Of a DNA stretch of 49,899 nt, positions 1 to 49,899 are shown one piece after another; positions within the stretch are counted from its first letter, which is position 1; every line of letters starts with the position of its first letter. The translations under genes were made by a program, and so were the position numbers. Location: positions 1-49,899 of the forward strand of contig JAJFGM010000569.1 of the NCBI GenBank assembly GCA_021776145.1, in the 5' to 3' direction. This DNA comes from Kiloniellaceae bacterium (lineage in GTDB: Bacteria; Pseudomonadota; Alphaproteobacteria; Kiloniellales; Kiloniellaceae). The notes under the pieces were generated by a model. It worked only from the letters and a program-made list of their open reading frames with translations, was not told the origin of the DNA and did not search any database.

Positions 1-1
1 C

Positions 2-2676
<2,675 letters not shown>

Positions 2677-2686
<10 letters not shown>

Positions 2687-2760
2687 AGGCGACCTGGGCT
2701 AAAGTCGACCTGGGCTAAAGTCGACCGGGGCTAAAGTCGACCGGGGGCTGAAGACGTCCC
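2677..2760. repeat. Five tandem copies of a 16-17 bp unit (cctgggctaaagtcga-like) that starts inside the last gyrA codons
   Basis: Read directly: cctgggctgaaggcga / cctgggctaaagtcga / cctgggctaaagtcga / ccggggctaaagtcga / ccgggggctgaagacgt. Confidence 0.8.
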
Positions 2761-2789
2761 GGGTTCAAACTAGGAAAGCGGTAGAAATC

Positions 2790-3308
2790 ATGGCAGACAG
2801 GCAACCGCTCGTCGGGGTTTATCCCGGGACTTTCGATCCCATAACCAAGGGCCACAGCGACATCATCTCGCGGGCCGCCAGGGTGGTCGACAAGCTGGTC
2901 ATCGCGGTGGCACGGAATGATGGCAAGGGACCGTTGTTCCAGACCGCCGCCCGCGTTGAGATGGTACAGGCCGAGGCCGCGGCCATGCCGAAACATCGCG
3001 CCGAGATAGAGGTCAGGCCTTTCGAGAGCCTGCTGGTGCATTTCTGCCAGGATGTCGGGGCACAGGTCCTGGTGCGCGGCCTGCGCGCCGTCTCGGACTT
3101 CGAGTACGAATTCCAGATGGCGGCGATGAACGCCCGCCAGGACAACGATATCGAGACCGTGTTCTTCATGGCCTCCGAACGGCACCAGTTCATTTCGTCC
3201 CATTTCGTCAAGGAAATCGGCCGTCTGGGCGGCGATATTTCGACCCTGGTCAGCCCCGTCGTGCGCGAGCGCCTGGAAGCCCGCTTCCGCGAACTCAAGG
3301 AGACCTGA
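2790..3308 (+). CDS. coaD: Phosphopantetheine adenylyltransferase
   Basis: 172 aa. N-terminal GVYPGTFDPITKGHSDII nucleotidyltransferase motif and overall PPAT-like sequence. Confidence 0.92.
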   Translation: MADRQPLVGVYPGTFDPITKGHSDIISRAARVVDKLVIAVARNDGKGPLFQTAARVEMVQAEAAAMPKHRAEIEVRPFESLLVHFCQDVGAQVLVRGLRAVSDFEYEFQMAAMNARQDNDIETVFFMASERHQFISSHFVKEIGRLGGDISTLVSPVVRERLEARFRELKET

Positions 3309-3444
3309 GGGCCACCGCGCGCGGCACCCTCAGCACTCCTATTCCGTCGAGGAGTTGACCGGGCGGCGGCACGGCCCTATGTTGCCGCCGCGCTACAGCA
3401 GGCCAGGGACTCCAAGGGGTGCCCCACACCCGCGGTGGCCGTGT

Positions 3445-3520
3445 GGGCCCGTAGCTCAGTTGGTAGAGCAGCTGACTTTTAATCAGCGGGTCACAGGTTC
3501 GAATCCTGTCGGGCTCACCA
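3445..3520 (+). tRNA. tRNA-Lys (anticodon UUU), CCA encoded
   Basis: Cloverleaf read by eye. Acceptor GGGCCCG/CGGGCTC (one G-U pair), D arm GCTC-AGTTGGT-AGAGC, anticodon arm GCTGA-CTTTTAA-TCAGC, T arm ACAGG-TTCGAATC-CTGTC, then A-CCA. Confidence 0.9.
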
Positions 3521-3523
3521 TTT

Positions 3524-3565
3524 AAACCCTTGAAGCCAAACACGGTTTCGAGGGTTTTCTTTTTG
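3524..3565 (+). terminator. Intrinsic terminator after tRNA-Lys
   Basis: About 14-bp stem (aaacccttgaagcc / ggtttcgagggttt) with a 6-nt loop, followed by ttctttttg. Confidence 0.6.
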
Positions 3566-3575
3566 TTCCAAAGCG

Positions 3576-3607
3576 ATGTTTGTAAGTATTGTCAGTTATG
3601 TTTGTAA
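3576..3607. repeat. Direct repeat atgtttgtaa x2 (3576-3585, 3598-3607) just inside attL; possible integrase arm-type sites
   Basis: Two identical 10-mers 22 bp apart in an AT-rich stretch between the tRNA and the first phage gene. Confidence 0.3.
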
Positions 3608-3675
3608 CTTTTGTCGTCGCCCGGTGCTATTTTGTTCACGTCGCCATGATATGAAACCCGACGCGGGGCGTGTTG

Positions 3676-4566
3676 TTAGGTCGGGTCTTTGAGGGCATAG
3701 AACAGATCCCAGCCAGTTCTCGAAATGGTGAACTTAGGTTCAAATTCAGTGCTGCCGGCGGTTCTAGGTTGCATCTTAATCAAGCCCGAGATGCGGACCC
3801 TATCCAAAGCCAAATCCGTGCGATCCGCGTCCCACTGAAATTCTGCGACTTCCTCATGTCCGCCCCTTGGGATCCTGACGTAACGCAACACTGCAGGGAT
3901 TTTGGTAGGGTTGGCAATTGAGCTATCTGTTGTTACTTGCCCGAACGGTCGGTAATCCCGGTTCGCTGTCTCAGCGTTACGGGTCCTGTGGCCCGGCAGG
4001 ATTTCTACGAGTGCCCGTCTGGTGCGCTCACCAAATTCATCTTGGGGCTTGGCCAAAACAAGTGACGAGCGGTCTCTTTCAGGCTGATCGAGTGTCAGTA
4101 CATCGATCAAACTCGCGCAAAGCCGAAAGAACCCAGCGTCGTCTGGCGCCATACGTTCCAAAAGATCCTTATAGATCTTTTGGGGCTCAAGAGGGTTTTC
4201 TGGTTTGGTTACGTTGACAAGAAGGTTCGCCCAGAGATCCTGAAGCGTCGGGTCATCCTCGGTTTCAAGGCCTGCCTCATAGCTGTAAGCAACACGGGGC
4301 GGCACCGGAGTGGCAATGGCCAGGTCGATTCCGGCAGCATCTGCTTTTTGTTTCGCCCGCAGATAAATTGAGCGACGATTCTCCAGGCGCCAGTTGACCT
4401 CTTCTCTGAGGTGCACGCTGAGATCTGTGAGAATACCCCATCCTTGTCCAAATGGCCCCAGAAGATTCGCGCCTATGCGTTCCAAATCGCCAAGCTTTGC
4501 CAGCATCTCACGACCAAGTTTGGCCGATTCCTGTACAGCCTTTGCTGTTTCAGCGTGCTCAGACAT
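3676..4566 (-). CDS. Abi-alpha (DUF4393)-like protein; lower-GC cargo gene between attL and int
   Basis: 296 aa. Central segment VPPRVAYSYEAGLETEDDPTLQDLWANLLVNV...YKDLLERMAPDDAGFF matches the family pattern (P.P...le....D..L..(M/L)(W/F)ANLL ... L..(L/M)sP.(D/E)A). GC is visibly lower than the neighbours. Confidence 0.6.
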   Translation of the reverse strand: MSEHAETAKAVQESAKLGREMLAKLGDLERIGANLLGPFGQGWGILTDLSVHLREEVNWRLENRRSIYLRAKQKADAAGIDLAIATPVPPRVAYSYEAGLETEDDPTLQDLWANLLVNVTKPENPLEPQKIYKDLLERMAPDDAGFFRLCASLIDVLTLDQPERDRSSLVLAKPQDEFGERTRRALVEILPGHRTRNAETANRDYRPFGQVTTDSSIANPTKIPAVLRYVRIPRGGHEEVAEFQWDADRTDLALDRVRISGLIKMQPRTAGSTEFEPKFTISRTGWDLFYALKDPT

Positions 4567-4610
4567 TTTTTTGCCGTCTCCGGAGTTGCTGGTTTTGCCG
4601 TTGACAGCTC

Positions 4611-5684
4611 CTATTCAATTCCTTTGCCAGCCGCGTCGAGACGGGCGATGGCGGCGGCGGCGCGGCGCTTCTTGGCGGTGTACTTGCGGACCATTTCGGC
4701 AGTCTTGTGGCCGGTGATCGCGGCGATGGTTGGCCAGTCGCAGCCGAGTTCGTGCAGGACCGTGGCGGCGGTGTAGCGCAGGCCGTGGCTTGTGCAGTCG
4801 TCGGGCAGGCCGGCGGCGCGATAGGCGTCGCGCATTTCGTGGCGGAAGTGGTCGACCTTGTAGGCGCGGCCGGCGTCGGTGACGAGTATCACGACGTTCT
4901 TGTGCTGCTTTAGCCAGGGCTCCAAGGTGTCGCGTAAGGCCTGGCTGGCGGGAATTTCGACCCTTTCGCCAGTCTTTTCCTGGGCGACCTTGATCCAGCC
5001 GTCCGCCGCATAGTGGCGGCGGTCCATGGCGACTACGTCACCGCCGCGTTGTCCGGTCGCGAGTAGCAATTCAAAGGCGGTGCGTTGGCGCGTACCGATT
5101 GCCCAGATGTCGCGGAAGGCGTCGACTTCGTAGGTTTCCCAAGGCCTGTGGCCATCGCCGGTCTTCAGTTGGCGCGGACGCCGGGCCGGGTTCGACCAGG
5201 CCGGTGGCAAACCGAAACGGCGCTTGCGGTCCTCGGCAAAGTTGAGAATGAGGCGCAGGACCGACAGCAGATAGTTGGCGGTGCGCGGTGTTGCCTGGTA
5301 GGCGTCGCGCAATTCGAAGATGAAATCGCGCGGCATGGCGCGGACCTTCAGGTCGCCATAGTGTTCTTTCAGGCGGTCGAGATAGCGGCCGTAATCGCGC
5401 CGCGTCTTCGGCTTCAATTGCGTGAAGTCCGGCGCGGCGCGATAGGCCTCGATCAATGCCGCCAGGGTGCCGGCGCCGGCCGATTGCGGGCCTGTGGCCT
5501 CAAAAGATTCGTGCGTGCGTCGGTAAGCGTCGAGCCATTCCGGCGTGCCGACACTGCCCGGAATGCGAATGCAGAGGCCGTCGCGGCGGTAGTAGGAATA
5601 GACGCGGCCACGCTGGCGGAAAACGTTTATGTGGGGCAGTTCAATTTTGGTCACGCCTTGGCGTTCCTGACTCGCTTCATCCAA
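4611..5684 (-). CDS. int: Tyrosine recombinase / phage integrase
   Basis: C-terminal catalytic region HGLRYTAATVLHELGCDWPTIAAITGHKTAEMVRKYT (H-x-x-R ... H ... Y). An alternative GTG start at 5654 would give a GTGA overlap with the xis stop. Confidence 0.92.
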   Translation of the reverse strand: MDEASQERQGVTKIELPHINVFRQRGRVYSYYRRDGLCIRIPGSVGTPEWLDAYRRTHESFEATGPQSAGAGTLAALIEAYRAAPDFTQLKPKTRRDYGRYLDRLKEHYGDLKVRAMPRDFIFELRDAYQATPRTANYLLSVLRLILNFAEDRKRRFGLPPAWSNPARRPRQLKTGDGHRPWETYEVDAFRDIWAIGTRQRTAFELLLATGQRGGDVVAMDRRHYAADGWIKVAQEKTGERVEIPASQALRDTLEPWLKQHKNVVILVTDAGRAYKVDHFRHEMRDAYRAAGLPDDCTSHGLRYTAATVLHELGCDWPTIAAITGHKTAEMVRKYTAKKRRAAAAIARLDAAGKGIE

Positions 5685-5938
5685 TCTTCGGCGTCGGCGT
5701 CATTGCCGGGTGTGTCGGTCGGCAATGCTGCGCTAATGCCGGCCTTGGCGTCAAGCCAGGCGTCGAGGTGATCGCGCAGCCAAACCTTTCGGCCGGCGGT
5801 GATCCAAACCGGCGCCGGCAGGTTCCCGGCGTCGACTTCGCGATAGAAATTGGTATTTGAGATCCCGAGATAGTCGGCCGCTATCGTGGCGCCGAGGCAG
5901 CGCGGCCAGTCCGGTAGATGGGATAGGTCACGAGCCAT
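5651..5938 (-). CDS. Excisionase / AlpA-like HTH DNA-binding protein
   Basis: 95 aa. CLGATIAADYLGISNTNFYREVDAGNLPAPVWITAGRKVWLRDHLDAWL is a typical small phage HTH. It lies immediately upstream of int in the same operon. Confidence 0.7.
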   Translation of the reverse strand: MARDLSHLPDWPRCLGATIAADYLGISNTNFYREVDAGNLPAPVWITAGRKVWLRDHLDAWLDAKAGISAALPTDTPGNDADAEDWMKRVRNAKA

Positions 5939-6134
5939 GGCGCGCGGCCTTTGGTGTCGCAGTAGGCCAGGGCGCGCGCGCCCAAGCGTCGGCGTTGGCC
6001 TTGCGGGCTTCGGCCATGGCCAGGGCCTGGCGCGGGGAGACGCGGCGGATCGTTGCGCGGCAGTTTGGGCAGGCCTGTAACCGGGTGATCGTACCGCACG
6101 ACTGGCAGGCCTTGGCGGGAAGTAGGCCGGTCAT
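5928..6134 (-). CDS. Small zinc-ribbon protein (hypothetical)
   Basis: 68 aa from the internal ATG of ORF 5928..6374. Has CQSC...CPNC pairs. ATGA overlap with the stop of the upstream gene at 6131-6134. Confidence 0.45.
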   Translation of the reverse strand: MTGLLPAKACQSCGTITRLQACPNCRATIRRVSPRQALAMAEARKANADAWARAPWPTATPKAARHGS

Positions 6135-6490
6135 GAGGTCGGATCCCGGTTGGCCAATTTGAGCAGAACGTCGGCGTGGCAGGGGTCGCCCGGTTTGCAC
6201 CAACAGGCAAGGTTCTTGCCGCGCAGCTCGAGGCGCGCTTCGATTCGCAAACGCTGCGACAGGAAGCGCCGATAGAGCCTCACTGCATCGGCCGCGTCTT
6301 CGGCGACGACCTGGACGGGTTTGATACCGTTCGGCCGGGTGTTCCATTCGCCGATAACGAAGGGGTTGCCCCATTTCGTCGGGCGGGCGACCGAGGCCGT
6401 GTTCGGCGGCATACGCCAGCCCTTGGTTCGCCTGAGTTGAACGCGCTGCGGGCTGGCCTGCCCGCCGGAGCCTTGGCGAAGGCGGGTCAT
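6131..6490 (-). CDS. DUF4326 domain protein
   Basis: 119 aa from the internal ATG. RVQLRRTKGWRMPPNTASVARPTKWGNPF ... LACWCKPGDPCHADVLL is the DUF4326 signature. ATGA overlap with the stop of the gene at 6487. Confidence 0.75.
   Translation of the reverse strand: MTRLRQGSGGQASPQRVQLRRTKGWRMPPNTASVARPTKWGNPFVIGEWNTRPNGIKPVQVVAEDAADAVRLYRRFLSQRLRIEARLELRGKNLACWCKPGDPCHADVLLKLANRDPTS
6461..6486. repeat. REP-like hairpin copy 1 (cccgccggagccttggcgaaggcggg)
   Basis: 26-mer identical to 12448-12473. Near-identical inverted copies at 7363-7388 and 49479-49504. Confidence 0.7.
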
Positions 6491-7344
6491 GGCAAAAACC
6501 CTTTCGGGAATTCGCGGACCTGCAGGTCCGGGGGGAAGCCGGCGAAGTCCTTGAAGTCGGGGCCGTTGGCCTGGCCGCCTTGCTTCATGAAGAAGGCTGT
6601 ATCGGCGTCGCGGCATTGGCGCAGGAGATCGCGCGGCCAATCCCAATTATACAGCCGGGCGCCGGGGCCGCTTTCGCCGCCACATATGACTTGGTCAATC
6701 CCGGAAAGATCAACGTCGCCGAGATCTTCCAGCAACGGTTCGGCGGAGACAAAGCGGTAAGCCGCCGGGGTATCGCGCAGTGGCCCGAGCCGGTCCTTGC
6801 GCTTGCGGTCCTCGAGCGAGACGCCGAGGGCGACATTGGAGAGCGGCCAGGGTCGCTTAGACCAGAGCGGGCTGTCGAGGAGTCGCAGGGCAATCTGATC
6901 AATTCGCAACATCGCGCCACGACCAAGGAAGTAGTCCCGCATTCGGCCTGCACGTTTGGTGAGGACCTGGAAGCGGTGTTGCGGGCAGAGCGCCATGACG
7001 GCGAAGACCTCGTCGATCCAGGCGTCGGGCGTGTCTTCGTGGAAGAGGTCGCCCATGCTGTTCACAAAGTATGTCGTCGGCTTTTTGCGCTTCAGGGGCG
7101 CCAGCATCGTGCGTTGTGGCGCCTTGGCGATCTTGCCGGTCCAGACGGGGCCGCGGTCGCTCGGCTGCGTCGTGCCGGCGTAGTGGGGCACTTGCGGGTT
7201 GCCGTCGAGGCGGGCGCCGGCGAAGCGCATGGCATAGCAGTTGCGGCAGCCCGGCGACTCGATCTCGCAGCCGACGATGGGATTCCAGGTCTTGCCGGGG
7301 CTACCATCGGCGTTGCGGACCCATTCGATCTTGGTCATGGCCAA
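6487..7344 (-). CDS. Phage Gp37/Gp68 family protein (DUF5131)
   Basis: N-terminus MTKIEWVRNADGSPGKTWNPIVGCEIESPGCRNCYA is the family signature. 285 aa. Confidence 0.85.
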   Translation of the reverse strand: MAMTKIEWVRNADGSPGKTWNPIVGCEIESPGCRNCYAMRFAGARLDGNPQVPHYAGTTQPSDRGPVWTGKIAKAPQRTMLAPLKRKKPTTYFVNSMGDLFHEDTPDAWIDEVFAVMALCPQHRFQVLTKRAGRMRDYFLGRGAMLRIDQIALRLLDSPLWSKRPWPLSNVALGVSLEDRKRKDRLGPLRDTPAAYRFVSAEPLLEDLGDVDLSGIDQVICGGESGPGARLYNWDWPRDLLRQCRDADTAFFMKQGGQANGPDFKDFAGFPPDLQVREFPKGFLP

Positions 7345-7362
7345 AGACCAGAGATCAGAGGA

Positions 7363-7388
7363 CCCGCCTTCGCCGAGGCTTCGGCGGG
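7363..7388. repeat. REP-like hairpin copy 2 (inverted orientation)
   Basis: cccgccttcgccgaggcttcggcggg differs from the reverse complement of copy 1 at 2 positions. Intergenic. Confidence 0.7.
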
Positions 7389-7429
7389 CGGACAGGGATC
7401 AGAAGCGTCGGCGGTGAAGCGGGGGCGGC

Positions 7430-7663
7430 TCATTGCAGCATCGCCGGCGTGAAGAGTGGGGCGCGGTCGATATCCTCGACCATGGCATCGACGGCGAGGA
7501 AGAAACCGCCGATGAAGAGGCCGAAGGCGATGGCGTAGACGGCGAGGACGGCGACAAGCCGCAAAATCATCGCCTGTTGCTCGCCTGCGTCGGACAAAAA
7601 AGTGGCGCGTCGCCGGGATCGACGAACGCGCCAGTTTGGAGAAAGTGTGGCGGGTCGGTTCAT
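7430..7663 (-). CDS. Small membrane protein (hypothetical)
   Basis: 77 aa with a hydrophobic stretch ILRLVAVLAVYAIAFGLFIGGFFLAV. ATGA overlap with the upstream gene's stop at 7660-7663. Confidence 0.45.
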   Translation of the reverse strand: MNRPATLSPNWRVRRSRRRATFLSDAGEQQAMILRLVAVLAVYAIAFGLFIGGFFLAVDAMVEDIDRAPLFTPAMLQ

Positions 7664-7953
7664 GCCGGATCGGCGGCGCCGCCGTTGCTCTGGCCGCTGT
7701 TGAGTTTGATGACGTTGTCGACGTCGCGCGCGGTGACGGCGGCGGCGACCAGACGCGGCAGCCCGGTATGGACCGAGGCTGCCATGATGTCGCGTTCCTT
7801 TTCGGCCGGGTACTTGGCGATCAGGGTCGCGATCGTCTTTTGCAGTTCGTAAATCAACGCCTGGGGGTCGGCGTGAAGCGCCAGGTCATCCGCGACCAGG
7901 GCGTCGACCTTGCGCGCGAAGTCGGCGGCGTGTGGGTTGCTGTCGTTTGGCAT
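7660..7953 (-). CDS. Hypothetical protein, first gene of the leftward early operon
   Basis: 97-aa ORF with normal composition, translationally coupled to the next gene. Confidence 0.5.
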   Translation of the reverse strand: MPNDSNPHAADFARKVDALVADDLALHADPQALIYELQKTIATLIAKYPAEKERDIMAASVHTGLPRLVAAAVTARDVDNVIKLNSGQSNGGAADPA

Positions 7954-8166
7954 TTTCGTTCCCTCATTGTGTTGGCCTAGTGGCCGCGTCCGTAATGGCG
8001 GAGCCTTCCCGTTGAGGTTGACTAGGGAAACACATAAAAATTTGCGCTGTCAACGAAAACTGTTTAAAAAAAACGCTTCAGGTCGATAAAAAATATCGCA
8101 TACGAATCATCTGTTGCGGGAAACAACCAAAGATGATCATCTAACTGGCGAGAAGCTGGAGCGGAA

Positions 8167-8472
8167 ATGATAGACAGCGACGGACAATTACACGTCTCGG
8201 TGTATGTCGATCCGAGTCGGGGTGTCGGATATTGCGACCAGATTGAGGCCGAGCTGGCCGGTGTCGATGTCCGGCGCCTGGGTAAATTCAACGTCGCGGG
8301 ACCGCTGCATCAAATCGCCTGGTTGTGCTTCGACAAACATGAGGGCTTGGTGTTGATCTCTAACGACGATGATCTCGTTTCTGGTTTAGTCTCCGGGACG
8401 TTATTGAAGGCGCGCCAAATCCCAATTGTGCAAGCGAGCGTTGGCCGCTTTTTGAAATCGCTGCTGGCCTAA
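8167..8472 (+). CDS. Hypothetical protein in a low-GC pocket
   Basis: 101-aa ORF with a GGAG-like RBS upstream. The local GC drop (about 7980-8560) suggests acquired cargo. The competing antisense ORF 8064..8291 is less protein-like. Confidence 0.35.
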   Translation: MIDSDGQLHVSVYVDPSRGVGYCDQIEAELAGVDVRRLGKFNVAGPLHQIAWLCFDKHEGLVLISNDDDLVSGLVSGTLLKARQIPIVQASVGRFLKSLLA

Positions 8473-8582
8473 ATGGCACTGGAAGTGCCGATCAAGATAT
8501 AGCGATGGCTCGCACTTAGCAGCTAACTCACAGAAAATCCTATTCAGCGCCCACTCATATTGACAGGCGTGTTTTTTGCCGC

Positions 8583-9389
8583 GTGCACCTGGCGCGCTTG
8601 GGCGCGATTATGTCGCGCGACAAGGCATCGGGAGGGGGCGGTATGCATTTGGTCGAGGGGGTCGCCTTGGAAGACCCCAGGGACAGCATCGCGCTGTTTG
8701 TGAGGCGTGCTGCGGCGCAGGCGCAAGGCGCGGGAATAGATTTTCATCTACACGACGATTTCGAGCGTTACATGGCGGTCAATCGAGCCTGCCGAGATAG
8801 TTGGTACCAGTCGCAGTCGACTTTCGACCCGGCGTTCGGGCGGTTGGACCGGGCCTTTTGGATCGAGGCACGGGCACGGCAGGACGGGCAGTTGGCGGCG
8901 ACATTTGCCGAGCGCTTGTTCGTTGTGCGTGACGGTACATTGGCGGATTTTCTTGCAGAGTTGCGATTGTTTTATGACGAGCCTCGGCGCGATGCGCGTG
9001 CGGGGGAATCCTGCGAAGTGTTTTCTTCAGCCGCCAAGCGCATGCGCGGCCGGATTAGCTACAACGGTGGAATGTGGGTGCACCCGACGTGGCGCCAAGG
9101 TGCTGCACGATTGCGCTTGTCGGCTGTAATGGCCAGGATCTCGCGGGCACTGTCGATATTGCGCTGGCGCCCTGACTATGTGTTCGGCCTAGCCGAGCCG
9201 GTGATCGCGGAAAAAGGGTTGGTCGCCGGCTATGGCTTCCGGCACGTTGAGCCGGGAGTTCGTTGGCGTGGTTCGCTCTATGGCGATGACTACGCGCTAA
9301 CGCTGTGCTGGATGGATCAGCCGGAAATGATCCAAGAAATTAATGATTTCATGCAACTAGCCGACAACTACCCGCTTTCAGCTCGGTAA
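8583..9389 (+). CDS. Hypothetical protein (start uncertain: GTG 8583, ATG 8610 or 8643)
   Basis: 268-aa ORF. GRISYNGGMWVHPTWRQGAARLRLSAVMARISRAL faintly resembles a GNAT motif-A region, but this is not a secure assignment. Its 3' end overlaps the convergent gene 9349..10095 by 41 nt. Confidence 0.45.
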   Translation: MHLARLGAIMSRDKASGGGGMHLVEGVALEDPRDSIALFVRRAAAQAQGAGIDFHLHDDFERYMAVNRACRDSWYQSQSTFDPAFGRLDRAFWIEARARQDGQLAATFAERLFVVRDGTLADFLAELRLFYDEPRRDARAGESCEVFSSAAKRMRGRISYNGGMWVHPTWRQGAARLRLSAVMARISRALSILRWRPDYVFGLAEPVIAEKGLVAGYGFRHVEPGVRWRGSLYGDDYALTLCWMDQPEMIQEINDFMQLADNYPLSAR

Positions 9390-10095
9390 CGCAAATGAGT
9401 GCGGGTTCGCCGCTTTGCATGCGGGCTGGCAGCAGCCCGCGTTCATAGTTGATGCGACGGTCAATCGGCGCGCGTTCGAGCGTGGCGTCGAGCCATTCCC
9501 GGCGCGGCAAGCAGTCCGAAAGGACCGCGCGATAATGGGCCAAGGTCCAGGCATTGTATCTCTGATCTGTATCGTCCAGATCGGCGCGTGCGCCAACGGA
9601 TTTGTCGCACCAATCCGCGCCTAGGGTGCGGCTGATATCGTCGCCGATCCATCGATAGACCAACCCGCCGTCGGATTCGTTGTGTGAGAGGATGGTACAG
9701 TGTTGAAGTAGATTGTTTTCATCCAAGGCGGCAAAAATCTCACCGTCTATTAGGGCGCCGTTGCGGTCCCAGGCTTGGCAGACAGCGCCGATGCGCGTGG
9801 CGGCGTCGCAAGGCTCGCCCGCTGACCAGGCGCGGAAACGAAAGGCCACCGTCGTTAAGTCGAGCGCCTTGAGTTCATGCAAACGGGCTATCGCTTTGGC
9901 CGGCGCAAGAAATGTCTCGTCCATATACCAGCGCGCCGTTTGCACACGGATTCTTGTGTTGTCGAACTCGCCGGATCCGGCCTTGTCGATAGCTTCGCTT
10001 AAGTCTGGCGCGTTAGTTCCATCAAGACGGCATGTCACCGTTAAGACGTCGTGGCGGGTCGCACAGGCTACGGCGGTTTTCATTTCCGTCCTCAT
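9349..10095 (-). CDS. Hypothetical 248-aa protein co-transcribed with the repressor; C-terminal PAS-like region
   Basis: ATGA overlap with the repressor stop (10092-10095). The C-terminal half (LVYRWIGDDISRTLGADWCDKSVG...YRAVLSDCLPRRE...INYERGLLP) resembles the alphaproteobacterial PAS-like fold family. Low certainty. Confidence 0.55.
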   Translation of the reverse strand: MRTEMKTAVACATRHDVLTVTCRLDGTNAPDLSEAIDKAGSGEFDNTRIRVQTARWYMDETFLAPAKAIARLHELKALDLTTVAFRFRAWSAGEPCDAATRIGAVCQAWDRNGALIDGEIFAALDENNLLQHCTILSHNESDGGLVYRWIGDDISRTLGADWCDKSVGARADLDDTDQRYNAWTLAHYRAVLSDCLPRREWLDATLERAPIDRRINYERGLLPARMQSGEPALICVTELKAGSCRLVA

Positions 10096-10496
10096 TTGCC
10101 GCCGCGAATGCGCAAAATCTTGTTTATGGCATTGAATTTGTTAATCGGTATCGTCTCGCGAATCAGAATGCGGACTTTGCCGGGGCCGGCCTGATAAACC
10201 TCAAAAATATCGTCGCCGGTGTCGTTCTCGAAATACTTGTCTATGTCGTCTCCCAGGTCGGCAGGGCCAAGCTCGGCATCGTTTTCGTTGCCGTCGCTCT
10301 TGAAAAAGTGTTCTGGCGGAACGTCGAGAACGTTCGCGATTTTGACCACGGATTCGATGTTGGGCCGCGAGCCGCGTTCCCAATTGCGCAGGCTGGAATC
10401 CGCCAATTCGGCGGCTTTGAGCATCGCCGTTTTGGTGAGTTTCAACTCGCGACGTCGCGCATCGACGCGTGTCAAAAAGTCTTCCACCAGTTTCAT
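10092..10496 (-). CDS. XRE/CI-like HTH repressor
   Basis: LKLTKTAMLKAAELADSSLRNWERGSRPNIESVVKIANVLDV is a classic XRE HTH. It is divergent from the rightward early operon. Confidence 0.85.
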   Translation of the reverse strand: MKLVEDFLTRVDARRRELKLTKTAMLKAAELADSSLRNWERGSRPNIESVVKIANVLDVPPEHFFKSDGNENDAELGPADLGDDIDKYFENDTGDDIFEVYQAGPGKVRILIRETIPINKFNAINKILRIRGGK

Positions 10497-10654
10497 GCGC
10501 TAATAATGACGCATCAGAAAGCATGCGTCACCCGCATAATTTTGCACACTCTAAGCGGAAAACGTTAAATTTATCGTTGACGGTGTTTAAAAAAAGCAGA
10601 TATCGTGCCCGTCACGCGGAGGGATACAACCTTTAGTGACGGGTACTAAATCTT
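10497..10654. promoter_or_regulatory. Divergent immunity-switch region with repeated TGACG/CGTCA half-sites and a -35/-10-like pair
   Basis: Perfect 8-bp inverted repeat tgacgcat(10507-10514)/atgcgtca(10523-10530). Further TGACG-type half-sites at about 10578, 10608 and 10637. TTGACG (10577-10582), 16 nt, then GATATC (10599-10604), facing the 10655 gene. Confidence 0.5.
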
Positions 10655-11128
10655 GTGGTGAAGCCCCCTAAGACCAATACGAGCCGTCTCGCCGGCCTGG
10701 ATCTGCAGGATTTTCAGGACATCGAGGGCGCCTTCGTCGATGCAGCCGAGCGATTCTGCGTTGAGCGTGGTGTTTCTGAAACCGGCCTTCTTAAGGCCGC
10801 CGGCAAGCAGTGGTCAGTGCTGAATCGTCTGCGCCGCGGCGATGGGTGCAGCAGCCGCACCATCCGAGATTGCGCAATTGCGGCTGGCCAGATCGTCGAG
10901 CAGCTTTCGGCGAGTGCCGGCATGTTGCCAGAAATCGAACGGCTGAAAGAACGACGCGCGCTTGCCGATAAGGATATCGATATCGCCGCGCGCCTGACGC
11001 GTGGGTCGGTGTCACACTTACGTCTATTAGGCCGGATCGGTCCCGAGGACGCGGCCAAGCTGCGCGCTTTCCTTGAAAAACACGGGGGCGCGGGGGTCGA
11101 GACCCCCGGGGACTCACCCGATGCCTGA
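10655..11128 (+). CDS. Early-operon DNA-binding protein (Cro/CII position), GTG start
   Basis: 157 aa with two HTH-like segments (GVSETGLLKAAGKQWSVLNRL; DIDIAARLTRGSVSHLRLL). First gene rightward of the switch. Confidence 0.55.
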   Translation: MVKPPKTNTSRLAGLDLQDFQDIEGAFVDAAERFCVERGVSETGLLKAAGKQWSVLNRLRRGDGCSSRTIRDCAIAAGQIVEQLSASAGMLPEIERLKERRALADKDIDIAARLTRGSVSHLRLLGRIGPEDAAKLRAFLEKHGGAGVETPGDSPDA

Positions 11129-11360
11129 TCGCGCCGCCGATTCCGGCCTGCGCTGTCTCGGCTGCGACCGCAGCGCCGCGACGCTTTCCGACCTGATCAC
11201 CTATTGCCCGCGCGCCAGGCACGAGAACTGCCCGGCGGCGGCGGCGCGGCGGTCCGAGGTTGGCGACGACTTCGCCGGCCTGGCGGCCTTGGCGCTGCAC
11301 AAGAACCACGAATGGAAGCGGCGCCAGGTCGCCGCCAGCCGGCGGGAGTGGCGGCGATGA
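11121..11360 (+). CDS. Small Cys-rich hypothetical protein
   Basis: 79 aa (CLGCDRS...CPRARHENCP). Its start overlaps the previous stop (ATGCCTGA). Confidence 0.4.
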   Translation: MPDRAADSGLRCLGCDRSAATLSDLITYCPRARHENCPAAAARRSEVGDDFAGLAALALHKNHEWKRRQVAASRREWRR

Positions 11361-11569
11361 CCGAGGACTGCGGACAGAAGACCGCTATCAGAGACTGCCG
11401 CGCGGCGGTCTTCACCTGCACGGCCTGCGAGCGCGCCGGCGCGACCTTGGGCGCGATCCTCGACCAGGGCTGCGACCGGATCGGCCACGACTGCCCAGTG
11501 AAAAGCCGGCTTTGCGCCGATCGGATCACCTTGTCGCAGGTCCGGCTGACGGGCGGGCGCTTTCCATGA
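11357..11569 (+). CDS. Small Cys-rich hypothetical protein
   Basis: 70 aa (CGQ..C..CTAC...C...C). ATGA overlaps at both ends. Confidence 0.4.
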   Translation: MTEDCGQKTAIRDCRAAVFTCTACERAGATLGAILDQGCDRIGHDCPVKSRLCADRITLSQVRLTGGRFP

Positions 11570-11904
11570 CGTTTCGGATCCAGGCCGTCGCGCCCGCCGG
11601 CGCGGGCCGCAACTTGGGGGAGGGTGCCGTGAGATATGAGGTCGAGAGCCTGACCAAGCGCGATTTCCGGATCCACAAGGCCGCCGGGGGCGTCGTCGAG
11701 GCGGTGGTCAGCGGCGACCGCGCCAACGCCTTGCGCGGGCGGTACCTGCATTTCAAGGGCCTGTCCGACGAGCTGGCCGACGCCTTCCTCGACGGGGTCT
11801 GCCTGTCGGCGTTGCACAAGGACGCGATCCGCGCGGATATGGGCTGCGGTTGCCAGGCGCAGGGAAGCGAGGTGGTGACCGTCAAGAGGTACGGCGGGGC
11901 ATGA
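11566..11904 (+). CDS. Hypothetical protein
   Basis: 112 aa from the internal ATG of ORF 11260..11904. ATGA coupling at both ends. Confidence 0.45.
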   Translation: MTFRIQAVAPAGAGRNLGEGAVRYEVESLTKRDFRIHKAAGGVVEAVVSGDRANALRGRYLHFKGLSDELADAFLDGVCLSALHKDAIRADMGCGCQAQGSEVVTVKRYGGA

Positions 11905-12308
11905 ACGCCGATACCCCGAGCCTCGCCGGTCTTTTGGGCGCCGCCGCCGGGGCGCTGCATCTGCGCGGCGAGGACTATCCGGCCTGCCCCTACCGGGCGC
12001 CGAACGCGCGCGACCAGGTCCGCCGGCGCGCCTGGTCGCGGGGCTTCCTGCTCGCCTTGGCCGGGCGGGTTTCACGGGAAACGGGGGCTTACTGTTTCAC
12101 GGGGGCGAAGGGCACGCGTCACGGCATGCGGCCGGATCGGCTGGTGTGGAGCGCGGACGAACTGCGGCTTTTGAGCAACGCGGCCGGGCGCGTGCCGCTG
12201 GTCGAGGTGGCGCGGCATTTGGGGCGCTCCTACCCGGCGGTGCGGATCCGGCTTTGTCGACTGCGCAAGGTCTCGGCGATCCCGCGCCAACGCGGGGAGG
12301 CGGCGTGA
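11901..12308 (+). CDS. Hypothetical protein with C-terminal HTH-like segment
   Basis: 135 aa. WSADELRLLSNAAGRVPLVEVARHLGRSYPAVRIRLCRL resembles a sigma-70 region 4 / GcrA-like HTH. Confidence 0.45.
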   Translation: MNADTPSLAGLLGAAAGALHLRGEDYPACPYRAPNARDQVRRRAWSRGFLLALAGRVSRETGAYCFTGAKGTRHGMRPDRLVWSADELRLLSNAAGRVPLVEVARHLGRSYPAVRIRLCRLRKVSAIPRQRGEAA

Positions 12309-12410
12309 ATGACCCCGGCCAGCAACAGAATTCGCGGGCTGCCGTCCGTGGATAGGGCGGTCATTTCCGACCGTCCTTCGCCCCTTGGGCGCAAAGCCTC
12401 CCTGTTGACT

Positions 12411-12480
12411 TCCCCCGCCTTCGCGCAGGCGCTTCGGCGCGGCTTGCCCCGCCGGAGCCTTGGCGAAGGCGGGGGCTTTT
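12411..12480 (+). terminator. Long hairpin plus T-tract after the small-gene operon; embeds REP-like copy 3 (12448-12473)
   Basis: Perfect 13-bp inverted repeat cccccgccttcgc(12411-12423)/gcgaaggcggggg(12464-12476), followed by cttttctt. Confidence 0.5.
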
Positions 12481-12495
12481 CTTGAAGGAGATGAC

Positions 12496-13206
12496 ATGAG
12501 CGAAAGCACGTCCGGCAAGACCGGGCACAACCTGGCCGGGGCACGGCTCTTGAGTTTTGTCGAGCGCGTTGAACGGCTGCGCGAGGAAAAGAAGGCGCTC
12601 AACGAAGACGAAAAGCTGGTCATGGCCGAGGCCAAGGTCGACGGCTTCGTGCCGGCCGGAATCCGCTATGTGGTGAAACAACGGGCCAAGGCGCCGCACG
12701 ACCGCGAGGAAGAGGCGGCGCTGCGCGATCTCTACATGGAGGCCTGCGGCATGGGCGACGCCGGGCCGCTGTTCCGCCAGGTCGGATTGATGGACGTCGA
12801 CATTGCCTCGCGCGAGGCGGTGACCGAGGCGCTGAAAGCCCTTGTGCCGGCCAACGGCGAAATCATCGTCAAGGTCGGCGGCAAGGCGGTGCGTCTTTGG
12901 CGCGACGAGGACGGCAAGGCGCAGAGCGAAGACTATGTCGAGCCGAAGCGCCGGGCCGCGCCGGCGGAGGCGAACTCGACGGTTCATAATCGCCCGGCGG
13001 CCGAGGTACCGGACGTCGACGCCGAGGGCGCGGCCGAGTTGGGCAAGGCCGCCTATACCGCTAACCGGCCGATCACGGCCAATCCCTTTCCCTTCGGCGA
13101 CAAGCGGCGGGGGATTTGGGACAAAGGCTGGCGCGCCGGATCCGGGACCGACGGCATGGGTCCTATGGACGACGGCGAGGACGAAGGCGACGGCGGCGGG
13201 GAGTGA
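12496..13206 (+). CDS. GapR-like (DUF2312) DNA-binding protein with Rmf-like C-terminal motif
   Basis: AAGGAG RBS at 12485-12490. N-terminus LLSFVERVERLREEKKALNEDEKLVMAEAKVDGFVPAGIRYVVKQR is the DUF2312 pattern. C-terminus ANPFPFGDKRRGIWDKGWRAG resembles the ribosome-modulation-factor motif. Acidic tail. Confidence 0.7.
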   Translation: MSESTSGKTGHNLAGARLLSFVERVERLREEKKALNEDEKLVMAEAKVDGFVPAGIRYVVKQRAKAPHDREEEAALRDLYMEACGMGDAGPLFRQVGLMDVDIASREAVTEALKALVPANGEIIVKVGGKAVRLWRDEDGKAQSEDYVEPKRRAAPAEANSTVHNRPAAEVPDVDAEGAAELGKAAYTANRPITANPFPFGDKRRGIWDKGWRAGSGTDGMGPMDDGEDEGDGGGE

Positions 13207-13213
13207 CTCCTAG

Positions 13214-14116
13214 ATGGGCCGCAAAATTGATCTGACCGAATTCGGCACGCTGTTGCTGCCGGACGAAGCCCTGGACCCAATCCTCGGCAAGACGGTGCGC
13301 GGCGTCTTGGCCGACTGGCTTGAAGAGATCTGGGCCGCCGAAGAGTTGCTGGCGGTGGGCTTGCGACCGCGGCGCAAGGCCCTGTTCAGCGGTCTGCCGG
13401 GCGTCGGCAAGACGACGCTTGCGCACCACTTGGCGGCGCGGCTTGGCTTGCCCCTGCTGTCGGTCCGGCCCGACCGTTTGATCGACCGTTGGCTTGGCAG
13501 TACCGGGCGCAACATCGGGGCGCTTTTCGACCTCATGGCGGAACAGGAAGCGGCGAATGAGCCGGTCTTTCTGTTTCTCGACGAATTCGACGCGATCGGT
13601 CTGAAGCGGAAGTCGGCGACGCAAGGTGCCGAGGACGAACAGAACGCCTGGGTCAATGTGCTGTTGCAGCAGATCGAAGGCTGCACTGGCTTTTGCATCG
13701 CGGCGACGAACCGTGCCTCGGATATCGATTCGGCGGTCTGGCGGCGCTTCGAGCTGCAGGTTCGCTTAGAGCTGCCCGGGGCGCATGAGCGGACGCGGAT
13801 CATCGAACGCTACTTCGCGCCCTTCGAAATTCCGGCGCCGGGGCTGGCGCCCTTGGAAGCGGCCATGGCCGGGGCGACGCCGGCGCTGATTCGGCAGTTC
13901 TGCGAGGGGATGAAACGTTATGTCGTGGTCGGCCCGAAAGTAGGCTGGCCCATGTTGCGCGAACAGGCGCTGACAAGTGTCATTGGCGGCATAGAGCCGC
14001 ACGCCGACACGATCCGGCCGCCCCTGTGGTCGCCCGACAGTCGCGAGCGGCGGCTGGCCTTCATGGCCTTTCCCTGGCCGCTGAAACAATCGACTGCGGA
14101 AAGCGGGGCGGCATGA
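13214..14116 (+). CDS. AAA+ family ATPase
   Basis: Walker A GLPGVGKTTLA, Walker B VFLFLDEFDA, sensor region IAATNRASDIDSAVWRRF. Confidence 0.85.
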   Translation: MGRKIDLTEFGTLLLPDEALDPILGKTVRGVLADWLEEIWAAEELLAVGLRPRRKALFSGLPGVGKTTLAHHLAARLGLPLLSVRPDRLIDRWLGSTGRNIGALFDLMAEQEAANEPVFLFLDEFDAIGLKRKSATQGAEDEQNAWVNVLLQQIEGCTGFCIAATNRASDIDSAVWRRFELQVRLELPGAHERTRIIERYFAPFEIPAPGLAPLEAAMAGATPALIRQFCEGMKRYVVVGPKVGWPMLREQALTSVIGGIEPHADTIRPPLWSPDSRERRLAFMAFPWPLKQSTAESGAA

Positions 14117-14301
14117 GGGAATCCGCGATAGAGGCCGTCGCGCGGGCAACGCGGCTGCCGCCGGAAGTCGTCGAGCGCGTGGCGCGCGCGTTCGATCGGC
14201 GCGGCGTCGAGCCCGGCCCGGCCGTCGCCGAACACGCCGGCGGCGGCCTGGGCCTGCCGCCGGGCAAGGTGCCGGCGCGGCAATTGGGGGCGGGGGAGTA
14301 G
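14113..14301 (+). CDS. Small hypothetical protein
   Basis: 62 aa. ATGA overlap with the AAA+ gene stop. Confidence 0.35.
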   Translation: MRESAIEAVARATRLPPEVVERVARAFDRRGVEPGPAVAEHAGGGLGLPPGKVPARQLGAGE

Positions 14302-14305
14302 GGCG

Positions 14306-15082
14306 GTGAGCATCGATCTTATGTCGCGGGTCTTCAAGCTGGATCTGATCCCGACGCACAAGCTGATCCTGCTGAAAATGTGCGACCGCGCCAACGATGA
14401 GGGGCGGCAGGTCTTCGAAGGCCTCAACACCATTGCAAAGTGTGCCAGTTGCTCGCGGTCGACTGTCAAAAATGCGATCCGCGATTTCAAGAAAGCCGGC
14501 ATCGTAAGCGTGCAACAAGAGGGCGGAAAGGGGCCGAAGTCGACGAACCATTATCATGTGCATATCGACGTCGCCGAGGCGGTCTATAGGCCGACCGAAG
14601 AGGCCGCCGAGGGCGATGCTAAGGGGTCAACGGTTGACCCCTTAGAGCCGAATAAGGGGTCAACGGTTGACCCCTTAGAGCCAAAAAGGGGTCAACTGAC
14701 GTCCGATAAGGGGTCAACAGCTTTGACCCCAATACATCAAGAAGATTCATCAAGAACTGGCGCGCGCGCGCGCGAGGGGGAAACCGACGATCCCCCTCGC
14801 GCCCTCGCTTGCGACCATTGGCGCGCCTGCGCCGATCGGCTCGCCATGCGGATCGGGGCAGTCGAATATCGCTCCTGGTTGGAACCCTGCGTTCCGATTT
14901 CCGACAACGGCGAAACGCTTGTCCTCGGCTGCCCGACGAAATTGTCGGTTGACTGGATCGAACGCGACTACCTGGACGCGTTGATCTCGATCCTGAAACG
15001 CGAGATCGTCCTGGAGTTTCACGACTGGGTCGGGGTGCGACAGCATAAGGCGCGCCAGGCGGCCAGGGCGGGGGCGCGATGA
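14306..15082 (+). CDS. Replication initiator-like protein (N-terminal winged HTH, C-terminal DnaA_N-like)
   Basis: N-terminus KLILLKMCDRANDEGRQVFEGLNTIAKCASCSRSTVKNAIRDFKKAGIV is a phage replication-type HTH. C-terminus YRSWLEPCVPISDNGETLVLGCPTKLSVDWIERDYL resembles DnaA domain I. Contains an iteron array. Confidence 0.7.
   Translation: MSIDLMSRVFKLDLIPTHKLILLKMCDRANDEGRQVFEGLNTIAKCASCSRSTVKNAIRDFKKAGIVSVQQEGGKGPKSTNHYHVHIDVAEAVYRPTEEAAEGDAKGSTVDPLEPNKGSTVDPLEPKRGQLTSDKGSTALTPIHQEDSSRTGARAREGETDDPPRALACDHWRACADRLAMRIGAVEYRSWLEPCVPISDNGETLVLGCPTKLSVDWIERDYLDALISILKREIVLEFHDWVGVRQHKARQAARAGAR
14621..14730. repeat. Palindromic iteron array inside the initiator gene (candidate ori)
   Basis: The 23-bp perfect palindrome aaggggtcaacggttgacccctt occurs at 14621-14643 and 14654-14676 as a 33-bp tandem unit. 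A half-site aaggggtcaac lies at 14686-14696, and an imperfect palindrome aaggggtcaac-agct-ttgacccc at 14708-14730. Confidence 0.7.
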
Positions 15083-15753
15083 GCGCCTTCGATCCCGATC
15101 GCAGCGCTTCGTCCGGTGCGGTGCGCGCGCGGCCCGCGTCGGCCGACCTGCGGCGCCCGATCTCCATGGAGCGGTTGTTGGTGTGGGCGATGAAAGACCA
15201 GATGGCCGATCACGTCATGAGCCACACGCTGCGCGCGTCGCCCGACGATTACGCCGCCGGCGTCGCCGCCGATGGCTGTTTCGCCGTCGCCCGGCGCCAG
15301 GTCCTCGGCACCCAAGTCGACTGCGCCGGCTCGGCCGCCAGCGCCTCGCCGCACCTGCACCCCGACGCCGAGCTGGTCTGGCTTCGCTGCTGGGAACTGC
15401 TCGACGCGGCGACCTTCCGCCTGGTGATCGACTGCGCCAAGAACGACACGCGGCCGGATTGGCGGCCCGACATGCCCGCCTTCGAGGTGCATCCCGTCAC
15501 GGCGCCGAAGCAAATCGCCGGCCGTTGGCATGAAGTCGTTAGGATCTTCGAAAGTCCGAAGACGAAAGCGCGCTATTGCTGCATAGAGTTCGAGGACCGG
15601 AGGGCGGAGCGGGATGCTTTCAGGGGGGTGTACAGCTATTGGCAGAGGGCGTTGGCACGGCTGGCTAGCCAATTCAAAGCCGAGCCGGAGCGGCTAAGCC
15701 GGTGGTTCGTCATCGAAACCGGTATTCCTGCTAAACCCTGGGCGGATGATTGA
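15079..15753 (+). CDS. Hypothetical phage protein
   Basis: 224-aa ORF. ATGA overlap with the initiator gene. No motif recognised. Confidence 0.55.
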   Translation: MSAFDPDRSASSGAVRARPASADLRRPISMERLLVWAMKDQMADHVMSHTLRASPDDYAAGVAADGCFAVARRQVLGTQVDCAGSAASASPHLHPDAELVWLRCWELLDAATFRLVIDCAKNDTRPDWRPDMPAFEVHPVTAPKQIAGRWHEVVRIFESPKTKARYCCIEFEDRRAERDAFRGVYSYWQRALARLASQFKAEPERLSRWFVIETGIPAKPWADD

Positions 15754-15830
15754 TGGTAGGACTGACGTTGGCCGTACGTTGTGTTACATGAGGGAGATTT
15801 TGGCAATTCTCTACAACATCAGCGTGCGCC

Positions 15831-18257
15831 ATGACCGACACCGAACAGCTCCTCGAAATAGCGCGAAGAGGCCCAGATGCCTGGAATCGATGGCGACGGG
15901 ACAACCGCGACGAGGTGGTGGACTTTTCAGGCGTCGATTTTCGTCAAGAGGACCGTGTAGGCATCAATTTTTTGGGGTTCAAGTTCGGTAATGACGCTTG
16001 TTTTAGTGGCGCCAAATTTGGGGATCACAGCCGTTTCCGAGGTGTTCTTTTTGGAAACAACGCGGATTTTAGCGACGCGGTATTCGGTGCAGATGCCCGG
16101 TTTCAAGAATCAAAATTTGGCGCTGGCGCTAACTTCGAAAGGGCGAATTTCTACGGGGAGGCCCACTTTGAAGGCACAAAATTCGGCGATGAAGCCCAAT
16201 TCCGTAATGCAATATTAGGGCAAAATACTCATCTGGGCGGCACAACTTTTGGGAAAAACTCACGGTTCGATGGTGCAAATTTCGGTATTTGTGTTGAGCT
16301 GAAGGGGGCGATATTTGGAGAAGCTTCTTGTTTTCATAGTTGCAAATTCGGTAGAGAGGCCCTGTTTGATAATGCAGTTATAGGAGATGATTCGCGGTTC
16401 GAGGGCGCTGAGTTTGGTGACTTGGCGCAATTCCGCGGTACAAAGTTTGGGTCCCGTGTTCGTTTTGATAATATAATTATTGGATCAAAGGCGAATTTTG
16501 ATACCGCATCGTTTGGCGAGGAAACGCAGTTTTGTGGCGCGACGTTTGGCGGAGAAACCAATTTTGAGAATGTCATAATTGGCGATCGGGTCGGATTCAA
16601 AGGTGTAAAATTTGGAGATTCAGCAAATTTTGAGGCCACGACATTCGGAGAATATGTCGAATTTGATGCCTCAATTTTCGGCGATCTTACGTCTTTCAGG
16701 CACGCGATATTTGGGAACGATACCAGATTCGAGGCCGCGAAGTTCGGAGCCCGGACACGGTTTGAGGGTGCGACTTTTGGTGATGCCGCATGGTTCGCTC
16801 GCGCGACGTTTGGGGACTCAGCTAACTTCGCAGACGCGAAGTTCGGTGCGAGGGCGCGGTTTGAGGGCGCGGAATTCGGAAAAATAGCGTGGTTTAAGGG
16901 CACGAAGTTTGGCGAAGCGGCGCAGTTCGAGCGCGCGCAATTCGAAGATCAAAGCTGTTTCCAGGACGCGATATTCGGAGATGATGCTTGGTTCCACTCA
17001 GCAGAATTTGGCTACTCGCCAAGGTTCGAAGGCGTGATTTTTGGGCGCGACGCCAATTTTGGTGCCGCGTCGTTTGGAGCAATAGCGCGCTTCAGGGGCG
17101 CAACATTTGGGAACAGCGCAGATTTCGAAGATTCAACTTTTGGGGAGTCGGCCTGGTTCCAGGATGCGAAATTCGGGAGCATGGCCGGGTTCGAAGGTGC
17201 TTGGTTTGGTCCCTCAGCCCGGTTTGAAGGCGTGCAATTTGGGTTTCTCGCCAATTTTCAAGGGGCAACCTTCGAAAGTGAGGTGCGGTTCCATGGAGCG
17301 GCTTTCGAGCGTAAGGTCATTTTCGATGAGGTGACTTTCTTGGGGCCAGTTCACTTTGGCAGTGTGTCAGGAGTTGCTGAGTACGCCGACAGTCCAGAAA
17401 CGGAAGTGTCGTCGTCTGGGAGTGCGACAAACGATGCCGAGAGTGGCGCCCAACTTCATGACGCTGCCGCGAGGGTGGGTTCGGTTTCCTTTGCGGGAGC
17501 GCGGTTCGAAGGACTGGCCTATTTTCACGACTTGGATTTTCGCGGCGAAGCCAATTTCTCGAACGCCTGTTTTTCCGCTCCGCCCGATTTTCGTGCAACG
17601 CAACACCGCGAAAATCTCGATTGGATCGGTATTAAATTCGCGTTCGGCCCGCATGTCCGCTTTGGCCGCGCTTCCATTAATTGGAGCTGGACAGCTCAAA
17701 ACGACACAATCACACGCCTGCGACGGCTGAGAGGCATTGCAAACGAAATTCATGCGGTTGATGCGGAGCGCGACCTCTTCATCCTTGAACGCCAAGCGGA
17801 GCGTGGCGTCTTCTGGCGCGACTGGTGGCGGGGGGGATGGGGTTCATGGTTTACAGGGTGGTGGCGTCCGCTGTCTGCAACGGTGCTGATGTTTCTCTAT
17901 GTCTGTACTTCCAATTGCGGCCGCAGTTTATTGCTGCCCCTGGGATGGCTGGCTGCTTCGAACTGGGGTTTCTACCAGCTGTATGGATACCTCTATACCG
18001 TTCTGATCGACCGCCCATTGTTTATCGCGGTCAAAAAGGCGTTGTTTGACTTGACTTTTGCCAGCGCTTTACCGTTCGGCGCGACCGCCCGCCCGGCCTT
18101 TCAGTCTGCGATCAAGGTCCTCTTCGAGCAGGACAGCGGCAGCGCGATCGATATCCCATGGCAAATCCAAGCCGCTTCGGCAGCACAAGGAATCACAAAT
18201 CTCGTGCTCCTCTTCCTGCTCGGCCTCGCACTGCGCAACTACTTCAAGTTCAGGTAA
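15831..18257 (+). CDS. Giant pentapeptide-repeat protein fused to a C-terminal multi-TM, channel-like module
   Basis: 808 aa. The N-terminus LLEIARRGPDAWNRWRRDN is a typical pentapeptide-protein leader. About 95 consecutive pentads have a 10-residue super-period (AKFGDHSRFRGVLFGNNADF...). The C-terminus has hydrophobic helices (LSATVLMFLYV, LLLPLGWLAASNWGFYQLY, ITNLVLLFLLGLAL) and an LFDLTFASALPFGAT segment. Low GC. Confidence 0.9.
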   Translation: MTDTEQLLEIARRGPDAWNRWRRDNRDEVVDFSGVDFRQEDRVGINFLGFKFGNDACFSGAKFGDHSRFRGVLFGNNADFSDAVFGADARFQESKFGAGANFERANFYGEAHFEGTKFGDEAQFRNAILGQNTHLGGTTFGKNSRFDGANFGICVELKGAIFGEASCFHSCKFGREALFDNAVIGDDSRFEGAEFGDLAQFRGTKFGSRVRFDNIIIGSKANFDTASFGEETQFCGATFGGETNFENVIIGDRVGFKGVKFGDSANFEATTFGEYVEFDASIFGDLTSFRHAIFGNDTRFEAAKFGARTRFEGATFGDAAWFARATFGDSANFADAKFGARARFEGAEFGKIAWFKGTKFGEAAQFERAQFEDQSCFQDAIFGDDAWFHSAEFGYSPRFEGVIFGRDANFGAASFGAIARFRGATFGNSADFEDSTFGESAWFQDAKFGSMAGFEGAWFGPSARFEGVQFGFLANFQGATFESEVRFHGAAFERKVIFDEVTFLGPVHFGSVSGVAEYADSPETEVSSSGSATNDAESGAQLHDAAARVGSVSFAGARFEGLAYFHDLDFRGEANFSNACFSAPPDFRATQHRENLDWIGIKFAFGPHVRFGRASINWSWTAQNDTITRLRRLRGIANEIHAVDAERDLFILERQAERGVFWRDWWRGGWGSWFTGWWRPLSATVLMFLYVCTSNCGRSLLLPLGWLAASNWGFYQLYGYLYTVLIDRPLFIAVKKALFDLTFASALPFGATARPAFQSAIKVLFEQDSGSAIDIPWQIQAASAAQGITNLVLLFLLGLALRNYFKFR

Positions 18258-18264
18258 CGCGCAT

Positions 18265-20073
18265 CTATTCGAATGGCCGCCCAAAATAGACCAGTGCCCA
18301 TAGTGCCAGCAGATAGACACTCACCAGCGACTGTATCCCCGAGACGACGCGCACCCAGCCTCTTGGCCGCAGGGTGTATTCTCGCGACTGCAGCCGGAGG
18401 ATCCAGTTCCCAACGTTGAGATCTCGCCAGCCGATATGGAAGGCCGAAAGGACGCTGAAATATAGGCCGTACCAGAAAATCGCGAGCAAGTTGTTGCGGT
18501 GGAATCGATCGACGATTGCGTCTTCTGCCAACACCGTGCCCTCTTCGGTCTTGCTGTCTTCGTCCAATCTCCCTTCCGGCCAAACCTGGAATAATCCGCC
18601 CCGGCCGGAATGCTTCGGCGATTGGGCAATGGGGTAGGTGTAAACACACCAAAAGACCAGGATCAGGAACCCGAGTATTTCTATCGGCCGCCCCGGGGAA
18701 TACCCCCAATCGCTCGTGAGTTCGAACAAAGTGTAGCTGAAAGCGCTTTCGATGGTAGGCGCTTTGCGCCGTTCGTTCCGCTTGATCAAAAAGGTCAGGT
18801 ATCTTTCTGCCTCCCGATCACCCGCCTCTTTGAGCTTCTTGCGGACTGTCACAAGCCCTTCCGGGAAATCAGCCGATCCCAGGGGCTCGAAGGCTGCGAG
18901 ATCCAGTAAATCCACGCCTACCAAAGAGGCATTGCTGAGTAGAGAGCCAGAGAAGATCGCGGCGGCGAGTTTGCTGTACTGTAAGTTCGCGCCTCTAAAG
19001 TCGGTATTGCTCAGATTCGTGTCTATGAGGTTGGCAGATTCGAGGGTGGCGTTCTGCAGCTCGGCGCGCTGCAGGTTGGCCTTTTGCAGCTCCGCGCCGG
19101 ATAGATCGGCCTTTTGCAGATTGGTGAAGCTCAGGTTGGCCATTTGCAGATTTGCGCGGAATAGGTTGGCCTCCTGCAAGTTGGCGAGGCTCAGGTTAGC
19201 CTCTTGCAATCTGGCGAGCTCTAGGTTGGCCTTCTGCAGATTGGCCTCGAATAGGATCGCCCCTAGCAGATCGGCGCGGCGGAGGTCGGCCTTTAGCAAC
19301 ACGGCTTCATCTAAGTCGGCATTCTGCAGGTTTGCGAAGCGCAGGTCGGCCTCTTGCAGGTTGGTGCGGCTCAGGTTGGCCTTTTGGAGTATTGTGCGCT
19401 GCAGGCTGGAATTTTCCAGATCGGCGTGCTGCAGGGCGGCCTTTTTCAGATTGGCGCTGAATAGGTTGGCCTCTCGTAGATTGGCGAAGAATAGGTTGGC
19501 CTCTTGCAGATTGGCGCCGCTCAAGTTGGCGTTTTGCAAGTCGGTGAAGCTCAGGTTGGTCTTTTTCAGGTCGGCGCGGGTCAGGTTGGTCTTCTGCAGG
19601 TTGGCCTTGAATAGGATCGCCCCTAGTAGGTCGGCGCGGAATAGGTTGGCCTCTTGCAGATTGGCGCCGCTCAGGTTGGCCTCTTGCAGATTGGCGCCGC
19701 TCAAGTTGGCGTTTTGCAAGTCGGTGAAGCTAAGGTTGGCCTTTTTCAGGTCGGCGCCGATCAGGTTGGTCTCTTGCAGATTGGCGCGGCTCAAGTTGGC
19801 GCCGCAAAGAATGGCCCGACCTGCTTTTGCGGAACCCTTCGACCAGTCTAAGTGGGCCTCAAGAATTGATTTCAGTTCTTGCGGGGTGATTCCTCTTCCA
19901 GCATAAGGACACTGTTCGTCCTTTGAATCGGCGCTCACTGTCGGCCCGGTGAAGCCGAACAAACCCGTCAAGATAACGGCAGCGCCAACGGCCGCTAAAA
20001 TCTGACGTTTCCACCGATGCTTCACATCACACTCCAGTGCGTGGCGTTCTTCGACCCTCGAAGCAAACCACAC
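18265..20073 (-). CDS. Pentapeptide-repeat protein with N-terminal membrane anchor/signal and C-terminal channel-like module
   Basis: 602 aa. N-terminal hydrophobic ILAAVGAAVILTGLFGF. About 60 canonical A(N/D)Lxx pentads (ANLQEANLSGANLQEANL...). The C-terminus has TSDWGYSPGRPIEILGFLILVFWCVY, LYFSVLSAFHIGWRDL and a final TM helix, IQSLVSVYLLALWALVYF. Its stop lies 7 nt from the stop of the convergent gene. Confidence 0.9.
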   Translation of the reverse strand: MWFASRVEERHALECDVKHRWKRQILAAVGAAVILTGLFGFTGPTVSADSKDEQCPYAGRGITPQELKSILEAHLDWSKGSAKAGRAILCGANLSRANLQETNLIGADLKKANLSFTDLQNANLSGANLQEANLSGANLQEANLFRADLLGAILFKANLQKTNLTRADLKKTNLSFTDLQNANLSGANLQEANLFFANLREANLFSANLKKAALQHADLENSSLQRTILQKANLSRTNLQEADLRFANLQNADLDEAVLLKADLRRADLLGAILFEANLQKANLELARLQEANLSLANLQEANLFRANLQMANLSFTNLQKADLSGAELQKANLQRAELQNATLESANLIDTNLSNTDFRGANLQYSKLAAAIFSGSLLSNASLVGVDLLDLAAFEPLGSADFPEGLVTVRKKLKEAGDREAERYLTFLIKRNERRKAPTIESAFSYTLFELTSDWGYSPGRPIEILGFLILVFWCVYTYPIAQSPKHSGRGGLFQVWPEGRLDEDSKTEEGTVLAEDAIVDRFHRNNLLAIFWYGLYFSVLSAFHIGWRDLNVGNWILRLQSREYTLRPRGWVRVVSGIQSLVSVYLLALWALVYFGRPFE

Positions 20074-20263
20074 TCTGACGCTCTAGTGCTAGCCACTTTC
20101 AACCAATAGGGGTGTGATCATTCGTACAGCCTAACGCGCCCATCTCAACTACGCCCGCTCCACCTTTCGCGGCCTCCCTTCCCGCCGGGCCGCGGGCCGA
20201 AAAATCGACGCCGCAATTCCCCTTGACTTCCATGAACTCTATTGACAATCTCTCACCACGTTG

Positions 20264-20304
20264 AAAAGCGCCCGGCCGGAGTGAAGATCCGCCGGGCGCT
20301 TTTG
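20264..20304. terminator. Bidirectional-looking intrinsic terminator in the 435-bp spacer
   Basis: aaaagcgcccggc...gccgggcgcttttg: 10-bp perfect stem (20267-20276 / 20291-20300) flanked by an A-run and a T-run. Confidence 0.5.
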
Positions 20305-20508
20305 TGTCTGGCCGGCGTGTATCGCGCGGGCCTGTCTCCACGTTCGAAGCGACAAACCACCGACGGCCGCTCGCTTCCGCGACGCGGCCGTCGACGCCTT
20401 TTTTTGTTTAGGATAAGTTGGGCATTCGTTGAACCAAGACGGTTGCTAATCTGTAATGACGCGGCAACGCTAGTCAGATGGAACGGACAGGGCTTGGAGG
20501 TAAGCACG

Positions 20509-21171
20509 ATGGCCGATAGCGGTGCAGCATTCTGGGCCGCCTTAGCCGCGTCATTCTCGGCGATCGCATCTGTCTCGATCTTTTTCGTTCAGCGACAAAA
20601 CCTGATCCAGTCAATCCGACCTGAAATTGATCTGCTTGACGTGAGTAGGCCAGAGGAAAGCAATGAACTCGTTTTCAAAAAGATTAAGAACATCGGCAGA
20701 GGCACGGCCCAAAGTATCCTGATTAATTCACTGGCTCTGCGTGGAACCGCACACTTATCGACCATTCATGTTCCAATCCTAGCAGCCGGCGACGAAGCGC
20801 AGGTTGATGCGAATCTTCGCTTTTATTGGAACAACGTTGAGCAAACGTCTGATAACAAGACAATTCCAGTGGCCATTAAGATTTCTTACTTGGATACAAG
20901 CGGTAATCGCTACGAGACAAGATACAATCTCCTAGCGTTTCAGTCGGTAGAGAAGACCATAATCGCTTGGTCGGTGGCGGCCCCGGGAGTATTGCTGGAC
21001 GACCGTACGACTATTAGGAAGTCTATGCGATTTCTGAAGTTTTCGGCTTGGCTTCAGCGAAGAATCACGAAGATCGGATACAGATACCCGCGGTTCAAAA
21101 ACATATATGAACGAGTTCACATACTCCTCTCCGAAACAAAGCGCCGAATTCGTTCAGCCTTAATTGGCTGA
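20509..21171 (+). CDS. Membrane-anchored hypothetical protein (N-terminal TM plus beta-rich domain)
   Basis: 220 aa from the ATG at 20509, with a GGAGG RBS at 20496-20500. N-terminal FWAALAASFSAIASVSIFFV. Low GC. The longer ORF from 20242 is Arg-rich upstream junk. Confidence 0.6.
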   Translation: MADSGAAFWAALAASFSAIASVSIFFVQRQNLIQSIRPEIDLLDVSRPEESNELVFKKIKNIGRGTAQSILINSLALRGTAHLSTIHVPILAAGDEAQVDANLRFYWNNVEQTSDNKTIPVAIKISYLDTSGNRYETRYNLLAFQSVEKTIIAWSVAAPGVLLDDRTTIRKSMRFLKFSAWLQRRITKIGYRYPRFKNIYERVHILLSETKRRIRSALIG

Positions 21172-21355
21172 CCGAAGTACCCAGTCGACCCATTAAAACC
21201 GAGGTGGGTCCTTCCAGCGCCGTCGCAGTGCTAAGCGGGGCGGCAGCGCGACGCAAAGGCGCGGTTTCCAAGGTTCGGGTTCTTTCACTTTTCGTTTCTT
21301 CTGATGTCCAGCAGAGCGGGCGGCTATCTCATCCCACGGACAATGAGCGGCCCTG

Positions 21356-21964
21356 ATGTTCGTCCTCGAATTCAAGGAGACCTTCGACAAGGTGGGGCGA
21401 CAGCTCGGCGTTCTCGAACGCCAAGAGATTCCATTCGCCATCGCCAGAACGCTGACCGAGATCGCCATCGAGGCGCGCGACGAAGAGCGCAGCCAGGCGC
21501 GGCGGCGCTTTACCCTGCGCAACAAGTGGGTCGAGCGCGGCATACAGGCGAGGAGCGCCACAAAGCGCGATCTGACCGCCGAGGTCGGCTCGCGCGACTG
21601 GTTCATGGCCGAACAGGAGACCGGAGCCCAGCGCCGGCCTCGCAGGGCCAGCGTCATCGCCGTGCCTATCGAGGTGCGGCCGAGCCTTAAACAGCGAGTC
21701 CTCCGGTCCAAGTTTCCGAGCCGGCTCGTCAAGAAGAAGAACGTCTTTTTCGGTACGCTGCGCGGTGGCCAAAAGGCCCTGTTGCAACGCAAGACCAAGA
21801 AACGCCTACCCCTGCGGCTGCTCTATGTCTTCAAGCCGCAGATTCCGATCCCGCCGCGCTTCGGCTTCCAGGCCGATGTCGAGCGGCTGGCCCTGAAACG
21901 CATATCGAAAATCTTCGGCCGCAACCTGGCCATAGGCATCGCCCAGGCGCGGCGCCGAGCTTGA
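21356..21964 (+). CDS. Hypothetical phage protein preceding the packaging genes
   Basis: 202-aa basic protein. GC returns to phage level. No secure family call. Confidence 0.55.
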   Translation: MFVLEFKETFDKVGRQLGVLERQEIPFAIARTLTEIAIEARDEERSQARRRFTLRNKWVERGIQARSATKRDLTAEVGSRDWFMAEQETGAQRRPRRASVIAVPIEVRPSLKQRVLRSKFPSRLVKKKNVFFGTLRGGQKALLQRKTKKRLPLRLLYVFKPQIPIPPRFGFQADVERLALKRISKIFGRNLAIGIAQARRRA

Positions 21965-22089
21965 CCCAACGACCGGCCGGTGGCGGGTCCTTCCTGGCAT
22001 GTCGCCAGGTCGCGAGTATTGAGCACCCCGATTCGTGGGTCTGGCTGAGTAAAAAAGTGGCGGCATGTTGTTGTTAATGTTGATGTTGC

Positions 22090-22704
22090 GTGAAGAGGAA
22101 AGACAGCGGACCGATGAGTGACGGCGGCGGCGACATGGCCTTGCGGGTCAACAAGAAGGAACTGGCGAAGCTGCTCGGTTATCAGAGCACCAACGCCGTC
22201 GACCGCCTGCTTGAGCGCTATCCCGACTTCCCGATCGTCGAGCGCGGCAGCAACGGCCGCGACTATGTTTTCGACGTCGAGAATGTGAAGGCCTGGCGCG
22301 CCGCGCAGCTCGAGGCCGAGCGGCGGGCGGCGGCGGAGCGGGAAGACCTGCTCGGTCAGTCGAGCCTGCCGGGGATGAGCGACGCCGCCGAGAAGGGCCT
22401 GAGCGGGTCGCAGCAACTGAACTTCATCAAGGCCAAGCGCGAGGAGCACAAACTCGGCCTCGAAACCGGCCTGCTGGTGTCGACGGCGGAGCTGCGCTTC
22501 GAGTTGGACCGGGCTTTCACGCGGCTGGCGCAGCGGCTCGACGCCCTGCCGGAGAACCTAGCGCGCCGCTTCAGGCTCTCGCCGGAGATCGTCCACGCGA
22601 TCCGCGAGGACCTCGAGGCTTGGCGCAAGGAGCAGGTCGCCGACCTGGGCGAGCTGATGCGCCGCGACGACGAGGAGGCCCCGCGCCGTGCCGCAGCAGA
22701 GTGA
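22090..22704 (+). CDS. Terminase small subunit (Nu1-like HTH)
   Basis: LRVNKKELAKLLGYQSTNAVDRLLERYPDFPIVERGSNGRDYVFDVENVKAW matches the Nu1-type N-terminal HTH. Directly upstream of and overlapping terL. Alternative ATG starts at 22114 and 22135. Confidence 0.75.
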   Translation: MKRKDSGPMSDGGGDMALRVNKKELAKLLGYQSTNAVDRLLERYPDFPIVERGSNGRDYVFDVENVKAWRAAQLEAERRAAAEREDLLGQSSLPGMSDAAEKGLSGSQQLNFIKAKREEHKLGLETGLLVSTAELRFELDRAFTRLAQRLDALPENLARRFRLSPEIVHAIREDLEAWRKEQVADLGELMRRDDEEAPRRAAAE

Positions 22705-24733
22705 CGCCCTGGCCTTCGCCGACCCGCGCGCCGTCATCGCGGACGCGCTCGCCGCGCTGCTGCCGGCCGAGCCGATCGGCGTCGGTGCCTTCGCCGAACA
22801 GCACCGCGCGATCCTCAACCCCGGCGGCTATAGCGGCGCCTTCACCTTCGAGCCCGTTCCCTACCTGCGCGGGCCGCACGACGCCTTGATCGATCGGCGC
22901 TTCGACACCGTGGCGCTGGTCGGCCCGGGCCAGTCGGCCAAGACCACGACGGCGGAGAACTGGCTGTTGCACACGGTCTGCGTCAAACCGGCAAAAATGT
23001 TGTGGTTCATGCAGGACGACAAGGCGGTCGAGGCCTACGTGAAGGACGTCATCGACCCGATGATCAACGGCCACGACATGCTTCGCTCGCGTCTCGGCCT
23101 GCGCCCCGTCGACGACAGCCTGCACTACAAGCGCTTTCGCGGCATGTCGGTCGAACTCTTGTCGGCGACCAAGGGCAACCTGATCTCGAAGAAGGGCGCC
23201 AGGATCATCGCCGACGAGATCGACGCCTGGAAAGCCGAACTCGGCAACCCGCTCGACCTGCTCGACGTGCGCCGCCAGGCGCAGGGGACCGACACGACGA
23301 TCTTCGCGCTGTCGCACCCCGACCGCGCCGGCGGCCAAGCCGAGAAGGACTGGAACGCGGGCATTATGGCGATCTACCGGGACTCGACCCGCTGCCGTTG
23401 GTGGTGGCCTTGCGACGAATGCCGCGAATGGTCGTCACCTTGCCCGGGGGCCGAACGCTTCATGGAGCTGGTTTTCGACCGCCAGGGCGAGCTCGACGCC
23501 GTTGCCGCCTCGGCGCGGCTGCTGTGCCCCTGCTGCGGCGCGCTGCTCGACGACGCGGCGCGGATCCGGATGAACCGCGCCGGCAAGTGGGCCGGTCGCG
23601 GCCAGTTGGTGCGCCGCGACGGGACGATCGAGGGCGATCTGATCGCCCATCAGGTCGCGGGCTACTGGGTTGTCGGCGTCATGTCGGAGTTCACCAAGGA
23701 CGGCCTCGGCGGCCTGGCGCGGGCTCGCGTTGCCGCCGAACGGCTCTTCGAGGCCGAGAGCGATGCGACAACCCTCAAGGAGGTCATCTGCAAACGCTGG
23801 GGCTTTCCCTTCGACCCGCCCAAGCCGCCGGGCGCCTTGGACCCGGAAGTCCTGGCGGCGCGCGCCGAGGACTACGACCTCAAGGTCGTGCCCGAGGGCG
23901 TGCGGTTTCTCACCGCCGCCTGCGACGTGCAGAAAGGCAAATTCGTTATCCAGGTCGAGGGTTGGGGGCGCGACCTCGAGCGCTGGATCGTCGACCGCTT
24001 CGACGTCGTCAAGTCGCGCCGCCTGGATGCCGACGGCGACCCGCTGCCGCTCGATCCCGCCGGCTTCAGCGAGGACTGGTGTGTCCTGGAGGAACACCTC
24101 CTGTCCCTGGTCTATCCCCTGGCCGATGGCTCGGGCCGCTTCATGAAGATCCGCACGGCCGCGGCCGACAGCGGCGGCGAGGACGGGGTGACCAGCAACG
24201 CCTATGCGGCCTGGCGCCTTTTCCGGCGCCTCCGCATGGGTGCCCGCTTCACTTTGATGAAGGGCACGGGCGCGCCCTCGGCACCGCGCGTGGCCATGTC
24301 CTACCCGGACTCCAAACGCAAGGATCACCACGCCGGCGCGCGCGGCGAGATCCCGGTCTTCTTCGTCTCGTCGCTCTTGATGGGCGACGCCCTGGCCAAC
24401 GACCTGCAGCGCCCGGCGCCGGGCCCGCGCTACATCCACTTCTCGCGCGAGTTGCCGCCAGCCTTCTTCGAGGAGTATTGCGCCGAGCAGCGCGACAAGA
24501 ACGGCTGGTCGAGGAAGGGCGCGACGCGCAACGAGTCCTGGGACCTTTCGAAGTACAACCACGCGCTGGCGATCCTGCTGAAGGGCGAGCGTATCGACTG
24601 GTCGAGGCCCCCGCCCTGGGCCGCGCCCTGGGACGAGAACAGCGAGGTTTTCTTGCCCGAGATGGACAAGGATCCGACCACAGCCGCGAACGCCGTGCGC
24701 GAGCGGCAATCCCTAAGCGACATTTTGGCGTAA
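22688..24733 (+). CDS. Terminase large subunit (lambda GpA family)
   Basis: 681 aa. Walker A-like VALVGPGQSAKTT, a CxxC...CxxC zinc motif (CDECREW...CPCCG), and typical GpA size and position. Confidence 0.92.
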   Translation: MPQQSDALAFADPRAVIADALAALLPAEPIGVGAFAEQHRAILNPGGYSGAFTFEPVPYLRGPHDALIDRRFDTVALVGPGQSAKTTTAENWLLHTVCVKPAKMLWFMQDDKAVEAYVKDVIDPMINGHDMLRSRLGLRPVDDSLHYKRFRGMSVELLSATKGNLISKKGARIIADEIDAWKAELGNPLDLLDVRRQAQGTDTTIFALSHPDRAGGQAEKDWNAGIMAIYRDSTRCRWWWPCDECREWSSPCPGAERFMELVFDRQGELDAVAASARLLCPCCGALLDDAARIRMNRAGKWAGRGQLVRRDGTIEGDLIAHQVAGYWVVGVMSEFTKDGLGGLARARVAAERLFEAESDATTLKEVICKRWGFPFDPPKPPGALDPEVLAARAEDYDLKVVPEGVRFLTAACDVQKGKFVIQVEGWGRDLERWIVDRFDVVKSRRLDADGDPLPLDPAGFSEDWCVLEEHLLSLVYPLADGSGRFMKIRTAAADSGGEDGVTSNAYAAWRLFRRLRMGARFTLMKGTGAPSAPRVAMSYPDSKRKDHHAGARGEIPVFFVSSLLMGDALANDLQRPAPGPRYIHFSRELPPAFFEEYCAEQRDKNGWSRKGATRNESWDLSKYNHALAILLKGERIDWSRPPPWAAPWDENSEVFLPEMDKDPTTAANAVRERQSLSDILA

Positions 24734-24750
24734 GGAACGAGAGGATTGAG

Positions 24751-25500
24751 TTAGGGCTGATTTCTCGGATTGGGAATGCAAGCATCTGTGAGCGAGCGCC
24801 CAAGAGGCATCAGTTTGAGTTCCATGACCCTTCTTACACTAGTTTGTTTGCCGCTGGCATCGAAGATCGGTTCCTGAGGCTCTATAATTTCGTAACAGGC
24901 GAGGCCCAAATGATACAAATGTTCAGTATAGAAATTCAAATTGACTGGGACAAAAAGCCGATCTAACGGAAAATCATATGGGATCTCTACTTTGAGATTT
25001 GTCCAATAGGACGCTTTTGATGATTTATTTCGTTCTGGGTTTATATCGAGTGTTTCTGTTTGTTTGTATGTACGCGTTCTTAGGAGTTCTAATATGATCG
25101 CCTCGTCGCTTGAAAGCTGACTTATTAACACCGGAAAGGACGGGTGCGCCTTACCATAGTTCTCGCGATCCATCGAACCGCTGAGAAGATTGCTAAACAT
25201 CTCATCAATTGGCGTATCTTCGGGCTCATAGCGTATACCTTCTAGCGACGGCCCTAAGATTTGCGGTGGCGGTGAAACTCTTCTCTCTTCTGGAATTTTG
25301 CGAACTGATTTTTCAAGAAAGCGTCGGTATCTATCTTGACTAGCGGACGCATATTGAAGAAAAAACAAGGCAACCCTTATTGTCTTTGCGCTATCCTCTA
25401 ACAAATGTCCAACTTGTTTAACCACCGGCCTCGCCAAGTCATCATAGATTGATTTAACAGGTAAGATCTTTGCCAGTGATGTGATCGGATCGTCGGTCAT
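24751..25500 (-). CDS. Abi-alpha (DUF4393)-like protein; low-GC cargo gene between terL and gpW
   Basis: 249 aa from the ATG at 25500, with a GGGAGG upstream (the ORF track starts at a TTG at 25518). SPPPQILGPSLEGIRYEPEDTPIDEMFSNLLSGSM...HPSFPVLISQLSSDEAIILELL is the family signature. Opposite strand to the late operon. Confidence 0.7.
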   Translation of the reverse strand: MTDDPITSLAKILPVKSIYDDLARPVVKQVGHLLEDSAKTIRVALFFLQYASASQDRYRRFLEKSVRKIPEERRVSPPPQILGPSLEGIRYEPEDTPIDEMFSNLLSGSMDRENYGKAHPSFPVLISQLSSDEAIILELLRTRTYKQTETLDINPERNKSSKASYWTNLKVEIPYDFPLDRLFVPVNLNFYTEHLYHLGLACYEIIEPQEPIFDASGKQTSVRRVMELKLMPLGRSLTDACIPNPRNQP

Positions 25501-25648
25501 AGCATAGAAGCCTCCCAATCATTCTCTTACAGAACCGTTTCTGGGACTCTAAGCGCAACAGGTCAATCTTGCCATAAAGGTCGCCGCGTTTCTAGCCGCC
25601 CGGCAAAGCATGTTCGTCATCAAAGAAAACCAACCTGCGTAGGTATTC

Positions 25649-25864
25649 ATGACCGATGCCGCGACCCTACAAGCGCGCCTGGCGGAAGCCGAGGACGCGC
25701 TGCACCGCTTGGAAATGGGCGAGTCCGTCGTCTCGGTTTCGACCGGTGACCGCAGCGCGAACTATGGCCGGGCCGATGCGCCTCGACTGCGCGCCTACAT
25801 CCACGAGCTGAAATGCGCGCTTGGCCTGGTGCCGCGCCGCCGCGCGCTGCGGGTGAGTCTCTGA
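25649..25864 (+). CDS. Head-tail joining protein (lambda gpW-like)
   Basis: 71 aa. LQARLAEAEDALHRLEMGESVVSV...YGRADAPRLRAYIHELK is the gpW pattern. Sits between terminase and portal as in lambda. Confidence 0.75.
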   Translation: MTDAATLQARLAEAEDALHRLEMGESVVSVSTGDRSANYGRADAPRLRAYIHELKCALGLVPRRRALRVSL

Positions 25865-27465
25865 TGGGCGTTTCCGCGGTCCGCAAATGGGTCGGCGACC
25901 TGGTCGCCGGCCGGCCGGCCAAGCGTGCCGGTGATTCGGCTTACGCCGCCGCCGGCCTGAACTCCGACGCGACGGTCAACTGGCACCCCAGCTTGGGCTC
26001 GGCCGATGCGGACCTGCTGCCGGAGCGCGATCTGACGGTGGCGCGCATGCGCGACGTCTCGCGCAACAACGGCTGGGTCGCCGGGGTGGCGCAGTCGCAG
26101 ATCGACGGCACCATCGGGCGCGGCCTGCGCCTGGTGGCGACGCCGGACTGGCGCAGCCTGGGTCAGACCCGCGAGTGGGGGCAGACCGTTGGCCGCGAGA
26201 TCGAGCGGCGCTGGCGCCTCTACACCGAGGATCCCGGCTTCTGGATCGACGCGGCGCGGCGCCGCAACTTGGCCGGCCTGCTGACCACGGCGCACTGGTC
26301 GTGGTTCCACACCGGCGAGATCCTAGCCCTGGCGCGCTGGGGCGCGGCGCGGCCGAGCCCCTGGAGGACCTATTTCCAGATGGTCGACAGCGACCGCCTG
26401 TCGAACGCGCAAGGCGCGCCCGACAGCGACCGCCTGCGCGGCGGCGTCGAGCTGGGGCCGGAGGGCGAGCCCCTGGCCTATCACATCAGAAAGGCCCATC
26501 CCGGCGAGATCTTCACCGCCGGCGCCCGGGTCTGGGAGTGGGAGCGGGTGCCGCGCGATACGCCGCACGGCCGCCGCATGGTGATCCACGCCTTCAAGGA
26601 CGACCGCCCCGAACAGTCGCGCGGCAAGCCGCCGATCACCAGCATTATCGAGGACACGCGCCTGCTCGACCGCTTCGAGAAGAACACCGCCGCCGCGGCC
26701 GTGACCCAGGCGCTCTATGCCGCCGCCTTCGAATCGCCCCTCGACCCGGCGCTCGCCGCCGACGTGCTGGGCGGGGCCGGGGACGTGACCGCCTATCAGG
26801 AGGCGCGCAGCGAGTTCCACGCAAAGCGGGACATTCGCCTGAACGGCGTCAAGATCCCGCACCTCTTCCCCGGCGAGCAGCTGAAACTGACCTCGCCCGG
26901 CCAGCCGGGCCAGACCTTCGAGGCCTTCGAGGCGACCTTCCTGCGGCGAATCGCCGCCTGCTCGGGCCAGTCCTACGAGCAGGTCTCCAAGGACTACTCG
27001 AAGACCAATTACAGCTCGGCCCGCGCGGCCATGCTGGAGACCTGGAAGTTCTACAACGGCCACGGCTCCTGGATGGAGGTCAACTTCGCCAACCAGATCT
27101 ATGCGCTGTGGCTGGAAGAGGAACTGGACGCTGGCGCGATCGACGTCGGTTCGGCGCCGGATTTCGACGAGGCCAAGGCCGCCTGGTGCCGCTGCCGCTG
27201 GATTGGCCCCGGCAAGGGCTACATCGACCCGGTCAAGGAGGCCCAGGCCGCCAAGCTGCGCATGGACAATGGAGTCTCGACCCTGGAGCGAGAGTGCGCC
27301 GAGCAGGGCCTGGACTGGGAGGAGGTGCAGGAGCAGCGCGCCCGCGAGCGCGAGTTCCTGGCAGGCCTCGAACTGCCATGGCCCGACGCCGCCCAGGTGG
27401 TCGAGGTCCAGTCCGACGACATCGATTCCCGCCCCGGCGACACGCCGCAACAGCAAGGCGCCTGA
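25864..27465 (+). CDS. Portal protein (lambda gpB family)
   Basis: 533 aa from the ATG that overlaps the gpW stop (TGATG). Size, order and sequence character are typical of lambda-type portals. Confidence 0.9.
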   Translation: MGVSAVRKWVGDLVAGRPAKRAGDSAYAAAGLNSDATVNWHPSLGSADADLLPERDLTVARMRDVSRNNGWVAGVAQSQIDGTIGRGLRLVATPDWRSLGQTREWGQTVGREIERRWRLYTEDPGFWIDAARRRNLAGLLTTAHWSWFHTGEILALARWGAARPSPWRTYFQMVDSDRLSNAQGAPDSDRLRGGVELGPEGEPLAYHIRKAHPGEIFTAGARVWEWERVPRDTPHGRRMVIHAFKDDRPEQSRGKPPITSIIEDTRLLDRFEKNTAAAAVTQALYAAAFESPLDPALAADVLGGAGDVTAYQEARSEFHAKRDIRLNGVKIPHLFPGEQLKLTSPGQPGQTFEAFEATFLRRIAACSGQSYEQVSKDYSKTNYSSARAAMLETWKFYNGHGSWMEVNFANQIYALWLEEELDAGAIDVGSAPDFDEAKAAWCRCRWIGPGKGYIDPVKEAQAAKLRMDNGVSTLERECAEQGLDWEEVQEQRAREREFLAGLELPWPDAAQVVEVQSDDIDSRPGDTPQQQGA

Positions 27466-27466
27466 C

Positions 27467-28396
27467 ATGCAGCACGCCCAAATTGCCGCTCGTATCCTCA
27501 ACCGCCCGCTGCTGGTCGATGCTAGACGCGCCGAGGTCATGCTTTCGGTGCTCGGCCCGCGCATCGGGGTGACCAGTTACCTGCGCGCCGACGGCACGGC
27601 CGTGCCGCTGCTGTCGGCGGACCGGCTGGATCAGGAAGCGACCATCGCCGAGCGCCGCCTGGCCGAGCGCAGCTACCGCGAGCCCTACCTGCTCGATACC
27701 TCGACCGGCATCGCCTGGATCCCGGTCGAGGGCACCCTGGCGCACCGTCAGGGTACGCTGCATGCGGCGTCGGGCGTGACCGGCTATGACGGCCTCGCGG
27801 CGCGCTTCGAGGCGGCGATCGAGGATCCGTTGGTCAAGGGCGTTCTGCTCGACTTCCACTCCGGCGGCGGCGAGGTCTCCGGCTGTTTCGACCTCGCCGA
27901 CCGCATCTTTCAGGCGCGCGAGGTCAAGCCGGTCTGGGCGCTCGCCAACGAACTTGCGGCCTCGGCGGCCTAGGCCCTGGCCAGCGCCGCCGAGCTGATC
28001 TTCCTGCCGCGCACCGGCGAGGTCGGCTCGATCGGGGTGGTCGCCCTGCACTGGGACTATTCGGGCGCGCTCGAGGCGGCCGGTATCGTCCCGACCTTCA
28101 TTCACGCCGGCGCCCACAAGGTCGACGGCCATCCTTTCGCGCCGCTTGCCGACGACGTCAAGGCCGACATCCAGGCCGAGGTCGAGGCCACGCGCGGACT
28201 CTTCGCCGCGATCGTTGCCCGCAACCGTGGGCTGACGGAAAAGGCCGTGCTCGATACCGAGGCACGGATCTATGCCGGCGAGGCCGCGGTCGATGCGGGC
28301 CTGGCCGACGCCGTCGCCTCGGCGGCCGAGGTCGAGGAGGCCTTTGCCGAACACCTATCGAAACCCCAGGCGCCGGGGTCCAGGCGCGTCGCCTAG
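27467..28396 (+). pseudogene. S49/ClpP-type head maturation protease (lambda gpC-like) interrupted by an in-frame TAG at 27971-27973
   Basis: ORFs 27467..27973 and 28037..28396 are in the same frame. Read-through gives ...WALANELAASAA*ALASAAELIFLPRTGEVGSIGVV...HAGAHKVDG, so the stop replaces the residue after the Ser motif (families have AASAAY). Confidence 0.8.
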
Positions 28397-28422
28397 TTTT
28401 CATCCAAACCAAAGGAGCAGAC

Positions 28423-28938
28423 ATGCCGCGATCAAATGAACTGTTGAGCCGCGTCGGCCTGGCGCGCGCCGAGGACGACGAAGAGGACAAGAAACCCTTC
28501 GCCAAAACCGACGACGAGGAGACGGCCGAGTCCGACGAGGACGAAAAGGCCGAAAACGCCGCCGAGTCCGACGACGAGGAGGATAAGGCCGAATCCGACG
28601 ACGACGAGGAAAAGGCCGAAGACGAGGAGGAGGAAACCTCCGCCTCTAGCCGCGCCGCCGAGCGCCGCCGCATCGCCGGCATTCTGGGCTGCAAGGAGGC
28701 GAAGGGGCGAGAGGCGCAGGCCCGGGCCTTCGCCTTGGAGTCCGACATGTCGGTCAAGGACGCGCGACGCTTCCTGGCCGCCGCGCCGAAGGAGAGCGGC
28801 ACCGGGCTGGCGGGCCGCATGGCCAGCGTCATACAGCCCGACGTCGGCGCCGGTGGCGACGGCGGCGCGGCCAGCGAGGTCGACCAGGCCGCCGCCGGCA
28901 TCCTGAAATTCACGCGGCAGGGCAGCCGCAGGTCCTGA
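28423..28938 (+). CDS. Putative scaffolding protein (highly acidic N-terminal half)
   Basis: 171 aa with D/E/K-rich low complexity (DDEEDKKPF...DDEEDKAESDDDEEKAEDEEEE). Lies between the protease and the decoration/capsid genes. Confidence 0.5.
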   Translation: MPRSNELLSRVGLARAEDDEEDKKPFAKTDDEETAESDEDEKAENAAESDDEEDKAESDDDEEKAEDEEEETSASSRAAERRRIAGILGCKEAKGREAQARAFALESDMSVKDARRFLAAAPKESGTGLAGRMASVIQPDVGAGGDGGAASEVDQAAAGILKFTRQGSRRS

Positions 28939-28957
28939 CTTCAAGGAGGTCATTTCG

Positions 28958-29329
28958 ATGGCAAAAGGATTTACCGACCAGGGCGTCTTCGCCCACGACA
29001 ACCTCTGCGCCGGCGACCTGCCGGTCGAGAGCATCAAGGTCACCATCGCCCTTTCCGCGGCGCTGACCCGCGGTGCGGTGCTCGGCAAGATTACCGCCGA
29101 CGGCAAGTATCTGCTGTCGGCGGCCGGCGCGATCGACGGCTCGGAAGTGCCAGACGCGATCCTCGCCGAGGACGTCGACGCCAGCGCCGCCGACGCCGAA
29201 GCGATGGTCTATCGCGCCGGCGAGTTCAACGAAGCCGCGCTGAGTTTCGGCGTTGCCCATACCGCCGCCACGGTCCGCGAGGGCCTGCGCCAGCGCGGCA
29301 TCTTCCTCAAGAAAATCACGGAGGCCTGA
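28958..29329 (+). CDS. Head decoration protein (lambda gpD-like)
   Basis: 123 aa. DNLCAGDLPVESIKVTI...GAVLGKITADGKYLL...AILAEDVDAS...VYRAGEFNEAAL is the gpD-family pattern. Immediately precedes the capsid gene. Confidence 0.75.
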   Translation: MAKGFTDQGVFAHDNLCAGDLPVESIKVTIALSAALTRGAVLGKITADGKYLLSAAGAIDGSEVPDAILAEDVDASAADAEAMVYRAGEFNEAALSFGVAHTAATVREGLRQRGIFLKKITEA

Positions 29330-29332
29330 GCC

Positions 29333-30397
29333 ATGCCCGTCGGCACTTACGACACCGCTACGCTGAATCGCGTCGTCGAGGACTTGGAGGAGCCGGCTTC
29401 CTTCTTGCTCGACACCTTCTTTCCCTCGGTCCAGACCGAGGCCAACAGCGAGGAAATCCACTTCGACATCGACAAGTCGCGGCCCCGTCTGGCGCCTTTC
29501 GTCTCGCCGCTGGTTGCCGGCCAGATCGTCGCCGATCAGGGTTTCGAGACCCAGTCGTTCAAGCCCGCCTACGTCAAGGACAAACGGGTGCTGAAGCCAA
29601 ATGCGCCGTTGAAGCGCGCCATCGGCGAAAAGCTCACCGGCGAACTGACGCCGATGCAGCGGCGTCTGCTGCAACTCGGTCGCTCGATGGAGGACCAGCG
29701 GGTCATGCTCAACCGCCGCGAGGAGGTCATGGCCTCCGAGGCCCTGCGCCTATCGCGGGTGACGGTCAGCGGCGAGAAATACCCGACTGTTGTCGTCGAC
29801 TTCAAGCGCGATGCGGCGCTGGCGATCGCGCTCTTGGGGGCCGCGCAGTGGGGCGAGGCCGGGGTTAGTCCGCTCGACAACCTGGAGACCTGGGCGGCCT
29901 TGGTGCAGACGAAGTCGGGAACGGCGCCGCGCACGGTGGTCTTCGACCCCGAGGCCTGGAAGATCTTCCGCAAGGATCCCGAGGTCAAGGAGCTGCTCGA
30001 CATCCGCCGCGGCTCGGCGGCGTCGGTCGAGCTGGGCCCGCAGTCGCGCGGCCAGGGCAACGAAAAGGCCCGCTTCGTGGGCACCATCGGCGATTTCGAC
30101 TTCTGGGTCTACCAGGACATCTACATCGACGACGCCGGGGCCGAGACCCAGATGCTGCCTGACCACACCGTGCTGCTCGGCTCGAAGCCCGACGCCGACG
30201 GCCGCGGTGGCGTCGAGGGCGTGCGCGCCTACGGCACCATCCAGGACGAAGAGGCCGGCTATATGGCGCCGCGCTTCTTCACCAAGTCTTGGTTGGAGAA
30301 GGATCCGGCGGTGCGCTGGCTGTTGATGCAGTCGGCCCCGCTGATCGTGCCCTATCGACCCAACGCGGTTCTGGCCGCCACGGTCCGCTCGGCTTAA
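29333..30397 (+). CDS. Major capsid protein (lambda gpE family)
   Basis: 354 aa. N-terminus YDTATLNRVVEDLEEPASFLLDTFFP is typical of the gpE family. Confidence 0.9.
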   Translation: MPVGTYDTATLNRVVEDLEEPASFLLDTFFPSVQTEANSEEIHFDIDKSRPRLAPFVSPLVAGQIVADQGFETQSFKPAYVKDKRVLKPNAPLKRAIGEKLTGELTPMQRRLLQLGRSMEDQRVMLNRREEVMASEALRLSRVTVSGEKYPTVVVDFKRDAALAIALLGAAQWGEAGVSPLDNLETWAALVQTKSGTAPRTVVFDPEAWKIFRKDPEVKELLDIRRGSAASVELGPQSRGQGNEKARFVGTIGDFDFWVYQDIYIDDAGAETQMLPDHTVLLGSKPDADGRGGVEGVRAYGTIQDEEAGYMAPRFFTKSWLEKDPAVRWLLMQSAPLIVPYRPNAVLAATVRSA

Positions 30398-30439
30398 GCC
30401 GCCTAAATAGCGACCCGCGAACGCCGTTCGCACAGTCCG

Positions 30440-30496
30440 AAAACGCCGGCCCCGTCGCCGCTCTTCGAGCTTCGGCGCGGCTGGCGTTTTCCTTTC
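30440..30496 (+). terminator. Hairpin plus T-tract downstream of the capsid gene
   Basis: 12-bp stem aaaacgccggcc(30440-30451)/ggctggcgtttt(30479-30490) with a nested cgccg/cggcg stem, followed by cctttc. Preceded by the palindrome gcgaacgccgttcgc (30417-30431). Confidence 0.45.
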
Positions 30497-30506
30497 GGAG
30501 GATCCC

Positions 30507-30896
30507 ATGAAAGTCGTTTCCGATACCCACACCCTGGTCACCCGGGACAAGAACAAAGACACCGACCACGCGCCCGGTGTAGAGGTCGACCTGCCCAAGG
30601 CCGCCGCCGAGGCCGTGGTCGCCCGCGGCCTCGCCCGCAGGCCCGGCAAGTCCCCTAAGCCCAGCGCTCCGACCAAACCCACGGGCGCGGCCCTCGACGC
30701 CGCCATCGCCGCGGTCATCCTCGACCTCGACCCGCAAGAGGACGTCAACCGCGACGGCACCCCCAGCGTCCCGGCCCTGGAGAAGCACCTGGGTTACGAC
30801 ATCACCGCCGCCGAGCGCGACGCCGCCTGGGACGCCTTCGTCGCCGCCAAGGAGGCGGAGTCCAAGTCCACCGCCGGTAAGCCCGCCGAGACCTGA
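30507..30896 (+). CDS. Hypothetical phage protein
   Basis: 129-aa ORF with a GGAGG RBS. No secure family. Confidence 0.5.
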   Translation: MKVVSDTHTLVTRDKNKDTDHAPGVEVDLPKAAAEAVVARGLARRPGKSPKPSAPTKPTGAALDAAIAAVILDLDPQEDVNRDGTPSVPALEKHLGYDITAAERDAAWDAFVAAKEAESKSTAGKPAET

Positions 30897-30899
30897 CCC

Positions 30900-31553
30900 G
30901 TGGCGCATTCGGCCGAAGACTACCTGCTGTCCCTGCAGCAGCTCATCCCCGAGGGACAGGCCTGGCCGCGCGAGACCGATGCCGTCCTGACCCGCCTGCT
31001 CGCCGGCATGGCCGAAGAGCCGGCGCGAGTCGAGGCGCGCTCCGAGGCCCTGGTCGAGGAGGCGGACCCGCGCGAGACGGTGGAGCTGCTGCCGGACTGG
31101 GAGCGTGTGGCCGGTCTGCCGGACGAATGCACCGCCGCCGCCGAGACGATCGGGCAGCGCCAGCAGGCCCTGGTGGCGCGCCTCACCGCGCGCGGCGGGC
31201 AGTCGCCGCGGTACTTCATCGACCTCGCCGCGGCGCTCGGCTTCGAGATCGAGATCGTCGAGCGCCGGCCCTTTCGAAGCGGATTCAGCCATTCCGGCGA
31301 TCCGCTCGGCGGTGACGGCTGGATGTTCGTCTGGGAGGTGCACCTCGCCGAGATCACCCAGCGCTTTTTTCTCTCCGGCCAGGGCCACGCCGGCGAGCCA
31401 CTCTCGACCTGGGGCAACGCAATTTTGGAGTGCCTCTTCGAGAAGCTGAAGCCGGCGCACACCATCCTGCGTTTCGTGCAGATCGGCCGTTTCGGGCGGC
31501 TTGTCTTCAACGACGTGGGCCACTCGCATCACATCGCCACGATTGGAGCCTAG
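30900..31553 (+). CDS. Baseplate/tail protein, Mu gp48 / YmfQ-like (DUF2313), GTG start
   Basis: DYLLSLQQLIPEGQAWPRE...LLAGMAEE...EADPRETVELLPDWERVAGLP...RQQALVARLTARGGQSPRYFIDLAAALGFEIEIVE is the DUF2313 signature. Confidence 0.85.
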   Translation: MAHSAEDYLLSLQQLIPEGQAWPRETDAVLTRLLAGMAEEPARVEARSEALVEEADPRETVELLPDWERVAGLPDECTAAAETIGQRQQALVARLTARGGQSPRYFIDLAAALGFEIEIVERRPFRSGFSHSGDPLGGDGWMFVWEVHLAEITQRFFLSGQGHAGEPLSTWGNAILECLFEKLKPAHTILRFVQIGRFGRLVFNDVGHSHHIATIGA

Positions 31554-31556
31554 CCG

Positions 31557-31991
31557 ATGGCAGACACGACACTTTCGGTAATCGACGCCGTCGGCGCGAC
31601 AAGATTGATTAAGGCTTTCGACGACGGGTCCGGCGAGCTGATCCTGAAGCGAATGCAGGTCCGCAACCCGGACCTGGCCGCATTGGTCAAGCACGCGGTG
31701 ATCTCTTTCATCACCGCCGGCGATAACCCGGTGGTCGCCTTGGTGGCGGGCAAGCGCATCAAGGTGCTGGGCTACGTCCTGATCGGCGAAGGCGCGGTCA
31801 GGGTCACTTTCAAGAGCAACGCCACCGCCTTGAGCGGCGCCATGAACTTGGCCGCCGACGGCAACGGCATCGCGGCGGCCATGGCCGATTTCGACCGGCC
31901 ATGGCTCACGACAGCCGTGGGCGAGGCGCTGAACCTGCACCTTGATGCCGGCGTGCAGGTCTCCGGCCACCTGACCTACTTCGAGGATTGA
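31557..31991 (+). CDS. Hypothetical beta-rich phage protein
   Basis: 144-aa ORF, tightly packed between the gp48-like and fibre-like genes. Confidence 0.5.
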   Translation: MADTTLSVIDAVGATRLIKAFDDGSGELILKRMQVRNPDLAALVKHAVISFITAGDNPVVALVAGKRIKVLGYVLIGEGAVRVTFKSNATALSGAMNLAADGNGIAAAMADFDRPWLTTAVGEALNLHLDAGVQVSGHLTYFED

Positions 31992-31995
31992 GCCC

Positions 31996-32940
31996 ATGGA
32001 TTTCGATAGAGACGCTTCGGTAAAGCTGAAAAACGGTCAGTTCACTGACGGCAACCCTGCGACCGCCGAGCCGGCTTCGTTGGTTACGGCGAAGATTCTC
32101 AACGCCATCGGCAACGAGATAATCAATGTTCAAGCCGTCGCGAACCTCGTCGCGAACATTGCCAACCACACGCAGCTCAACGAAGCCATTGACTGGAAGA
32201 TCGCCAATCAAGCCGTCGCGCCCGGCTCGGTGAGGGGCTACGATATGGCGAACGCCGTTGACGATCCGGACCACGATCTCGACATCGATGCCGGCTCGAT
32301 CACCAGCGCGGACGGTACGACGCGCCTGGTGCTGGCCGCGCCGTTGCGCAAGCGCCTCGATGCCGCATGGGCCAAAGGCGACACGAACGGCGGCCTCTTC
32401 GCCGGCGCCATCGCGGCGACCACCACCTACCACGTCTTCGCCATCCGCGAGGACGCGACCGGCGATATCGACGCCGGTTTCGACACCGATATCGACGCCG
32501 CCAATCGGCCGGCCGGCTGGACGCAATACGCCCGGCTTGGCGCGCGGCTCACGGACGCGACATCGCTGCTGCCAGAGTGTCATCAATTTGGCGACTACGT
32601 CTTTTACGACGACGACGTCCTTGACGTTTCGCTCGGCGCTCAAATAGCCGGCGCGGTCAATCAGGTGACGGTGTCGGTTCCGACCGGCGTCCGCGTTCTC
32701 GGTATTTTTGGGATGGTCATAACCGGCACCTCGCCGTCCGGCGCCGATGCGCGGCTGATGATCCCAGGGTCGCTGTCCGGCGGCTTCGAGGTGGGCGTCC
32801 AGAACGCACAAAACCTTGGCGGCATTCGCATCGGCGCCATGGTGCTGACCGATACCGCCGGGCGGGTCGACATCAAGAACACCAACGCCATCGACTCATT
32901 GGCGCTCAACACCATCGGCTGGCTCGACAGGAGGGGCTGA
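31996..32940 (+). CDS. Putative tail fibre / receptor-binding protein
   Basis: 314 aa. The N-terminus (KNGQFTDGNPATAEPASLVTAKILNAIGNEIINV) resembles conserved tail-fibre N-termini. Position follows the gp48-like gene. Confidence 0.5.
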   Translation: MDFDRDASVKLKNGQFTDGNPATAEPASLVTAKILNAIGNEIINVQAVANLVANIANHTQLNEAIDWKIANQAVAPGSVRGYDMANAVDDPDHDLDIDAGSITSADGTTRLVLAAPLRKRLDAAWAKGDTNGGLFAGAIAATTTYHVFAIREDATGDIDAGFDTDIDAANRPAGWTQYARLGARLTDATSLLPECHQFGDYVFYDDDVLDVSLGAQIAGAVNQVTVSVPTGVRVLGIFGMVITGTSPSGADARLMIPGSLSGGFEVGVQNAQNLGGIRIGAMVLTDTAGRVDIKNTNAIDSLALNTIGWLDRRG

Positions 32941-32942
32941 CA

Positions 32943-33476
32943 ATGCCTTACGTAAAACGCGACATCGCCGGAACCATCGTCGGCGTCTTCCAGCAACCGC
33001 AGCGCGACGCCGCCGAGAAACTGGCGACCAATGCCCGGGACCTGGCGCGCTGGAACCGCTGGCGCGACCGCAGCCTGGCACAGGTACAGGCGGCGGCAAG
33101 TGTCGAGATCGCGCGCCAAGCCGAAGCGTTGCGGGCGTCGATCACGCGGGTCGGCCCGGTCAAGGCCAGGGTCCAGGACTCGCGCCTGCGCGAGGCCGAG
33201 CGCGCGCTGGCCAACCACGACGCCACGAACCCGCCGGCCGTTGGGCAATATCTCTTGCTGGAGTCCTACGTGCCCAAGCGCGGCGCCGATCCCTTGGCCG
33301 TCGCGGCTTGGGTGACACAGACGGCCGCCGCCTGGATACAGGCCGCCAGCCAGATCGAAATCGCCGAAGAAGCGGCGCTCGATGCCGTCGTCGCAGCCGC
33401 CGACATCGCGGCCGTCGAGGCCGTTTTAGACGGTCTCAACTGGCCGGATCTTTCGGCGCTTCGCGGAGGCGCTTGA
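32943..33476 (+). CDS. Hypothetical protein (fibre-associated position)
   Basis: 177-aa Ala-rich helical ORF. Confidence 0.45.
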   Translation: MPYVKRDIAGTIVGVFQQPQRDAAEKLATNARDLARWNRWRDRSLAQVQAAASVEIARQAEALRASITRVGPVKARVQDSRLREAERALANHDATNPPAVGQYLLLESYVPKRGADPLAVAAWVTQTAAAWIQAASQIEIAEEAALDAVVAAADIAAVEAVLDGLNWPDLSALRGGA

Positions 33477-34336
33477 TGCTGCTGAAGGGTGCCGGTGCCT
33501 TCGTCGTCATCTTCGGCGATCTGTTCTTCGACCTTAGCGGCCCGGCCTTGCCGGCCGGCGTCACGCTGACCCGCGCCAGCACCGCCACGCATTGGAACGC
33601 TGCCCAGGACCTGGTCTCGGCCGCCATCGACGCACCGCGCTTCGATCATGACCCTGCCACCGGCGCGCTCCTCGGCCTGCGTAAAGAAACCTGGCTCGCC
33701 GTCAACAAGTGCACGGGCAACAATGCGACCGGCTTGCTCGCCAGCCAGGTCAGCGGTAGCGCCACTGTGACAGTCGTCGACGACAGCGTCGCATTGGCCG
33801 CCGAAGGCTACGACGTCGTGTCGGATGGCAACGTTTACGACGTCGACAATACGGGCGGCGGCGCCTGGAACGCAAATTTCGACGGCACGGTCGGCAACAC
33901 CAACGGCCACTCCTGCGGCCTTGTGATCCGCGCCGTTGGCGGCGCCGCCGGTGGAGTCAATGACCGCATCGGACTTGGTGGCGATATATCCTCGACCTCG
34001 GCACCGGTGAGCAACGCCTCGGCCTATCACCTGGTCACGCTTGAGGGCGTAACGCCCTCCGTCGGAACCCTGCCACTGCGCCTCCAGGTCGACGCCGGAT
34101 CTCACGTTCGGTTTCTCCTGCAGGGGCTTGTCGAGCACGCATCGCTGGGCAGCCTCATTCCCGGCGCCGGGGCCACGCGGCAGCCGGATGTCCTGCATTT
34201 CGACGTGCCAGACGGCACCTACGCAACAGTGACGATCGCCGCCGCCGGTGGCCCCTATGTCGCCAACGACCTGGTCGTATCCGGCGGCGCTGGCTATACG
34301 CTCGATCCGGCGGACTTCCCGGGCATGCCGGCATGA
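33476..34336 (+). CDS. Hypothetical tail-associated protein
   Basis: 286 aa from the ATG that overlaps the preceding stop (TGATG). Gly/Ala/Val-rich and beta-like. Confidence 0.5.
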   Translation: MLLKGAGAFVVIFGDLFFDLSGPALPAGVTLTRASTATHWNAAQDLVSAAIDAPRFDHDPATGALLGLRKETWLAVNKCTGNNATGLLASQVSGSATVTVVDDSVALAAEGYDVVSDGNVYDVDNTGGGAWNANFDGTVGNTNGHSCGLVIRAVGGAAGGVNDRIGLGGDISSTSAPVSNASAYHLVTLEGVTPSVGTLPLRLQVDAGSHVRFLLQGLVEHASLGSLIPGAGATRQPDVLHFDVPDGTYATVTIAAAGGPYVANDLVVSGGAGYTLDPADFPGMPA

Positions 34337-35523
34337 GCGTGATCACCGGCATCACCTTCACGCCGGGCGGCGGCGGCGGTGGCGGCGGCGGCGGCGGCGG
34401 TCCCTGGTCGGTGCCGGAAGGCTTCGGCCCGCGCTTCAATCAGCACAGCGGCGACGGCACGGTGTCTCAGGCGATTTGGGATAAGCTGAACCATGCCAAC
34501 GTGAACTTCGGCGCCATCATCCTGCCCTGGCGAGTCTTGGAGAACGTCGAGGGCGTCTACGACTGGACGACGGTCGACACCGCCATCGCGGAATTCAAGG
34601 CCAGGGGTAAGAAGGGCTTGCTCTACATCCGTGGCAGCCTCTTTTCGAGCCTCGGCGCTTCTCTGCCGGCGGGCTGCGCGGACTATGTCCTGAATGACCA
34701 CGTCAGGTTTGGCGGCCTGGCCGGACAAGGCGGCATGTTCAAGCACGGCCCAACTGGCAAGTGGCGCCTGGCGCGCTGGATGACGCCTGTGATGGACCGC
34801 TACGCCGCACTTTTCGTGGCGCTCTATGCTTACCTGGATCAGCACCCCGACGGCGATTGGATCCTGGCGCTGATCTCGCAGGAATCGGCGATCAGCGGCC
34901 CCGGCAAGATCACGCAATGGGACGTTGTGCCCGCGAACCAGTACGACGCTCTCAATGTCAAAGACAACTATCTGTCTTTCATCGACACGGCCTGTGCCGG
35001 CCGCGTCGGCTCGCAAAACCTGATCTTCGCCGGCAACTGGATCCAGGACTCGCCCGAAGACGCGAACGGCAACCAGATCTATCTGCGCGACTGCTACGAC
35101 CGCTGCGTCCTCAGGCGCTGCATTTGGGGCCTTGTTGACCCCAGCGTCCCGACGACGGCTTTCACCGGCTTGAACTTCCCGATGTACACACAAGAGCTGG
35201 CGGCGCTTGGACAGATTCCGACCTATTGCCACGGCGAAGCCGCGGTCGCCTACCCCGCCCTCAACCGGATTTACTCGACCACGGGGCAAAAGTCGCTGCA
35301 AGAGCTGCTTAAGATGCACGCGGGCCCCGGCCCGAACATCACGCACGGCATCGGCCTCAACGCTTTCGCCACGGTCGATTCCTTCAGCGAGAACGTCAAC
35401 GGCACCACCGTCGACTTTAACTACGTCCGCGACTTTTGGCAGGACGCAGCCCTGCCGGCCGGCGTCAAAACCGACTTCCAGGCCTTCCTGGACCGCAGCC
35501 ACTCGACGCAGGCGGCGGCATGA
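34333..35523 (+). CDS. Putative glycoside-hydrolase-like (TIM-barrel) tail-associated protein with N-terminal Gly12 tract
   Basis: 396 aa. ILPWRVLENVEGVYDWTTVDTAIAEFKARGKK is reminiscent of GH42/GH5-type barrels. Weak call. Confidence 0.4.
   Translation: MSVITGITFTPGGGGGGGGGGGGPWSVPEGFGPRFNQHSGDGTVSQAIWDKLNHANVNFGAIILPWRVLENVEGVYDWTTVDTAIAEFKARGKKGLLYIRGSLFSSLGASLPAGCADYVLNDHVRFGGLAGQGGMFKHGPTGKWRLARWMTPVMDRYAALFVALYAYLDQHPDGDWILALISQESAISGPGKITQWDVVPANQYDALNVKDNYLSFIDTACAGRVGSQNLIFAGNWIQDSPEDANGNQIYLRDCYDRCVLRRCIWGLVDPSVPTTAFTGLNFPMYTQELAALGQIPTYCHGEAAVAYPALNRIYSTTGQKSLQELLKMHAGPGPNITHGIGLNAFATVDSFSENVNGTTVDFNYVRDFWQDAALPAGVKTDFQAFLDRSHSTQAAA
34366..34401. repeat. (GGC/GGT)12 trinucleotide tract encoding Gly12
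   Basis: Read directly: ggc x4, ggt, ggc x6, ggt. Confidence 0.9.
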
Positions 35524-35870
35524 TGCCGACTCCACTAGACCGCGCCACCGACCAGTTGCACCGCGCCCAGTTGCGCATGGCCGGCGAGGCGCACGGCTAC
35601 CGCCCTGGCGGCCTCGTTGCCAACGAGGTGCCGCTCCAGGCCGTCTTTTTTGCCGCCCATGAGGCGGTTGAGACCGACGGTGAATCGGCCTTCGCCACGA
35701 CAGGACCGGTGCTCGGCCTGCGCCCGGCCGACCTGGTGGCGCTGGGGGCGGCCGAGCCGGCGATCGAAGACGAGATCGTTCGCCCCGACGGGCGGATCTA
35801 CCGCGTGCGCGACCTCGAGCCCGACGGCACCGGCTGGATCCTGCTGCGCCTCGAGGACCTGACCCCATGA
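35520..35870 (+). CDS. Putative head-tail connector / head completion protein
   Basis: 116 aa. ATGA overlap with the preceding gene. Assignment rests on position before the tail genes and the ending RPDGRIYRVRDLEPDGTGWILLRLE. Confidence 0.4.
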   Translation: MMPTPLDRATDQLHRAQLRMAGEAHGYRPGGLVANEVPLQAVFFAAHEAVETDGESAFATTGPVLGLRPADLVALGAAEPAIEDEIVRPDGRIYRVRDLEPDGTGWILLRLEDLTP

Positions 35871-35883
35871 CCCAAGCGCTGAC

Positions 35884-36423
35884 ATGACAACACCCGATCT
35901 GACCCGCAAGGCGATCCGCGCCGATGCCGTCGCGCGCTTGAAGGCGGCCGCGACCCTGGCCGGCAACAACGTCTTCAAGTCGCGCACCTCGCGCTTCGGC
36001 GACGACGTCCTGCCGGGGCTCAACGTCCTGACTTCGGAGGAGCAAAAGCGCGGCCTGGGCGAGGGCGCGCCCAGCTTCCGCGCAGAACTGACCCTGGCGG
36101 TCGAGGTCCTGGTCGCCGAGACCGACGACGCCGACGACACCCTTGACGACCTGGTCGACCAGGTCGAGGCCGCGCTGATGACCGACCCGGAATGGGTCCG
36201 GGCCTTCGAGCGTGTCGTCTCGGTCGACAGCCGTATGGGCATCGCCAACGACGGCGACAAGCGCCACGCCTCGGCGGTCGTCGCCTTCCGCCTGCAATAC
36301 ACCGCGATTTTCGATCCGGTCGTGCCCGACGACCTGACGACGCTCGATGCCGACTTCGACCCCGACGCCGCGGCCGAGGGCCGCCCGACCACCACGGACA
36401 GCGTCACCCTGCCGAACCCGTAA
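35884..36423 (+). CDS. Putative tail completion/terminator protein (DUF3168-like)
   Basis: 179 aa. Assignment is by position and general pattern only. Confidence 0.4.
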   Translation: MTTPDLTRKAIRADAVARLKAAATLAGNNVFKSRTSRFGDDVLPGLNVLTSEEQKRGLGEGAPSFRAELTLAVEVLVAETDDADDTLDDLVDQVEAALMTDPEWVRAFERVVSVDSRMGIANDGDKRHASAVVAFRLQYTAIFDPVVPDDLTTLDADFDPDAAAEGRPTTTDSVTLPNP

Positions 36424-36445
36424 CCCGCCACCTGAAGAGGAAGCC

Positions 36446-36643
36446 ATGGAAAAAACCGTCATGCGGCCGTCTCCCGGCCTGATCGTCCGCGACCCCGTCA
36501 CCGGCCAGCCCTTGCGGGCCAAGGGCGCGCCCGTCGACCTGAGCCTGCCCTATTGGCGCCGTCGCCTGAAGCAGGGCGATATCTCGCCGCCCGATGACGG
36601 GGCCTCGGCGGACAAGACCGCGGCCTCGAAGAAAGGAAGCTAA
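36446..36643 (+). CDS. DUF2635 (Mu-like gp38) small protein
   Basis: 65 aa. VRDPVTGQPLRAKGAPVDLSLPYWRRRLKQGDI is the family pattern. Immediately precedes the sheath gene as in Mu-like phages. Confidence 0.6.
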   Translation: MEKTVMRPSPGLIVRDPVTGQPLRAKGAPVDLSLPYWRRRLKQGDISPPDDGASADKTAASKKGS

Positions 36644-36646
36644 GCC

Positions 36647-38113
36647 ATGACCGTGTCCTTCGACTTCATCCCCGCCACGGTGCGGGTGCCCGGCGCCTAT
36701 GCCGAGTTCGATAACTCCCGCGCCTTGCGCGGTCTGCTGCCGACGGTGGCGCACCGCATCCTCGTGCTCGGCCAGCGCCTCGCCGCCGGCACGGTCGCCG
36801 CCGAGATCCCGACGCAGATCCTCACCGCGGCCCAGGCCGCCGAGGCCTTCGGCCGCGGCTCCATGCTGCACAGGATGTTCGGTGCTATCGAGGCGAACAA
36901 CGGTTTTACCCGCACCGACGTCATCGCCCTCGACGACGCGGTTGCCGGCGTCGCCGCGACCGGCTCGCTGGCGATCACCGGGCCGGCGTCGGCGGCCGGT
37001 ACCCTGGCCGTTTACATCGGCGGGCGCCGCGTCCGCGTTGCCGTCGCCGCCGCCGACGATGCCAACAGCGTCGCCGCGGCGCTGGCCGGCGCCATCAACG
37101 CCGATCTCGACCTGCCCGTCACGGCCGCCGCCGTGCTCGCCGACGTCAACCTGACGGCCCGCCACAAGGGCGAGAACGGCAATGACATCGATCTCCGGCT
37201 CAACTACTTCGACGAAGACCTGCCGGCCGGCATCGGGATCGCCGTCACCGCCATGGCCGGCGGCGCCGCCAACCCCGACGTCGCCGACGCCCTCGCGGCG
37301 ATCGGCGGGGTGCACTACAACCATATCGTCATGCCCTGGACCGACCCGGCGAACCTGACGGCGCTGACCACGGAACTCGCGACCAACTGGCAACCCACGG
37401 CACAGAAGGAAAGCCAGGCCTGGGCCGGCAAGGCCGGCACCGCCGCGGCGCTCTCGACCTTCGGCGCCGGGCTCAACTCGCCGCTGCTCTCGGTCGTTGG
37501 GCTTTACGATTCGCCCACACCGCCGGAAGAAATTGCAGCCGCTTACGCGGCGCGGGCTGCCTTCCACCTGGAAGCCGACCCGGCGCGGCCGCTCAACAAG
37601 CGGCCGCTGACCGGCGTGCTGGCGCCGCCCGCGGCTTCGCAGTTCACCTTCCAGGAGGCCAACATCCTGCTGCACGACGGCGTCACGCCTGGCGAGGTTC
37701 TGCGCGACGGCACGGTCGTAATCATGCGCGCCGTCACCACCTTCCAGACCGACTCCTTCGGCTTCGAGAACGTCTCCTATCTCGACGTCACGACGCCGGC
37801 GACCCTGGCCTTCCTGCGCCTGGACTGGCGCGCCCACATGAGCCAGCTCTACCCGAACCACAAGATCGCCGACGACGGCACCCGGGTCGACGCGGGCCAG
37901 GCCATCGCCACGCCCAACATGCTCAAGGCCAGCACCATCGCCCGGGCGCGGCTGTGGGAGGGTGCCGGCCTGGTCGAGGGTCTGGATCAGTTCAAGAAGG
38001 AACTGATCGTCGTTCGCAATCAGGGCGACGCCACGCGCGTCGACTTCGTCATTCCGCCCGACCTGGTCAACGGCCTGCACATCATGGCCGCCAAGTTCCA
38101 GTTCCTGCTCTAG
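36647..38113 (+). CDS. Contractile tail sheath protein
   Basis: 488 aa. N-terminus VRVPGAYAEFDNSRA...RILVLGQ is typical of Mu gpL/P2 FI-type sheaths. Followed by the tube gene. Confidence 0.9.
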   Translation: MTVSFDFIPATVRVPGAYAEFDNSRALRGLLPTVAHRILVLGQRLAAGTVAAEIPTQILTAAQAAEAFGRGSMLHRMFGAIEANNGFTRTDVIALDDAVAGVAATGSLAITGPASAAGTLAVYIGGRRVRVAVAAADDANSVAAALAGAINADLDLPVTAAAVLADVNLTARHKGENGNDIDLRLNYFDEDLPAGIGIAVTAMAGGAANPDVADALAAIGGVHYNHIVMPWTDPANLTALTTELATNWQPTAQKESQAWAGKAGTAAALSTFGAGLNSPLLSVVGLYDSPTPPEEIAAAYAARAAFHLEADPARPLNKRPLTGVLAPPAASQFTFQEANILLHDGVTPGEVLRDGTVVIMRAVTTFQTDSFGFENVSYLDVTTPATLAFLRLDWRAHMSQLYPNHKIADDGTRVDAGQAIATPNMLKASTIARARLWEGAGLVEGLDQFKKELIVVRNQGDATRVDFVIPPDLVNGLHIMAAKFQFLL

Positions 38114-38179
38114 CAGCACCCATTCACACACGGCGCGCGCCGGTCCGATCCGGCGGCGCCCGAATAGGAGAAGAAAGAC

Positions 38180-38542
38180 ATGGCAAACAAAGCCATTGCC
38201 GGGGTCGTCTACGTGCGCATCGACGGCACGACCGTATCGGTGCGCGGCAACGTCAAGTGCTCCATGGCCAGCGAGTCGCGCGAGTCGATCGCCGGCGTCG
38301 ACGGCGTGCATGGTCATAAGGTCATCCCCGCCGTTCCCTTCATCGAGCTCGACGTCTCGGACGGCGACGAGGCCGACTGGACCGTCTTGGCCGCGGCCAA
38401 GGGCGTCGAGATCCAGGCCGAGCTGACCTCGGGCAAGGTGGCGGTCCTGAGCGAGGCCGTCCAGGTCAACCAGCTCGAGGTCGACGGCGTCGAGGGCCAG
38501 GCCACCCTGCGCTTCGAAGGCCGCCACGGGGAGTGGCAGTGA
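38180..38542 (+). CDS. Tail tube protein
   Basis: 120 aa. GVVYVRIDGTTVSVRGNVKCS...ATLRFEG fits the Mu gpM-like tube family and position. Confidence 0.85.
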   Translation: MANKAIAGVVYVRIDGTTVSVRGNVKCSMASESRESIAGVDGVHGHKVIPAVPFIELDVSDGDEADWTVLAAAKGVEIQAELTSGKVAVLSEAVQVNQLEVDGVEGQATLRFEGRHGEWQ

Positions 38543-38892
38543 TGAATAAAGCGCCCGATGCCGCCGAGGTCGAGGCCCCGGAAGACAGCGTCACCGTGAC
38601 GCTGAGCACACCCGTCAAGGCCTTCGGAAAGCGCGACGACACCGTCACTCTGCGCCGGCCCCTGGGCAAGGACATCAAGATCTGCGGCTTTCCCTTGCGG
38701 ATCCATGGCGACGGCTCCTTCGAGTTCATCGCGCACATTATCGCCCGCTACATCGAGCGCCTCGGCGGCATGACGGCGGGGGCCGTCGACGCCCTGCCGC
38801 CGGAGGACTGGATTGCCCTGCAGAGCGCGGTGACGGATTTTTTCAAGACGTCCCCGACCTCTGGTTCCGAGGACAGCCCGGAACTGGACTAA
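38542..38892 (+). CDS. Tail assembly chaperone (zero-frame product)
   Basis: ATG overlaps the tube gene stop (TGATG); an alternative GTG lies at 38533. Position between tube and tape measure. Contains a slippery heptamer near its 3' end. Confidence 0.75.
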   Translation: MNKAPDAAEVEAPEDSVTVTLSTPVKAFGKRDDTVTLRRPLGKDIKICGFPLRIHGDGSFEFIAHIIARYIERLGGMTAGAVDALPPEDWIALQSAVTDFFKTSPTSGSEDSPELD

Positions 38893-39032
38893 AGCTCTTC
38901 GAGGAGGCCGTCGGGGACCTCGCCTATCTTTTCCATGCCCTTCCGCACCAGCTCCTCGAGCGCGGCCTGGACGACATTCTTTTCGACCTGCTTCAGGCAC
39001 GCAGGATTGTTTCAGAGCTGCAGAAAGCGTGA
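38542..39032 (+). CDS. Tail assembly chaperone, -1 frameshift extension product (G-T / E-E' analogue)
   Basis: After the slip the frame reads FFQDVPDLWFRGQPGTGLKLFEEAVGDLAYLFHALPHQLLERGLDDILFDLLQARRIVSELQKA*. Confidence 0.55.
38838..38844 (+). other. -1 programmed frameshift slippery heptamer T_TTT_TTC
   Basis: In the zero frame the sequence reads gaT TTT TTC aag. The -1 frame is open from here to TGA at 39030-39032. Confidence 0.6.
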
Positions 39033-39306
39033 GGCTAGGGGTGATTGCGGAAAAGGACCAAAGGACACCCCAAGCAATCGGCCAGAATGTCAGTTTACCG
39101 TCCCAAACTCACCGTCGTCGAAGTCTGGGCAGCAGGTCCGGGTATAGCCAGAAGCGGGCCTTTGTTGGGTAGAATGCCACTCCTTCAAATACCCAGATGC
39201 CCTATTTCTCTTACCAAATCCTGGATCCGCTTGAGGGAGGGCAGGTCACGCCGCCACCGCCTAAATCGACCCGAGGGCCGCCACCGCGGGGTTAAGAACA
39301 TTGCCC

Positions 39307-40434
39307 TTACTCTTGTCTCGGTTTTTCTCTCCGTCTTTCTTGGATTTCCAGAAAATCTCGGGCCGCGGCAAGTTGGTCTTCCGACATCTCCACTTCCATC
39401 ATCTCTTTGAACTTAGGTTCCCACCTATTGATGATGGCATTAAGGGAAATCTCATCGGTTCGCCCGACATTAACTTGGCGTTTGATCAAGGGGGCCAATT
39501 CAGGCGCGAGTTCTTTGTCCTCGAACATTCTCTTGAATATCCAAAGATAGACATCGACTAATTCTAAACCGGCGCTTTCTGTCCCTGAAGAAAAGCCAAT
39601 TTCTGTTTGAGGCATGCCCCGAAAATCGAGCGCAGGAAGTCCTGGACCATTCGCCAGGTTCTCCCCACTCAATCTTGCGTACCAATCTGCGGTTTGTGCT
39701 TGTGCCTTGTTGAATTGAGATTGTCGATCCACAACGATTCCCAACGACTTTCGCGAGGAGTTTAAGAGTCGCTGCGCTATTCCGATCATCACGCTTTGAA
39801 ACCCGATGGCATTCGGCATGACGGAAACAGCGTCAGATTTACTTTGGACGTTGTAGGAGACCTCGTTGGTATTTTCGATGGTCCACTTAAGCGCATCCGT
39901 CACAATTTCTCGGGTGCGCGCATCAGGTAGGTTTTGGGAACGCCGGACTAATTCCTCGCAGACTTGCCTTAGTATTTCTTCGGCCTTCGCGTTGTTTGGA
40001 GAAATTCGGGCAGCCCACGCAGCCCTTAAAAGCTTCTCGTCAAATAGCTTTGCCAGACGCACTAGCAGCATATAGCGAAGAGGCGTCCAATAGGAAGCCC
40101 AGGGGACTGCTGGGTTCATTCCCTGGTCGAAAACTTGGTCAAAAAAACAAATGGCTGCGTGGTCGATCTTCTGGAGGCGGTAAAAATCGAACCGGAGATC
40201 GAATTTCTTCTGCACCCTGACTAGATCAGGTGCAATTTCGCTCAATCCAGCGTTTCCGATTTCACTGGCATGCAGGCGGTCAACGCCTAGTCGTTTTCGG
40301 GTCTTCACCAAAAATGGTTCGGCAAGGACATCCAAATTTGCGCGACTGCAAAGCGTTCCATAGAAAAGCATCGGCTGATCGCGGTCGAACAGGTTTGGGC
40401 CGGTATGGCCGCTTTCATCCACGTAAAAATACAC
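39307..40434 (-). CDS. DUF3800 domain protein; low-GC cargo gene between tail chaperone and tape measure
   Basis: 375 aa. N-terminus MYFYVDESGHTGPNLFD is the DUF3800 signature (hydrophobic-DESG). Opposite strand to the late operon. Confidence 0.8.
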   Translation of the reverse strand: MYFYVDESGHTGPNLFDRDQPMLFYGTLCSRANLDVLAEPFLVKTRKRLGVDRLHASEIGNAGLSEIAPDLVRVQKKFDLRFDFYRLQKIDHAAICFFDQVFDQGMNPAVPWASYWTPLRYMLLVRLAKLFDEKLLRAAWAARISPNNAKAEEILRQVCEELVRRSQNLPDARTREIVTDALKWTIENTNEVSYNVQSKSDAVSVMPNAIGFQSVMIGIAQRLLNSSRKSLGIVVDRQSQFNKAQAQTADWYARLSGENLANGPGLPALDFRGMPQTEIGFSSGTESAGLELVDVYLWIFKRMFEDKELAPELAPLIKRQVNVGRTDEISLNAIINRWEPKFKEMMEVEMSEDQLAAARDFLEIQERRREKPRQE

Positions 40435-40695
40435 GGTGCAAACTCTCTAGCAGTCGTCGCGGTAAGGCAGAAGCTTTCCAAATGAACGCAAATGCACGAG
40501 CGACGCAAGTATAGGTTAGAGGCTTTGCAGCCTTGGCCTGCCCCTACGAACGATACCAGTTCTATATTAGAACCGTTTGCATTGGGAAAGGTCGATCAGG
40601 CCGCAGCCCCCGTGTAGCAGAGGTCGGCTCAGGGTCAAAAGCCGCGGTCCCAACTGACACGCCCGTAGGGGTAAAGTACCCCAGATAGTGGACAT

Positions 40696-40856
40696 GGATT
40701 TTTCGGCCAATCCTGGGCCAATGGCTCCAGGGAGTGCGCGACGAATCCGTAAAACGCCTCGACGATACCGCCGGGGACCTCGCTTACTTCTTTCGTGTGT
40801 TGCCGCACCAGGTCCTCGATCGGGACCTGGGCGACATCATCTTCGACCTGAACTAG
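40696..40856 (+). pseudogene. Remnant second copy of the chaperone slippery-site and frameshift-extension segment
   Basis: ggatttttcgg (one T fewer than at 38835), then at the same spacing IFRPILGQWLQGVRDESVKRLDDTAGDLAYFFRVLPHQVLDRDLGDIIFDLN*. 40770-40850 aligns ungapped with 38910-38990 at 62 of 81 positions (my count). Confidence 0.6.
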
Positions 40857-40866
40857 GGGATCCGAA

Positions 40867-42669
40867 TTGCCGAAACGCTTCGAAATCGCGACTGAGATCA
40901 CCGCCGTCGCGCGTGGCGCGGCGCGGGTCTTCCGCAACGTGCGGCGCAACTTCGCCGGCATGTCCCGGGACGCGAAAAAGCTGAACCGCGCCTGGGAAGG
41001 GCTGTCGCGCTCCGGCGGTCAGCTCGGCCGCAACATCGGCGGCGTCGGCCTGGGGCTGTCTGCCGCGACCGTCGGCGCCTTCGCACTGGCCAAGTCGTCG
41101 GCCGCGGTCTCCTCGGAGATCGTCAACGCCGCCGACAAGCTGGGCTTCGGCGTCGAGCGCTACCAGGAGCTGGTCTTCGCCGCCGACCAGGCCAGCGTGT
41201 CCCAGGGCAAGATGGAGATCGCCCTGCAGCGTCTGGTCAGAAAGCAGGGGCAGGCGGCCAACGGCAACAAGGAGATGACCGACCTTTTCGACGCCTTGGG
41301 CGTCTCGGTCCGCGACACCGCCGGCAATCTGAAGGCGCCCAATGCCCTGCTCGGCGACCTGGCGGAGGCCTTTTCAAAGATCGAGGACCCGGCGCTCCGG
41401 GTCCTGGCGGCGCAGAAGCTTTTCGACTCCGAGGGCGTCGACTTCGTCCGCGTGCTGGAGGGCGGCGTCGCCGGCCTGGAGAAGATGGCAACGGAGGCGC
41501 ACCGCACCGGCCAGGTCCTCTCCGAGGCCGGGCAGCGCGACGCCAAGATCTTCGACGAGAAGATGGCCTCGCTGACCGGCACGGTGAAGGCCTTCGCCCG
41601 CGACCTGACCGGACAGATGGCGCCGGCCCTGACCGAGACCGGCACGGCGCTGCAGGATTACCTGGTCGAGAACCGCGCCGATCTGGTCGCCCGCTTCGGC
41701 GCGGCCGTCAAGGTCGCCGGCGACATCGCCCGCGGCTTCCAAGGCGCCATCGAGACCATCGCCCCGACTGTCCGCCGCATCGTCGAGGCCATGGGCGGCT
41801 GGGAGCGCGTCGGCCTGATCGTCGCGGCCCTGCTCGGCGCCAAGCTGCTGCTGCCGGTCGTTGGCCTCGGCTTTCACCTGGCGAGCCTGATCGGCACCGC
41901 CGCCAAGCTTTCCAAGACCCTTGCGCTCCTCACACTGGCCAACCCGGTCTTTGCCGCCATCGCCGCGCTCGCCGCCGGCGCCGCGCTGATCATCGCCAAC
42001 TGGGATTCCATCGCCGGCTTCTTCTCCGACCTTTGGGGCCGCGTCACCGACTCCTTCGACCGCGGCGTCATCGACGGCCTCGTCTCGCTGGTCGCCGAGC
42101 TCAACCTGGTGACGCTCTTCGCCTCGGCCGTCGACGGCCTGGCCGGGAAATTCCTCGGCCTCGACCTCGGCCTGGCGGACGCGGTCAAGAGCTCGATCGA
42201 GGCCGCGCTGGGTTTTGTCCGCGACGGCTTCGGCGAGATCCGCGGCGCCATCGAGGGCGCCATCGGCGGCGCCATGGCCTTTGTCCGGCGCGGCTTCGCG
42301 GGCCTCCGCCTGGTCGTGAGCAACGCCGCGATTTTCCTGCTCGAAAAGGTCCAGGGCGTCCTCGGCGCGCTGCCGTCCTTTGCCCTCGACGCCGCCGGCA
42401 TCGACACCGCCGGCCTTGCCGGCACCTTGGAGGCCTTGCGCCGCGCGCGCGGCGAGGACCAGGCTCTGCTGGCCGGCGCGCGCGGCGGCGGTGGCCCCGG
42501 TGGCGGCTCGACATCGCCCTTGGCGGCGGCGGCGCAGCGCGTGCGCACCGAAGTCGTGATCGTCGGCGAGAACCTGCCGCCGGGATTGCGGCTGGAGCCG
42601 CGCGACAGCTCGGCCGACGACCTGACGATCGAGGTTGGCGCCTCGCTGGCCGGGACGGGCCGCCTCTGA
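40867..42669 (+). CDS. Tail tape measure protein (TTG start)
   Basis: 600 aa. The core ADKLGFGVERYQELVFAADQASVSQGKMEIALQRL...LFDALGVSVRDTAGNLK is TMP-like. Ala/Gly-rich hydrophobic C-terminal half. Confidence 0.88.
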   Translation: MPKRFEIATEITAVARGAARVFRNVRRNFAGMSRDAKKLNRAWEGLSRSGGQLGRNIGGVGLGLSAATVGAFALAKSSAAVSSEIVNAADKLGFGVERYQELVFAADQASVSQGKMEIALQRLVRKQGQAANGNKEMTDLFDALGVSVRDTAGNLKAPNALLGDLAEAFSKIEDPALRVLAAQKLFDSEGVDFVRVLEGGVAGLEKMATEAHRTGQVLSEAGQRDAKIFDEKMASLTGTVKAFARDLTGQMAPALTETGTALQDYLVENRADLVARFGAAVKVAGDIARGFQGAIETIAPTVRRIVEAMGGWERVGLIVAALLGAKLLLPVVGLGFHLASLIGTAAKLSKTLALLTLANPVFAAIAALAAGAALIIANWDSIAGFFSDLWGRVTDSFDRGVIDGLVSLVAELNLVTLFASAVDGLAGKFLGLDLGLADAVKSSIEAALGFVRDGFGEIRGAIEGAIGGAMAFVRRGFAGLRLVVSNAAIFLLEKVQGVLGALPSFALDAAGIDTAGLAGTLEALRRARGEDQALLAGARGGGGPGGGSTSPLAAAAQRVRTEVVIVGENLPPGLRLEPRDSSADDLTIEVGASLAGTGRL

Positions 42670-42685
42670 TGCCGGGGTGTAACCC

Positions 42686-43966
42686 ATGACCTGGCGTGAC
42701 GACTTCCGGCCGGCCTCCTGGCGCGGCGTGGCCTTCCACGTCGAGGCGCACGATAGGGGCAGCGGCCACAGCCAGGAGACCCATCTCTTCCCGCGCGCCG
42801 AGGCGTCCGAGTCCTCGCCGGAACGGCCCGACCACTACGTCGAGGACCTCGGCCGCGAGCCCGATCTCTACCAGGTCGAGGGCTACGTCGTCGGTGACGA
42901 CTACCTGACCGCCGCCGCCGAGCTCGACGCCGCCATGCGCCAGCCCGGTGCGGGCACCCTGGTGCATCCCTATCTGGGCGAGCTGACGGTCAAGCCATCG
43001 ACTTGGCGGCGGCGGGAAGATCGCCGCGAGGGCGGCCTGGCGCGCTTTACCCTGAACTTCACCGAGCCCGGCCGCGACAGCAATCCGGCGCCGCGCGTCG
43101 ATACCCAGGCCCAGGTCGACCTGGCGGCCGACCGGGCGGTCGTCTTGACCGAGGCACGCTTCGTAGAGACCTACGAGGTCGAGGGCCGGCCCGGCTTCCT
43201 GGCCGAGGCCGCCTGCGGCATTCTGCAAGAGGCTGCGGCGGCGGCCGACCGGGTCCTGCAAGCGTTGCCGCCCGGCGTCCAGGCGGCCGGTTCCGTGGCG
43301 CTCGACGTCGCCCTCTTCGCACTGGACGTGGCCCAGTCCGGCCCGGGCGCCCTGTTGCGCGATCCCGTGGCCCTGGCCGCCCGCACCAGCGGCGTGACCG
43401 CCGGCCTGGCGGGGCTGCCCACCACGGCCCAATCGGACGCGGCGGGGCTGACCACGCGTCTGCGCCAGGGAGACCTGGGGCCGTTGCGCAGCTTGACCGA
43501 ATTCGGCGGCCAGCTTGCGCCTGTGGCGGCGGTGACCGCGACACGCCTGCAGCAGGGCCTCAACCAGCAGGCCCTGGTCTCGCTGGTGCGCCAGGCCGCC
43601 ACCATCGGCCTGACGCGGTCCGCGCGCGACGTGCTGCCGGCCTCCTACGACGACGCCGTGCGCCTGCGCGACAGCCTCGACGGCCTGCTCGAGGCGCAAA
43701 TCACCGATGCCGGCGACCGCGGCGACGATGCCGCCTTCGAGGCGCTGTCGGAACTGCGCGGCCGCATGGTCGCCGACCTGACAACGCGCGCCGCCAACCT
43801 CGTGCGCATCGTGCCGCGGGTGTTGCGCCAGGCACAGCCGGCCCTGGTTCTTGCCTACGACCTTTACGAGGACGCCCTGCGCGATGCCGAACTGGCGGCG
43901 CGCAACGGCATTCGCCATCCCGGCTATCTGCCCGGCGGCCGCGACCTGGAGACCCTCGGCCGATGA
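42686..43966 (+). CDS. DNA circulation protein (Mu gp43-like)
   Basis: N-terminus WRDDFRPASWRGVAFHVEAHDRGSGHSQETHLFP...YVEDLGREPDLYQVEGYVVGDDY is the family signature. Confidence 0.85.
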   Translation: MTWRDDFRPASWRGVAFHVEAHDRGSGHSQETHLFPRAEASESSPERPDHYVEDLGREPDLYQVEGYVVGDDYLTAAAELDAAMRQPGAGTLVHPYLGELTVKPSTWRRREDRREGGLARFTLNFTEPGRDSNPAPRVDTQAQVDLAADRAVVLTEARFVETYEVEGRPGFLAEAACGILQEAAAAADRVLQALPPGVQAAGSVALDVALFALDVAQSGPGALLRDPVALAARTSGVTAGLAGLPTTAQSDAAGLTTRLRQGDLGPLRSLTEFGGQLAPVAAVTATRLQQGLNQQALVSLVRQAATIGLTRSARDVLPASYDDAVRLRDSLDGLLEAQITDAGDRGDDAAFEALSELRGRMVADLTTRAANLVRIVPRVLRQAQPALVLAYDLYEDALRDAELAARNGIRHPGYLPGGRDLETLGR

Positions 43967-44026
43967 GGTCGACAGCGGAGAGGTTCCGATGAGGAAGGGC
44001 GGCGGGAAAAAAATGAGTGAGCTCCG

Positions 44027-45124
44027 ATGACTGTCGAGCTTTTCGTCGGAGGGCGCATCTTCGAGGGCTGGGAGTCCATCGAGGTCAGCCGCGGCCTCGA
44101 TCGCTCGGCCGGCAGCTTCGCCCTGCGCGTGTCGGACCGGCCCTGGGGGATCCGCCCGGGCGCGCCCTGTTCGGTCGCGCTCGACGGCGAGAAGGTGCTG
44201 ACCGGCTACGTCGACACCGTGGCGCCGTCCTTCGATGCCAAGAGCCACAGCCTGGCGGTGAACGGCCGCAGCCGAGTCGCCGACCTGGTCGACAACTCCG
44301 CGGAGTTCGCCGGCGGCCAGTTCTCCGGCATGACGCTCGGCCAGATCGCGGCGGCGCTGGCCAAGCCCTTCGGCATAACCGTGCGCTCCGACCAGCCCGC
44401 CATAGCTTCAGGGGCGGGCGCGCCCTTCGAGACGGTGAAACTGAACCCGGGCGAGACCGTCTTCGAGGTCCTGGAAAAGCTGGCGCGCCATCTGTCGCTG
44501 GTCCTGACCGACAACGCCCAGGGCGACCTGGTCATCACCGCCGCCGCCCGCGCCCGCGCCGATACGGCGCTTGTGGAAAGCGCCGCCGCCGGCGGCAACA
44601 TCCTCGCCGCCCGCGGCCGCTTTTCGGTCTCCGGCCGGCACAGCAGCTATCGTGTCCTCGGCCAGCGCAAGGGCCTGGACAGCCTGACGGAAAAGCAGGC
44701 GGCCCAGGTCGAGGGCATCGCCCGCGATCCCGGCGTCGCCGAGCTCCGGCACCGGCCCCTGGTGCTGCAGAGCGCGACGCCCCTGACGCCCGGCCTGGCC
44801 GGCCGCCTGGCGCGCCACGAGGCGGCCGTGCGCTATGGCCGCGCCGCCGCCGTCGAGGTCACGCTCCGGGGTTGGCGCCAGGGGGCGAACGGCACGGCCG
44901 GGCGCCTGTGGGTGCCCAACGAGATCGCCCGCCTGGAGGCGCCGCGCCTGGCGCTGGCCCGCGACATGCTGATCGTTGCCGTCACCTATTCCATGGGCAA
45001 GGGCGGCATGCAAACGCACCTGAGCCTGGCCCGGCCGGAAGCCTACGACCCGGCGCCGCCGGCCGCGATCGATGCCGCCGGCGACCCCTGGGCCGCCTTG
45101 CGCAAGGACATTGCCGATGGCTAG
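44027..45124 (+). CDS. Baseplate hub protein (Mu gp44 / P2 gpD-like)
   Basis: 365 aa. VGGRIFEGWESIEVSRGLDRSAGSFAL...VLTGYVD fits the family pattern and gene order. Confidence 0.85.
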   Translation: MTVELFVGGRIFEGWESIEVSRGLDRSAGSFALRVSDRPWGIRPGAPCSVALDGEKVLTGYVDTVAPSFDAKSHSLAVNGRSRVADLVDNSAEFAGGQFSGMTLGQIAAALAKPFGITVRSDQPAIASGAGAPFETVKLNPGETVFEVLEKLARHLSLVLTDNAQGDLVITAAARARADTALVESAAAGGNILAARGRFSVSGRHSSYRVLGQRKGLDSLTEKQAAQVEGIARDPGVAELRHRPLVLQSATPLTPGLAGRLARHEAAVRYGRAAAVEVTLRGWRQGANGTAGRLWVPNEIARLEAPRLALARDMLIVAVTYSMGKGGMQTHLSLARPEAYDPAPPAAIDAAGDPWAALRKDIADG

Positions 45125-45767
45125 TGGGCCATCGGTCGTTGCCGCCCTGAAGGACCTCTGGCGCCGCGTCGCCATGCTCGTGGCCCGCGCCGTCATCACC
45201 CGGGTGTCCGACGCCGGCGGCCGCCAGGTCCTGCAGACCGAGATCCTCGCCGGCGAGGTGCGTGACGACTTCGAGCGCTTCGCCGAGACCGGCTTCTTTT
45301 CCGTGCCGCTGGCCGGCGCCGGCGCGGTGGTGCTGAGCATCGCCGGCGACCGCTCCCATGCCGTGGTGGTCGCCACCGACGACCGTCGTCACCGGCCGCG
45401 CGGCGGCGCGCCGGGCGACGCCGGGCTCTATCACCCGCTCGACGATCCGAGCAAGTCGGCCGAAGAGTCCCTGCACCGCTGGACGCTGACCGACCGGGGC
45501 GGCGTGCGTACGGCGATCGGGCGATTCGATCGCCTCGACATCAAATGCGGCTCTTCGAGCCTGCTGGTCGAGGATGGCCGCATCCGCCTGGAAGCCGACG
45601 TTATCGAGACCCACGCGCGCGAAAAGATCAAGTGGGACGTCAACGGTTACGGCGAGGACTGGATCTATGTCGATGGCGCGGACCAGTATCACGAGGATAC
45701 CTACAAGATCGATCCTATCCGCGTCGTCGCAGGCGGCGCCTTCAACGTCAACGACCCGGAACATTAG
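45117..45767 (+). CDS. Baseplate spike/assembly protein V (Mu gp45-like)
   Basis: 216 aa. ITRVSDAGGRQVLQTEILAGEVRDDFERFAETGFFSVP is the gpV/gp45 N-terminal OB-fold pattern. Confidence 0.8.
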   Translation: MASGPSVVAALKDLWRRVAMLVARAVITRVSDAGGRQVLQTEILAGEVRDDFERFAETGFFSVPLAGAGAVVLSIAGDRSHAVVVATDDRRHRPRGGAPGDAGLYHPLDDPSKSAEESLHRWTLTDRGGVRTAIGRFDRLDIKCGSSSLLVEDGRIRLEADVIETHAREKIKWDVNGYGEDWIYVDGADQYHEDTYKIDPIRVVAGGAFNVNDPEH

Positions 45768-45970
45768 GTGGTGTCTCAACTTGAAGCCGAATGCCCGAGA
45801 TCGGCCAAGAACGGCCAGTCGATTCGACTACCTGGGGGCCCGGTTTGGATCAGTGAGCGGACGATCAACAGGCCTGGAGCTGAGGCTCACTCGTGACCCT
45901 GAGCGGCCCTTCGCACCCGCCTCGTGAGTGTCCGCATTCAAGCCGAAGCGGACGTCGGTCCCCGAGTCAG

Positions 45971-46858
45971 TTATGAATGAGACTGAGGTCTGTCGTATAG
46001 CCATCGTCGATATTTTTCGAGACCAGGAAGCGCCTCTCGTAAATGTCTGGAGGGTCTTTCAGCTCGCACCAAGCTAACTAACGTTGGCACCGACATCGTT
46101 GCAACTGCCTGTCCAGCGTCGGCGCCCTGTGCTCGTTGGAGATGGTGAAACGTTGCCTTCGTCATGAATTCTGAGGAACTGGCCTTCAGCTCGCCGATTA
46201 GCCGATAGGTGAACTGATAGACAAGATTCCCATATTCGATCACCTCTTCGGCGGACGGAATGTATCCCTTGTGAATTACGTCATTTCTGAACGCACTCCA
46301 AGTCGGTGTATCTCCCCGGCTACGGCCATCCAACTCGGGTCTTGCCTCAAGAATTAGGGGCTCAAGCGGCTTTTTGTTTTCAACAAGGTAGAAAAACAGG
46401 AAGGCGCCAATTTGTCGTTCAGATTGCTTAGAAATCGGGGCCCACGCTTCGCTGAACTGCTCGTAGGTGATTCCATGCTTGAGCGAGACGACGAGAATGT
46501 AATACTCGAAGAAACGTTCAAGCGATGCGGCGGTGCTTGAGACTGCCTCCCGTGTATAGCCGTCGAGCAAAGCCATTGCACCCAAATCAAATAGAATCTC
46601 AAATTTCTGCTCTTGGATGGCCGTGACGGTAACGTGACCCCGAGAGCACGTGACCTCGTATAGACCGTCATCACGCAATTCGACCGAATTTGCCAACTCG
46701 GGCGGCTGTCCATCCACTTCAAGGCACTTCATGCAGGAGGTGCGCAGTCGCATTGTGTCCTTCCGTGCAACTTCTTCTCTTCGTGGCCGGCATTGACCGA
46801 GTTTTTTGACGCGCCGGTCTCCTCGAATGAACGACACGCCGTCAACCTCGATTTTCAT
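45971..46858 (-). CDS. Zinc-ribbon plus HEPN-motif protein; low-GC cargo gene between gp45 and gp46
   Basis: 295 aa. An alternative start at 46753 gives 260 aa; both starts have RBS-like purine runs. N-terminal CMKC...CSRGH. C-terminal WSAFRNDVIHKGYIP contains an R-N-x3-H (Rx4H) HEPN-type motif. Opposite strand to the late operon. Confidence 0.55.
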   Translation of the reverse strand: MKIEVDGVSFIRGDRRVKKLGQCRPRREEVARKDTMRLRTSCMKCLEVDGQPPELANSVELRDDGLYEVTCSRGHVTVTAIQEQKFEILFDLGAMALLDGYTREAVSSTAASLERFFEYYILVVSLKHGITYEQFSEAWAPISKQSERQIGAFLFFYLVENKKPLEPLILEARPELDGRSRGDTPTWSAFRNDVIHKGYIPSAEEVIEYGNLVYQFTYRLIGELKASSSEFMTKATFHHLQRAQGADAGQAVATMSVPTLVSLVRAERPSRHLREALPGLEKYRRWLYDRPQSHS

Positions 46859-47167
46859 ATATCACACCTTGCATGTCGGCTCCAGGTCAAGGCCGAGCTC
46901 CCACCGCAGAGGCTCTTAATTTCCGATTTGATCGGAAAACGGAAGCGCGCGTAAGGGGCCGGAAGTCTCCTCCTGGCTAGTTTCGCCCGTCCCGGCCGCC
47001 GGTAGATCACGCCCATACTACCCCTAACAGCGGACGACCGGTCTGGGATCCAAAGCTTACGGTCAGTGCCCGACCATGAATGGCCGAGTTGGGTCGATTG
47101 CGGCCCGCTAACTTCAAACTGTGACACTGCTGAATATCAACCTCGCGAACGCCGTTCGCGCGCCCGG

Positions 47168-47195
47168 CGCCGGTCCTTCAAGGGCCGGCGTTTTT
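47168..47195 (+). terminator. Canonical intrinsic terminator 18 nt upstream of the gp46 start codon
   Basis: 9-bp stem cgccggtcc/gggccggcg (one G-U pair), 5-nt loop ttcaa, then ttttt. Preceded by the palindrome cgcgaacgccgttcgcg (47144-47160). Confidence 0.6.
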
Positions 47196-47212
47196 CTTTG
47201 GAGACAGAACTC

Positions 47213-47695
47213 ATGCCCGATTTGCAAGTCACGGCCGCCGCCGCCGATTTCATCGACCTGGCGCTCGCCGGCGGCCGCCTGCAGGAAGGCGAGGCGCTGC
47301 AATCGGCCGTCGTTCTCTCGATCTTCTCCGACGCCCGCGCCCGCGCCGACGACCCCTTGCCGCACCGGGCGCTCTCTCGCCGTGGCTGGTGGGGCGACAG
47401 CCTGGCGCCGCAAAGCGGTGACCGTTTCGGCTCGCGGCTGTGGCTGCTGGCCAACGAGAAGCAGACGGCCGAAACCTTGAACCGTGCCCGGCAATACGCC
47501 GAAGAGGCGCTGGCCTGGCTGAAAGAGGACCGCATCGCCGCCTCGGTCACCGTGCGGGCCCGCTGGGTTCGGCCCAACCAAAAAGACAGTGGAGTTCTGG
47601 GCTTGGAAATCGACATCCTCCGCCCCGCCGGCGCCCTGGTCGCGCTGCGCTACGACTATGCCTGGGCCGAAAGAGCATCGAGGGAGTCCGCCTGA
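47213..47695 (+). CDS. Baseplate protein (Mu gp46-like)
   Basis: 160 aa. DLALAGGRLQEGEALQSAVVLSIFSDARA...RRGWWGD...GSRLWLL...KQTAETLNRARQYAEEALAWL is the GP46 family signature. GGAGA RBS. Confidence 0.8.
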   Translation: MPDLQVTAAAADFIDLALAGGRLQEGEALQSAVVLSIFSDARARADDPLPHRALSRRGWWGDSLAPQSGDRFGSRLWLLANEKQTAETLNRARQYAEEALAWLKEDRIAASVTVRARWVRPNQKDSGVLGLEIDILRPAGALVALRYDYAWAERASRESA

Positions 47696-48774
47696 TGGCT
47701 TTTACCCGTCCGACCGTCACGGTCTTGCGCGACCGCATCGCCACCGACATCAACGCCCGGCTGCCAGGCGCCGACTCGCGCCTGCGCCGCTCCGCCCTGG
47801 AGGTGCTGAGCGTGGCCCTCGCCGGCGTGGTTCACGGCCTCTACGGCTACCTCGACTGGCTGGCGCGCCAGGTCATGGTCGATAGCGCCGAGACTGAACA
47901 CCTGGACCGCCACGCGACGGTCTGGGGCGTGCTGCGCAAGGCGGCGGCGCGGGCCGCCGGCACGGCCACCGCCACGGGCAACGACGGCGTCGAGGTCCCC
48001 GCCGGCACCCTGCTGCAGGCCGGCGAGACCCAGTATCTGACGACCGCCGCCGCCGTGGTCGCGGCCGGCAGCGCCAGCCTGCCGATCGAGGCCGTCGACC
48101 CCGGCGCTGGCGGCAATGCCGCCGCGGGCGTTCTGCTGCTCTACGCCACCCCGGTCGCCGGCATCGACGGCTCGGCCACCGTCGTCCTGCTCGAGGGCGG
48201 CGCCGATGCCGAGATCGACGGCGACCTGCGCCAGCGCGTGCTCGACCGCATCCGCCAGCCGCCGCACGGCGGTGCCGCCCACGACTATGTCGCCTGGGCG
48301 CTCGAGGTGCCGGGGGTCACGCGGGCCTGGCTCACCGCCGGCGAGATGGGTTTGGGCACGATAACCCTGCGCTTCCTGATGGACGACCTCCGGGTCGACG
48401 GCATTCCGCTCGGCGATGCCAGGCCCTTGCTCCCGACGCTGGATATCAAGGTCATGCAGGACTATATCGACGCCGTCGACCGCCGCCCGGTGACGGCCGA
48501 CGTCTTCGCGGCGGCGCCCGAACCGGTCGCCCTCGACGTCACCGTCGACAACTTGCAGCCCAACACGGCGGAGGTCCAGGCCGCCGTGACCGCCGAGATC
48601 GCCGACATGATCAAGCGGGTGGCCGCGCCCGGCGCCACCATCCCGTTGTCGAAGATCTGGGAGGCCGTCTCCATCGCTTCCGGCGAGGCCAGCCACACGA
48701 TCACCGCGCCGGCCGCCGACGTGACCCACACGGCCGGCCAGATGGCGATCCCCGGCTCGGTCACCTTTACCTGA
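47695..48774 (+). CDS. Baseplate J-like protein (Mu gp47-like)
   Basis: 359 aa. TGATG overlap with gp46. Pattern TVLRDRIATDINARLPG...LSVALAGVVHGLYGYLDWLARQ and IRQPPHGGAAHDYVAWALEVPGVTRAW. Confidence 0.88.
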   Translation: MAFTRPTVTVLRDRIATDINARLPGADSRLRRSALEVLSVALAGVVHGLYGYLDWLARQVMVDSAETEHLDRHATVWGVLRKAAARAAGTATATGNDGVEVPAGTLLQAGETQYLTTAAAVVAAGSASLPIEAVDPGAGGNAAAGVLLLYATPVAGIDGSATVVLLEGGADAEIDGDLRQRVLDRIRQPPHGGAAHDYVAWALEVPGVTRAWLTAGEMGLGTITLRFLMDDLRVDGIPLGDARPLLPTLDIKVMQDYIDAVDRRPVTADVFAAAPEPVALDVTVDNLQPNTAEVQAAVTAEIADMIKRVAAPGATIPLSKIWEAVSIASGEASHTITAPAADVTHTAGQMAIPGSVTFT

Positions 48775-48784
48775 GGACACGCGC

Positions 48785-49099
48785 ATGAAAACGCTGATCA
48801 CCGCCGCCGCCTTTCTGGCGGCTTTTTTGTGGGCGCTCCTGTCGATTGTTGGGGCGGCAGCGGCGCGGCCCGCGTGCAACCCGCGCAACCAGGTGCTCGA
48901 TCAACTTGCCGATCGTTACAAGGAGGCCCCCGTCGCCGCCGGAGTCACGAACCAGGGCGCGCTGGTCGAGGTTCTGGCCACCGGCGACGGCAAGACCTGG
49001 ACCATCATCGTAACCACGCCACAAGGCCAGAGCTGCATCGTCGCGGCCGGCGAGGGCTGGCGCCAGGTCGCGCCAAAGCGGGACGGGGAGGGGGCCTGA
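48785..49099 (+). CDS. Secreted hypothetical protein (signal peptide)
   Basis: 104 aa. MKTLITAAAFLAAFLWALLSIVGAAAA looks like a signal peptide. Confidence 0.55.
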   Translation: MKTLITAAAFLAAFLWALLSIVGAAAARPACNPRNQVLDQLADRYKEAPVAAGVTNQGALVEVLATGDGKTWTIIVTTPQGQSCIVAAGEGWRQVAPKRDGEGA

Positions 49100-49401
49100 T
49101 GGAGGGTGACAACGACCTTTACCTCATGCTCGGCCAGCTCAAGGCCGAGAACATAGAGGCAAAGCGGCAGCGCGAGCTGCTTTTCGAGAAGATTTCCGAG
49201 GTCAAAAAGGACACCGGCGGACTGCCGCAGCTCCGCCAGGACGTCGAGACCATGAAGCCCGTTGTCGACGACTACCAGAAGCTCCGGCAACGCGGTATCG
49301 GCGTGATCGCGACAGTCGGACTCCTCTCCGCCGGCGGCGGCGTCGCCTTGTCGCGGCTTTGGGAAAAGATCTCGTCTCTCTTCCCCTCATCCCTCAACTA
49401 A
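49099..49401 (+). CDS. Coiled-coil protein with C-terminal TM helix (possible holin/lysis accessory)
   Basis: 100 aa. TGATG overlap with the preceding gene. C-terminal GIGVIATVGLLSAGGGVAL. Lies upstream of a transglycosylase-like gene. Confidence 0.45.
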   Translation: MEGDNDLYLMLGQLKAENIEAKRQRELLFEKISEVKKDTGGLPQLRQDVETMKPVVDDYQKLRQRGIGVIATVGLLSAGGGVALSRLWEKISSLFPSSLN

Positions 49402-49478
49402 GGAGACCGACCTTGCCGGGCAATCTGATAGACGAATCCAAACCGGAAACAGCCAAGGCGATCAAGAGATTGCCGGCG

Positions 49479-49504
49479 CCCGCCTTCGCCGCGGCTTCGG
49501 CGGG
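49479..49504. repeat. REP-like hairpin copy 4 (inverted orientation)
   Basis: cccgccttcgccgcggcttcggcggg is closely related to 7363-7388. Confidence 0.65.
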
Positions 49505-49525
49505 CAGGCCCGGTGGTAACGCGAA

Positions 49526-49899
49526 ATGACAGATCCGGCGCAATGGCGGCTGCATTGCGTGCGGCCGACCCTGGAATTCATGGGGCTGTGGTCGCAGGCG
49601 GCGGAAAACCTGCTTATGGGGACCGCACTGGTCGAATCGGGCCTGACCTATCTGGTACAGCACGGCGGCGGCCCGGCGCGCGGCTTCTACCAGATCGAGC
49701 CGGCGACCCTGGCTGACCTCTATACCCACTATCTGCCCCGTCACGAGGGCCGCCGGGCCAGCCTGGCGGCGCTGCGCGCCGACGCGCCCTGGCGCGACGA
49801 ACAGCTCACGCACAACGGCGCCTTTTCGACGGCCGTCGCGCGGCTGATCTATTGGCGCCGGCCGGAACCCTTGCCGCCGGCCGAGGATATCGAGGGCCT
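49526..49899 (+). CDS. Putative lytic transglycosylase-like endolysin (3'-truncated by window edge)
   Basis: This frame is not in the ORF track because it runs off the window. My translation is MTDPAQWRLHCVRPTLEFMGLWSQAAENLLMGTALVESGLTYLVQHGGGPARGFYQIEPATL..., which resembles the SLT E-S...G(L/F)(M/Y)QI.P motif order. Confidence 0.45.
   Translation, partial: MTDPAQWRLHCVRPTLEFMGLWSQAAENLLMGTALVESGLTYLVQHGGGPARGFYQIEPATLADLYTHYLPRHEGRRASLAALRADAPWRDEQLTHNGAFSTAVARLIYWRRPEPLPPAEDIEG

Follow-up and report, generated by a model that had tools for sequence, protein, structure and literature searches.

Soluble pentapeptide-repeat proteins of the Qnr/MfpA type are DNA mimics, and Qnr, MfpA, AlbG, and McbG are all cytoplasmic, dimeric proteins of about 180–220 aa without a membrane domain. 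Another pentapeptide-repeat protein, HglK of Anabaena, is anchored to the membrane and is needed for heterocyst glycolipid deposition. In addition, phage pentapeptide proteins act in phage-defence conflicts, and one of them has been reported to counter Sucellos (bioRxiv 10.1101/2024.07.02.601686). Superinfection-exclusion proteins, such as SieA of P22 (PMC10883804; reviewed in PMC11436027), are prophage-encoded inner-membrane proteins that occupy accessory slots and would be expressed in the lysogen. Finally, HalA, the effector of Hailong, is a tetrameric anti-phage ion channel that depolarises the membrane (Tan et al. 2025, summarised in PMC13434031 and PMC13276650).

The window considered here is the whole stretch of 49,899 nucleotides that was analysed, taken from a contig of a Kiloniellaceae bacterium. 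It carries prophage genes, i.e., tRNA-Lys, integrase, replication initiator, TerS, TerL, portal, and major capsid protein, around a block that contains three ORFs, termed A, B, and C (Table 1). The block has the replication initiator on one side and the tail-completion/TerS genes on the other, so that its flanks are phage replication and tail-completion genes (orf15079 was left out of the Pfam scan). As originally predicted, two large ORFs of 808 aa (+) and 602 aa (−) converge with their stop codons 7 nt apart, and the junction between them has no significant hairpin (z −0.71).

Table 1. Features of the cargo block, with positions in the window
Feature	Position	Strand	Description	Basis
ORF A	15831..18257	+	808 aa	ORF list, PF13576 match
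ORF A repeat array	15981..17366	+	42 units of 11 residues, residues 51–512	autocorrelation
ORF A C-terminal membrane module	17688..18254	+	residues 620–808	conserved family, invariant residues, AF2
Gap between convergent stop codons, ORF A/ORF B	18258..18264		7 nt	without terminator structure
ORF B	18265..20025	−	586 aa, likely GTG start at 20025	PF00805 match, GGAG site
ORF B C-terminal membrane module	18268..18843	−	residues 411–602	356 homologues, invariant residues, AF2
ORF B pentapeptide array	18895..19809	−	61 pentads, residues 89–393 (long-ORF numbering)	register, autocorrelation
ORF B predicted Sec signal peptide	19930..20025	−	MKHRWKRQ-ILAAVGAAVILTGLFGF-TGPTVSA / DS	sequence, hydrophobic segment 23–47
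Gap between ORF B and ORF C	20074..20508		435 nt	sequence
ORF C	20509..21171	+	220 aa	ORF list

The low GC content and the status of the block as prophage cargo were also borne out. The GC is 0.49–0.57 across 16–21 kb against 0.63–0.70 in the phage backbone, and the GC3 is 0.55 for ORF A, 0.53 for ORF C, and 0.71 for ORF B against 0.78–0.91 in the backbone. With this composition and a site between conserved phage modules, the block has both marks of a prophage moron or accessory cargo, and its description as compositionally foreign prophage cargo is thus supported; a search for close relatives of the prophage backbone that would allow an empty-site comparison returned none. The difference in GC3 among the three genes indicates that they were acquired separately. 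The 435-nt gap presumably holds divergent promoters for ORF B and ORF C; a sigma-70 consensus was looked for there and gave no match, and the same gap contains a strong terminator-like hairpin followed by a U7 tract (20361–20405, +; dG −33.9 kcal/mol, z −4.39). ORF C, which is preceded by a GGAGGT ribosome-binding site ahead of its start at 20509, has the expected anatomy of one N-terminal hydrophobic (TM) helix and a beta-rich domain. The only Pfam match that it gives, to CARDB, is below threshold (E 0.03–0.06), and a homologue search returned nothing but ORF C itself, which makes it an orphan; no link to ORF A or ORF B was detected.

Both large ORFs had been described as pentapeptide-repeat proteins, and strong model matches agree with this in each case, but the five-residue period holds for ORF B only. 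In ORF A, a cytoplasmic N-terminal cap MTDTEQLLEIARRGPDAWNRWRR precedes the beta-solenoid repeat rod, and an acidic/Ser-rich spacer with a few terminal repeats then leads to the membrane module at the C-terminus. Its start codon is right, since the N-terminus is common to homologues, and no signal peptide was found in its family, from which the rod is predicted to be cytoplasmic. The rod had been read as about 95 pentads with a 10-residue super-period; instead, it comprises 42 consecutive units of the form x-F-G-x-x-x-x-F-x-x-A, in perfect register and without indels. The autocorrelation is 0.37 at lags 11, 22, and 33, 0.155 at lags 5 and 6, and 0.024 at lag 10, while the spacing of [FILV]G is 11 in 31 of 43 intervals. 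Lag 11 or 22 is likewise the autocorrelation peak in 100 of 105 family members. Regarding known models, ORF A matches PF13576 (Pentapeptide_3) in 12 stretches with an E value of 5.7e-68 and 225.4 bits (gathering threshold 27 bits), as do 87 of 90 relatives strongly, and this is the only pentapeptide Pfam model that it matches, its array departing from a strict 5-residue periodicity. The PF13576 entry describes pentapeptides, whereas the arrays of this family follow a strict 5+6 unit of 11 residues; the entry is also silent on the membrane module. With an 11-residue unit, each coil would have about 22 residues, against 20 in Qnr/MfpA-type proteins.

ORF B runs to 602 aa from a GTG at 20073 when taken as the longest ORF (18265..20073), or to 586 aa from the GTG at 20025, which is preceded by GGAG with a 6-nt spacer. 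From this likely start, the hydrophobic stretch previously taken for an N-terminal anchor reads instead as a cleavable Sec signal peptide, with MKHRWKRQ, a hydrophobic core, and TVSA/DS. Comparable signal peptides occur in 29 of 64 full-length members of its family, often followed by CxxC. The expected 60 or so canonical pentads were confirmed, as there are 61 of the L-x-x-A-(N/D) form in perfect register, and the autocorrelation is highest at lags of 5, 10, 15, and so on. ORF B matches PF00805 (Pentapeptide) with an E value of 7.2e-78 and has the 5-residue A(D/N)LXX repeat that it shares with Qnr, MfpA, AlbG, and McbG, so that a right-handed quadrilateral beta-helix is to be expected for it.

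These assignments bear on whether the rods could act as DNA mimics. ORF A and ORF B, at 586–808 aa and with membrane modules, are far from the small soluble proteins of this type; ORF B reaches 79 bits with each of the Qnr and MfpA NCBIfam models, far below their cut-offs of 240–360 bits, and ORF A gives no match to them. The predicted signal peptide would place the 61-pentad rod of ORF B in the periplasm, where it could not mimic DNA toward cytoplasmic enzymes as Qnr and MfpA do, and the decoy role once proposed therefore cannot apply to ORF B. The rod of ORF A, predicted to be cytoplasmic, lies on the opposite side, and this opposite sidedness is backed by the signal peptides and CxxC of family B together with a loop Cys pair in family A. 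It is conceivable that ORF A alone is a membrane-tethered DNA-mimic rod that sequesters or protects gyrase, a nuclease, or a restriction enzyme for the prophage, with the membrane module serving for localisation only. Its cytoplasmic rod, lacking a signal peptide and matching a pentapeptide-class model, would suit this role, and a phage pentapeptide protein has been reported to act against Sucellos (bioRxiv 10.1101/2024.07.02.601686). We consider it unlikely, given the lack of any score against the Qnr/MfpA models, the 5+6 geometry as opposed to a 20-residue coil, a conserved membrane module left unexplained, and a family found as solitary chromosomal genes.

The length of the two rods raises another alternative. 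Among 102 full-length-like family-A representatives, ORF A has the greatest length, and ORF B exceeds all database matches of one homologue search (each of at most 394 aa). Moreover, the array of ORF B contains a recent internal duplication, detected by TRF as a 180-nt unit in 1.9 copies of 90% identity (19453–19785). Together with the compositional differences among the three genes, these exceptional lengths could mean that the block is decaying or selfishly expanding cargo without a present function, lengthened by replication slippage in the repeats. Against this very unlikely origin, both reading frames stay open for their full 2.4 and 1.8 kb, the register is perfect over 42 and 61 units, TRF finds no high-identity or recent DNA tandem repeat in the array of ORF A, and every family-invariant residue is kept in both membrane modules of the prophage copies.

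These modules are where the two proteins meet, as the original prediction had it. That of ORF A has a charged helix RLRRLRGIANEIHAVDAERDLFILERQAERG followed by a Trp-rich interfacial stretch; a hydrophobic helix and the TSNCGRS motif come next, then a TM helix and the ALPFG helix, and the last TM helix ends in LALRNYFKFR. That of ORF B has charged helices RKKLKEAGDREAERYLTFLIKRNERRK followed by an amphipathic helix, then the LTSDWGYSPGRP motif and a TM helix, and continues through a cytoplasmic loop and the LYFSVLSAFHIGWRDLNVGNW segment to a last TM helix ending in YFGRPFE. Pairwise BLASTP between the two does not detect a common module, yet their profiles align with hhalign (75.5%, E 2.4e-5), and when 120 B-family proteins were searched with an HMM of the ORF A module, most of them matched, in collinear fashion and with up to 32.8 bits. 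The aligned region takes in the S(D/N)xG(R/x)S motif with the charged helix before it and the TM helix after it, and sometimes reaches the last TM helix. At the profile level, ORF A and ORF B thus do share a C-terminal module, a helical membrane domain about 180 aa long that is absent from Pfam and NCBIfam. The AF2 monomer models are confident and all-helical in both cases (pLDDT 80 for ORF A; pLDDT 85.5 and pTM 0.81 for ORF B), and the invariant polar residues, namely G-R-S/P and a Gln that opens the last TM helix, lie in or beside the TM helices.

As to what this module does, the segments LFDLTFASALPFGAT and LYFSVLSAFHIGWRDL had been compared with a degenerate K+-channel pore helix and filter, a likeness for which Pfam, PDB sequence, and Foldseek searches gave no significant support. 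A Pfam search of the modules returned no match at E ≤ 10; Ion_trans_2 matches only two of 74 relatives (E 0.024), and the Foldseek list is headed by K+ channels with E ≥ 1.1 and TM-scores ≤ 0.32. The broader idea of a pore-like effector fared better than this analogy, owing to HalA. HalA (NF051894) is the only non-repeat NCBIfam family matched recurrently in both families: in 17 of 90 members of family A, where it is the top-ranked family (best E 3e-6), and in 12 of 74 members of family B (best E 7.7e-4). Both consensus modules align to the same positions of the HalA profile, 224/230–280 of 338, and one protein (P0168) matches positions 79–274. The per-protein scores, where shown, are 13–18 bits against a curated cut-off of 250 bits, and the matches cover only about 50 residues, a TM helix included; PDB sequence searches retrieved no structure of HalA or of another channel, nor did Foldseek (all E > 0.6).

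The resemblance to HalA includes a helix / S-D-Y-G-(R)-S / TM-helix core, a large soluble domain followed by a C-terminal TM domain, and a phage-related setting. The soluble parts differ, being an oligo-dA-binding cytoplasmic crown in HalA (PMC13434031, PMC13276650) and a solenoid rod in ORF A and ORF B; moreover, that of ORF B is predicted to be periplasmic. Hailong requires an adjacent HalB nucleotidyltransferase, whereas no conserved neighbour of this or another type is seen in 68–87 loci of either family. On sequence grounds, the weak matches to the HalA TM region lend some unexpected support to a channel-type effector.

ORF A and ORF B each belong to a large, uncharacterised family that is spread across phyla, and each is oversized for its family. 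Family A has at least 2,578 representatives of the module; family B has 126 loci in species-representative genomes, and its module has 356 homologues. Their members are overwhelmingly solitary chromosomal genes with variable housekeeping neighbours. Neither module was found in 50,697 GenBank phages; family B is present in three of 2.9 million IMG/VR contigs and family A in none, and in three phage contigs (L002, L003, and L091) the B gene adjoins TerL. PADLOC-DB v2 gave no match for ORF A or ORF B, and for ORF C only ZorD (E 0.031). The survey therefore went against the expected enrichment in prophages or defence islands, and to a large extent it produced the outcome that the original prediction had named as refuting.

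The conserved convergent pairing also fell. Among 80 family-B and 87 family-A loci, none has A together with B or C, and none of the 167 has an ORF C-like gene, so that the pairing of A and B in this prophage looks accidental. A dedicated three-gene system is unlikely, and it is highly improbable that A, B, and C form a single anti-phage system in which DNA-mimic decoy rods are coupled to a K+-channel-like pore. The three genes do adjoin within the prophage cargo, ORF B gives sub-threshold matches to models of the DNA mimics Qnr and MfpA, and the HalA link, albeit weak, is to a channel; opposed to these points are the absence of the A/B/C grouping from all 167 loci, the orphan ORF C, the differing GC3 values, the periplasmic placement of the ORF B rod, the K+-channel similarity that is not significant, and the 11-residue period of ORF A. 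We know of no rod with such a period that has been shown to mimic DNA.

A possible, though on balance doubtful, alternative is that the module is a non-conducting polytopic membrane anchor or scaffold, and that the families have housekeeping roles in envelope or membrane organisation, the prophage copies being incidental or lysogenic-conversion cargo. Any effect on phages would then be steric or exerted through rod binding, for example by blocking a periplasmic entry component. HglK, with its envelope-function link, is a parallel, since it too has a long pentapeptide array joined to a polytopic membrane domain; in HglK the TM segments come first and the repeats lie at the C-terminus, the reverse of ORF A and ORF B, and the likeness is one of description only. 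Single genes across phyla in variable housekeeping contexts, the lack of significant channel matches by structure or sequence and of defence-family matches, and the exported rod of ORF B all fit such a role. However, anchoring would not require a module of about 180 aa in which many polar and Gly/Pro residues are invariant, each family independently gives recurrent matches to HalA, and family B has been captured repeatedly beside TerL in phage contigs.

The best explanation overall, which we put forward tentatively, is that ORF A and ORF B are separately acquired cargo encoding HalA-like, rod-gated membrane effectors, each acting alone. For the families as a whole, solitary genes without a HalB-like or other conserved partner suggest that the proteins have a general function in the cell and are not dedicated to immunity. 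The prophage copies could plausibly form a HalA-like gated channel or serve in exclusion. SieA-type proteins offer an analogy of role only, as they have no sequence or structural similarity to ORF A and ORF B and lack solenoid rods; like them, ORF A and ORF B would be expressed from the prophage in the lysogen. The module may oligomerise into a HalA-like ion-conducting assembly, whose state would be controlled by a ligand of the rod. The rod of ORF B would stand in the periplasm on its membrane module, so that ORF A would sense the cytoplasm and ORF B the periplasm. Each protein on its own would then protect the lysogen, either through membrane depolarisation, as in abortive infection, or through interference with genome entry, as in superinfection exclusion.

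The three cargo genes considered here, ORF A, ORF B and ORF C, are found in a prophage, recognizable by its integrase, replication initiator, tail-completion protein, TerS, TerL, portal and major capsid protein, and they lie between its replication genes and its packaging genes. From 16 to 21 kb the GC content is 0.49–0.57, against 0.63–0.70 over most of the window, and GC3 is 0.55 in ORF A, 0.71 in ORF B and 0.53 in ORF C, compared with 0.78–0.91 in the backbone. According to the ORF list, ORF A and ORF B are convergent, with stop codons 7 nt apart, and no significant RNA folding is predicted where they meet (z −0.71); the original prediction was correct on the ORFs, the low GC, the placement of the block and the missing junction hairpin. 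The product of ORF C has one hydrophobic helix, at its N-terminus.

Coordinates of the features in the window and, in the last four rows, of genes on other contigs that carry relatives
Feature	Position	Strand	Remarks
tRNA-Lys	3445-3520		in the prophage window
tRNA-Lys plus integrase	3445-5684		one end of the prophage
Low-GC island	8000-11000		
ORF A	15831..18257	+	808 aa, from the ORF list
ORF B	18265..20073	-	602 aa, longest ORF, from the ORF list
180-nt repeat in ORF B	19453-19785	-	1.9 copies, 90% identity
Internal GTG of ORF B	20025		GGAG and 6-nt spacer upstream
ORF B/ORF C gap	20074-20508		
Terminator-like element	20361-20405	+	dG -33.9 kcal/mol, z -4.39
ORF C	20509..21171	+	ATG at 20509, GGAGGT ribosome-binding site before it
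Low-GC island	24751-25518		
Direct repeats	38890-38990 / 40750-40850		101 nt, 75% identity
Low-GC island	39000-41000		
ORF in the 39-41 kb island	39307-40434	-	
Low-GC island	45971-46858		
Family-B gene, contig L002	1347-2459		
Family-B gene, contig L003	3874-4983		
Family-B gene, contig L091	7001-7906		
MazE-type antitoxin gene, contig L084	9248-9484		

One end of the prophage is formed by the tRNA-Lys and the integrase; the 3' end of the tRNA-Lys is not repeated anywhere in the window as an att site, and the prophage probably extends past 49,899. Relatives of the backbone were found neither by megablast against GenBank phages nor in IMG/VR, and TerL identity remained below 35%. The phage or prophage has been sampled in other material too: a 4,760-nt contig (L094) of Logan SRR15505515, a public read-set assembly, carries the same segment, with the 5' end of ORF B, ORF C, the tail-completion gene, TerS and TerL; the ORF C product called on it is identical in sequence to that of the window, the caller's start being upstream (296 aa). 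Further islands of low GC (0.51–0.55) interrupt the high-GC prophage, each holding at least one ORF, and these are probably additional morons; the one at 39–41 kb sits between imperfect direct repeats.

The repeats of ORF B make it a classic pentapeptide protein: the match to PF00805 is at 7.2e-78, its rod comprises 61 L-x-x-A-(N/D) units in perfect register (residues 89–393), and its autocorrelation peaks at each multiple of 5. The 180-nt unit within this array marks a recent in-frame expansion, and no recent DNA-level duplication was found in the array of ORF A, which is longer. ORF A matches PF13576 only (5.7e-68), and its rod consists of 42 indel-free copies of x-F-G-x-x-x-x-F-x-x-A, from residue 51 to 512. 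These had originally been described as pentads with a 10-residue super-period, but the residue autocorrelation (0.37 at lags 11, 22 and 33, 0.155 at 5 and 6, and 0.024 at 10) rules out a period of 5 or 10 and gives units of 11 residues instead. The 11/22 period recurs in 100 of 105 ORF A relatives and, across these sequences, is a trait of family A, i.e., the relatives of ORF A. The known geometry of pentapeptide helices suggests faces in a 5+6 pattern, with ~22 residues to each coil, and the 11-residue unit is relevant to anyone modelling such rods.

Each protein ends in a membrane part, termed the A module (residues 620–808 of ORF A) and the B module (residues 411–602 of ORF B). Neither has a Pfam match even at E ≤ 10, and Pfam, NCBIfam and PADLOC assigned no family to the modules, scanned in isolation, or to ORF C; each module defines a family of its own. 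In a word-indexed search the A module had 18 relatives and the B module 356. When the A-module profile was run as an HMM in an exhaustive search, at least 2,578 cluster representatives came back at E ≤ 1e-3, 140 of them at E ≤ 1e-30. The family-A representatives are mostly 430–670 aa long with the module at the C-terminus, and Pentapeptide_3 is the only family present in 87/90 family-A proteins. AlphaFold2 models both modules confidently as all-helical (B module, pLDDT 85.5 and pTM 0.81; A module, pLDDT 80).

The proposal that the two proteins share the same module holds in the form of remote homology. BLASTP between the C-terminal regions was not significant and shallow profile comparisons gave a probability of only 1.9–3.6%; with a deeper family-A profile, hhalign reached 75.5% (E 2.4e-5), and the A-module HMM matches most of the 120 B-family proteins searched, collinearly, so that the modules can be regarded as remotely homologous. 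The collinear matches cover a charged juxtamembrane helix (DAERDLFILERQAERG in A, DREAERYLTFLIKRNERR in B), an S-(D/N)-x-G-(R/x)-S-x-x-(R)-P motif together with the next TM helix and, in some proteins only, the last TM helix.

The rods probably do not face the same side of the membrane. Translated from the GTG internal to its long frame, ORF B begins MKHRWKRQ-ILAAVGAAVILTGLFGF-TGPTVSA/DS, which has the features of a canonical Sec signal peptide. Comparable signal peptides were detected by a crude hydrophobicity test in 29 of 64 full-length-like relatives of ORF B (family B), many of which also have a CxxC motif after the signal peptide. In family A no signal peptide is present, and the N-terminus is a soluble cap, ARQGxxAWNxWR, that the members conserve. 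On the strength of these N-termini, the rod of ORF B would be periplasmic and that of ORF A cytoplasmic. For the core common to both modules, the two consensus sequences, with their positive-inside counts and conserved Cys pairs, lead us to infer the following path: one TM helix enters from the outside and ends inside, a cytoplasmic loop comes next, then a middle helix and a periplasmic loop, and a final TM helix brings the C-terminus to the inside. In family A, but not in family B, the helix preceding the motif would cross the membrane, which would explain the opposite sidedness of the rods.

The original prediction likened the modules to K+ channels, an analogy that finds no support, as Ion_trans_2 is matched by only 2 of 74 relatives, at E 0.024, and the K+ channels in the Foldseek list of the B module have E ≥ 1.1. 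They do crowd the top of that list, but with TM-scores ≤ 0.32 this enrichment was dropped as evidence; the A module gave a mixed list, and neither the two AF2 models against the PDB nor the B model against BFVD produced a hit below E 0.6. The only recurrent database link of the module is to HalA (NCBIfam NF051894), the homotetrameric, oligo-dA-gated, depolarising effector of the anti-phage system Hailong (PMC13434031, PMC13276650). It is matched by 12/74 B-family members (best E 7.7e-4) and by 17/90 members of family A (best E 3e-6), where it is the most frequent family. Both consensus modules align through a helix-motif-helix core with positions 224/230–280 of the 338 in HalA. The scores are far under the HalA family cut-off, and searches of PDB sequences turned up no relevant bridge, whether the query was a single module, the profile of the B module, either consensus sequence or the relative most like HalA. 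We lean slightly towards true homology of the modules to the HalA TM region, and a channel function is unproven. The main rival reading is that the module is no more than an anchor and that the families have a general envelope role.

Family B is present at 126 loci in species-representative genomes of Alphaproteobacteria, Desulfobacterota, Nitrospirota, Acidobacteriota and other phyla, and has no conserved partner gene, the 449 neighbouring ORFs falling into 413 clusters. Among 149 immediate neighbours, Pfam recognised 101 families, practically all of them housekeeping; the only mobile-element families were Resolvase (2 hits) and TnpB (1 hit). The three closest relatives on long contigs are surrounded by transposases or have an integrase fragment and a TerL-like gene next to them, and in two of the three IMG/VR contigs with a family-B gene this gene is directly downstream of TerL. 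The site after TerL is a recurrent moron slot for family B. The gene is immediately downstream of the large terminase on the phage-like contigs L002, L003 and L091, and the order on L002 is TerL, a small gpW-like ORF, a B homologue with a signal peptide, and the portal. Members of family A occur in housekeeping contexts: none matches in IMG/VR, and none of 87 loci has a B module, an ORF-C-like gene or phage genes nearby. The only toxin-antitoxin-like neighbour noticed was a MazE-type antitoxin gene, which directly follows the gene of one family-A homologue (P0002, on L084) and converges with it; it appears on three contigs with the same family-A protein and is probably coincidental. Both modules are absent from 50,697 GenBank phages, and ORF C has no homologue.

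Because the relatives lack partners, ORF C is an orphan and the GC3 values are unequal, the trio is a chance juxtaposition of separately acquired morons and not a conserved system. The integrated three-gene device of the original prediction, in which DNA-mimic rods act as decoys coupled to a K+-channel-like pore, is unlikely.

The gap between ORF B and ORF C contains a strong element resembling an intrinsic terminator, in which a G+C-rich hairpin of 14 bp precedes U7. No plus-strand gene comes before it, and ORF C begins ~100 nt further downstream; it may serve ORF C as a leader or attenuator, or may form the 3' terminus of a small RNA. Rfam returned nothing significant for this region, its sub-threshold match to ar14 (E 0.014) being on the strand opposite to the hairpin, and a sigma-70 scan of the cargo block found no promoter.

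On the best-supported reading, the prophage carries ORF A and ORF B as accessory membrane proteins that are independent of each other, both built from a solenoid rod and a HalA-like membrane module. With modest confidence, we propose that the rod controls an oligomeric, ion-conducting effector, whereby the lysogen would be protected. A bolder version, which we consider improbable, would make the module the mark of a large, unrecognised superfamily of HalA-like oligomeric ion channels gated by beta-solenoid rods, whose thousands of members would be spread over bacterial phyla. The rods would be cytoplasmic in some and periplasmic in others, a difference that would simply come down to the first hydrophobic helix crossing the membrane or not. 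The prophage would then deploy one channel per sidedness, as independent abortive-infection or exclusion sensors, ORF A sensing cytoplasmic phage DNA-binding proteins and ORF B periplasmic entry components.

Pentapeptide-repeat proteins are abundant and, to our knowledge, have a known function only where they are small soluble DNA mimics. The combination of a rod, a HalA-TM-related module of ~180 aa and two sidednesses is not described in the databases and literature searched. Thousands of repeat-rod proteins have in common one conserved membrane module, absent from Pfam and NCBIfam, and their rods appear able to face either side of the membrane. Should the HalA link be false, the locus would hold ordinary prophage morons, membrane proteins without an assigned role; if it is true, this large orphan family would gain its first testable hypothesis, as ligand-gated depolarising channels, and the HalA-type effector would extend beyond Hailong, a recently solved anti-phage system.

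Follow-up and report, generated by a model that had tools for sequence, protein, structure and literature searches.

The window analysed here is a stretch of 49,899 nucleotides containing a prophage tail operon, in which a gene for a DUF3800 protein is wedged, on the minus strand, between the genes for the tail chaperone G/GT and the tape measure protein. Gene calls and Pfam searches place the sheath gene at 36647-38113 and the tube gene at 38180-38542. Tail assembly chaperone G (Phage_TAC_7; Pfam PF10109, 47.1 bits) lies directly 3' of the tube gene as it does in relatives, at 38533/38542-38892 on the plus strand, and its likely start is the ATG at 38542, which has GGGGAG upstream. The tape measure gene (40867-42669, plus strand; phrog_8462, E=2.9e-37) begins with a TTG that is preceded by AGGGGA, and the resulting N-terminus, MPKRFEIATEITAV, agrees with those of the relatives IPK, L089 and L091. 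Between them sits the DUF3800 coding sequence (39307-40434, minus strand), which encodes 375 amino acids assigned to PF12686. The GC content falls to 0.48-0.55 over 39200-40700 from 0.65-0.75 on either side, and that of the DUF3800 coding sequence is 0.496 compared with 0.65-0.71 for the G, tube, sheath and tape measure genes. A DUF3800 gene carried in lower-GC DNA between chaperone and tape measure is what the first-pass annotation had described, and every element of that description was found in its place. A second antisense ORF of low GC lies in the baseplate module of the window, where flanking duplications were sought and none found. The prophage may be defective.

The junction was compared across the 63 related Mu-type tail modules in which it could be measured. 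From the end of the sheath gene to the start of the tape measure gene these modules span 738-1057 nt (median 834), against 2754 nt here, and none of the 63, the three closest relatives included, has cargo between G/T and the tape measure gene. In those three relatives and in phage IPK, G/T directly abuts the tape measure gene. The comparison supports the DUF3800 gene being an insertion, unique to this phage among the 63 modules.

Both arms of the phage are only distantly related to sequences in public data. The best relative of the sheath is 62% identical, blastn of the sheath against phages gave matches of 66-69% only, and an 8-mer search with it in genome contigs and viral contigs returned nothing. 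For the tape measure protein the best matches among 1.84 billion representatives are 37-42% identical, with a single match of 24% in metagenome contigs, and a word-indexed search of 5.8 billion proteins with the fused GT returned only itself. Degenerate and exact DNA patterns taken from the T core and from a palindrome upstream of the DUF3800 gene had no match in viral contigs. Three relatives (L089-L091) stand out for the left-arm genes (sheath and tube) and not for circ, gp44 or bpJ. The placing of a mosaic breakpoint from per-gene identities was dropped because the loci had been chosen by sheath similarity and all identities are low.

The frameshift segment and its second copy

Towards the 3' end of G, the slippery run GGATTTTTTC (38835-38844, plus strand) is read in the zero frame as GAT TTT TTC and holds the heptamer T_TTT_TTC (38838-38844, in the G frame) for a predicted programmed -1 frameshift from G to GT. 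A TTTTTTC run is found at the equivalent place in the relatives L089 and L090. The -1 frame is open as far as the TGA at 39030-39032 and would supply an intact extension, the T domain, of 62 amino acids (QDVPDLW...GDLAYLFHALPHQLLERGLDDILFDLLQARRIVSELQKA, 38844-39032, plus strand). This extension, copy 1, can be aligned from end to end with T extensions from 16 relatives, the QA.RI..E helix at the C-terminus included, and in tblastx it matches the G-to-tape-measure interval of many relatives. With its heptamer intact and joined without a break to G, and its T domain complete, copy 1 is, to judge from its sequence, the working copy.

Two direct copies exist of a segment that spans the end of G, its slippery run and the -1 extension, at 38821-39035 and 40682-40895. 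That two diverged direct copies bracket the insert had been noted in the first-pass annotation, and this stands, but the extents given there (38835-39032 and 40696-40856) were somewhat short. The homology starts approximately seven codons before the slippery run and ends at the stop of copy 1, with the last 42 nt only weakly similar (17/42, p about 0.02), and the earlier count of 62 identical nucleotides in 81 (38910-38990 versus 40770-40850) is exact. Local alignment of the copies scores 80, against 17.8 +/- 2.2 for shuffled sequences (maximum 27) and at most 30 elsewhere in the window. A repeat search finds 75% identity over 101 nt at an offset of 1860, plus a further match between 38821-38842 and 40682-40703 at an offset of 1861, while BLASTP between the two peptides gives 49% identity over 43 amino acids, ungapped (E=1e-14). 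Both peptides match phrog_11318, and the second copy takes its place in the multiple alignment with the 16 relatives, which upholds the view that it is homologous to chaperone extensions.

Copy 2 opens with a remnant of the last seven or so codons of G and a slippery run of five T (40682-40704, plus strand; 16/23 nt identical to 38821-38843 at offset 1861). Its run, GGATTTTTC at 40696-40704, is one T shorter than that of copy 1, and if the T is restored the G frame reads ..QIVDMDFFGQ.., comparable to LIMGFFGQG in phage IPK and EVVGFFGES in L090. The pseudogenised T extension that follows (RPILGQW...GDLAYFFRVLPHQVLDRDLGDIIFDLN, 40704-40895, plus strand) is interrupted by a TAG at 40854-40856, aligned with a CAG in copy 1 and with Q in most relatives, past which the frame goes on as GIRIAETLRNRD to its own stop, overlapping the start of the tape measure gene. 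Without the body of G, with one T lost and with a CAG-to-TAG change at a conserved Gln, copy 2 is a decaying pseudogene. The T stop of relatives overlaps the tape measure start or lies directly against it, which here holds for the dead copy 2 and not for copy 1. The usual translational coupling is thus broken for copy 1, and the tape measure has to depend on its own AGGGGA-N6-TTG.

That copy 2 might retain a function, whether as a free-standing peptide of the T domain (40 amino acids from the GTG at 40734) or as a leader that regulates translation of the tape measure, is highly improbable. Its frame is open for 51 codons, conserved in sequence, and ends 10 nt ahead of the tape measure start, but the AGGGAG that would serve the GTG is just 1 nt upstream of it, the TAG removes a C-terminal helix that is conserved in all relatives, and copy 2 has no G domain, which in known systems tethers T. 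At the 3' end of the repeat, the ungapped alignment of the copies carries the homology on to the T stop. What is left of a ribosome-binding site and tape measure start may be present at 39033-39056 (CTAGGGGTGATTGCGGAAAAGG), an interval whose resemblance to 40853-40878, as read from the sequence, is weak and gapped. The gapped alignment that pairs these two intervals (RBS plus TTG) is possible but less favoured, as the ungapped version fits the family alignment.

The cassette and the origin of the joint

The core mobile cassette (39220-40466, minus strand) comprises the DUF3800 coding sequence with 87 nt downstream and 32 nt upstream. It has 86.6% nucleotide identity over 1247 nt to a locus (L001) in an integrase/primase island of an Alphaproteobacteria MAG, an island that carries integrase/AlpA/primase and Toprim-DUF3987 genes, and a longer interval, 39151-40561, is 93% identical to a metagenomic contig (L005). 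The upstream boundary near 40466-40468 is found again in another locus (L006). By blastn boundaries, the left flank of the insert (39033-39219) shares 39151-39219 with L005, and the left breakpoint is only bracketed, at 39035-39150. The right flank (40467-40681), which is the upstream region of the DUF3800 gene, shares 40467-40561 with the same contig and contains a palindrome (GTTCTATATTAGAAC, 40559-40573) and, at the junction, a hairpin (GGGGTAAAGTACCCC, 40668-40682). The outer parts of the flanks, 39033-39150 and 40562-40681, have no similarity to phage loci, and folding gave no unusual structure on the left (z = -0.07) or the right (z = -1.85). The orientation of the gene opposite to the operon implies that it is transcribed separately; a scan for one promoter type, the sigma-70 consensus, found no promoter for it, and terminator-like sites nearby occur at chance level only. 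Two kinds of mobile-element end were considered for the cassette and rejected: inspection of the sequence found no R''/R' pair of an integron-cassette attC site, and the sole inverted repeat that brackets the coding sequence is 71% complementary over 24 nt, which does not amount to terminal inverted repeats.

Relatives of the cassette, approximately 47-93% identical, are found in the integrase island, on plasmids and in a few other prophages. The subfamily is present on 2,190 plasmids (about 3% of PLSDB). In a siphovirus prophage (L190) the gene is antisense within the tail operon, and in three others (L191-L193) it comes just after a P2-type tail module; the sites occupied by the cargo family in other prophages are among the tail genes that come downstream of the tape measure, following a gpD-type protein, and beside the integrase. 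No flanking duplications were found at these other prophage insertions, which means that movement of the cassette does not leave such a scar as a rule.

The earlier annotation had also marked the junction as a hotspot of cargo exchange. HK97 gene 15 occupies the equivalent junction in an unrelated siphovirus, and the antisense ORF in the baseplate module indicates that this phage tolerates inserts in its tail operon. Against this, the 63 related modules have nothing at the junction, the cargo family occupies different positions in other prophages, and neither arm has a close public relative that could display exchange. For the available relatives the hotspot reading is largely refuted, and we consider it quite unlikely that the junction is a recurrent site of this kind in this phage group.

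The arrangement of the two copies suggests how the insert arose. In illegitimate ('sloppy') recombination, one diverged phage genome would have become linked to another, or incoming DNA to a resident phage, with some 1.65 kb of foreign sequence left in between. The left arm would stop right after a complete G-slippery site-T unit. The right arm would open some seven codons ahead of the slippery site in another G-T unit, diverged by roughly 25-35%, to which its own tape measure gene is still joined. The copies differ at 26-36% of nucleotides (core 26%, first 22 codons 48%), have no indels over 51 codons, and retain 64% amino-acid identity in the core at a dN/dS of about 0.28. In divergence, in the lack of indels and in dN/dS they resemble two diverged lineages and not a recent duplication, which supports the earlier description of the site as a scar of heterologous recombination. 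The accompanying proposal, that two related phages delivered the cargo, finds no such backing: the closest relatives of the cassette are in the integrase/primase island and on short metagenomic contigs, not in phages, and the subfamily is absent among 50,697 phage records. Searches of public data with the chaperone, sheath and tape measure yielded no donor lineage.

Alternatively, staggered breaks or replication slippage might have doubled about 215 nt of a single phage, with neutral decay thereafter. Direct repeats around an insert do have the look of a target duplication and copy 2 bears inactivating lesions (the lost T and the TAG), yet the extent of divergence just described was reached without indels and with the core peptide conserved, and no more than 2.6% of neutral simulation runs attain as much amino-acid conservation as is observed (p=0.026). 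Moreover, the cargo is intact and the cassette still 93% identical to a free-standing relative, which speaks for an event much younger than such neutral decay requires. We regard duplication in situ as unlikely. The most likely reading, on some 50 codons of internal evidence with p-values of 0.02-0.03, is that the two copies come from two lineages. Overall, we favour, with some confidence, the interpretation of the insert as a moron, that is, an acquired DUF3800 cassette, antisense at the GT/tape-measure boundary, that entered through sloppy recombination of diverged genomes and brought a probable nuclease as cargo.

The DUF3800 protein and its possible role

The protein matches PF12686 with 23.8 bits (the Pfam gathering threshold is 21 bits), residues 2-302 aligning with profile positions 1-148/149, and its homologues carry PF12686 in precomputed annotation. 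The gene is intact, retains all 69 of the 69 invariant residues of the family, and is under purifying selection across phyla (dN/dS 0.18-0.35). The pair D6-E7 is invariant, as are both acidic residues of the C-terminal motif E291-L-V-D294 (ExxD), which corresponds to the QxxD of the family with Q replaced by E in the subfamily to which this protein belongs.

An RNase H-like core is recognised by the order b1-b2-b3-a1-b4-a2-b5-a3 and by carboxylates placed on b1, a1, b4 and the final helix. In the AF2 model of the DUF3800 protein (pLDDT 91.3, pTM 0.87) the predicted order is E2-8, E22-30, E81-88, H89-101, an insertion, E232-236, H242-254, E279-282 and H288-304, which fits this arrangement, and the invariant acidic residues fall on strand 1 (D6/E7), at D99/D103, at the end of strand 4 (D236) and on the following helix (E291/D294). 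A helical insertion of approximately 130 amino acids divides the core, and a helical tail of approximately 70 comes after it. The sole significant Foldseek match in BFVD is a DUF3800 protein from Siphoviridae sp. ctPJC19 (E=6.4e-4, probability 1.00, TM-score 0.64 on the target). Foldseek against the PDB returned no RNase H-like structure (best E=0.72), and a sequence profile search of the PDB gave no match. The RNase H-like fold that the earlier annotation had raised is therefore consistent with the strand order of the model, and drew no match from structural comparison with the PDB. Taken with the invariant acidic residues and the literature, the order of secondary structure elements suggests that the protein is probably an RNase H-like nuclease.

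The gene would move as a lone gene among plasmids, integrative islands and prophages, often beside defence genes. On IncF plasmids it is situated between vapBC and ccdAB and adjoins Tmn (2224 bits) and PDC-S06 (949 bits), and a CapP/RmrA-like M78 peptidase is also among the immediate neighbours of homologues. Further neighbours are HEPN/AAA_31 genes, IS elements and reverse transcriptase, the last exemplified by a homologue (L178) that has a divergently oriented RVT_1 gene at a distance of 830 nt. From this genomic context a defence role is plausible, and the protein would most likely be expressed from the prophage and cleave the nucleic acid of competing mobile elements, in defence or exclusion.

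It is also conceivable, although we doubt it, that the protein is not a defence effector and that it has a selfish or maintenance function (processing of its own nucleic acid, an addiction module or anti-defence), or is a passenger in a decaying prophage. The IncF plasmids place the gene among toxin-antitoxin and replication/partition genes, no PADLOC-DB 2.0 family matches the protein at E<=1, the gene is always alone, with no conserved partner gene in 79 genomic loci, and structured RNAs with no known role have been linked to other DUF3800 proteins. Set against these points are the bona fide defence genes (Tmn, PDC-S06 and the M78 peptidase) that are its immediate neighbours, other branches of DUF3800 that are effectors or accessories of retrons and of Cas12a2/a3, and the strong purifying selection across phyla, which speaks against a mere passenger. 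In its widest form, the defence reading would make the stand-alone DUF3800 of approximately 375 amino acids an unrecognised and very widespread single-gene defence or exclusion nuclease, of which the window would hold a recent capture by a phage with both chaperone segments still readable; this we put forward only tentatively.

Comparison with known systems

The first moron to be described, gene 15 of HK97, lies between the tail chaperone and tape measure genes (Juhala et al. 2000; Cumby et al. 2012; reviewed in PMC3594210), and the protein it encodes is made in the prophage state and keeps out superinfecting phages (PMC3594210). The DUF3800 gene is likewise an extra gene of deviating GC at the chaperone/tape-measure junction that is absent from relatives. 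However, HK97 gp15 is a small inner-membrane protein whose gene has its own promoter and terminator, whereas the cargo here is an antisense gene for a predicted nuclease of 375 amino acids for which neither was detected, and on either side of it lies a copy from a heterologous 215-nt duplication of the frameshift segment.

The frameshift region itself can be set beside lambda G/GT, in which the tail chaperone is reportedly extended by a -1 frameshift. Common to both are an XXXYYYZ heptamer near the 3' end of the chaperone gene, a conserved overlapping -1 ORF and a position between tube and tape measure genes. Unlike in lambda, a second, dead slippery run and extension lie 1.86 kb downstream, and the working T stop is detached from the tape measure start. 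In the model of Hendrix and Hatfull, mosaic phage genomes acquire 'novel joints' by illegitimate recombination. The junction here resembles such a joint in lying at a gene boundary with partial gene sequence left from a second lineage, as the model would expect soon after sloppy recombination and before trimming; it differs in that the parental lineages were not found in public data, and the model is inferred from the scar alone.

DUF3800 proteins with N-terminal D-E and C-terminal QxxD motifs occur in type VII retrons (PMC7736814), and TPR-DUF3800 proteins accompany Cas12a2/Cas12a3 and VI-F loci (PMC10910872, PMC13594972, PMC12669027); those of retron VII and Cas12a2/a3 have been linked to defence and mobile elements (PMC7736814, PMC10910872, PMC13594972, PMC12669027). 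The protein described here shares with them the Pfam family, the D-E and (Q/E)xxD motifs and the predicted RNase H fold. In contrast to those loci, the insert has no reverse transcriptase, msr/msd, CRISPR array, Cas gene or TPR domain, and the helical insertion in the core and the helical tail set the protein apart from other DUF3800 effectors. The DUF3800-I to -XI, drum and skipping-rope RNA motifs lie beside DUF3800 genes in either orientation (Weinberg et al. 2017, PMC5737381), and the insert, with non-coding flanks of about 270 and 250 nt, would have room for such an RNA. Unlike at those loci, no Rfam family matches in the insert even at E<=10, with none at the gathering threshold in 11 homologous loci, and the flanks, in addition to being not unusually structured, are not conserved across 77-79 loci beyond the relatedness among enterobacteria. 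The defence hotspots of P2 and P4 reportedly hold variable anti-phage genes at fixed positions of temperate elements. In keeping with this, the closest homologue (87%) is found in the cargo region of the integrase/AlpA/primase island, but the relatives of the phage studied here have no differing cargo at the same site.

Collectively, these comparisons identify an essentially classical case, and current understanding is unchanged by it, because the site is already known from the first moron and earlier work had predicted that members of the family are RNase H-fold nucleases with a link to defence. The locus is nonetheless an unusually legible record of moron acquisition. The duplicated and diverged frameshift segment suggests that the joint was made by non-homologous recombination and is still untidied, a step that models of phage mosaicism postulate and that is seldom seen, and the lone mobile DUF3800 subfamily, found beside defence genes, is a reasonable candidate for a one-gene nuclease defence.

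Tail module and duplicated frameshift segment

The prophage adjoins a tRNA-Lys(TTT) gene (3445-3520) downstream of gyrA. At its left end it carries, both on the minus strand, genes for an Abi_alpha-domain (Abi_alpha-like) protein (3676-4566) and a tyrosine integrase (4611-5684), and the span 3445-5684 is the probable attachment site. The tRNA-Lys part of this span shares 83.5% identity with a stretch of locus L002, and the Abi_alpha-domain gene can be counted as one more accessory gene expressed by the lysogen. A lambda-type portal precedes a contractile tail module of the Mu/SfV type, comprising sheath (36647-38113), tube (38180-38542), the tail assembly chaperone G (Phage_TAC_7, 38533/38542-38892) and, after an interval of 1.83 kb, the tape measure protein (TMP, 40867-42669) and a DNA-circulation protein (42686-43966), with the baseplate genes next. 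Two other low-GC stretches of the prophage may be mentioned here. Within the baseplate genes, a second antisense ORF of 295 aa (45971-46858, minus strand, GC ~0.53) separates a gp45/46-like gene from the 47066/Baseplate_J genes; neither Pfam nor NCBIfam matches it, repeats are absent from its flanks, and the corresponding neighbours are contiguous in a related phage (L091). Elsewhere, two large convergent genes for pentapeptide-repeat proteins (15831-18257, plus strand, 808 aa; 18265-20073, minus strand, 602 aa) lie in DNA of GC 0.49-0.57, followed by a 309-aa ORF (20242-21171) without a family match.

At the end of G, the slippery heptamer T_TTT_TTC (38838-38844) is read in the zero frame as GAT TTT TTC, and from this point the -1 frame runs without a stop as far as the TGA at 39030-39032. 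It encodes a 62-aa extension (T1) that a frameshift would fuse to G as GT, with ..TDFF-QDVPDLW.. as the predicted junction peptide. A repeat search pairs 38890-38990 with 40750-40850 (75% identity) and 38821-38842 with 40682-40703, the two pairs differing in register by one base, since the run counts six T in copy 1 (38821-39035) and five in copy 2 (40682-40895). The first-pass annotation had described the gene order, the insert and the repeat correctly, including 62 of 81 identical nucleotides, a count that proved exact; the repeat is genuine and also longer than stated there, extending from 38821 onward. A local alignment of the copies scores 80, compared with 17.8 +/- 2.2 for shuffles and no more than 30 for other parts of the window. 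Read in the T frame, the copies align gap-free across 51 codons; BLASTP of their peptides gives E=1e-14 with 49% identity across 43 aa, and both match phrog_11318. Restoring the missing T makes copy 2 read ..QIVDMDFFGQ.. upstream of the run, a C-terminal chaperone motif comparable with LIMGFFGQG of Paraburkholderia phage IPK and EVVGFFGES of a related locus (L090).

The proposed homology of the second copy to chaperone extensions also holds when T1 and copy 2 are aligned with the peptides that 16 related tail modules encode in the -1 frame: both conform to the family pattern FF..P...W...GDLAY.FHF.PSEL..M..DEL.FW..QA.RI..E. The TAG of copy 2 (40854-40856) falls in a conserved Gln column, occupied by CAG in copy 1, and beyond it the same frame reads GIRIAETLRNRD*, which fits the RI..E helix; this tail shares 17 of 42 nucleotides with copy 1 (p about 0.02). 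Copy 2 is thus a genuine T extension turned pseudogene, with three lesions: it lacks the G body, has lost one base of the slippery run and carries a nonsense codon. The frame of its ancestor would have run to 40895, past the TMP start; an overlap or abutment of T and TMP is likewise seen in phage IPK and two related loci (L089, L091).

Origin of the proposed recombination scar

Nucleotide divergence between the copies is 26% over the conserved core of the extension (codons 23-50), where amino-acid identity stays at 64% and dN/dS is about 0.28. Had one copy arisen by duplication in situ and then decayed neutrally, substitutions should have fallen at random; only 2.6% of simulations with random substitution at equal density match the observed amino-acid identity, and the copies are free of indels, both of which argue against such an origin. 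Amino-acid conservation together with the absence of indels instead makes it more likely that the copies diverged in two lineages while both were functional, on the thin evidence of about 50 codons. The duplicated frameshift segment can thus be read, with moderate confidence, as the recombination scar that the first-pass annotation proposed. Scans of metagenomes and viral contigs revealed nothing close to either parental lineage, and the best non-self representative of the TMP is 37-42% identical. The left breakpoint falls within 39035 to about 39150. The right one is placed at about 40681, and exactly at this right joint of the insert sits a perfect 6-bp hairpin, GGGGTAAAGTACCCC (40668-40682).

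The DUF3800 cassette and its relatives

The only real ORF in the interval encodes a DUF3800 protein of 375 aa (39307-40434, minus strand), in DNA of GC 0.48-0.55 vs 0.65-0.75 in the flanks. The cassette (39220-40466) comprises the coding sequence together with 87 nt on its downstream and 32 nt on its upstream side. It shares 86.6% identity with a locus from an Alphaproteobacteria MAG, within an island bearing an integrase, an HTH_17/AlpA-type gene, a Toprim-DUF3987 primase and a tRNA, then an M78 peptidase and DUF4411. A 1410-nt metagenomic contig (L005, sample SRR8302209) matches 39151-40561 at 93% identity. The gene is intact, keeps all invariant family residues and is under purifying selection (dN/dS 0.18-0.35). 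A perfect palindrome, GTTCTATATTAGAAC (40559-40573), lies 125 nt upstream of its start and may be an operator. The ~120 nt directly upstream of the start are conserved (68-88% identity) among enterobacterial homologues (L137, L143, L144, L146, L147, L149, L150, L154), which could reflect a leader or promoter, or mere relatedness.

In a confident AlphaFold2 model of the protein (pLDDT 91.3, pTM 0.87), an RNase H-like core is compatible with the order of strands and helices and with the invariant residues D6-E7, D236 and E291/D294; this core is split by a ~130-aa helical insertion and followed by a helical tail. The model is in this respect consistent with the fold raised in the first-pass annotation. 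Foldseek found nothing in the PDB, its sole match being another viral DUF3800 protein. Assignment as a predicted RNase H-like nuclease therefore leans mainly on the literature, that is, on retron type VII effectors (PMC7736814) and on TPR-DUF3800 proteins with Cas12a2/a3 and VI-F loci (PMC10910872, PMC13594972, PMC12669027).

About 980 homologues of ~375 aa, roughly 55% identical, occur in Proteobacteria and beyond. The subfamily is present on 2,190 plasmids (PLSDB), mainly enterobacterial and conjugative, and on 23 IMG/VR contigs, and in none of 50,697 phage records. On IncF plasmids the homologue lies between vapBC and ccdAB-resD-repE and adjoins Tmn, PDC-S06 or a HEPN nuclease. Homologues of 47-48% identity on E. 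coli IncF (L181, L182) and Klebsiella IncR (L179) plasmids occupy a variable region, beside Tmn, PDC-S06, or a HEPN nuclease with a hypothetical protein. PADLOC holds no model for the protein; because homologues have such defence-gene neighbours, a role in defence or exclusion is plausible. No conserved partner gene was found across 79 genomic loci, and neither a known DUF3800-associated RNA nor any other structured element was detectable. One 60%-identical homologue (L178, 3683-7131) lies 830 nt from a divergent RVT_1 reverse transcriptase of 494 aa, a pairing that could be retron-like or a group II intron.

Among viral contigs, one locus (L190) carries the homologue (8001-9143, GC 0.54 vs 0.67) antisense inside a minus-strand tail operon, in the order TMP (9812-13168), phrog_2913 (9234-9815), DUF3800 and tail assembly protein (7078-7917). 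This is an unrelated high-GC siphovirus-type prophage, and the insertion represents an independent entry of the same cargo family into a tail operon. In three others (L191-L193) the homologue directly follows a P2-type tail module, and in L184 and L187 it adjoins an integrase. Flanking duplications were absent from all three insertions checked (L190, L191, L193).

The chaperone-TMP junction

A word-indexed search of 5.8 billion proteins returned no relative of the chaperone besides itself; the best relatives of the sheath are 57-62% identical. The junction was compared in 80 IMG/VR tail modules, retrieved via sheath alignment, the three closest metagenomic relatives and phage IPK, distances being counted in the 63 loci with an identifiable TMP gene. 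Between the end of the sheath gene and the start of the TMP these loci span 738-1057 nt (median 834) vs 2754 nt in the window, and none of the 63 holds any cargo at the junction. The suggestion that this site is a cargo-exchange hotspot is accordingly not supported by the sequences compared.

For the phage itself, the presumably working GT unit of copy 1 would now lie 1.83 kb from the TMP gene, and the T/TMP overlap of its relatives would have been lost. The TMP would have to start from its own AGGGGA-N6-TTG, and late transcription would have to pass through the antisense DUF3800 gene. The locus is a further, well-preserved case of a classical moron at the classical site, its cargo belonging to a family that is uncharacterised, yet already flagged as a nuclease. 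The term moron was coined for HK97 gene 15, which lies where the tail assembly chaperone gene meets the tape-measure gene (PMC3594210), the same junction that the DUF3800 insert occupies here.

Follow-up and report, generated by a model that had tools for sequence, protein, structure and literature searches.

An intact foreign gene stands alone, and antisense, in the late structural operon of the prophage carried by the window, by which we mean the whole 49,899-bp contig analyzed here. The encoded protein is predicted to begin with a CCCH zinc ribbon and to end in a short C-terminal tail, with a HEPN-type RNase domain that bears an R-N-x3-H motif lying between the two. The reading that we favor, with modest confidence, is that the prophage carries this gene as a moron and that its product may act on its own as a HEPN RNase of abortive infection or exclusion. 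An earlier note, made from the letters of this DNA alone, had proposed a candidate single-gene abortive-infection RNase. The predicted fold and the solo status of the gene both favor that proposal; the role itself is inferred from genomic context and from characterized analogues.

The prophage adjoins a tRNA-Lys gene (3445 to 3520) and gyrA, and its late region contains a Mu-type series of baseplate genes (Table 1). The earlier note had described 1.45 kb of lower-GC DNA separating gp45 from gp46, and the Pfam assignments of both flanks, the drop in GC content, and the spacing of the two genes in related phages all bear this out. At the third codon position, GC was 0.55 in the zinc-ribbon/HEPN gene versus 0.83 to 0.84 in gp45 and gp46, and we therefore consider the gene a recent foreign acquisition. 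For comparison, we used 19 IMG/VR contigs that share the gp44-45-46-47 synteny. Measured between residue 120 of gp45 and residue 20 of gp46, the spacing was 1,838 nt in the window versus 158 to 778 nt in these relatives, and the zinc-ribbon/HEPN gene was absent from all 19. Because GC drops across the insert and the 19 relatives have neither a comparable gap nor the gene, the original observation is correct. Relatives of gp46 from IMG/VR and metagenomes are at most 54% identical, too distant to define the exact insertion joints, and the bounds given for the insert are the flanking stop and start codons. The gene is discrete, foreign in composition, and independent in orientation, and its flanking genes are adjacent in related phages, as expected of a moron. 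We conclude that the insert is a moron of one gene, acquired horizontally and lying antisense within the late baseplate operon.

Table 1. Features of the prophage, the insert between gp45 and gp46, and the zinc-ribbon/HEPN gene (positions refer to the window; residues are counted from M36 as residue 1)
Feature	Coordinates	Strand	Basis or remark
Abi_alpha gene, prophage cargo	3676-4566	-	Low GC
Tyrosine integrase of prophage	4611-5684		
Abi_alpha gene, prophage cargo	24751-25518	-	Low GC
DUF3800 gene, prophage cargo	39307-40434	-	Low GC
gp43-like gene (DNA_circ_N)	42686-43966		Pfam
gp44/GpP, 5' of gp45	44027-45124		Pfam
gp45, baseplate spike gene, left flank	45072-45767	+	Pfam Phage_Mu_Gp45, 1.8e-24
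Low-GC insert, 1,445 bp, gp45 stop to gp46 start	45768-47212		GC 0.50-0.60 vs 0.70-0.78 in flanks
3' flank of gene	45768-45970	-	Shares only ~40 nt past the stop with L114, the closest relative
Zinc-ribbon/HEPN gene, 260 aa from M36, stop codon included	45971-46753	-	Start common to homologs
C-terminal tail, residues 216-260, conserved strand (STMSIPTLISL-type) and helix	45974-46108	-	Alignment
HEPN-like helical domain, residues 47-215	46109-46615	-	Domain-only AlphaFold model, pLDDT 90.3; Foldseek
Putative catalytic motif R156-N-D-V-I-H161 in FRNDVIHKGYIPS	46271-46288	-	Invariant R156, N157, and H161
N-terminal zinc ribbon, residues 1-46, C7-x2-C10 ... C36-x3-H40	46616-46753	-	Four strands, pLDDT 71-86
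5' leader/promoter region, travels with gene	46754-46858	-	Matches L114, the closest relative, at 68% identity over 93 nt
Perfect palindrome, 8+3+8, TTTCCGAT-TTG-ATCGGAAA	46920-46938		Occurs at background rate
gp46, baseplate gene, right flank	47213-47695	+	Pfam GP46, 2.9e-35; phrog_180 baseplate wedge, 7e-39
Baseplate_J gene, 3' of gp46	47692-48774		Pfam

A single reverse-strand ORF had been reported in the insert. This ORF is present (45971 to 46858, 295 aa as the longest reading frame) and is the sole convincing one, and its upstream ATG at 46858 is not conserved. Nearly all of 459 homologs are 245 to 260 aa long and begin at the residue matching M36 of the long frame, and the match to phrog_19381 (1.2e-53) runs from residue 36 onwards. 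In the closest relative (locus L114, 82% protein identity), an in-frame stop falls within the region that matches the N-terminal extension. Nucleotide similarity to this relative covers the segment just 5' of the M36 ATG, where a purine-rich (GGA) stretch may serve as the ribosome-binding site. Because the homolog starts, the span of the phrog_19381 match, and the similarity and in-frame stop in L114 point to the same start, we take the gene to begin at M36.

Similarity to L114 stops approximately 105 nt 5' of the M36 ATG, and a consensus scan of the region 5' of the gene found no sigma-70 consensus promoter. No attC-like site (an imperfect palindrome of the form RYYYAAC ... GTTRRRY) lies 3' of the gene in the window or in L114. 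We therefore rejected an integron gene cassette origin for the window copy, unlike the copies in three relatives (loci L009, L014, and L115), where such sites are found 3' of the gene. The earlier note had also drawn attention to a perfect inverted repeat 5' of the gene as a possible operator. The repeat is real, and with arms of 8 bp it is longer than had been described, but its suggested role did not stand. The window as a whole contains such perfect 8-bp hairpins at a density of 0.62 per kb, at least one appeared in 12% of Markov simulations of the insert, and this one lies outside the upstream stretch common to L114 and is not conserved there. Given this background frequency and its position outside the shared ~105 nt, we do not regard the palindrome as an operator, and it is probably not functional.

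We then modeled the protein and examined its conservation across 111 family members that are 32 to 58% identical to the window protein. The full-length AlphaFold2 model, built from a 38-sequence alignment, had a pLDDT of 87 and a pTM of 0.84. Eight positions were invariant in the 111 members (C7, C36, H40, E79, G116, R156, N157, and H161), and others were at least 90% conserved (C10, D64-G65-Y66, E69, R80, and S111-E112-R113-Q114). The CxxC...CxxxH arrangement previously read as a zinc ribbon thus comprises three invariant positions and one, C10, conserved in at least 90% of members, and it is modeled as a four-stranded unit. In the alignment, both motifs picked out by the earlier note, the zinc ribbon and R-N-x3-H, are the most conserved features of the family, well beyond what chance would produce. 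The C-terminal tail contributes a strand (217 to 220) and a helix (238 to 252) to the model.

HEPN domains are four-helix up-down bundles in which an insert separates helices 2 and 3 (PMC3710099). Their Rx4-6H motif runs from the end of helix 3 into the loop preceding helix 4, the Arg is followed directly by a polar residue (N, D, or H), and helix 2 contains a conserved acidic residue (PMC3710099). Their RNase activity is metal independent and uses a composite site formed from two HEPN domains (PMC3710099). The AlphaFold models of the helical domain show the same four-helix topology, insert, and motif placement, with helices at 50 to 63 and 67 to 92, an insert at 97 to 151 (helical from 97 to 126, then loop), and helices at 152 to 162 and 168 to 211. 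The third helix ends in F-R-N-x-V-x-H and is followed by the loop KGYIPS and the long last helix. R156-N157-x3-H161, with its polar residue after the Arg, was found in all 111 members. Two conserved acidic residues, the invariant E79 and E69 (at least 90%), lie within helix 67-92, from which the exact Ex3[KR] spacing was absent. The R-N-x3-H motif from which a HEPN active site had been proposed is therefore invariant, placed as in described HEPN domains, and accompanied by HEPN proteins as the top fold matches, the E values of which are weak.

The earlier note had suggested checking the helical region against HEPN families by Foldseek. With the full-length model, searches against the PDB and BFVD gave no match below E = 0.1, and the output was dominated by long-helix proteins, for example gyrase and SOS. 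When the query was trimmed to the helical domain, HEPN proteins headed the list: 2q00 ranked first and second (2q00_A and 2q00_B; probability 1.00 and 0.99, target TM 0.68 to 0.70, rmsd 3.8 to 5.0), and 1o3u, 2hsb, one Csx1, and one Csm6 were placed within the top 35 of 350,542 chains. The structures 2q00, 1o3u, and 2hsb are listed as HEPN structures in Table 1 of PMC3710099. The E values of the HEPN matches, 0.14 at best, are not significant alone, and the case for a HEPN fold is therefore built on the overrepresentation of HEPN proteins among the top matches, taken together with motif geometry.

At the sequence level, HEPN_RiboL-PSP (PF18735) was the only recurrent weak Pfam match and the commonest one, found in 16 of 111 members (best E = 0.001). 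The family consensus matched this profile at E = 0.0016 to 0.005 and 17 to 19 bits over profile positions 125 to 189 of 191, a sub-threshold match that spans the R156-H161 stretch; the best score, 18.8 bits, falls below the gathering cutoff of 28.4 bits, and the window protein itself gave no match. Membership of the AbiV family (PF18728, HEPN_AbiV) was also considered and rejected: hhalign of the family alignment against 46 AbiV proteins, an alignment built from an AbiV neighbor gene, returned a probability of 0.7%. We conclude that the helical domain very probably belongs to the HEPN superfamily, but these profile comparisons place it outside every curated HEPN family. The contrary reading is that the domain is not HEPN and the R-N-x3-H motif coincidental, the protein being a binder of nucleic acid or a ligand, such as a zinc-ribbon regulator. 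This would fit the searches, in which no HEPN family was matched with statistical significance either by sequence or by fold, and four-helix bundles do arise repeatedly by convergence. With HEPN proteins accounting for 6 of the top 35 fold matches among 350,542 chains, we consider this reading unlikely.

To determine how widely the family occurs, we searched sequence databases. One sequence search returned 459 relatives, all of them unnamed or annotated as "hypothetical" and none with a Pfam domain. A profile search covering 1.84 billion representatives yielded 1,906 clusters at 50% identity with E values up to 1e-3 (1,105 with E values up to 1e-30), and nearly all of the best 150 of these 1,906 clusters measured 235 to 260 aa. 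The family gene was carried by 259 of 185,579 species genomes. Hosts included Proteobacteria, Bacteroidota, Firmicutes, Cyanobacteria, Nitrospirota, and Planctomycetota, as well as a Gracilibacteria (CPR) MAG and one archaeal MAG, Geoglobus; nine plasmids also carried the gene. Searches of Pfam, NCBIfam, and PDB sequences with the protein and with the family profile gave no meaningful match, and none of the 5,027 models of PADLOC-DB v2 matched at E values up to 10. PHROGs contains the family as phrog_19381, of unknown function. In the databases and literature searched, we found no description of the family; a possible exception is Npun_R5629, a zinc-ribbon fusion listed in PMC3710099. Taken together, these results indicate that the family is large, conserved, and very patchily distributed; as described below, it lacks a fixed partner throughout.

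Among 50,697 phage records, only two carried the gene, those of the SPbeta-like Bacillus phages SPbetaL4 and SPbetaL6, and in SPbetaL4 it is, once more, the one gene that opposes the direction of its immediate neighbors. Both copies are located at approximately 67 to 72 kb. We considered Gad1, Gad2, and other SPbeta anti-defense genes as identities for these copies and rejected them. The reported position of gad2 is one locus shared by SPbetaL6 and SPbetaL7, and in SPbetaL7 the gad2 knockout took out bases 109.5 to 110.8 kb. The family gene is not mentioned in the SPbeta paper that covers gad2.

The presence of copies inside phage genomes (the window prophage, SPbetaL4, and SPbetaL6) and the existence of a PHROGs family raise the alternative that the protein serves the phage itself, as a counter-defense or host-takeover RNase acting on host RNAs or immune signals, or as a regulator of the prophage cycle. 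Some HEPN proteins degrade cyclic-oligoadenylate signals, and Csm6 and Csx1 are among the fold matches. However, most copies are solitary and chromosomal, next to housekeeping genes or in defense and mobile-element contexts outside prophages, and the gene is very rare in the phage records. Its orientation in the window also opposes the late operon, as is usual for cargo expressed in the lysogen. A phage-serving role is thus unlikely.

We next asked whether the gene has a partner, using all-against-all clustering of the ORFs within 4 kb of the gene at 83 loci. No neighbor was conserved, as no cluster occurred at more than 7 of the 83 loci, and the upstream genes at four loci were unrelated to one another. 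Housekeeping genes were frequent neighbors (UbiE, HemD, TatC, RNase D, PNP oxidase, BioY, and aminotransferase), with the family gene tucked behind them. Other neighbors came from mobile elements and defense systems, including integrases, IS110, HNH, type I and type II restriction-modification, a CBASS cyclase, DRT, dGTPase, DUF4145, nSTAND3, and several PADLOC candidate families. At one locus (L010), the gene directly 3' of the family gene is an AbiV gene, and in Hydrogenophaga an AbiGi-like gene and DUF4365 lie 5' of it. An MNT antitoxin was absent from the insert and from the 25 most frequent neighbor Pfam matches listed for the 83 loci. Between 45500 and 47400, there was no Rfam match, and the only tandem repeats were two trivial ones. 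Nor was there a conserved antisense ORF, since across 57 family genes the longest open stretches agreed neither in frame nor in position.

The claim that no antitoxin-sized ORF adjoins the gene requires amendment. Directly 5' lies a 90-aa ORF (46855 to 47127, reverse strand), the stop codon of which, TGA, shares bases with the ATG at 46858 (ATGA). GC by codon position in this ORF is 0.53/0.60/0.62, which resembles noncoding DNA, and neither it nor the other small ORFs of the insert has a homolog in any locus compared. The search of the flanks for small ORFs and RNAs that the earlier note had called for thus left a single gene. Since it lacks a conserved neighbor, an MNT gene, repeats, an Rfam RNA, a conserved antisense ORF, and a credible 90-aa partner, we regard the family gene as a self-contained unit. 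That the protein is the toxin of a toxin-antitoxin pair with a missed antidote (whether a small protein, an RNA of antisense or tandem-repeat type, or a gene elsewhere) has some appeal in that many HEPN proteins act as such, the 90-aa ORF ends in the ATGA overlap, and the HEPN RNase Tha is held back by a small overlapping antisense gene (PMC11087260), but it is quite improbable because the neighbors at the 83 loci, the repeat and Rfam scans of 45500 to 47400, and the antisense strands of 57 family genes yielded no conserved or credible antidote, the 90-aa ORF adjoins a start codon unused in the family, and conservation of the flanks extends just ~105 nt upstream and ~40 nt downstream.

Returning to the favored reading of a self-contained abortive-infection or exclusion RNase, we propose the following sequence of events. 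The gene would be expressed in the lysogen from its own upstream region, and the protein would rest as an inactive oligomer. A cue from an infecting phage would switch the protein on, with the zinc ribbon as the likeliest sensor or RNA-binding part, and the composite HEPN site might then cleave cellular RNA (tRNA, mRNA, or rRNA), so that the infection is aborted. Because transcripts that run from gp45 to gp46 must pass through the insert, the prophage in its late phase of expression would also yield RNA antisense to the whole gene. Such read-through RNA could conceivably damp expression and limit self-harm, a step that we offer as speculation. In favor of a defensive role, the same prophage carries two Abi_alpha genes as further low-GC, reverse-strand cargo; counting against it, many copies of the family lie among housekeeping genes rather than in defense islands. 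The broadest proposition, that the window holds a prophage copy of a very widespread immune nuclease, made of one protein and so far undescribed, in which the zinc ribbon senses the phage trigger and antisense transcription provides self-silencing, is a tentative one that we consider rather less than even.

The nearest functional parallel is HepS, a "HEPN solo" abortive-infection protein of the Salmonella prophage Gifsy-1 with a canonical Rx4H motif (PMC13043305). It has neither partner nor inhibitor, is nontoxic at rest, and acts as both sensor and effector, being triggered by a tail-tip protein and cutting tRNA anticodon loops (PMC13043305). The window gene resembles it in being accessory cargo of a prophage, in coding for one probable HEPN protein, and in standing alone, without a co-occurring partner at the 83 loci. 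However, HepS homologs are defined as lacking extra domains and as at most 250 aa long, whereas the window family carries a zinc ribbon as well as a C-terminal tail. For HepS (STM14_3211), there was no PDB sequence match at E values up to 10, and it was absent from the top 50 fold matches listed. A second parallel is Tha, a HEPN RNase of Staphylococcus aureus prophages that is activated by tail proteins and restrained on induction by Ith, a small overlapping antisense gene (PMC11087260). Tha is likewise a prophage HEPN RNase that must spare its own prophage on induction, with antisense transcription in its control. In place of Ith, the window family has no conserved antisense ORF, and its antisense RNA would come from late-operon read-through. 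The window family is analogous to HepS and Tha but is probably a different family.

Other HEPN groups share parts of the design. The Abi2/Swt1 and RiboL-PSP clade is similar in its R-N-x3-H-type motif, and one fusion of a zinc ribbon with a HEPN domain, Npun_R5629, is recorded in it (Table 1 of PMC3710099). In structure, the helical domain comes closest to 2q00 (Sulfolobus HEPN-T/PaREP1) and the minimal HEPN proteins 1o3u and 2hsb, at 14% sequence identity and with E values of 0.14 to 3.6. These proteins are approximately 120 aa long, lack a zinc ribbon, and are usually paired with nucleotidyltransferases; the PaREP1 family also lacks the motif Arg (PMC3710099). HepT/MntA (HEPN/MNT, type VII toxin-antitoxin) is comparable as a HEPN RNase toxin on mobile DNA but is defined by the adjacent MNT antitoxin, which has no counterpart in the insert or among the neighbor families listed for the 83 loci.

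Solo HEPN defense proteins in which one protein both senses the phage and kills the infected cell, such as HepS and Tha, were characterized just recently. The solo HEPN effector is thus already known as a type, to which the zinc-ribbon family adds a variant rather than a new type. If defensive, this variant would be a compact new sensor-effector with the zinc ribbon as a different sensor-side domain, from a family that is unrepresented in Pfam, NCBIfam, and PADLOC yet large and conserved. Its interest would grow if defense, the trigger, and antisense self-control were established; the antisense placement suggests a route to avoiding self-harm that is open to direct test. More broadly, this locus suggests that defense cargo can be accommodated at structural-gene junctions where a prophage has a Mu-type baseplate, here in a prophage that carries two Abi_alpha genes and a DUF3800 gene elsewhere.

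The cargo of the prophage in the window extends beyond the zinc-ribbon/HEPN-like gene between gp45 and gp46 (the family gene), which we read as a moron, or accessory cargo gene. Three further genes that lie in the prophage or at its edge are encoded on the reverse strand and have a GC content of 0.49 to 0.54. Abi_alpha (PF14337) is matched by two of them, at E = 4e-29 and E = 5e-9, and DUF3800 (E = 8e-5) by the third, which lies directly ahead of the tape-measure gene. The module junctions of this prophage appear to carry many candidate defense morons. Two convergent genes for large pentapeptide-repeat proteins occupy a 6-kb block of low GC content (0.47 to 0.59) within the prophage. The prophage's left attachment end is probably the region comprising tRNA-Lys(TTT), which adjoins one Abi_alpha gene, and the integrase gene. 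The baseplate of this phage is of the Mu type, yet the phage encodes an integrase instead of any obvious transposase.

Cargo, integration-region, and upstream features in the window
Feature	Position	Strand	Remark
gyrA	11-2686		Shortly before tRNA-Lys(TTT)
tRNA-Lys(TTT)	3445-3520		Adjoins Abi_alpha gene and tyrosine integrase
Abi_alpha (PF14337) gene	3676-4566	-	Low-GC cargo
Tyrosine integrase	4611-5684		
Pentapeptide-repeat protein gene	15831-18257	+	808 aa
Pentapeptide-repeat protein gene	18265-20073	-	602 aa
Abi_alpha (PF14337) gene	24751-25518	-	Low-GC cargo
DUF3800 gene	39307-40434	-	
Arg-rich ORF	46855-47127	-	90 aa; TGA overlaps the ATG at 46858

At the left border of the insert, GC content has already fallen to 0.60 to 0.66 in the 3′ third of gp45 (window positions ~45400 to 45767), and the C-terminal part encoded there is the same part that fails to align with the IMG/VR relatives. 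The mosaic joint may lie inside gp45, so that the cargo may have been accompanied on entry by a swapped spike tip. At the right border, a GC-rich hairpin of 12 bp and, after it, TTTTCTTT occupy positions 47166 to 47192 on the plus strand, that of the late operon, 20 nt ahead of the gp46 ATG. If this hairpin is a terminator, it would stop read-through into gp46; the occurrence of such a terminator-like site was not significant (1 found versus 2.0 expected in shuffles). The Arg-rich ORF upstream of the family gene is probably spurious: its GC content by codon position resembles that of noncoding DNA, and no homolog was detected in the 119 compared loci or elsewhere in the window.

In two relatives, other Abi-type genes directly adjoin the family gene: AbiV (PF18728, E = 6e-29) in a betaproteobacterial MAG (L010, 5693 to 6604) and, in Hydrogenophaga crocea (L001, 5913 to 7919), an AbiGi-like gene (E = 7.5e-5) as well as DUF4365. 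Copies also occur in the SPbeta-like phages L4 and L6 (33% identical), that of Bacillus phage SPbetaL4 at L112 5001 to 5726 (record positions 67014 to 67739). The SPbeta-like copy is the sole forward-strand gene amid immediate reverse-strand neighbors, which parallels the antisense placement in the window. In an IMG/VR relative of the baseplate module (L111, 4354 to 7641), an insertion of ~3.3 kb separates gp46 from gp47. Cargo is also accepted at further junctions of this module.

In three relatives, L009 (~7427 to 7512), L014, and L115 (~1923 to 2013), the family gene ends at an attC-like site consisting of RYYYAAC, a strong hairpin of 86 to 91 nt (MFE, −28 to −44), and GTTRRRY. The reverse-complement control yielded no such sites, and L010 contains a near match. 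On the basis of these sequence features, some family members seem to travel as integron cassettes. Vibrio copies of the family gene adjoin IS110 and runs of small ORFs.
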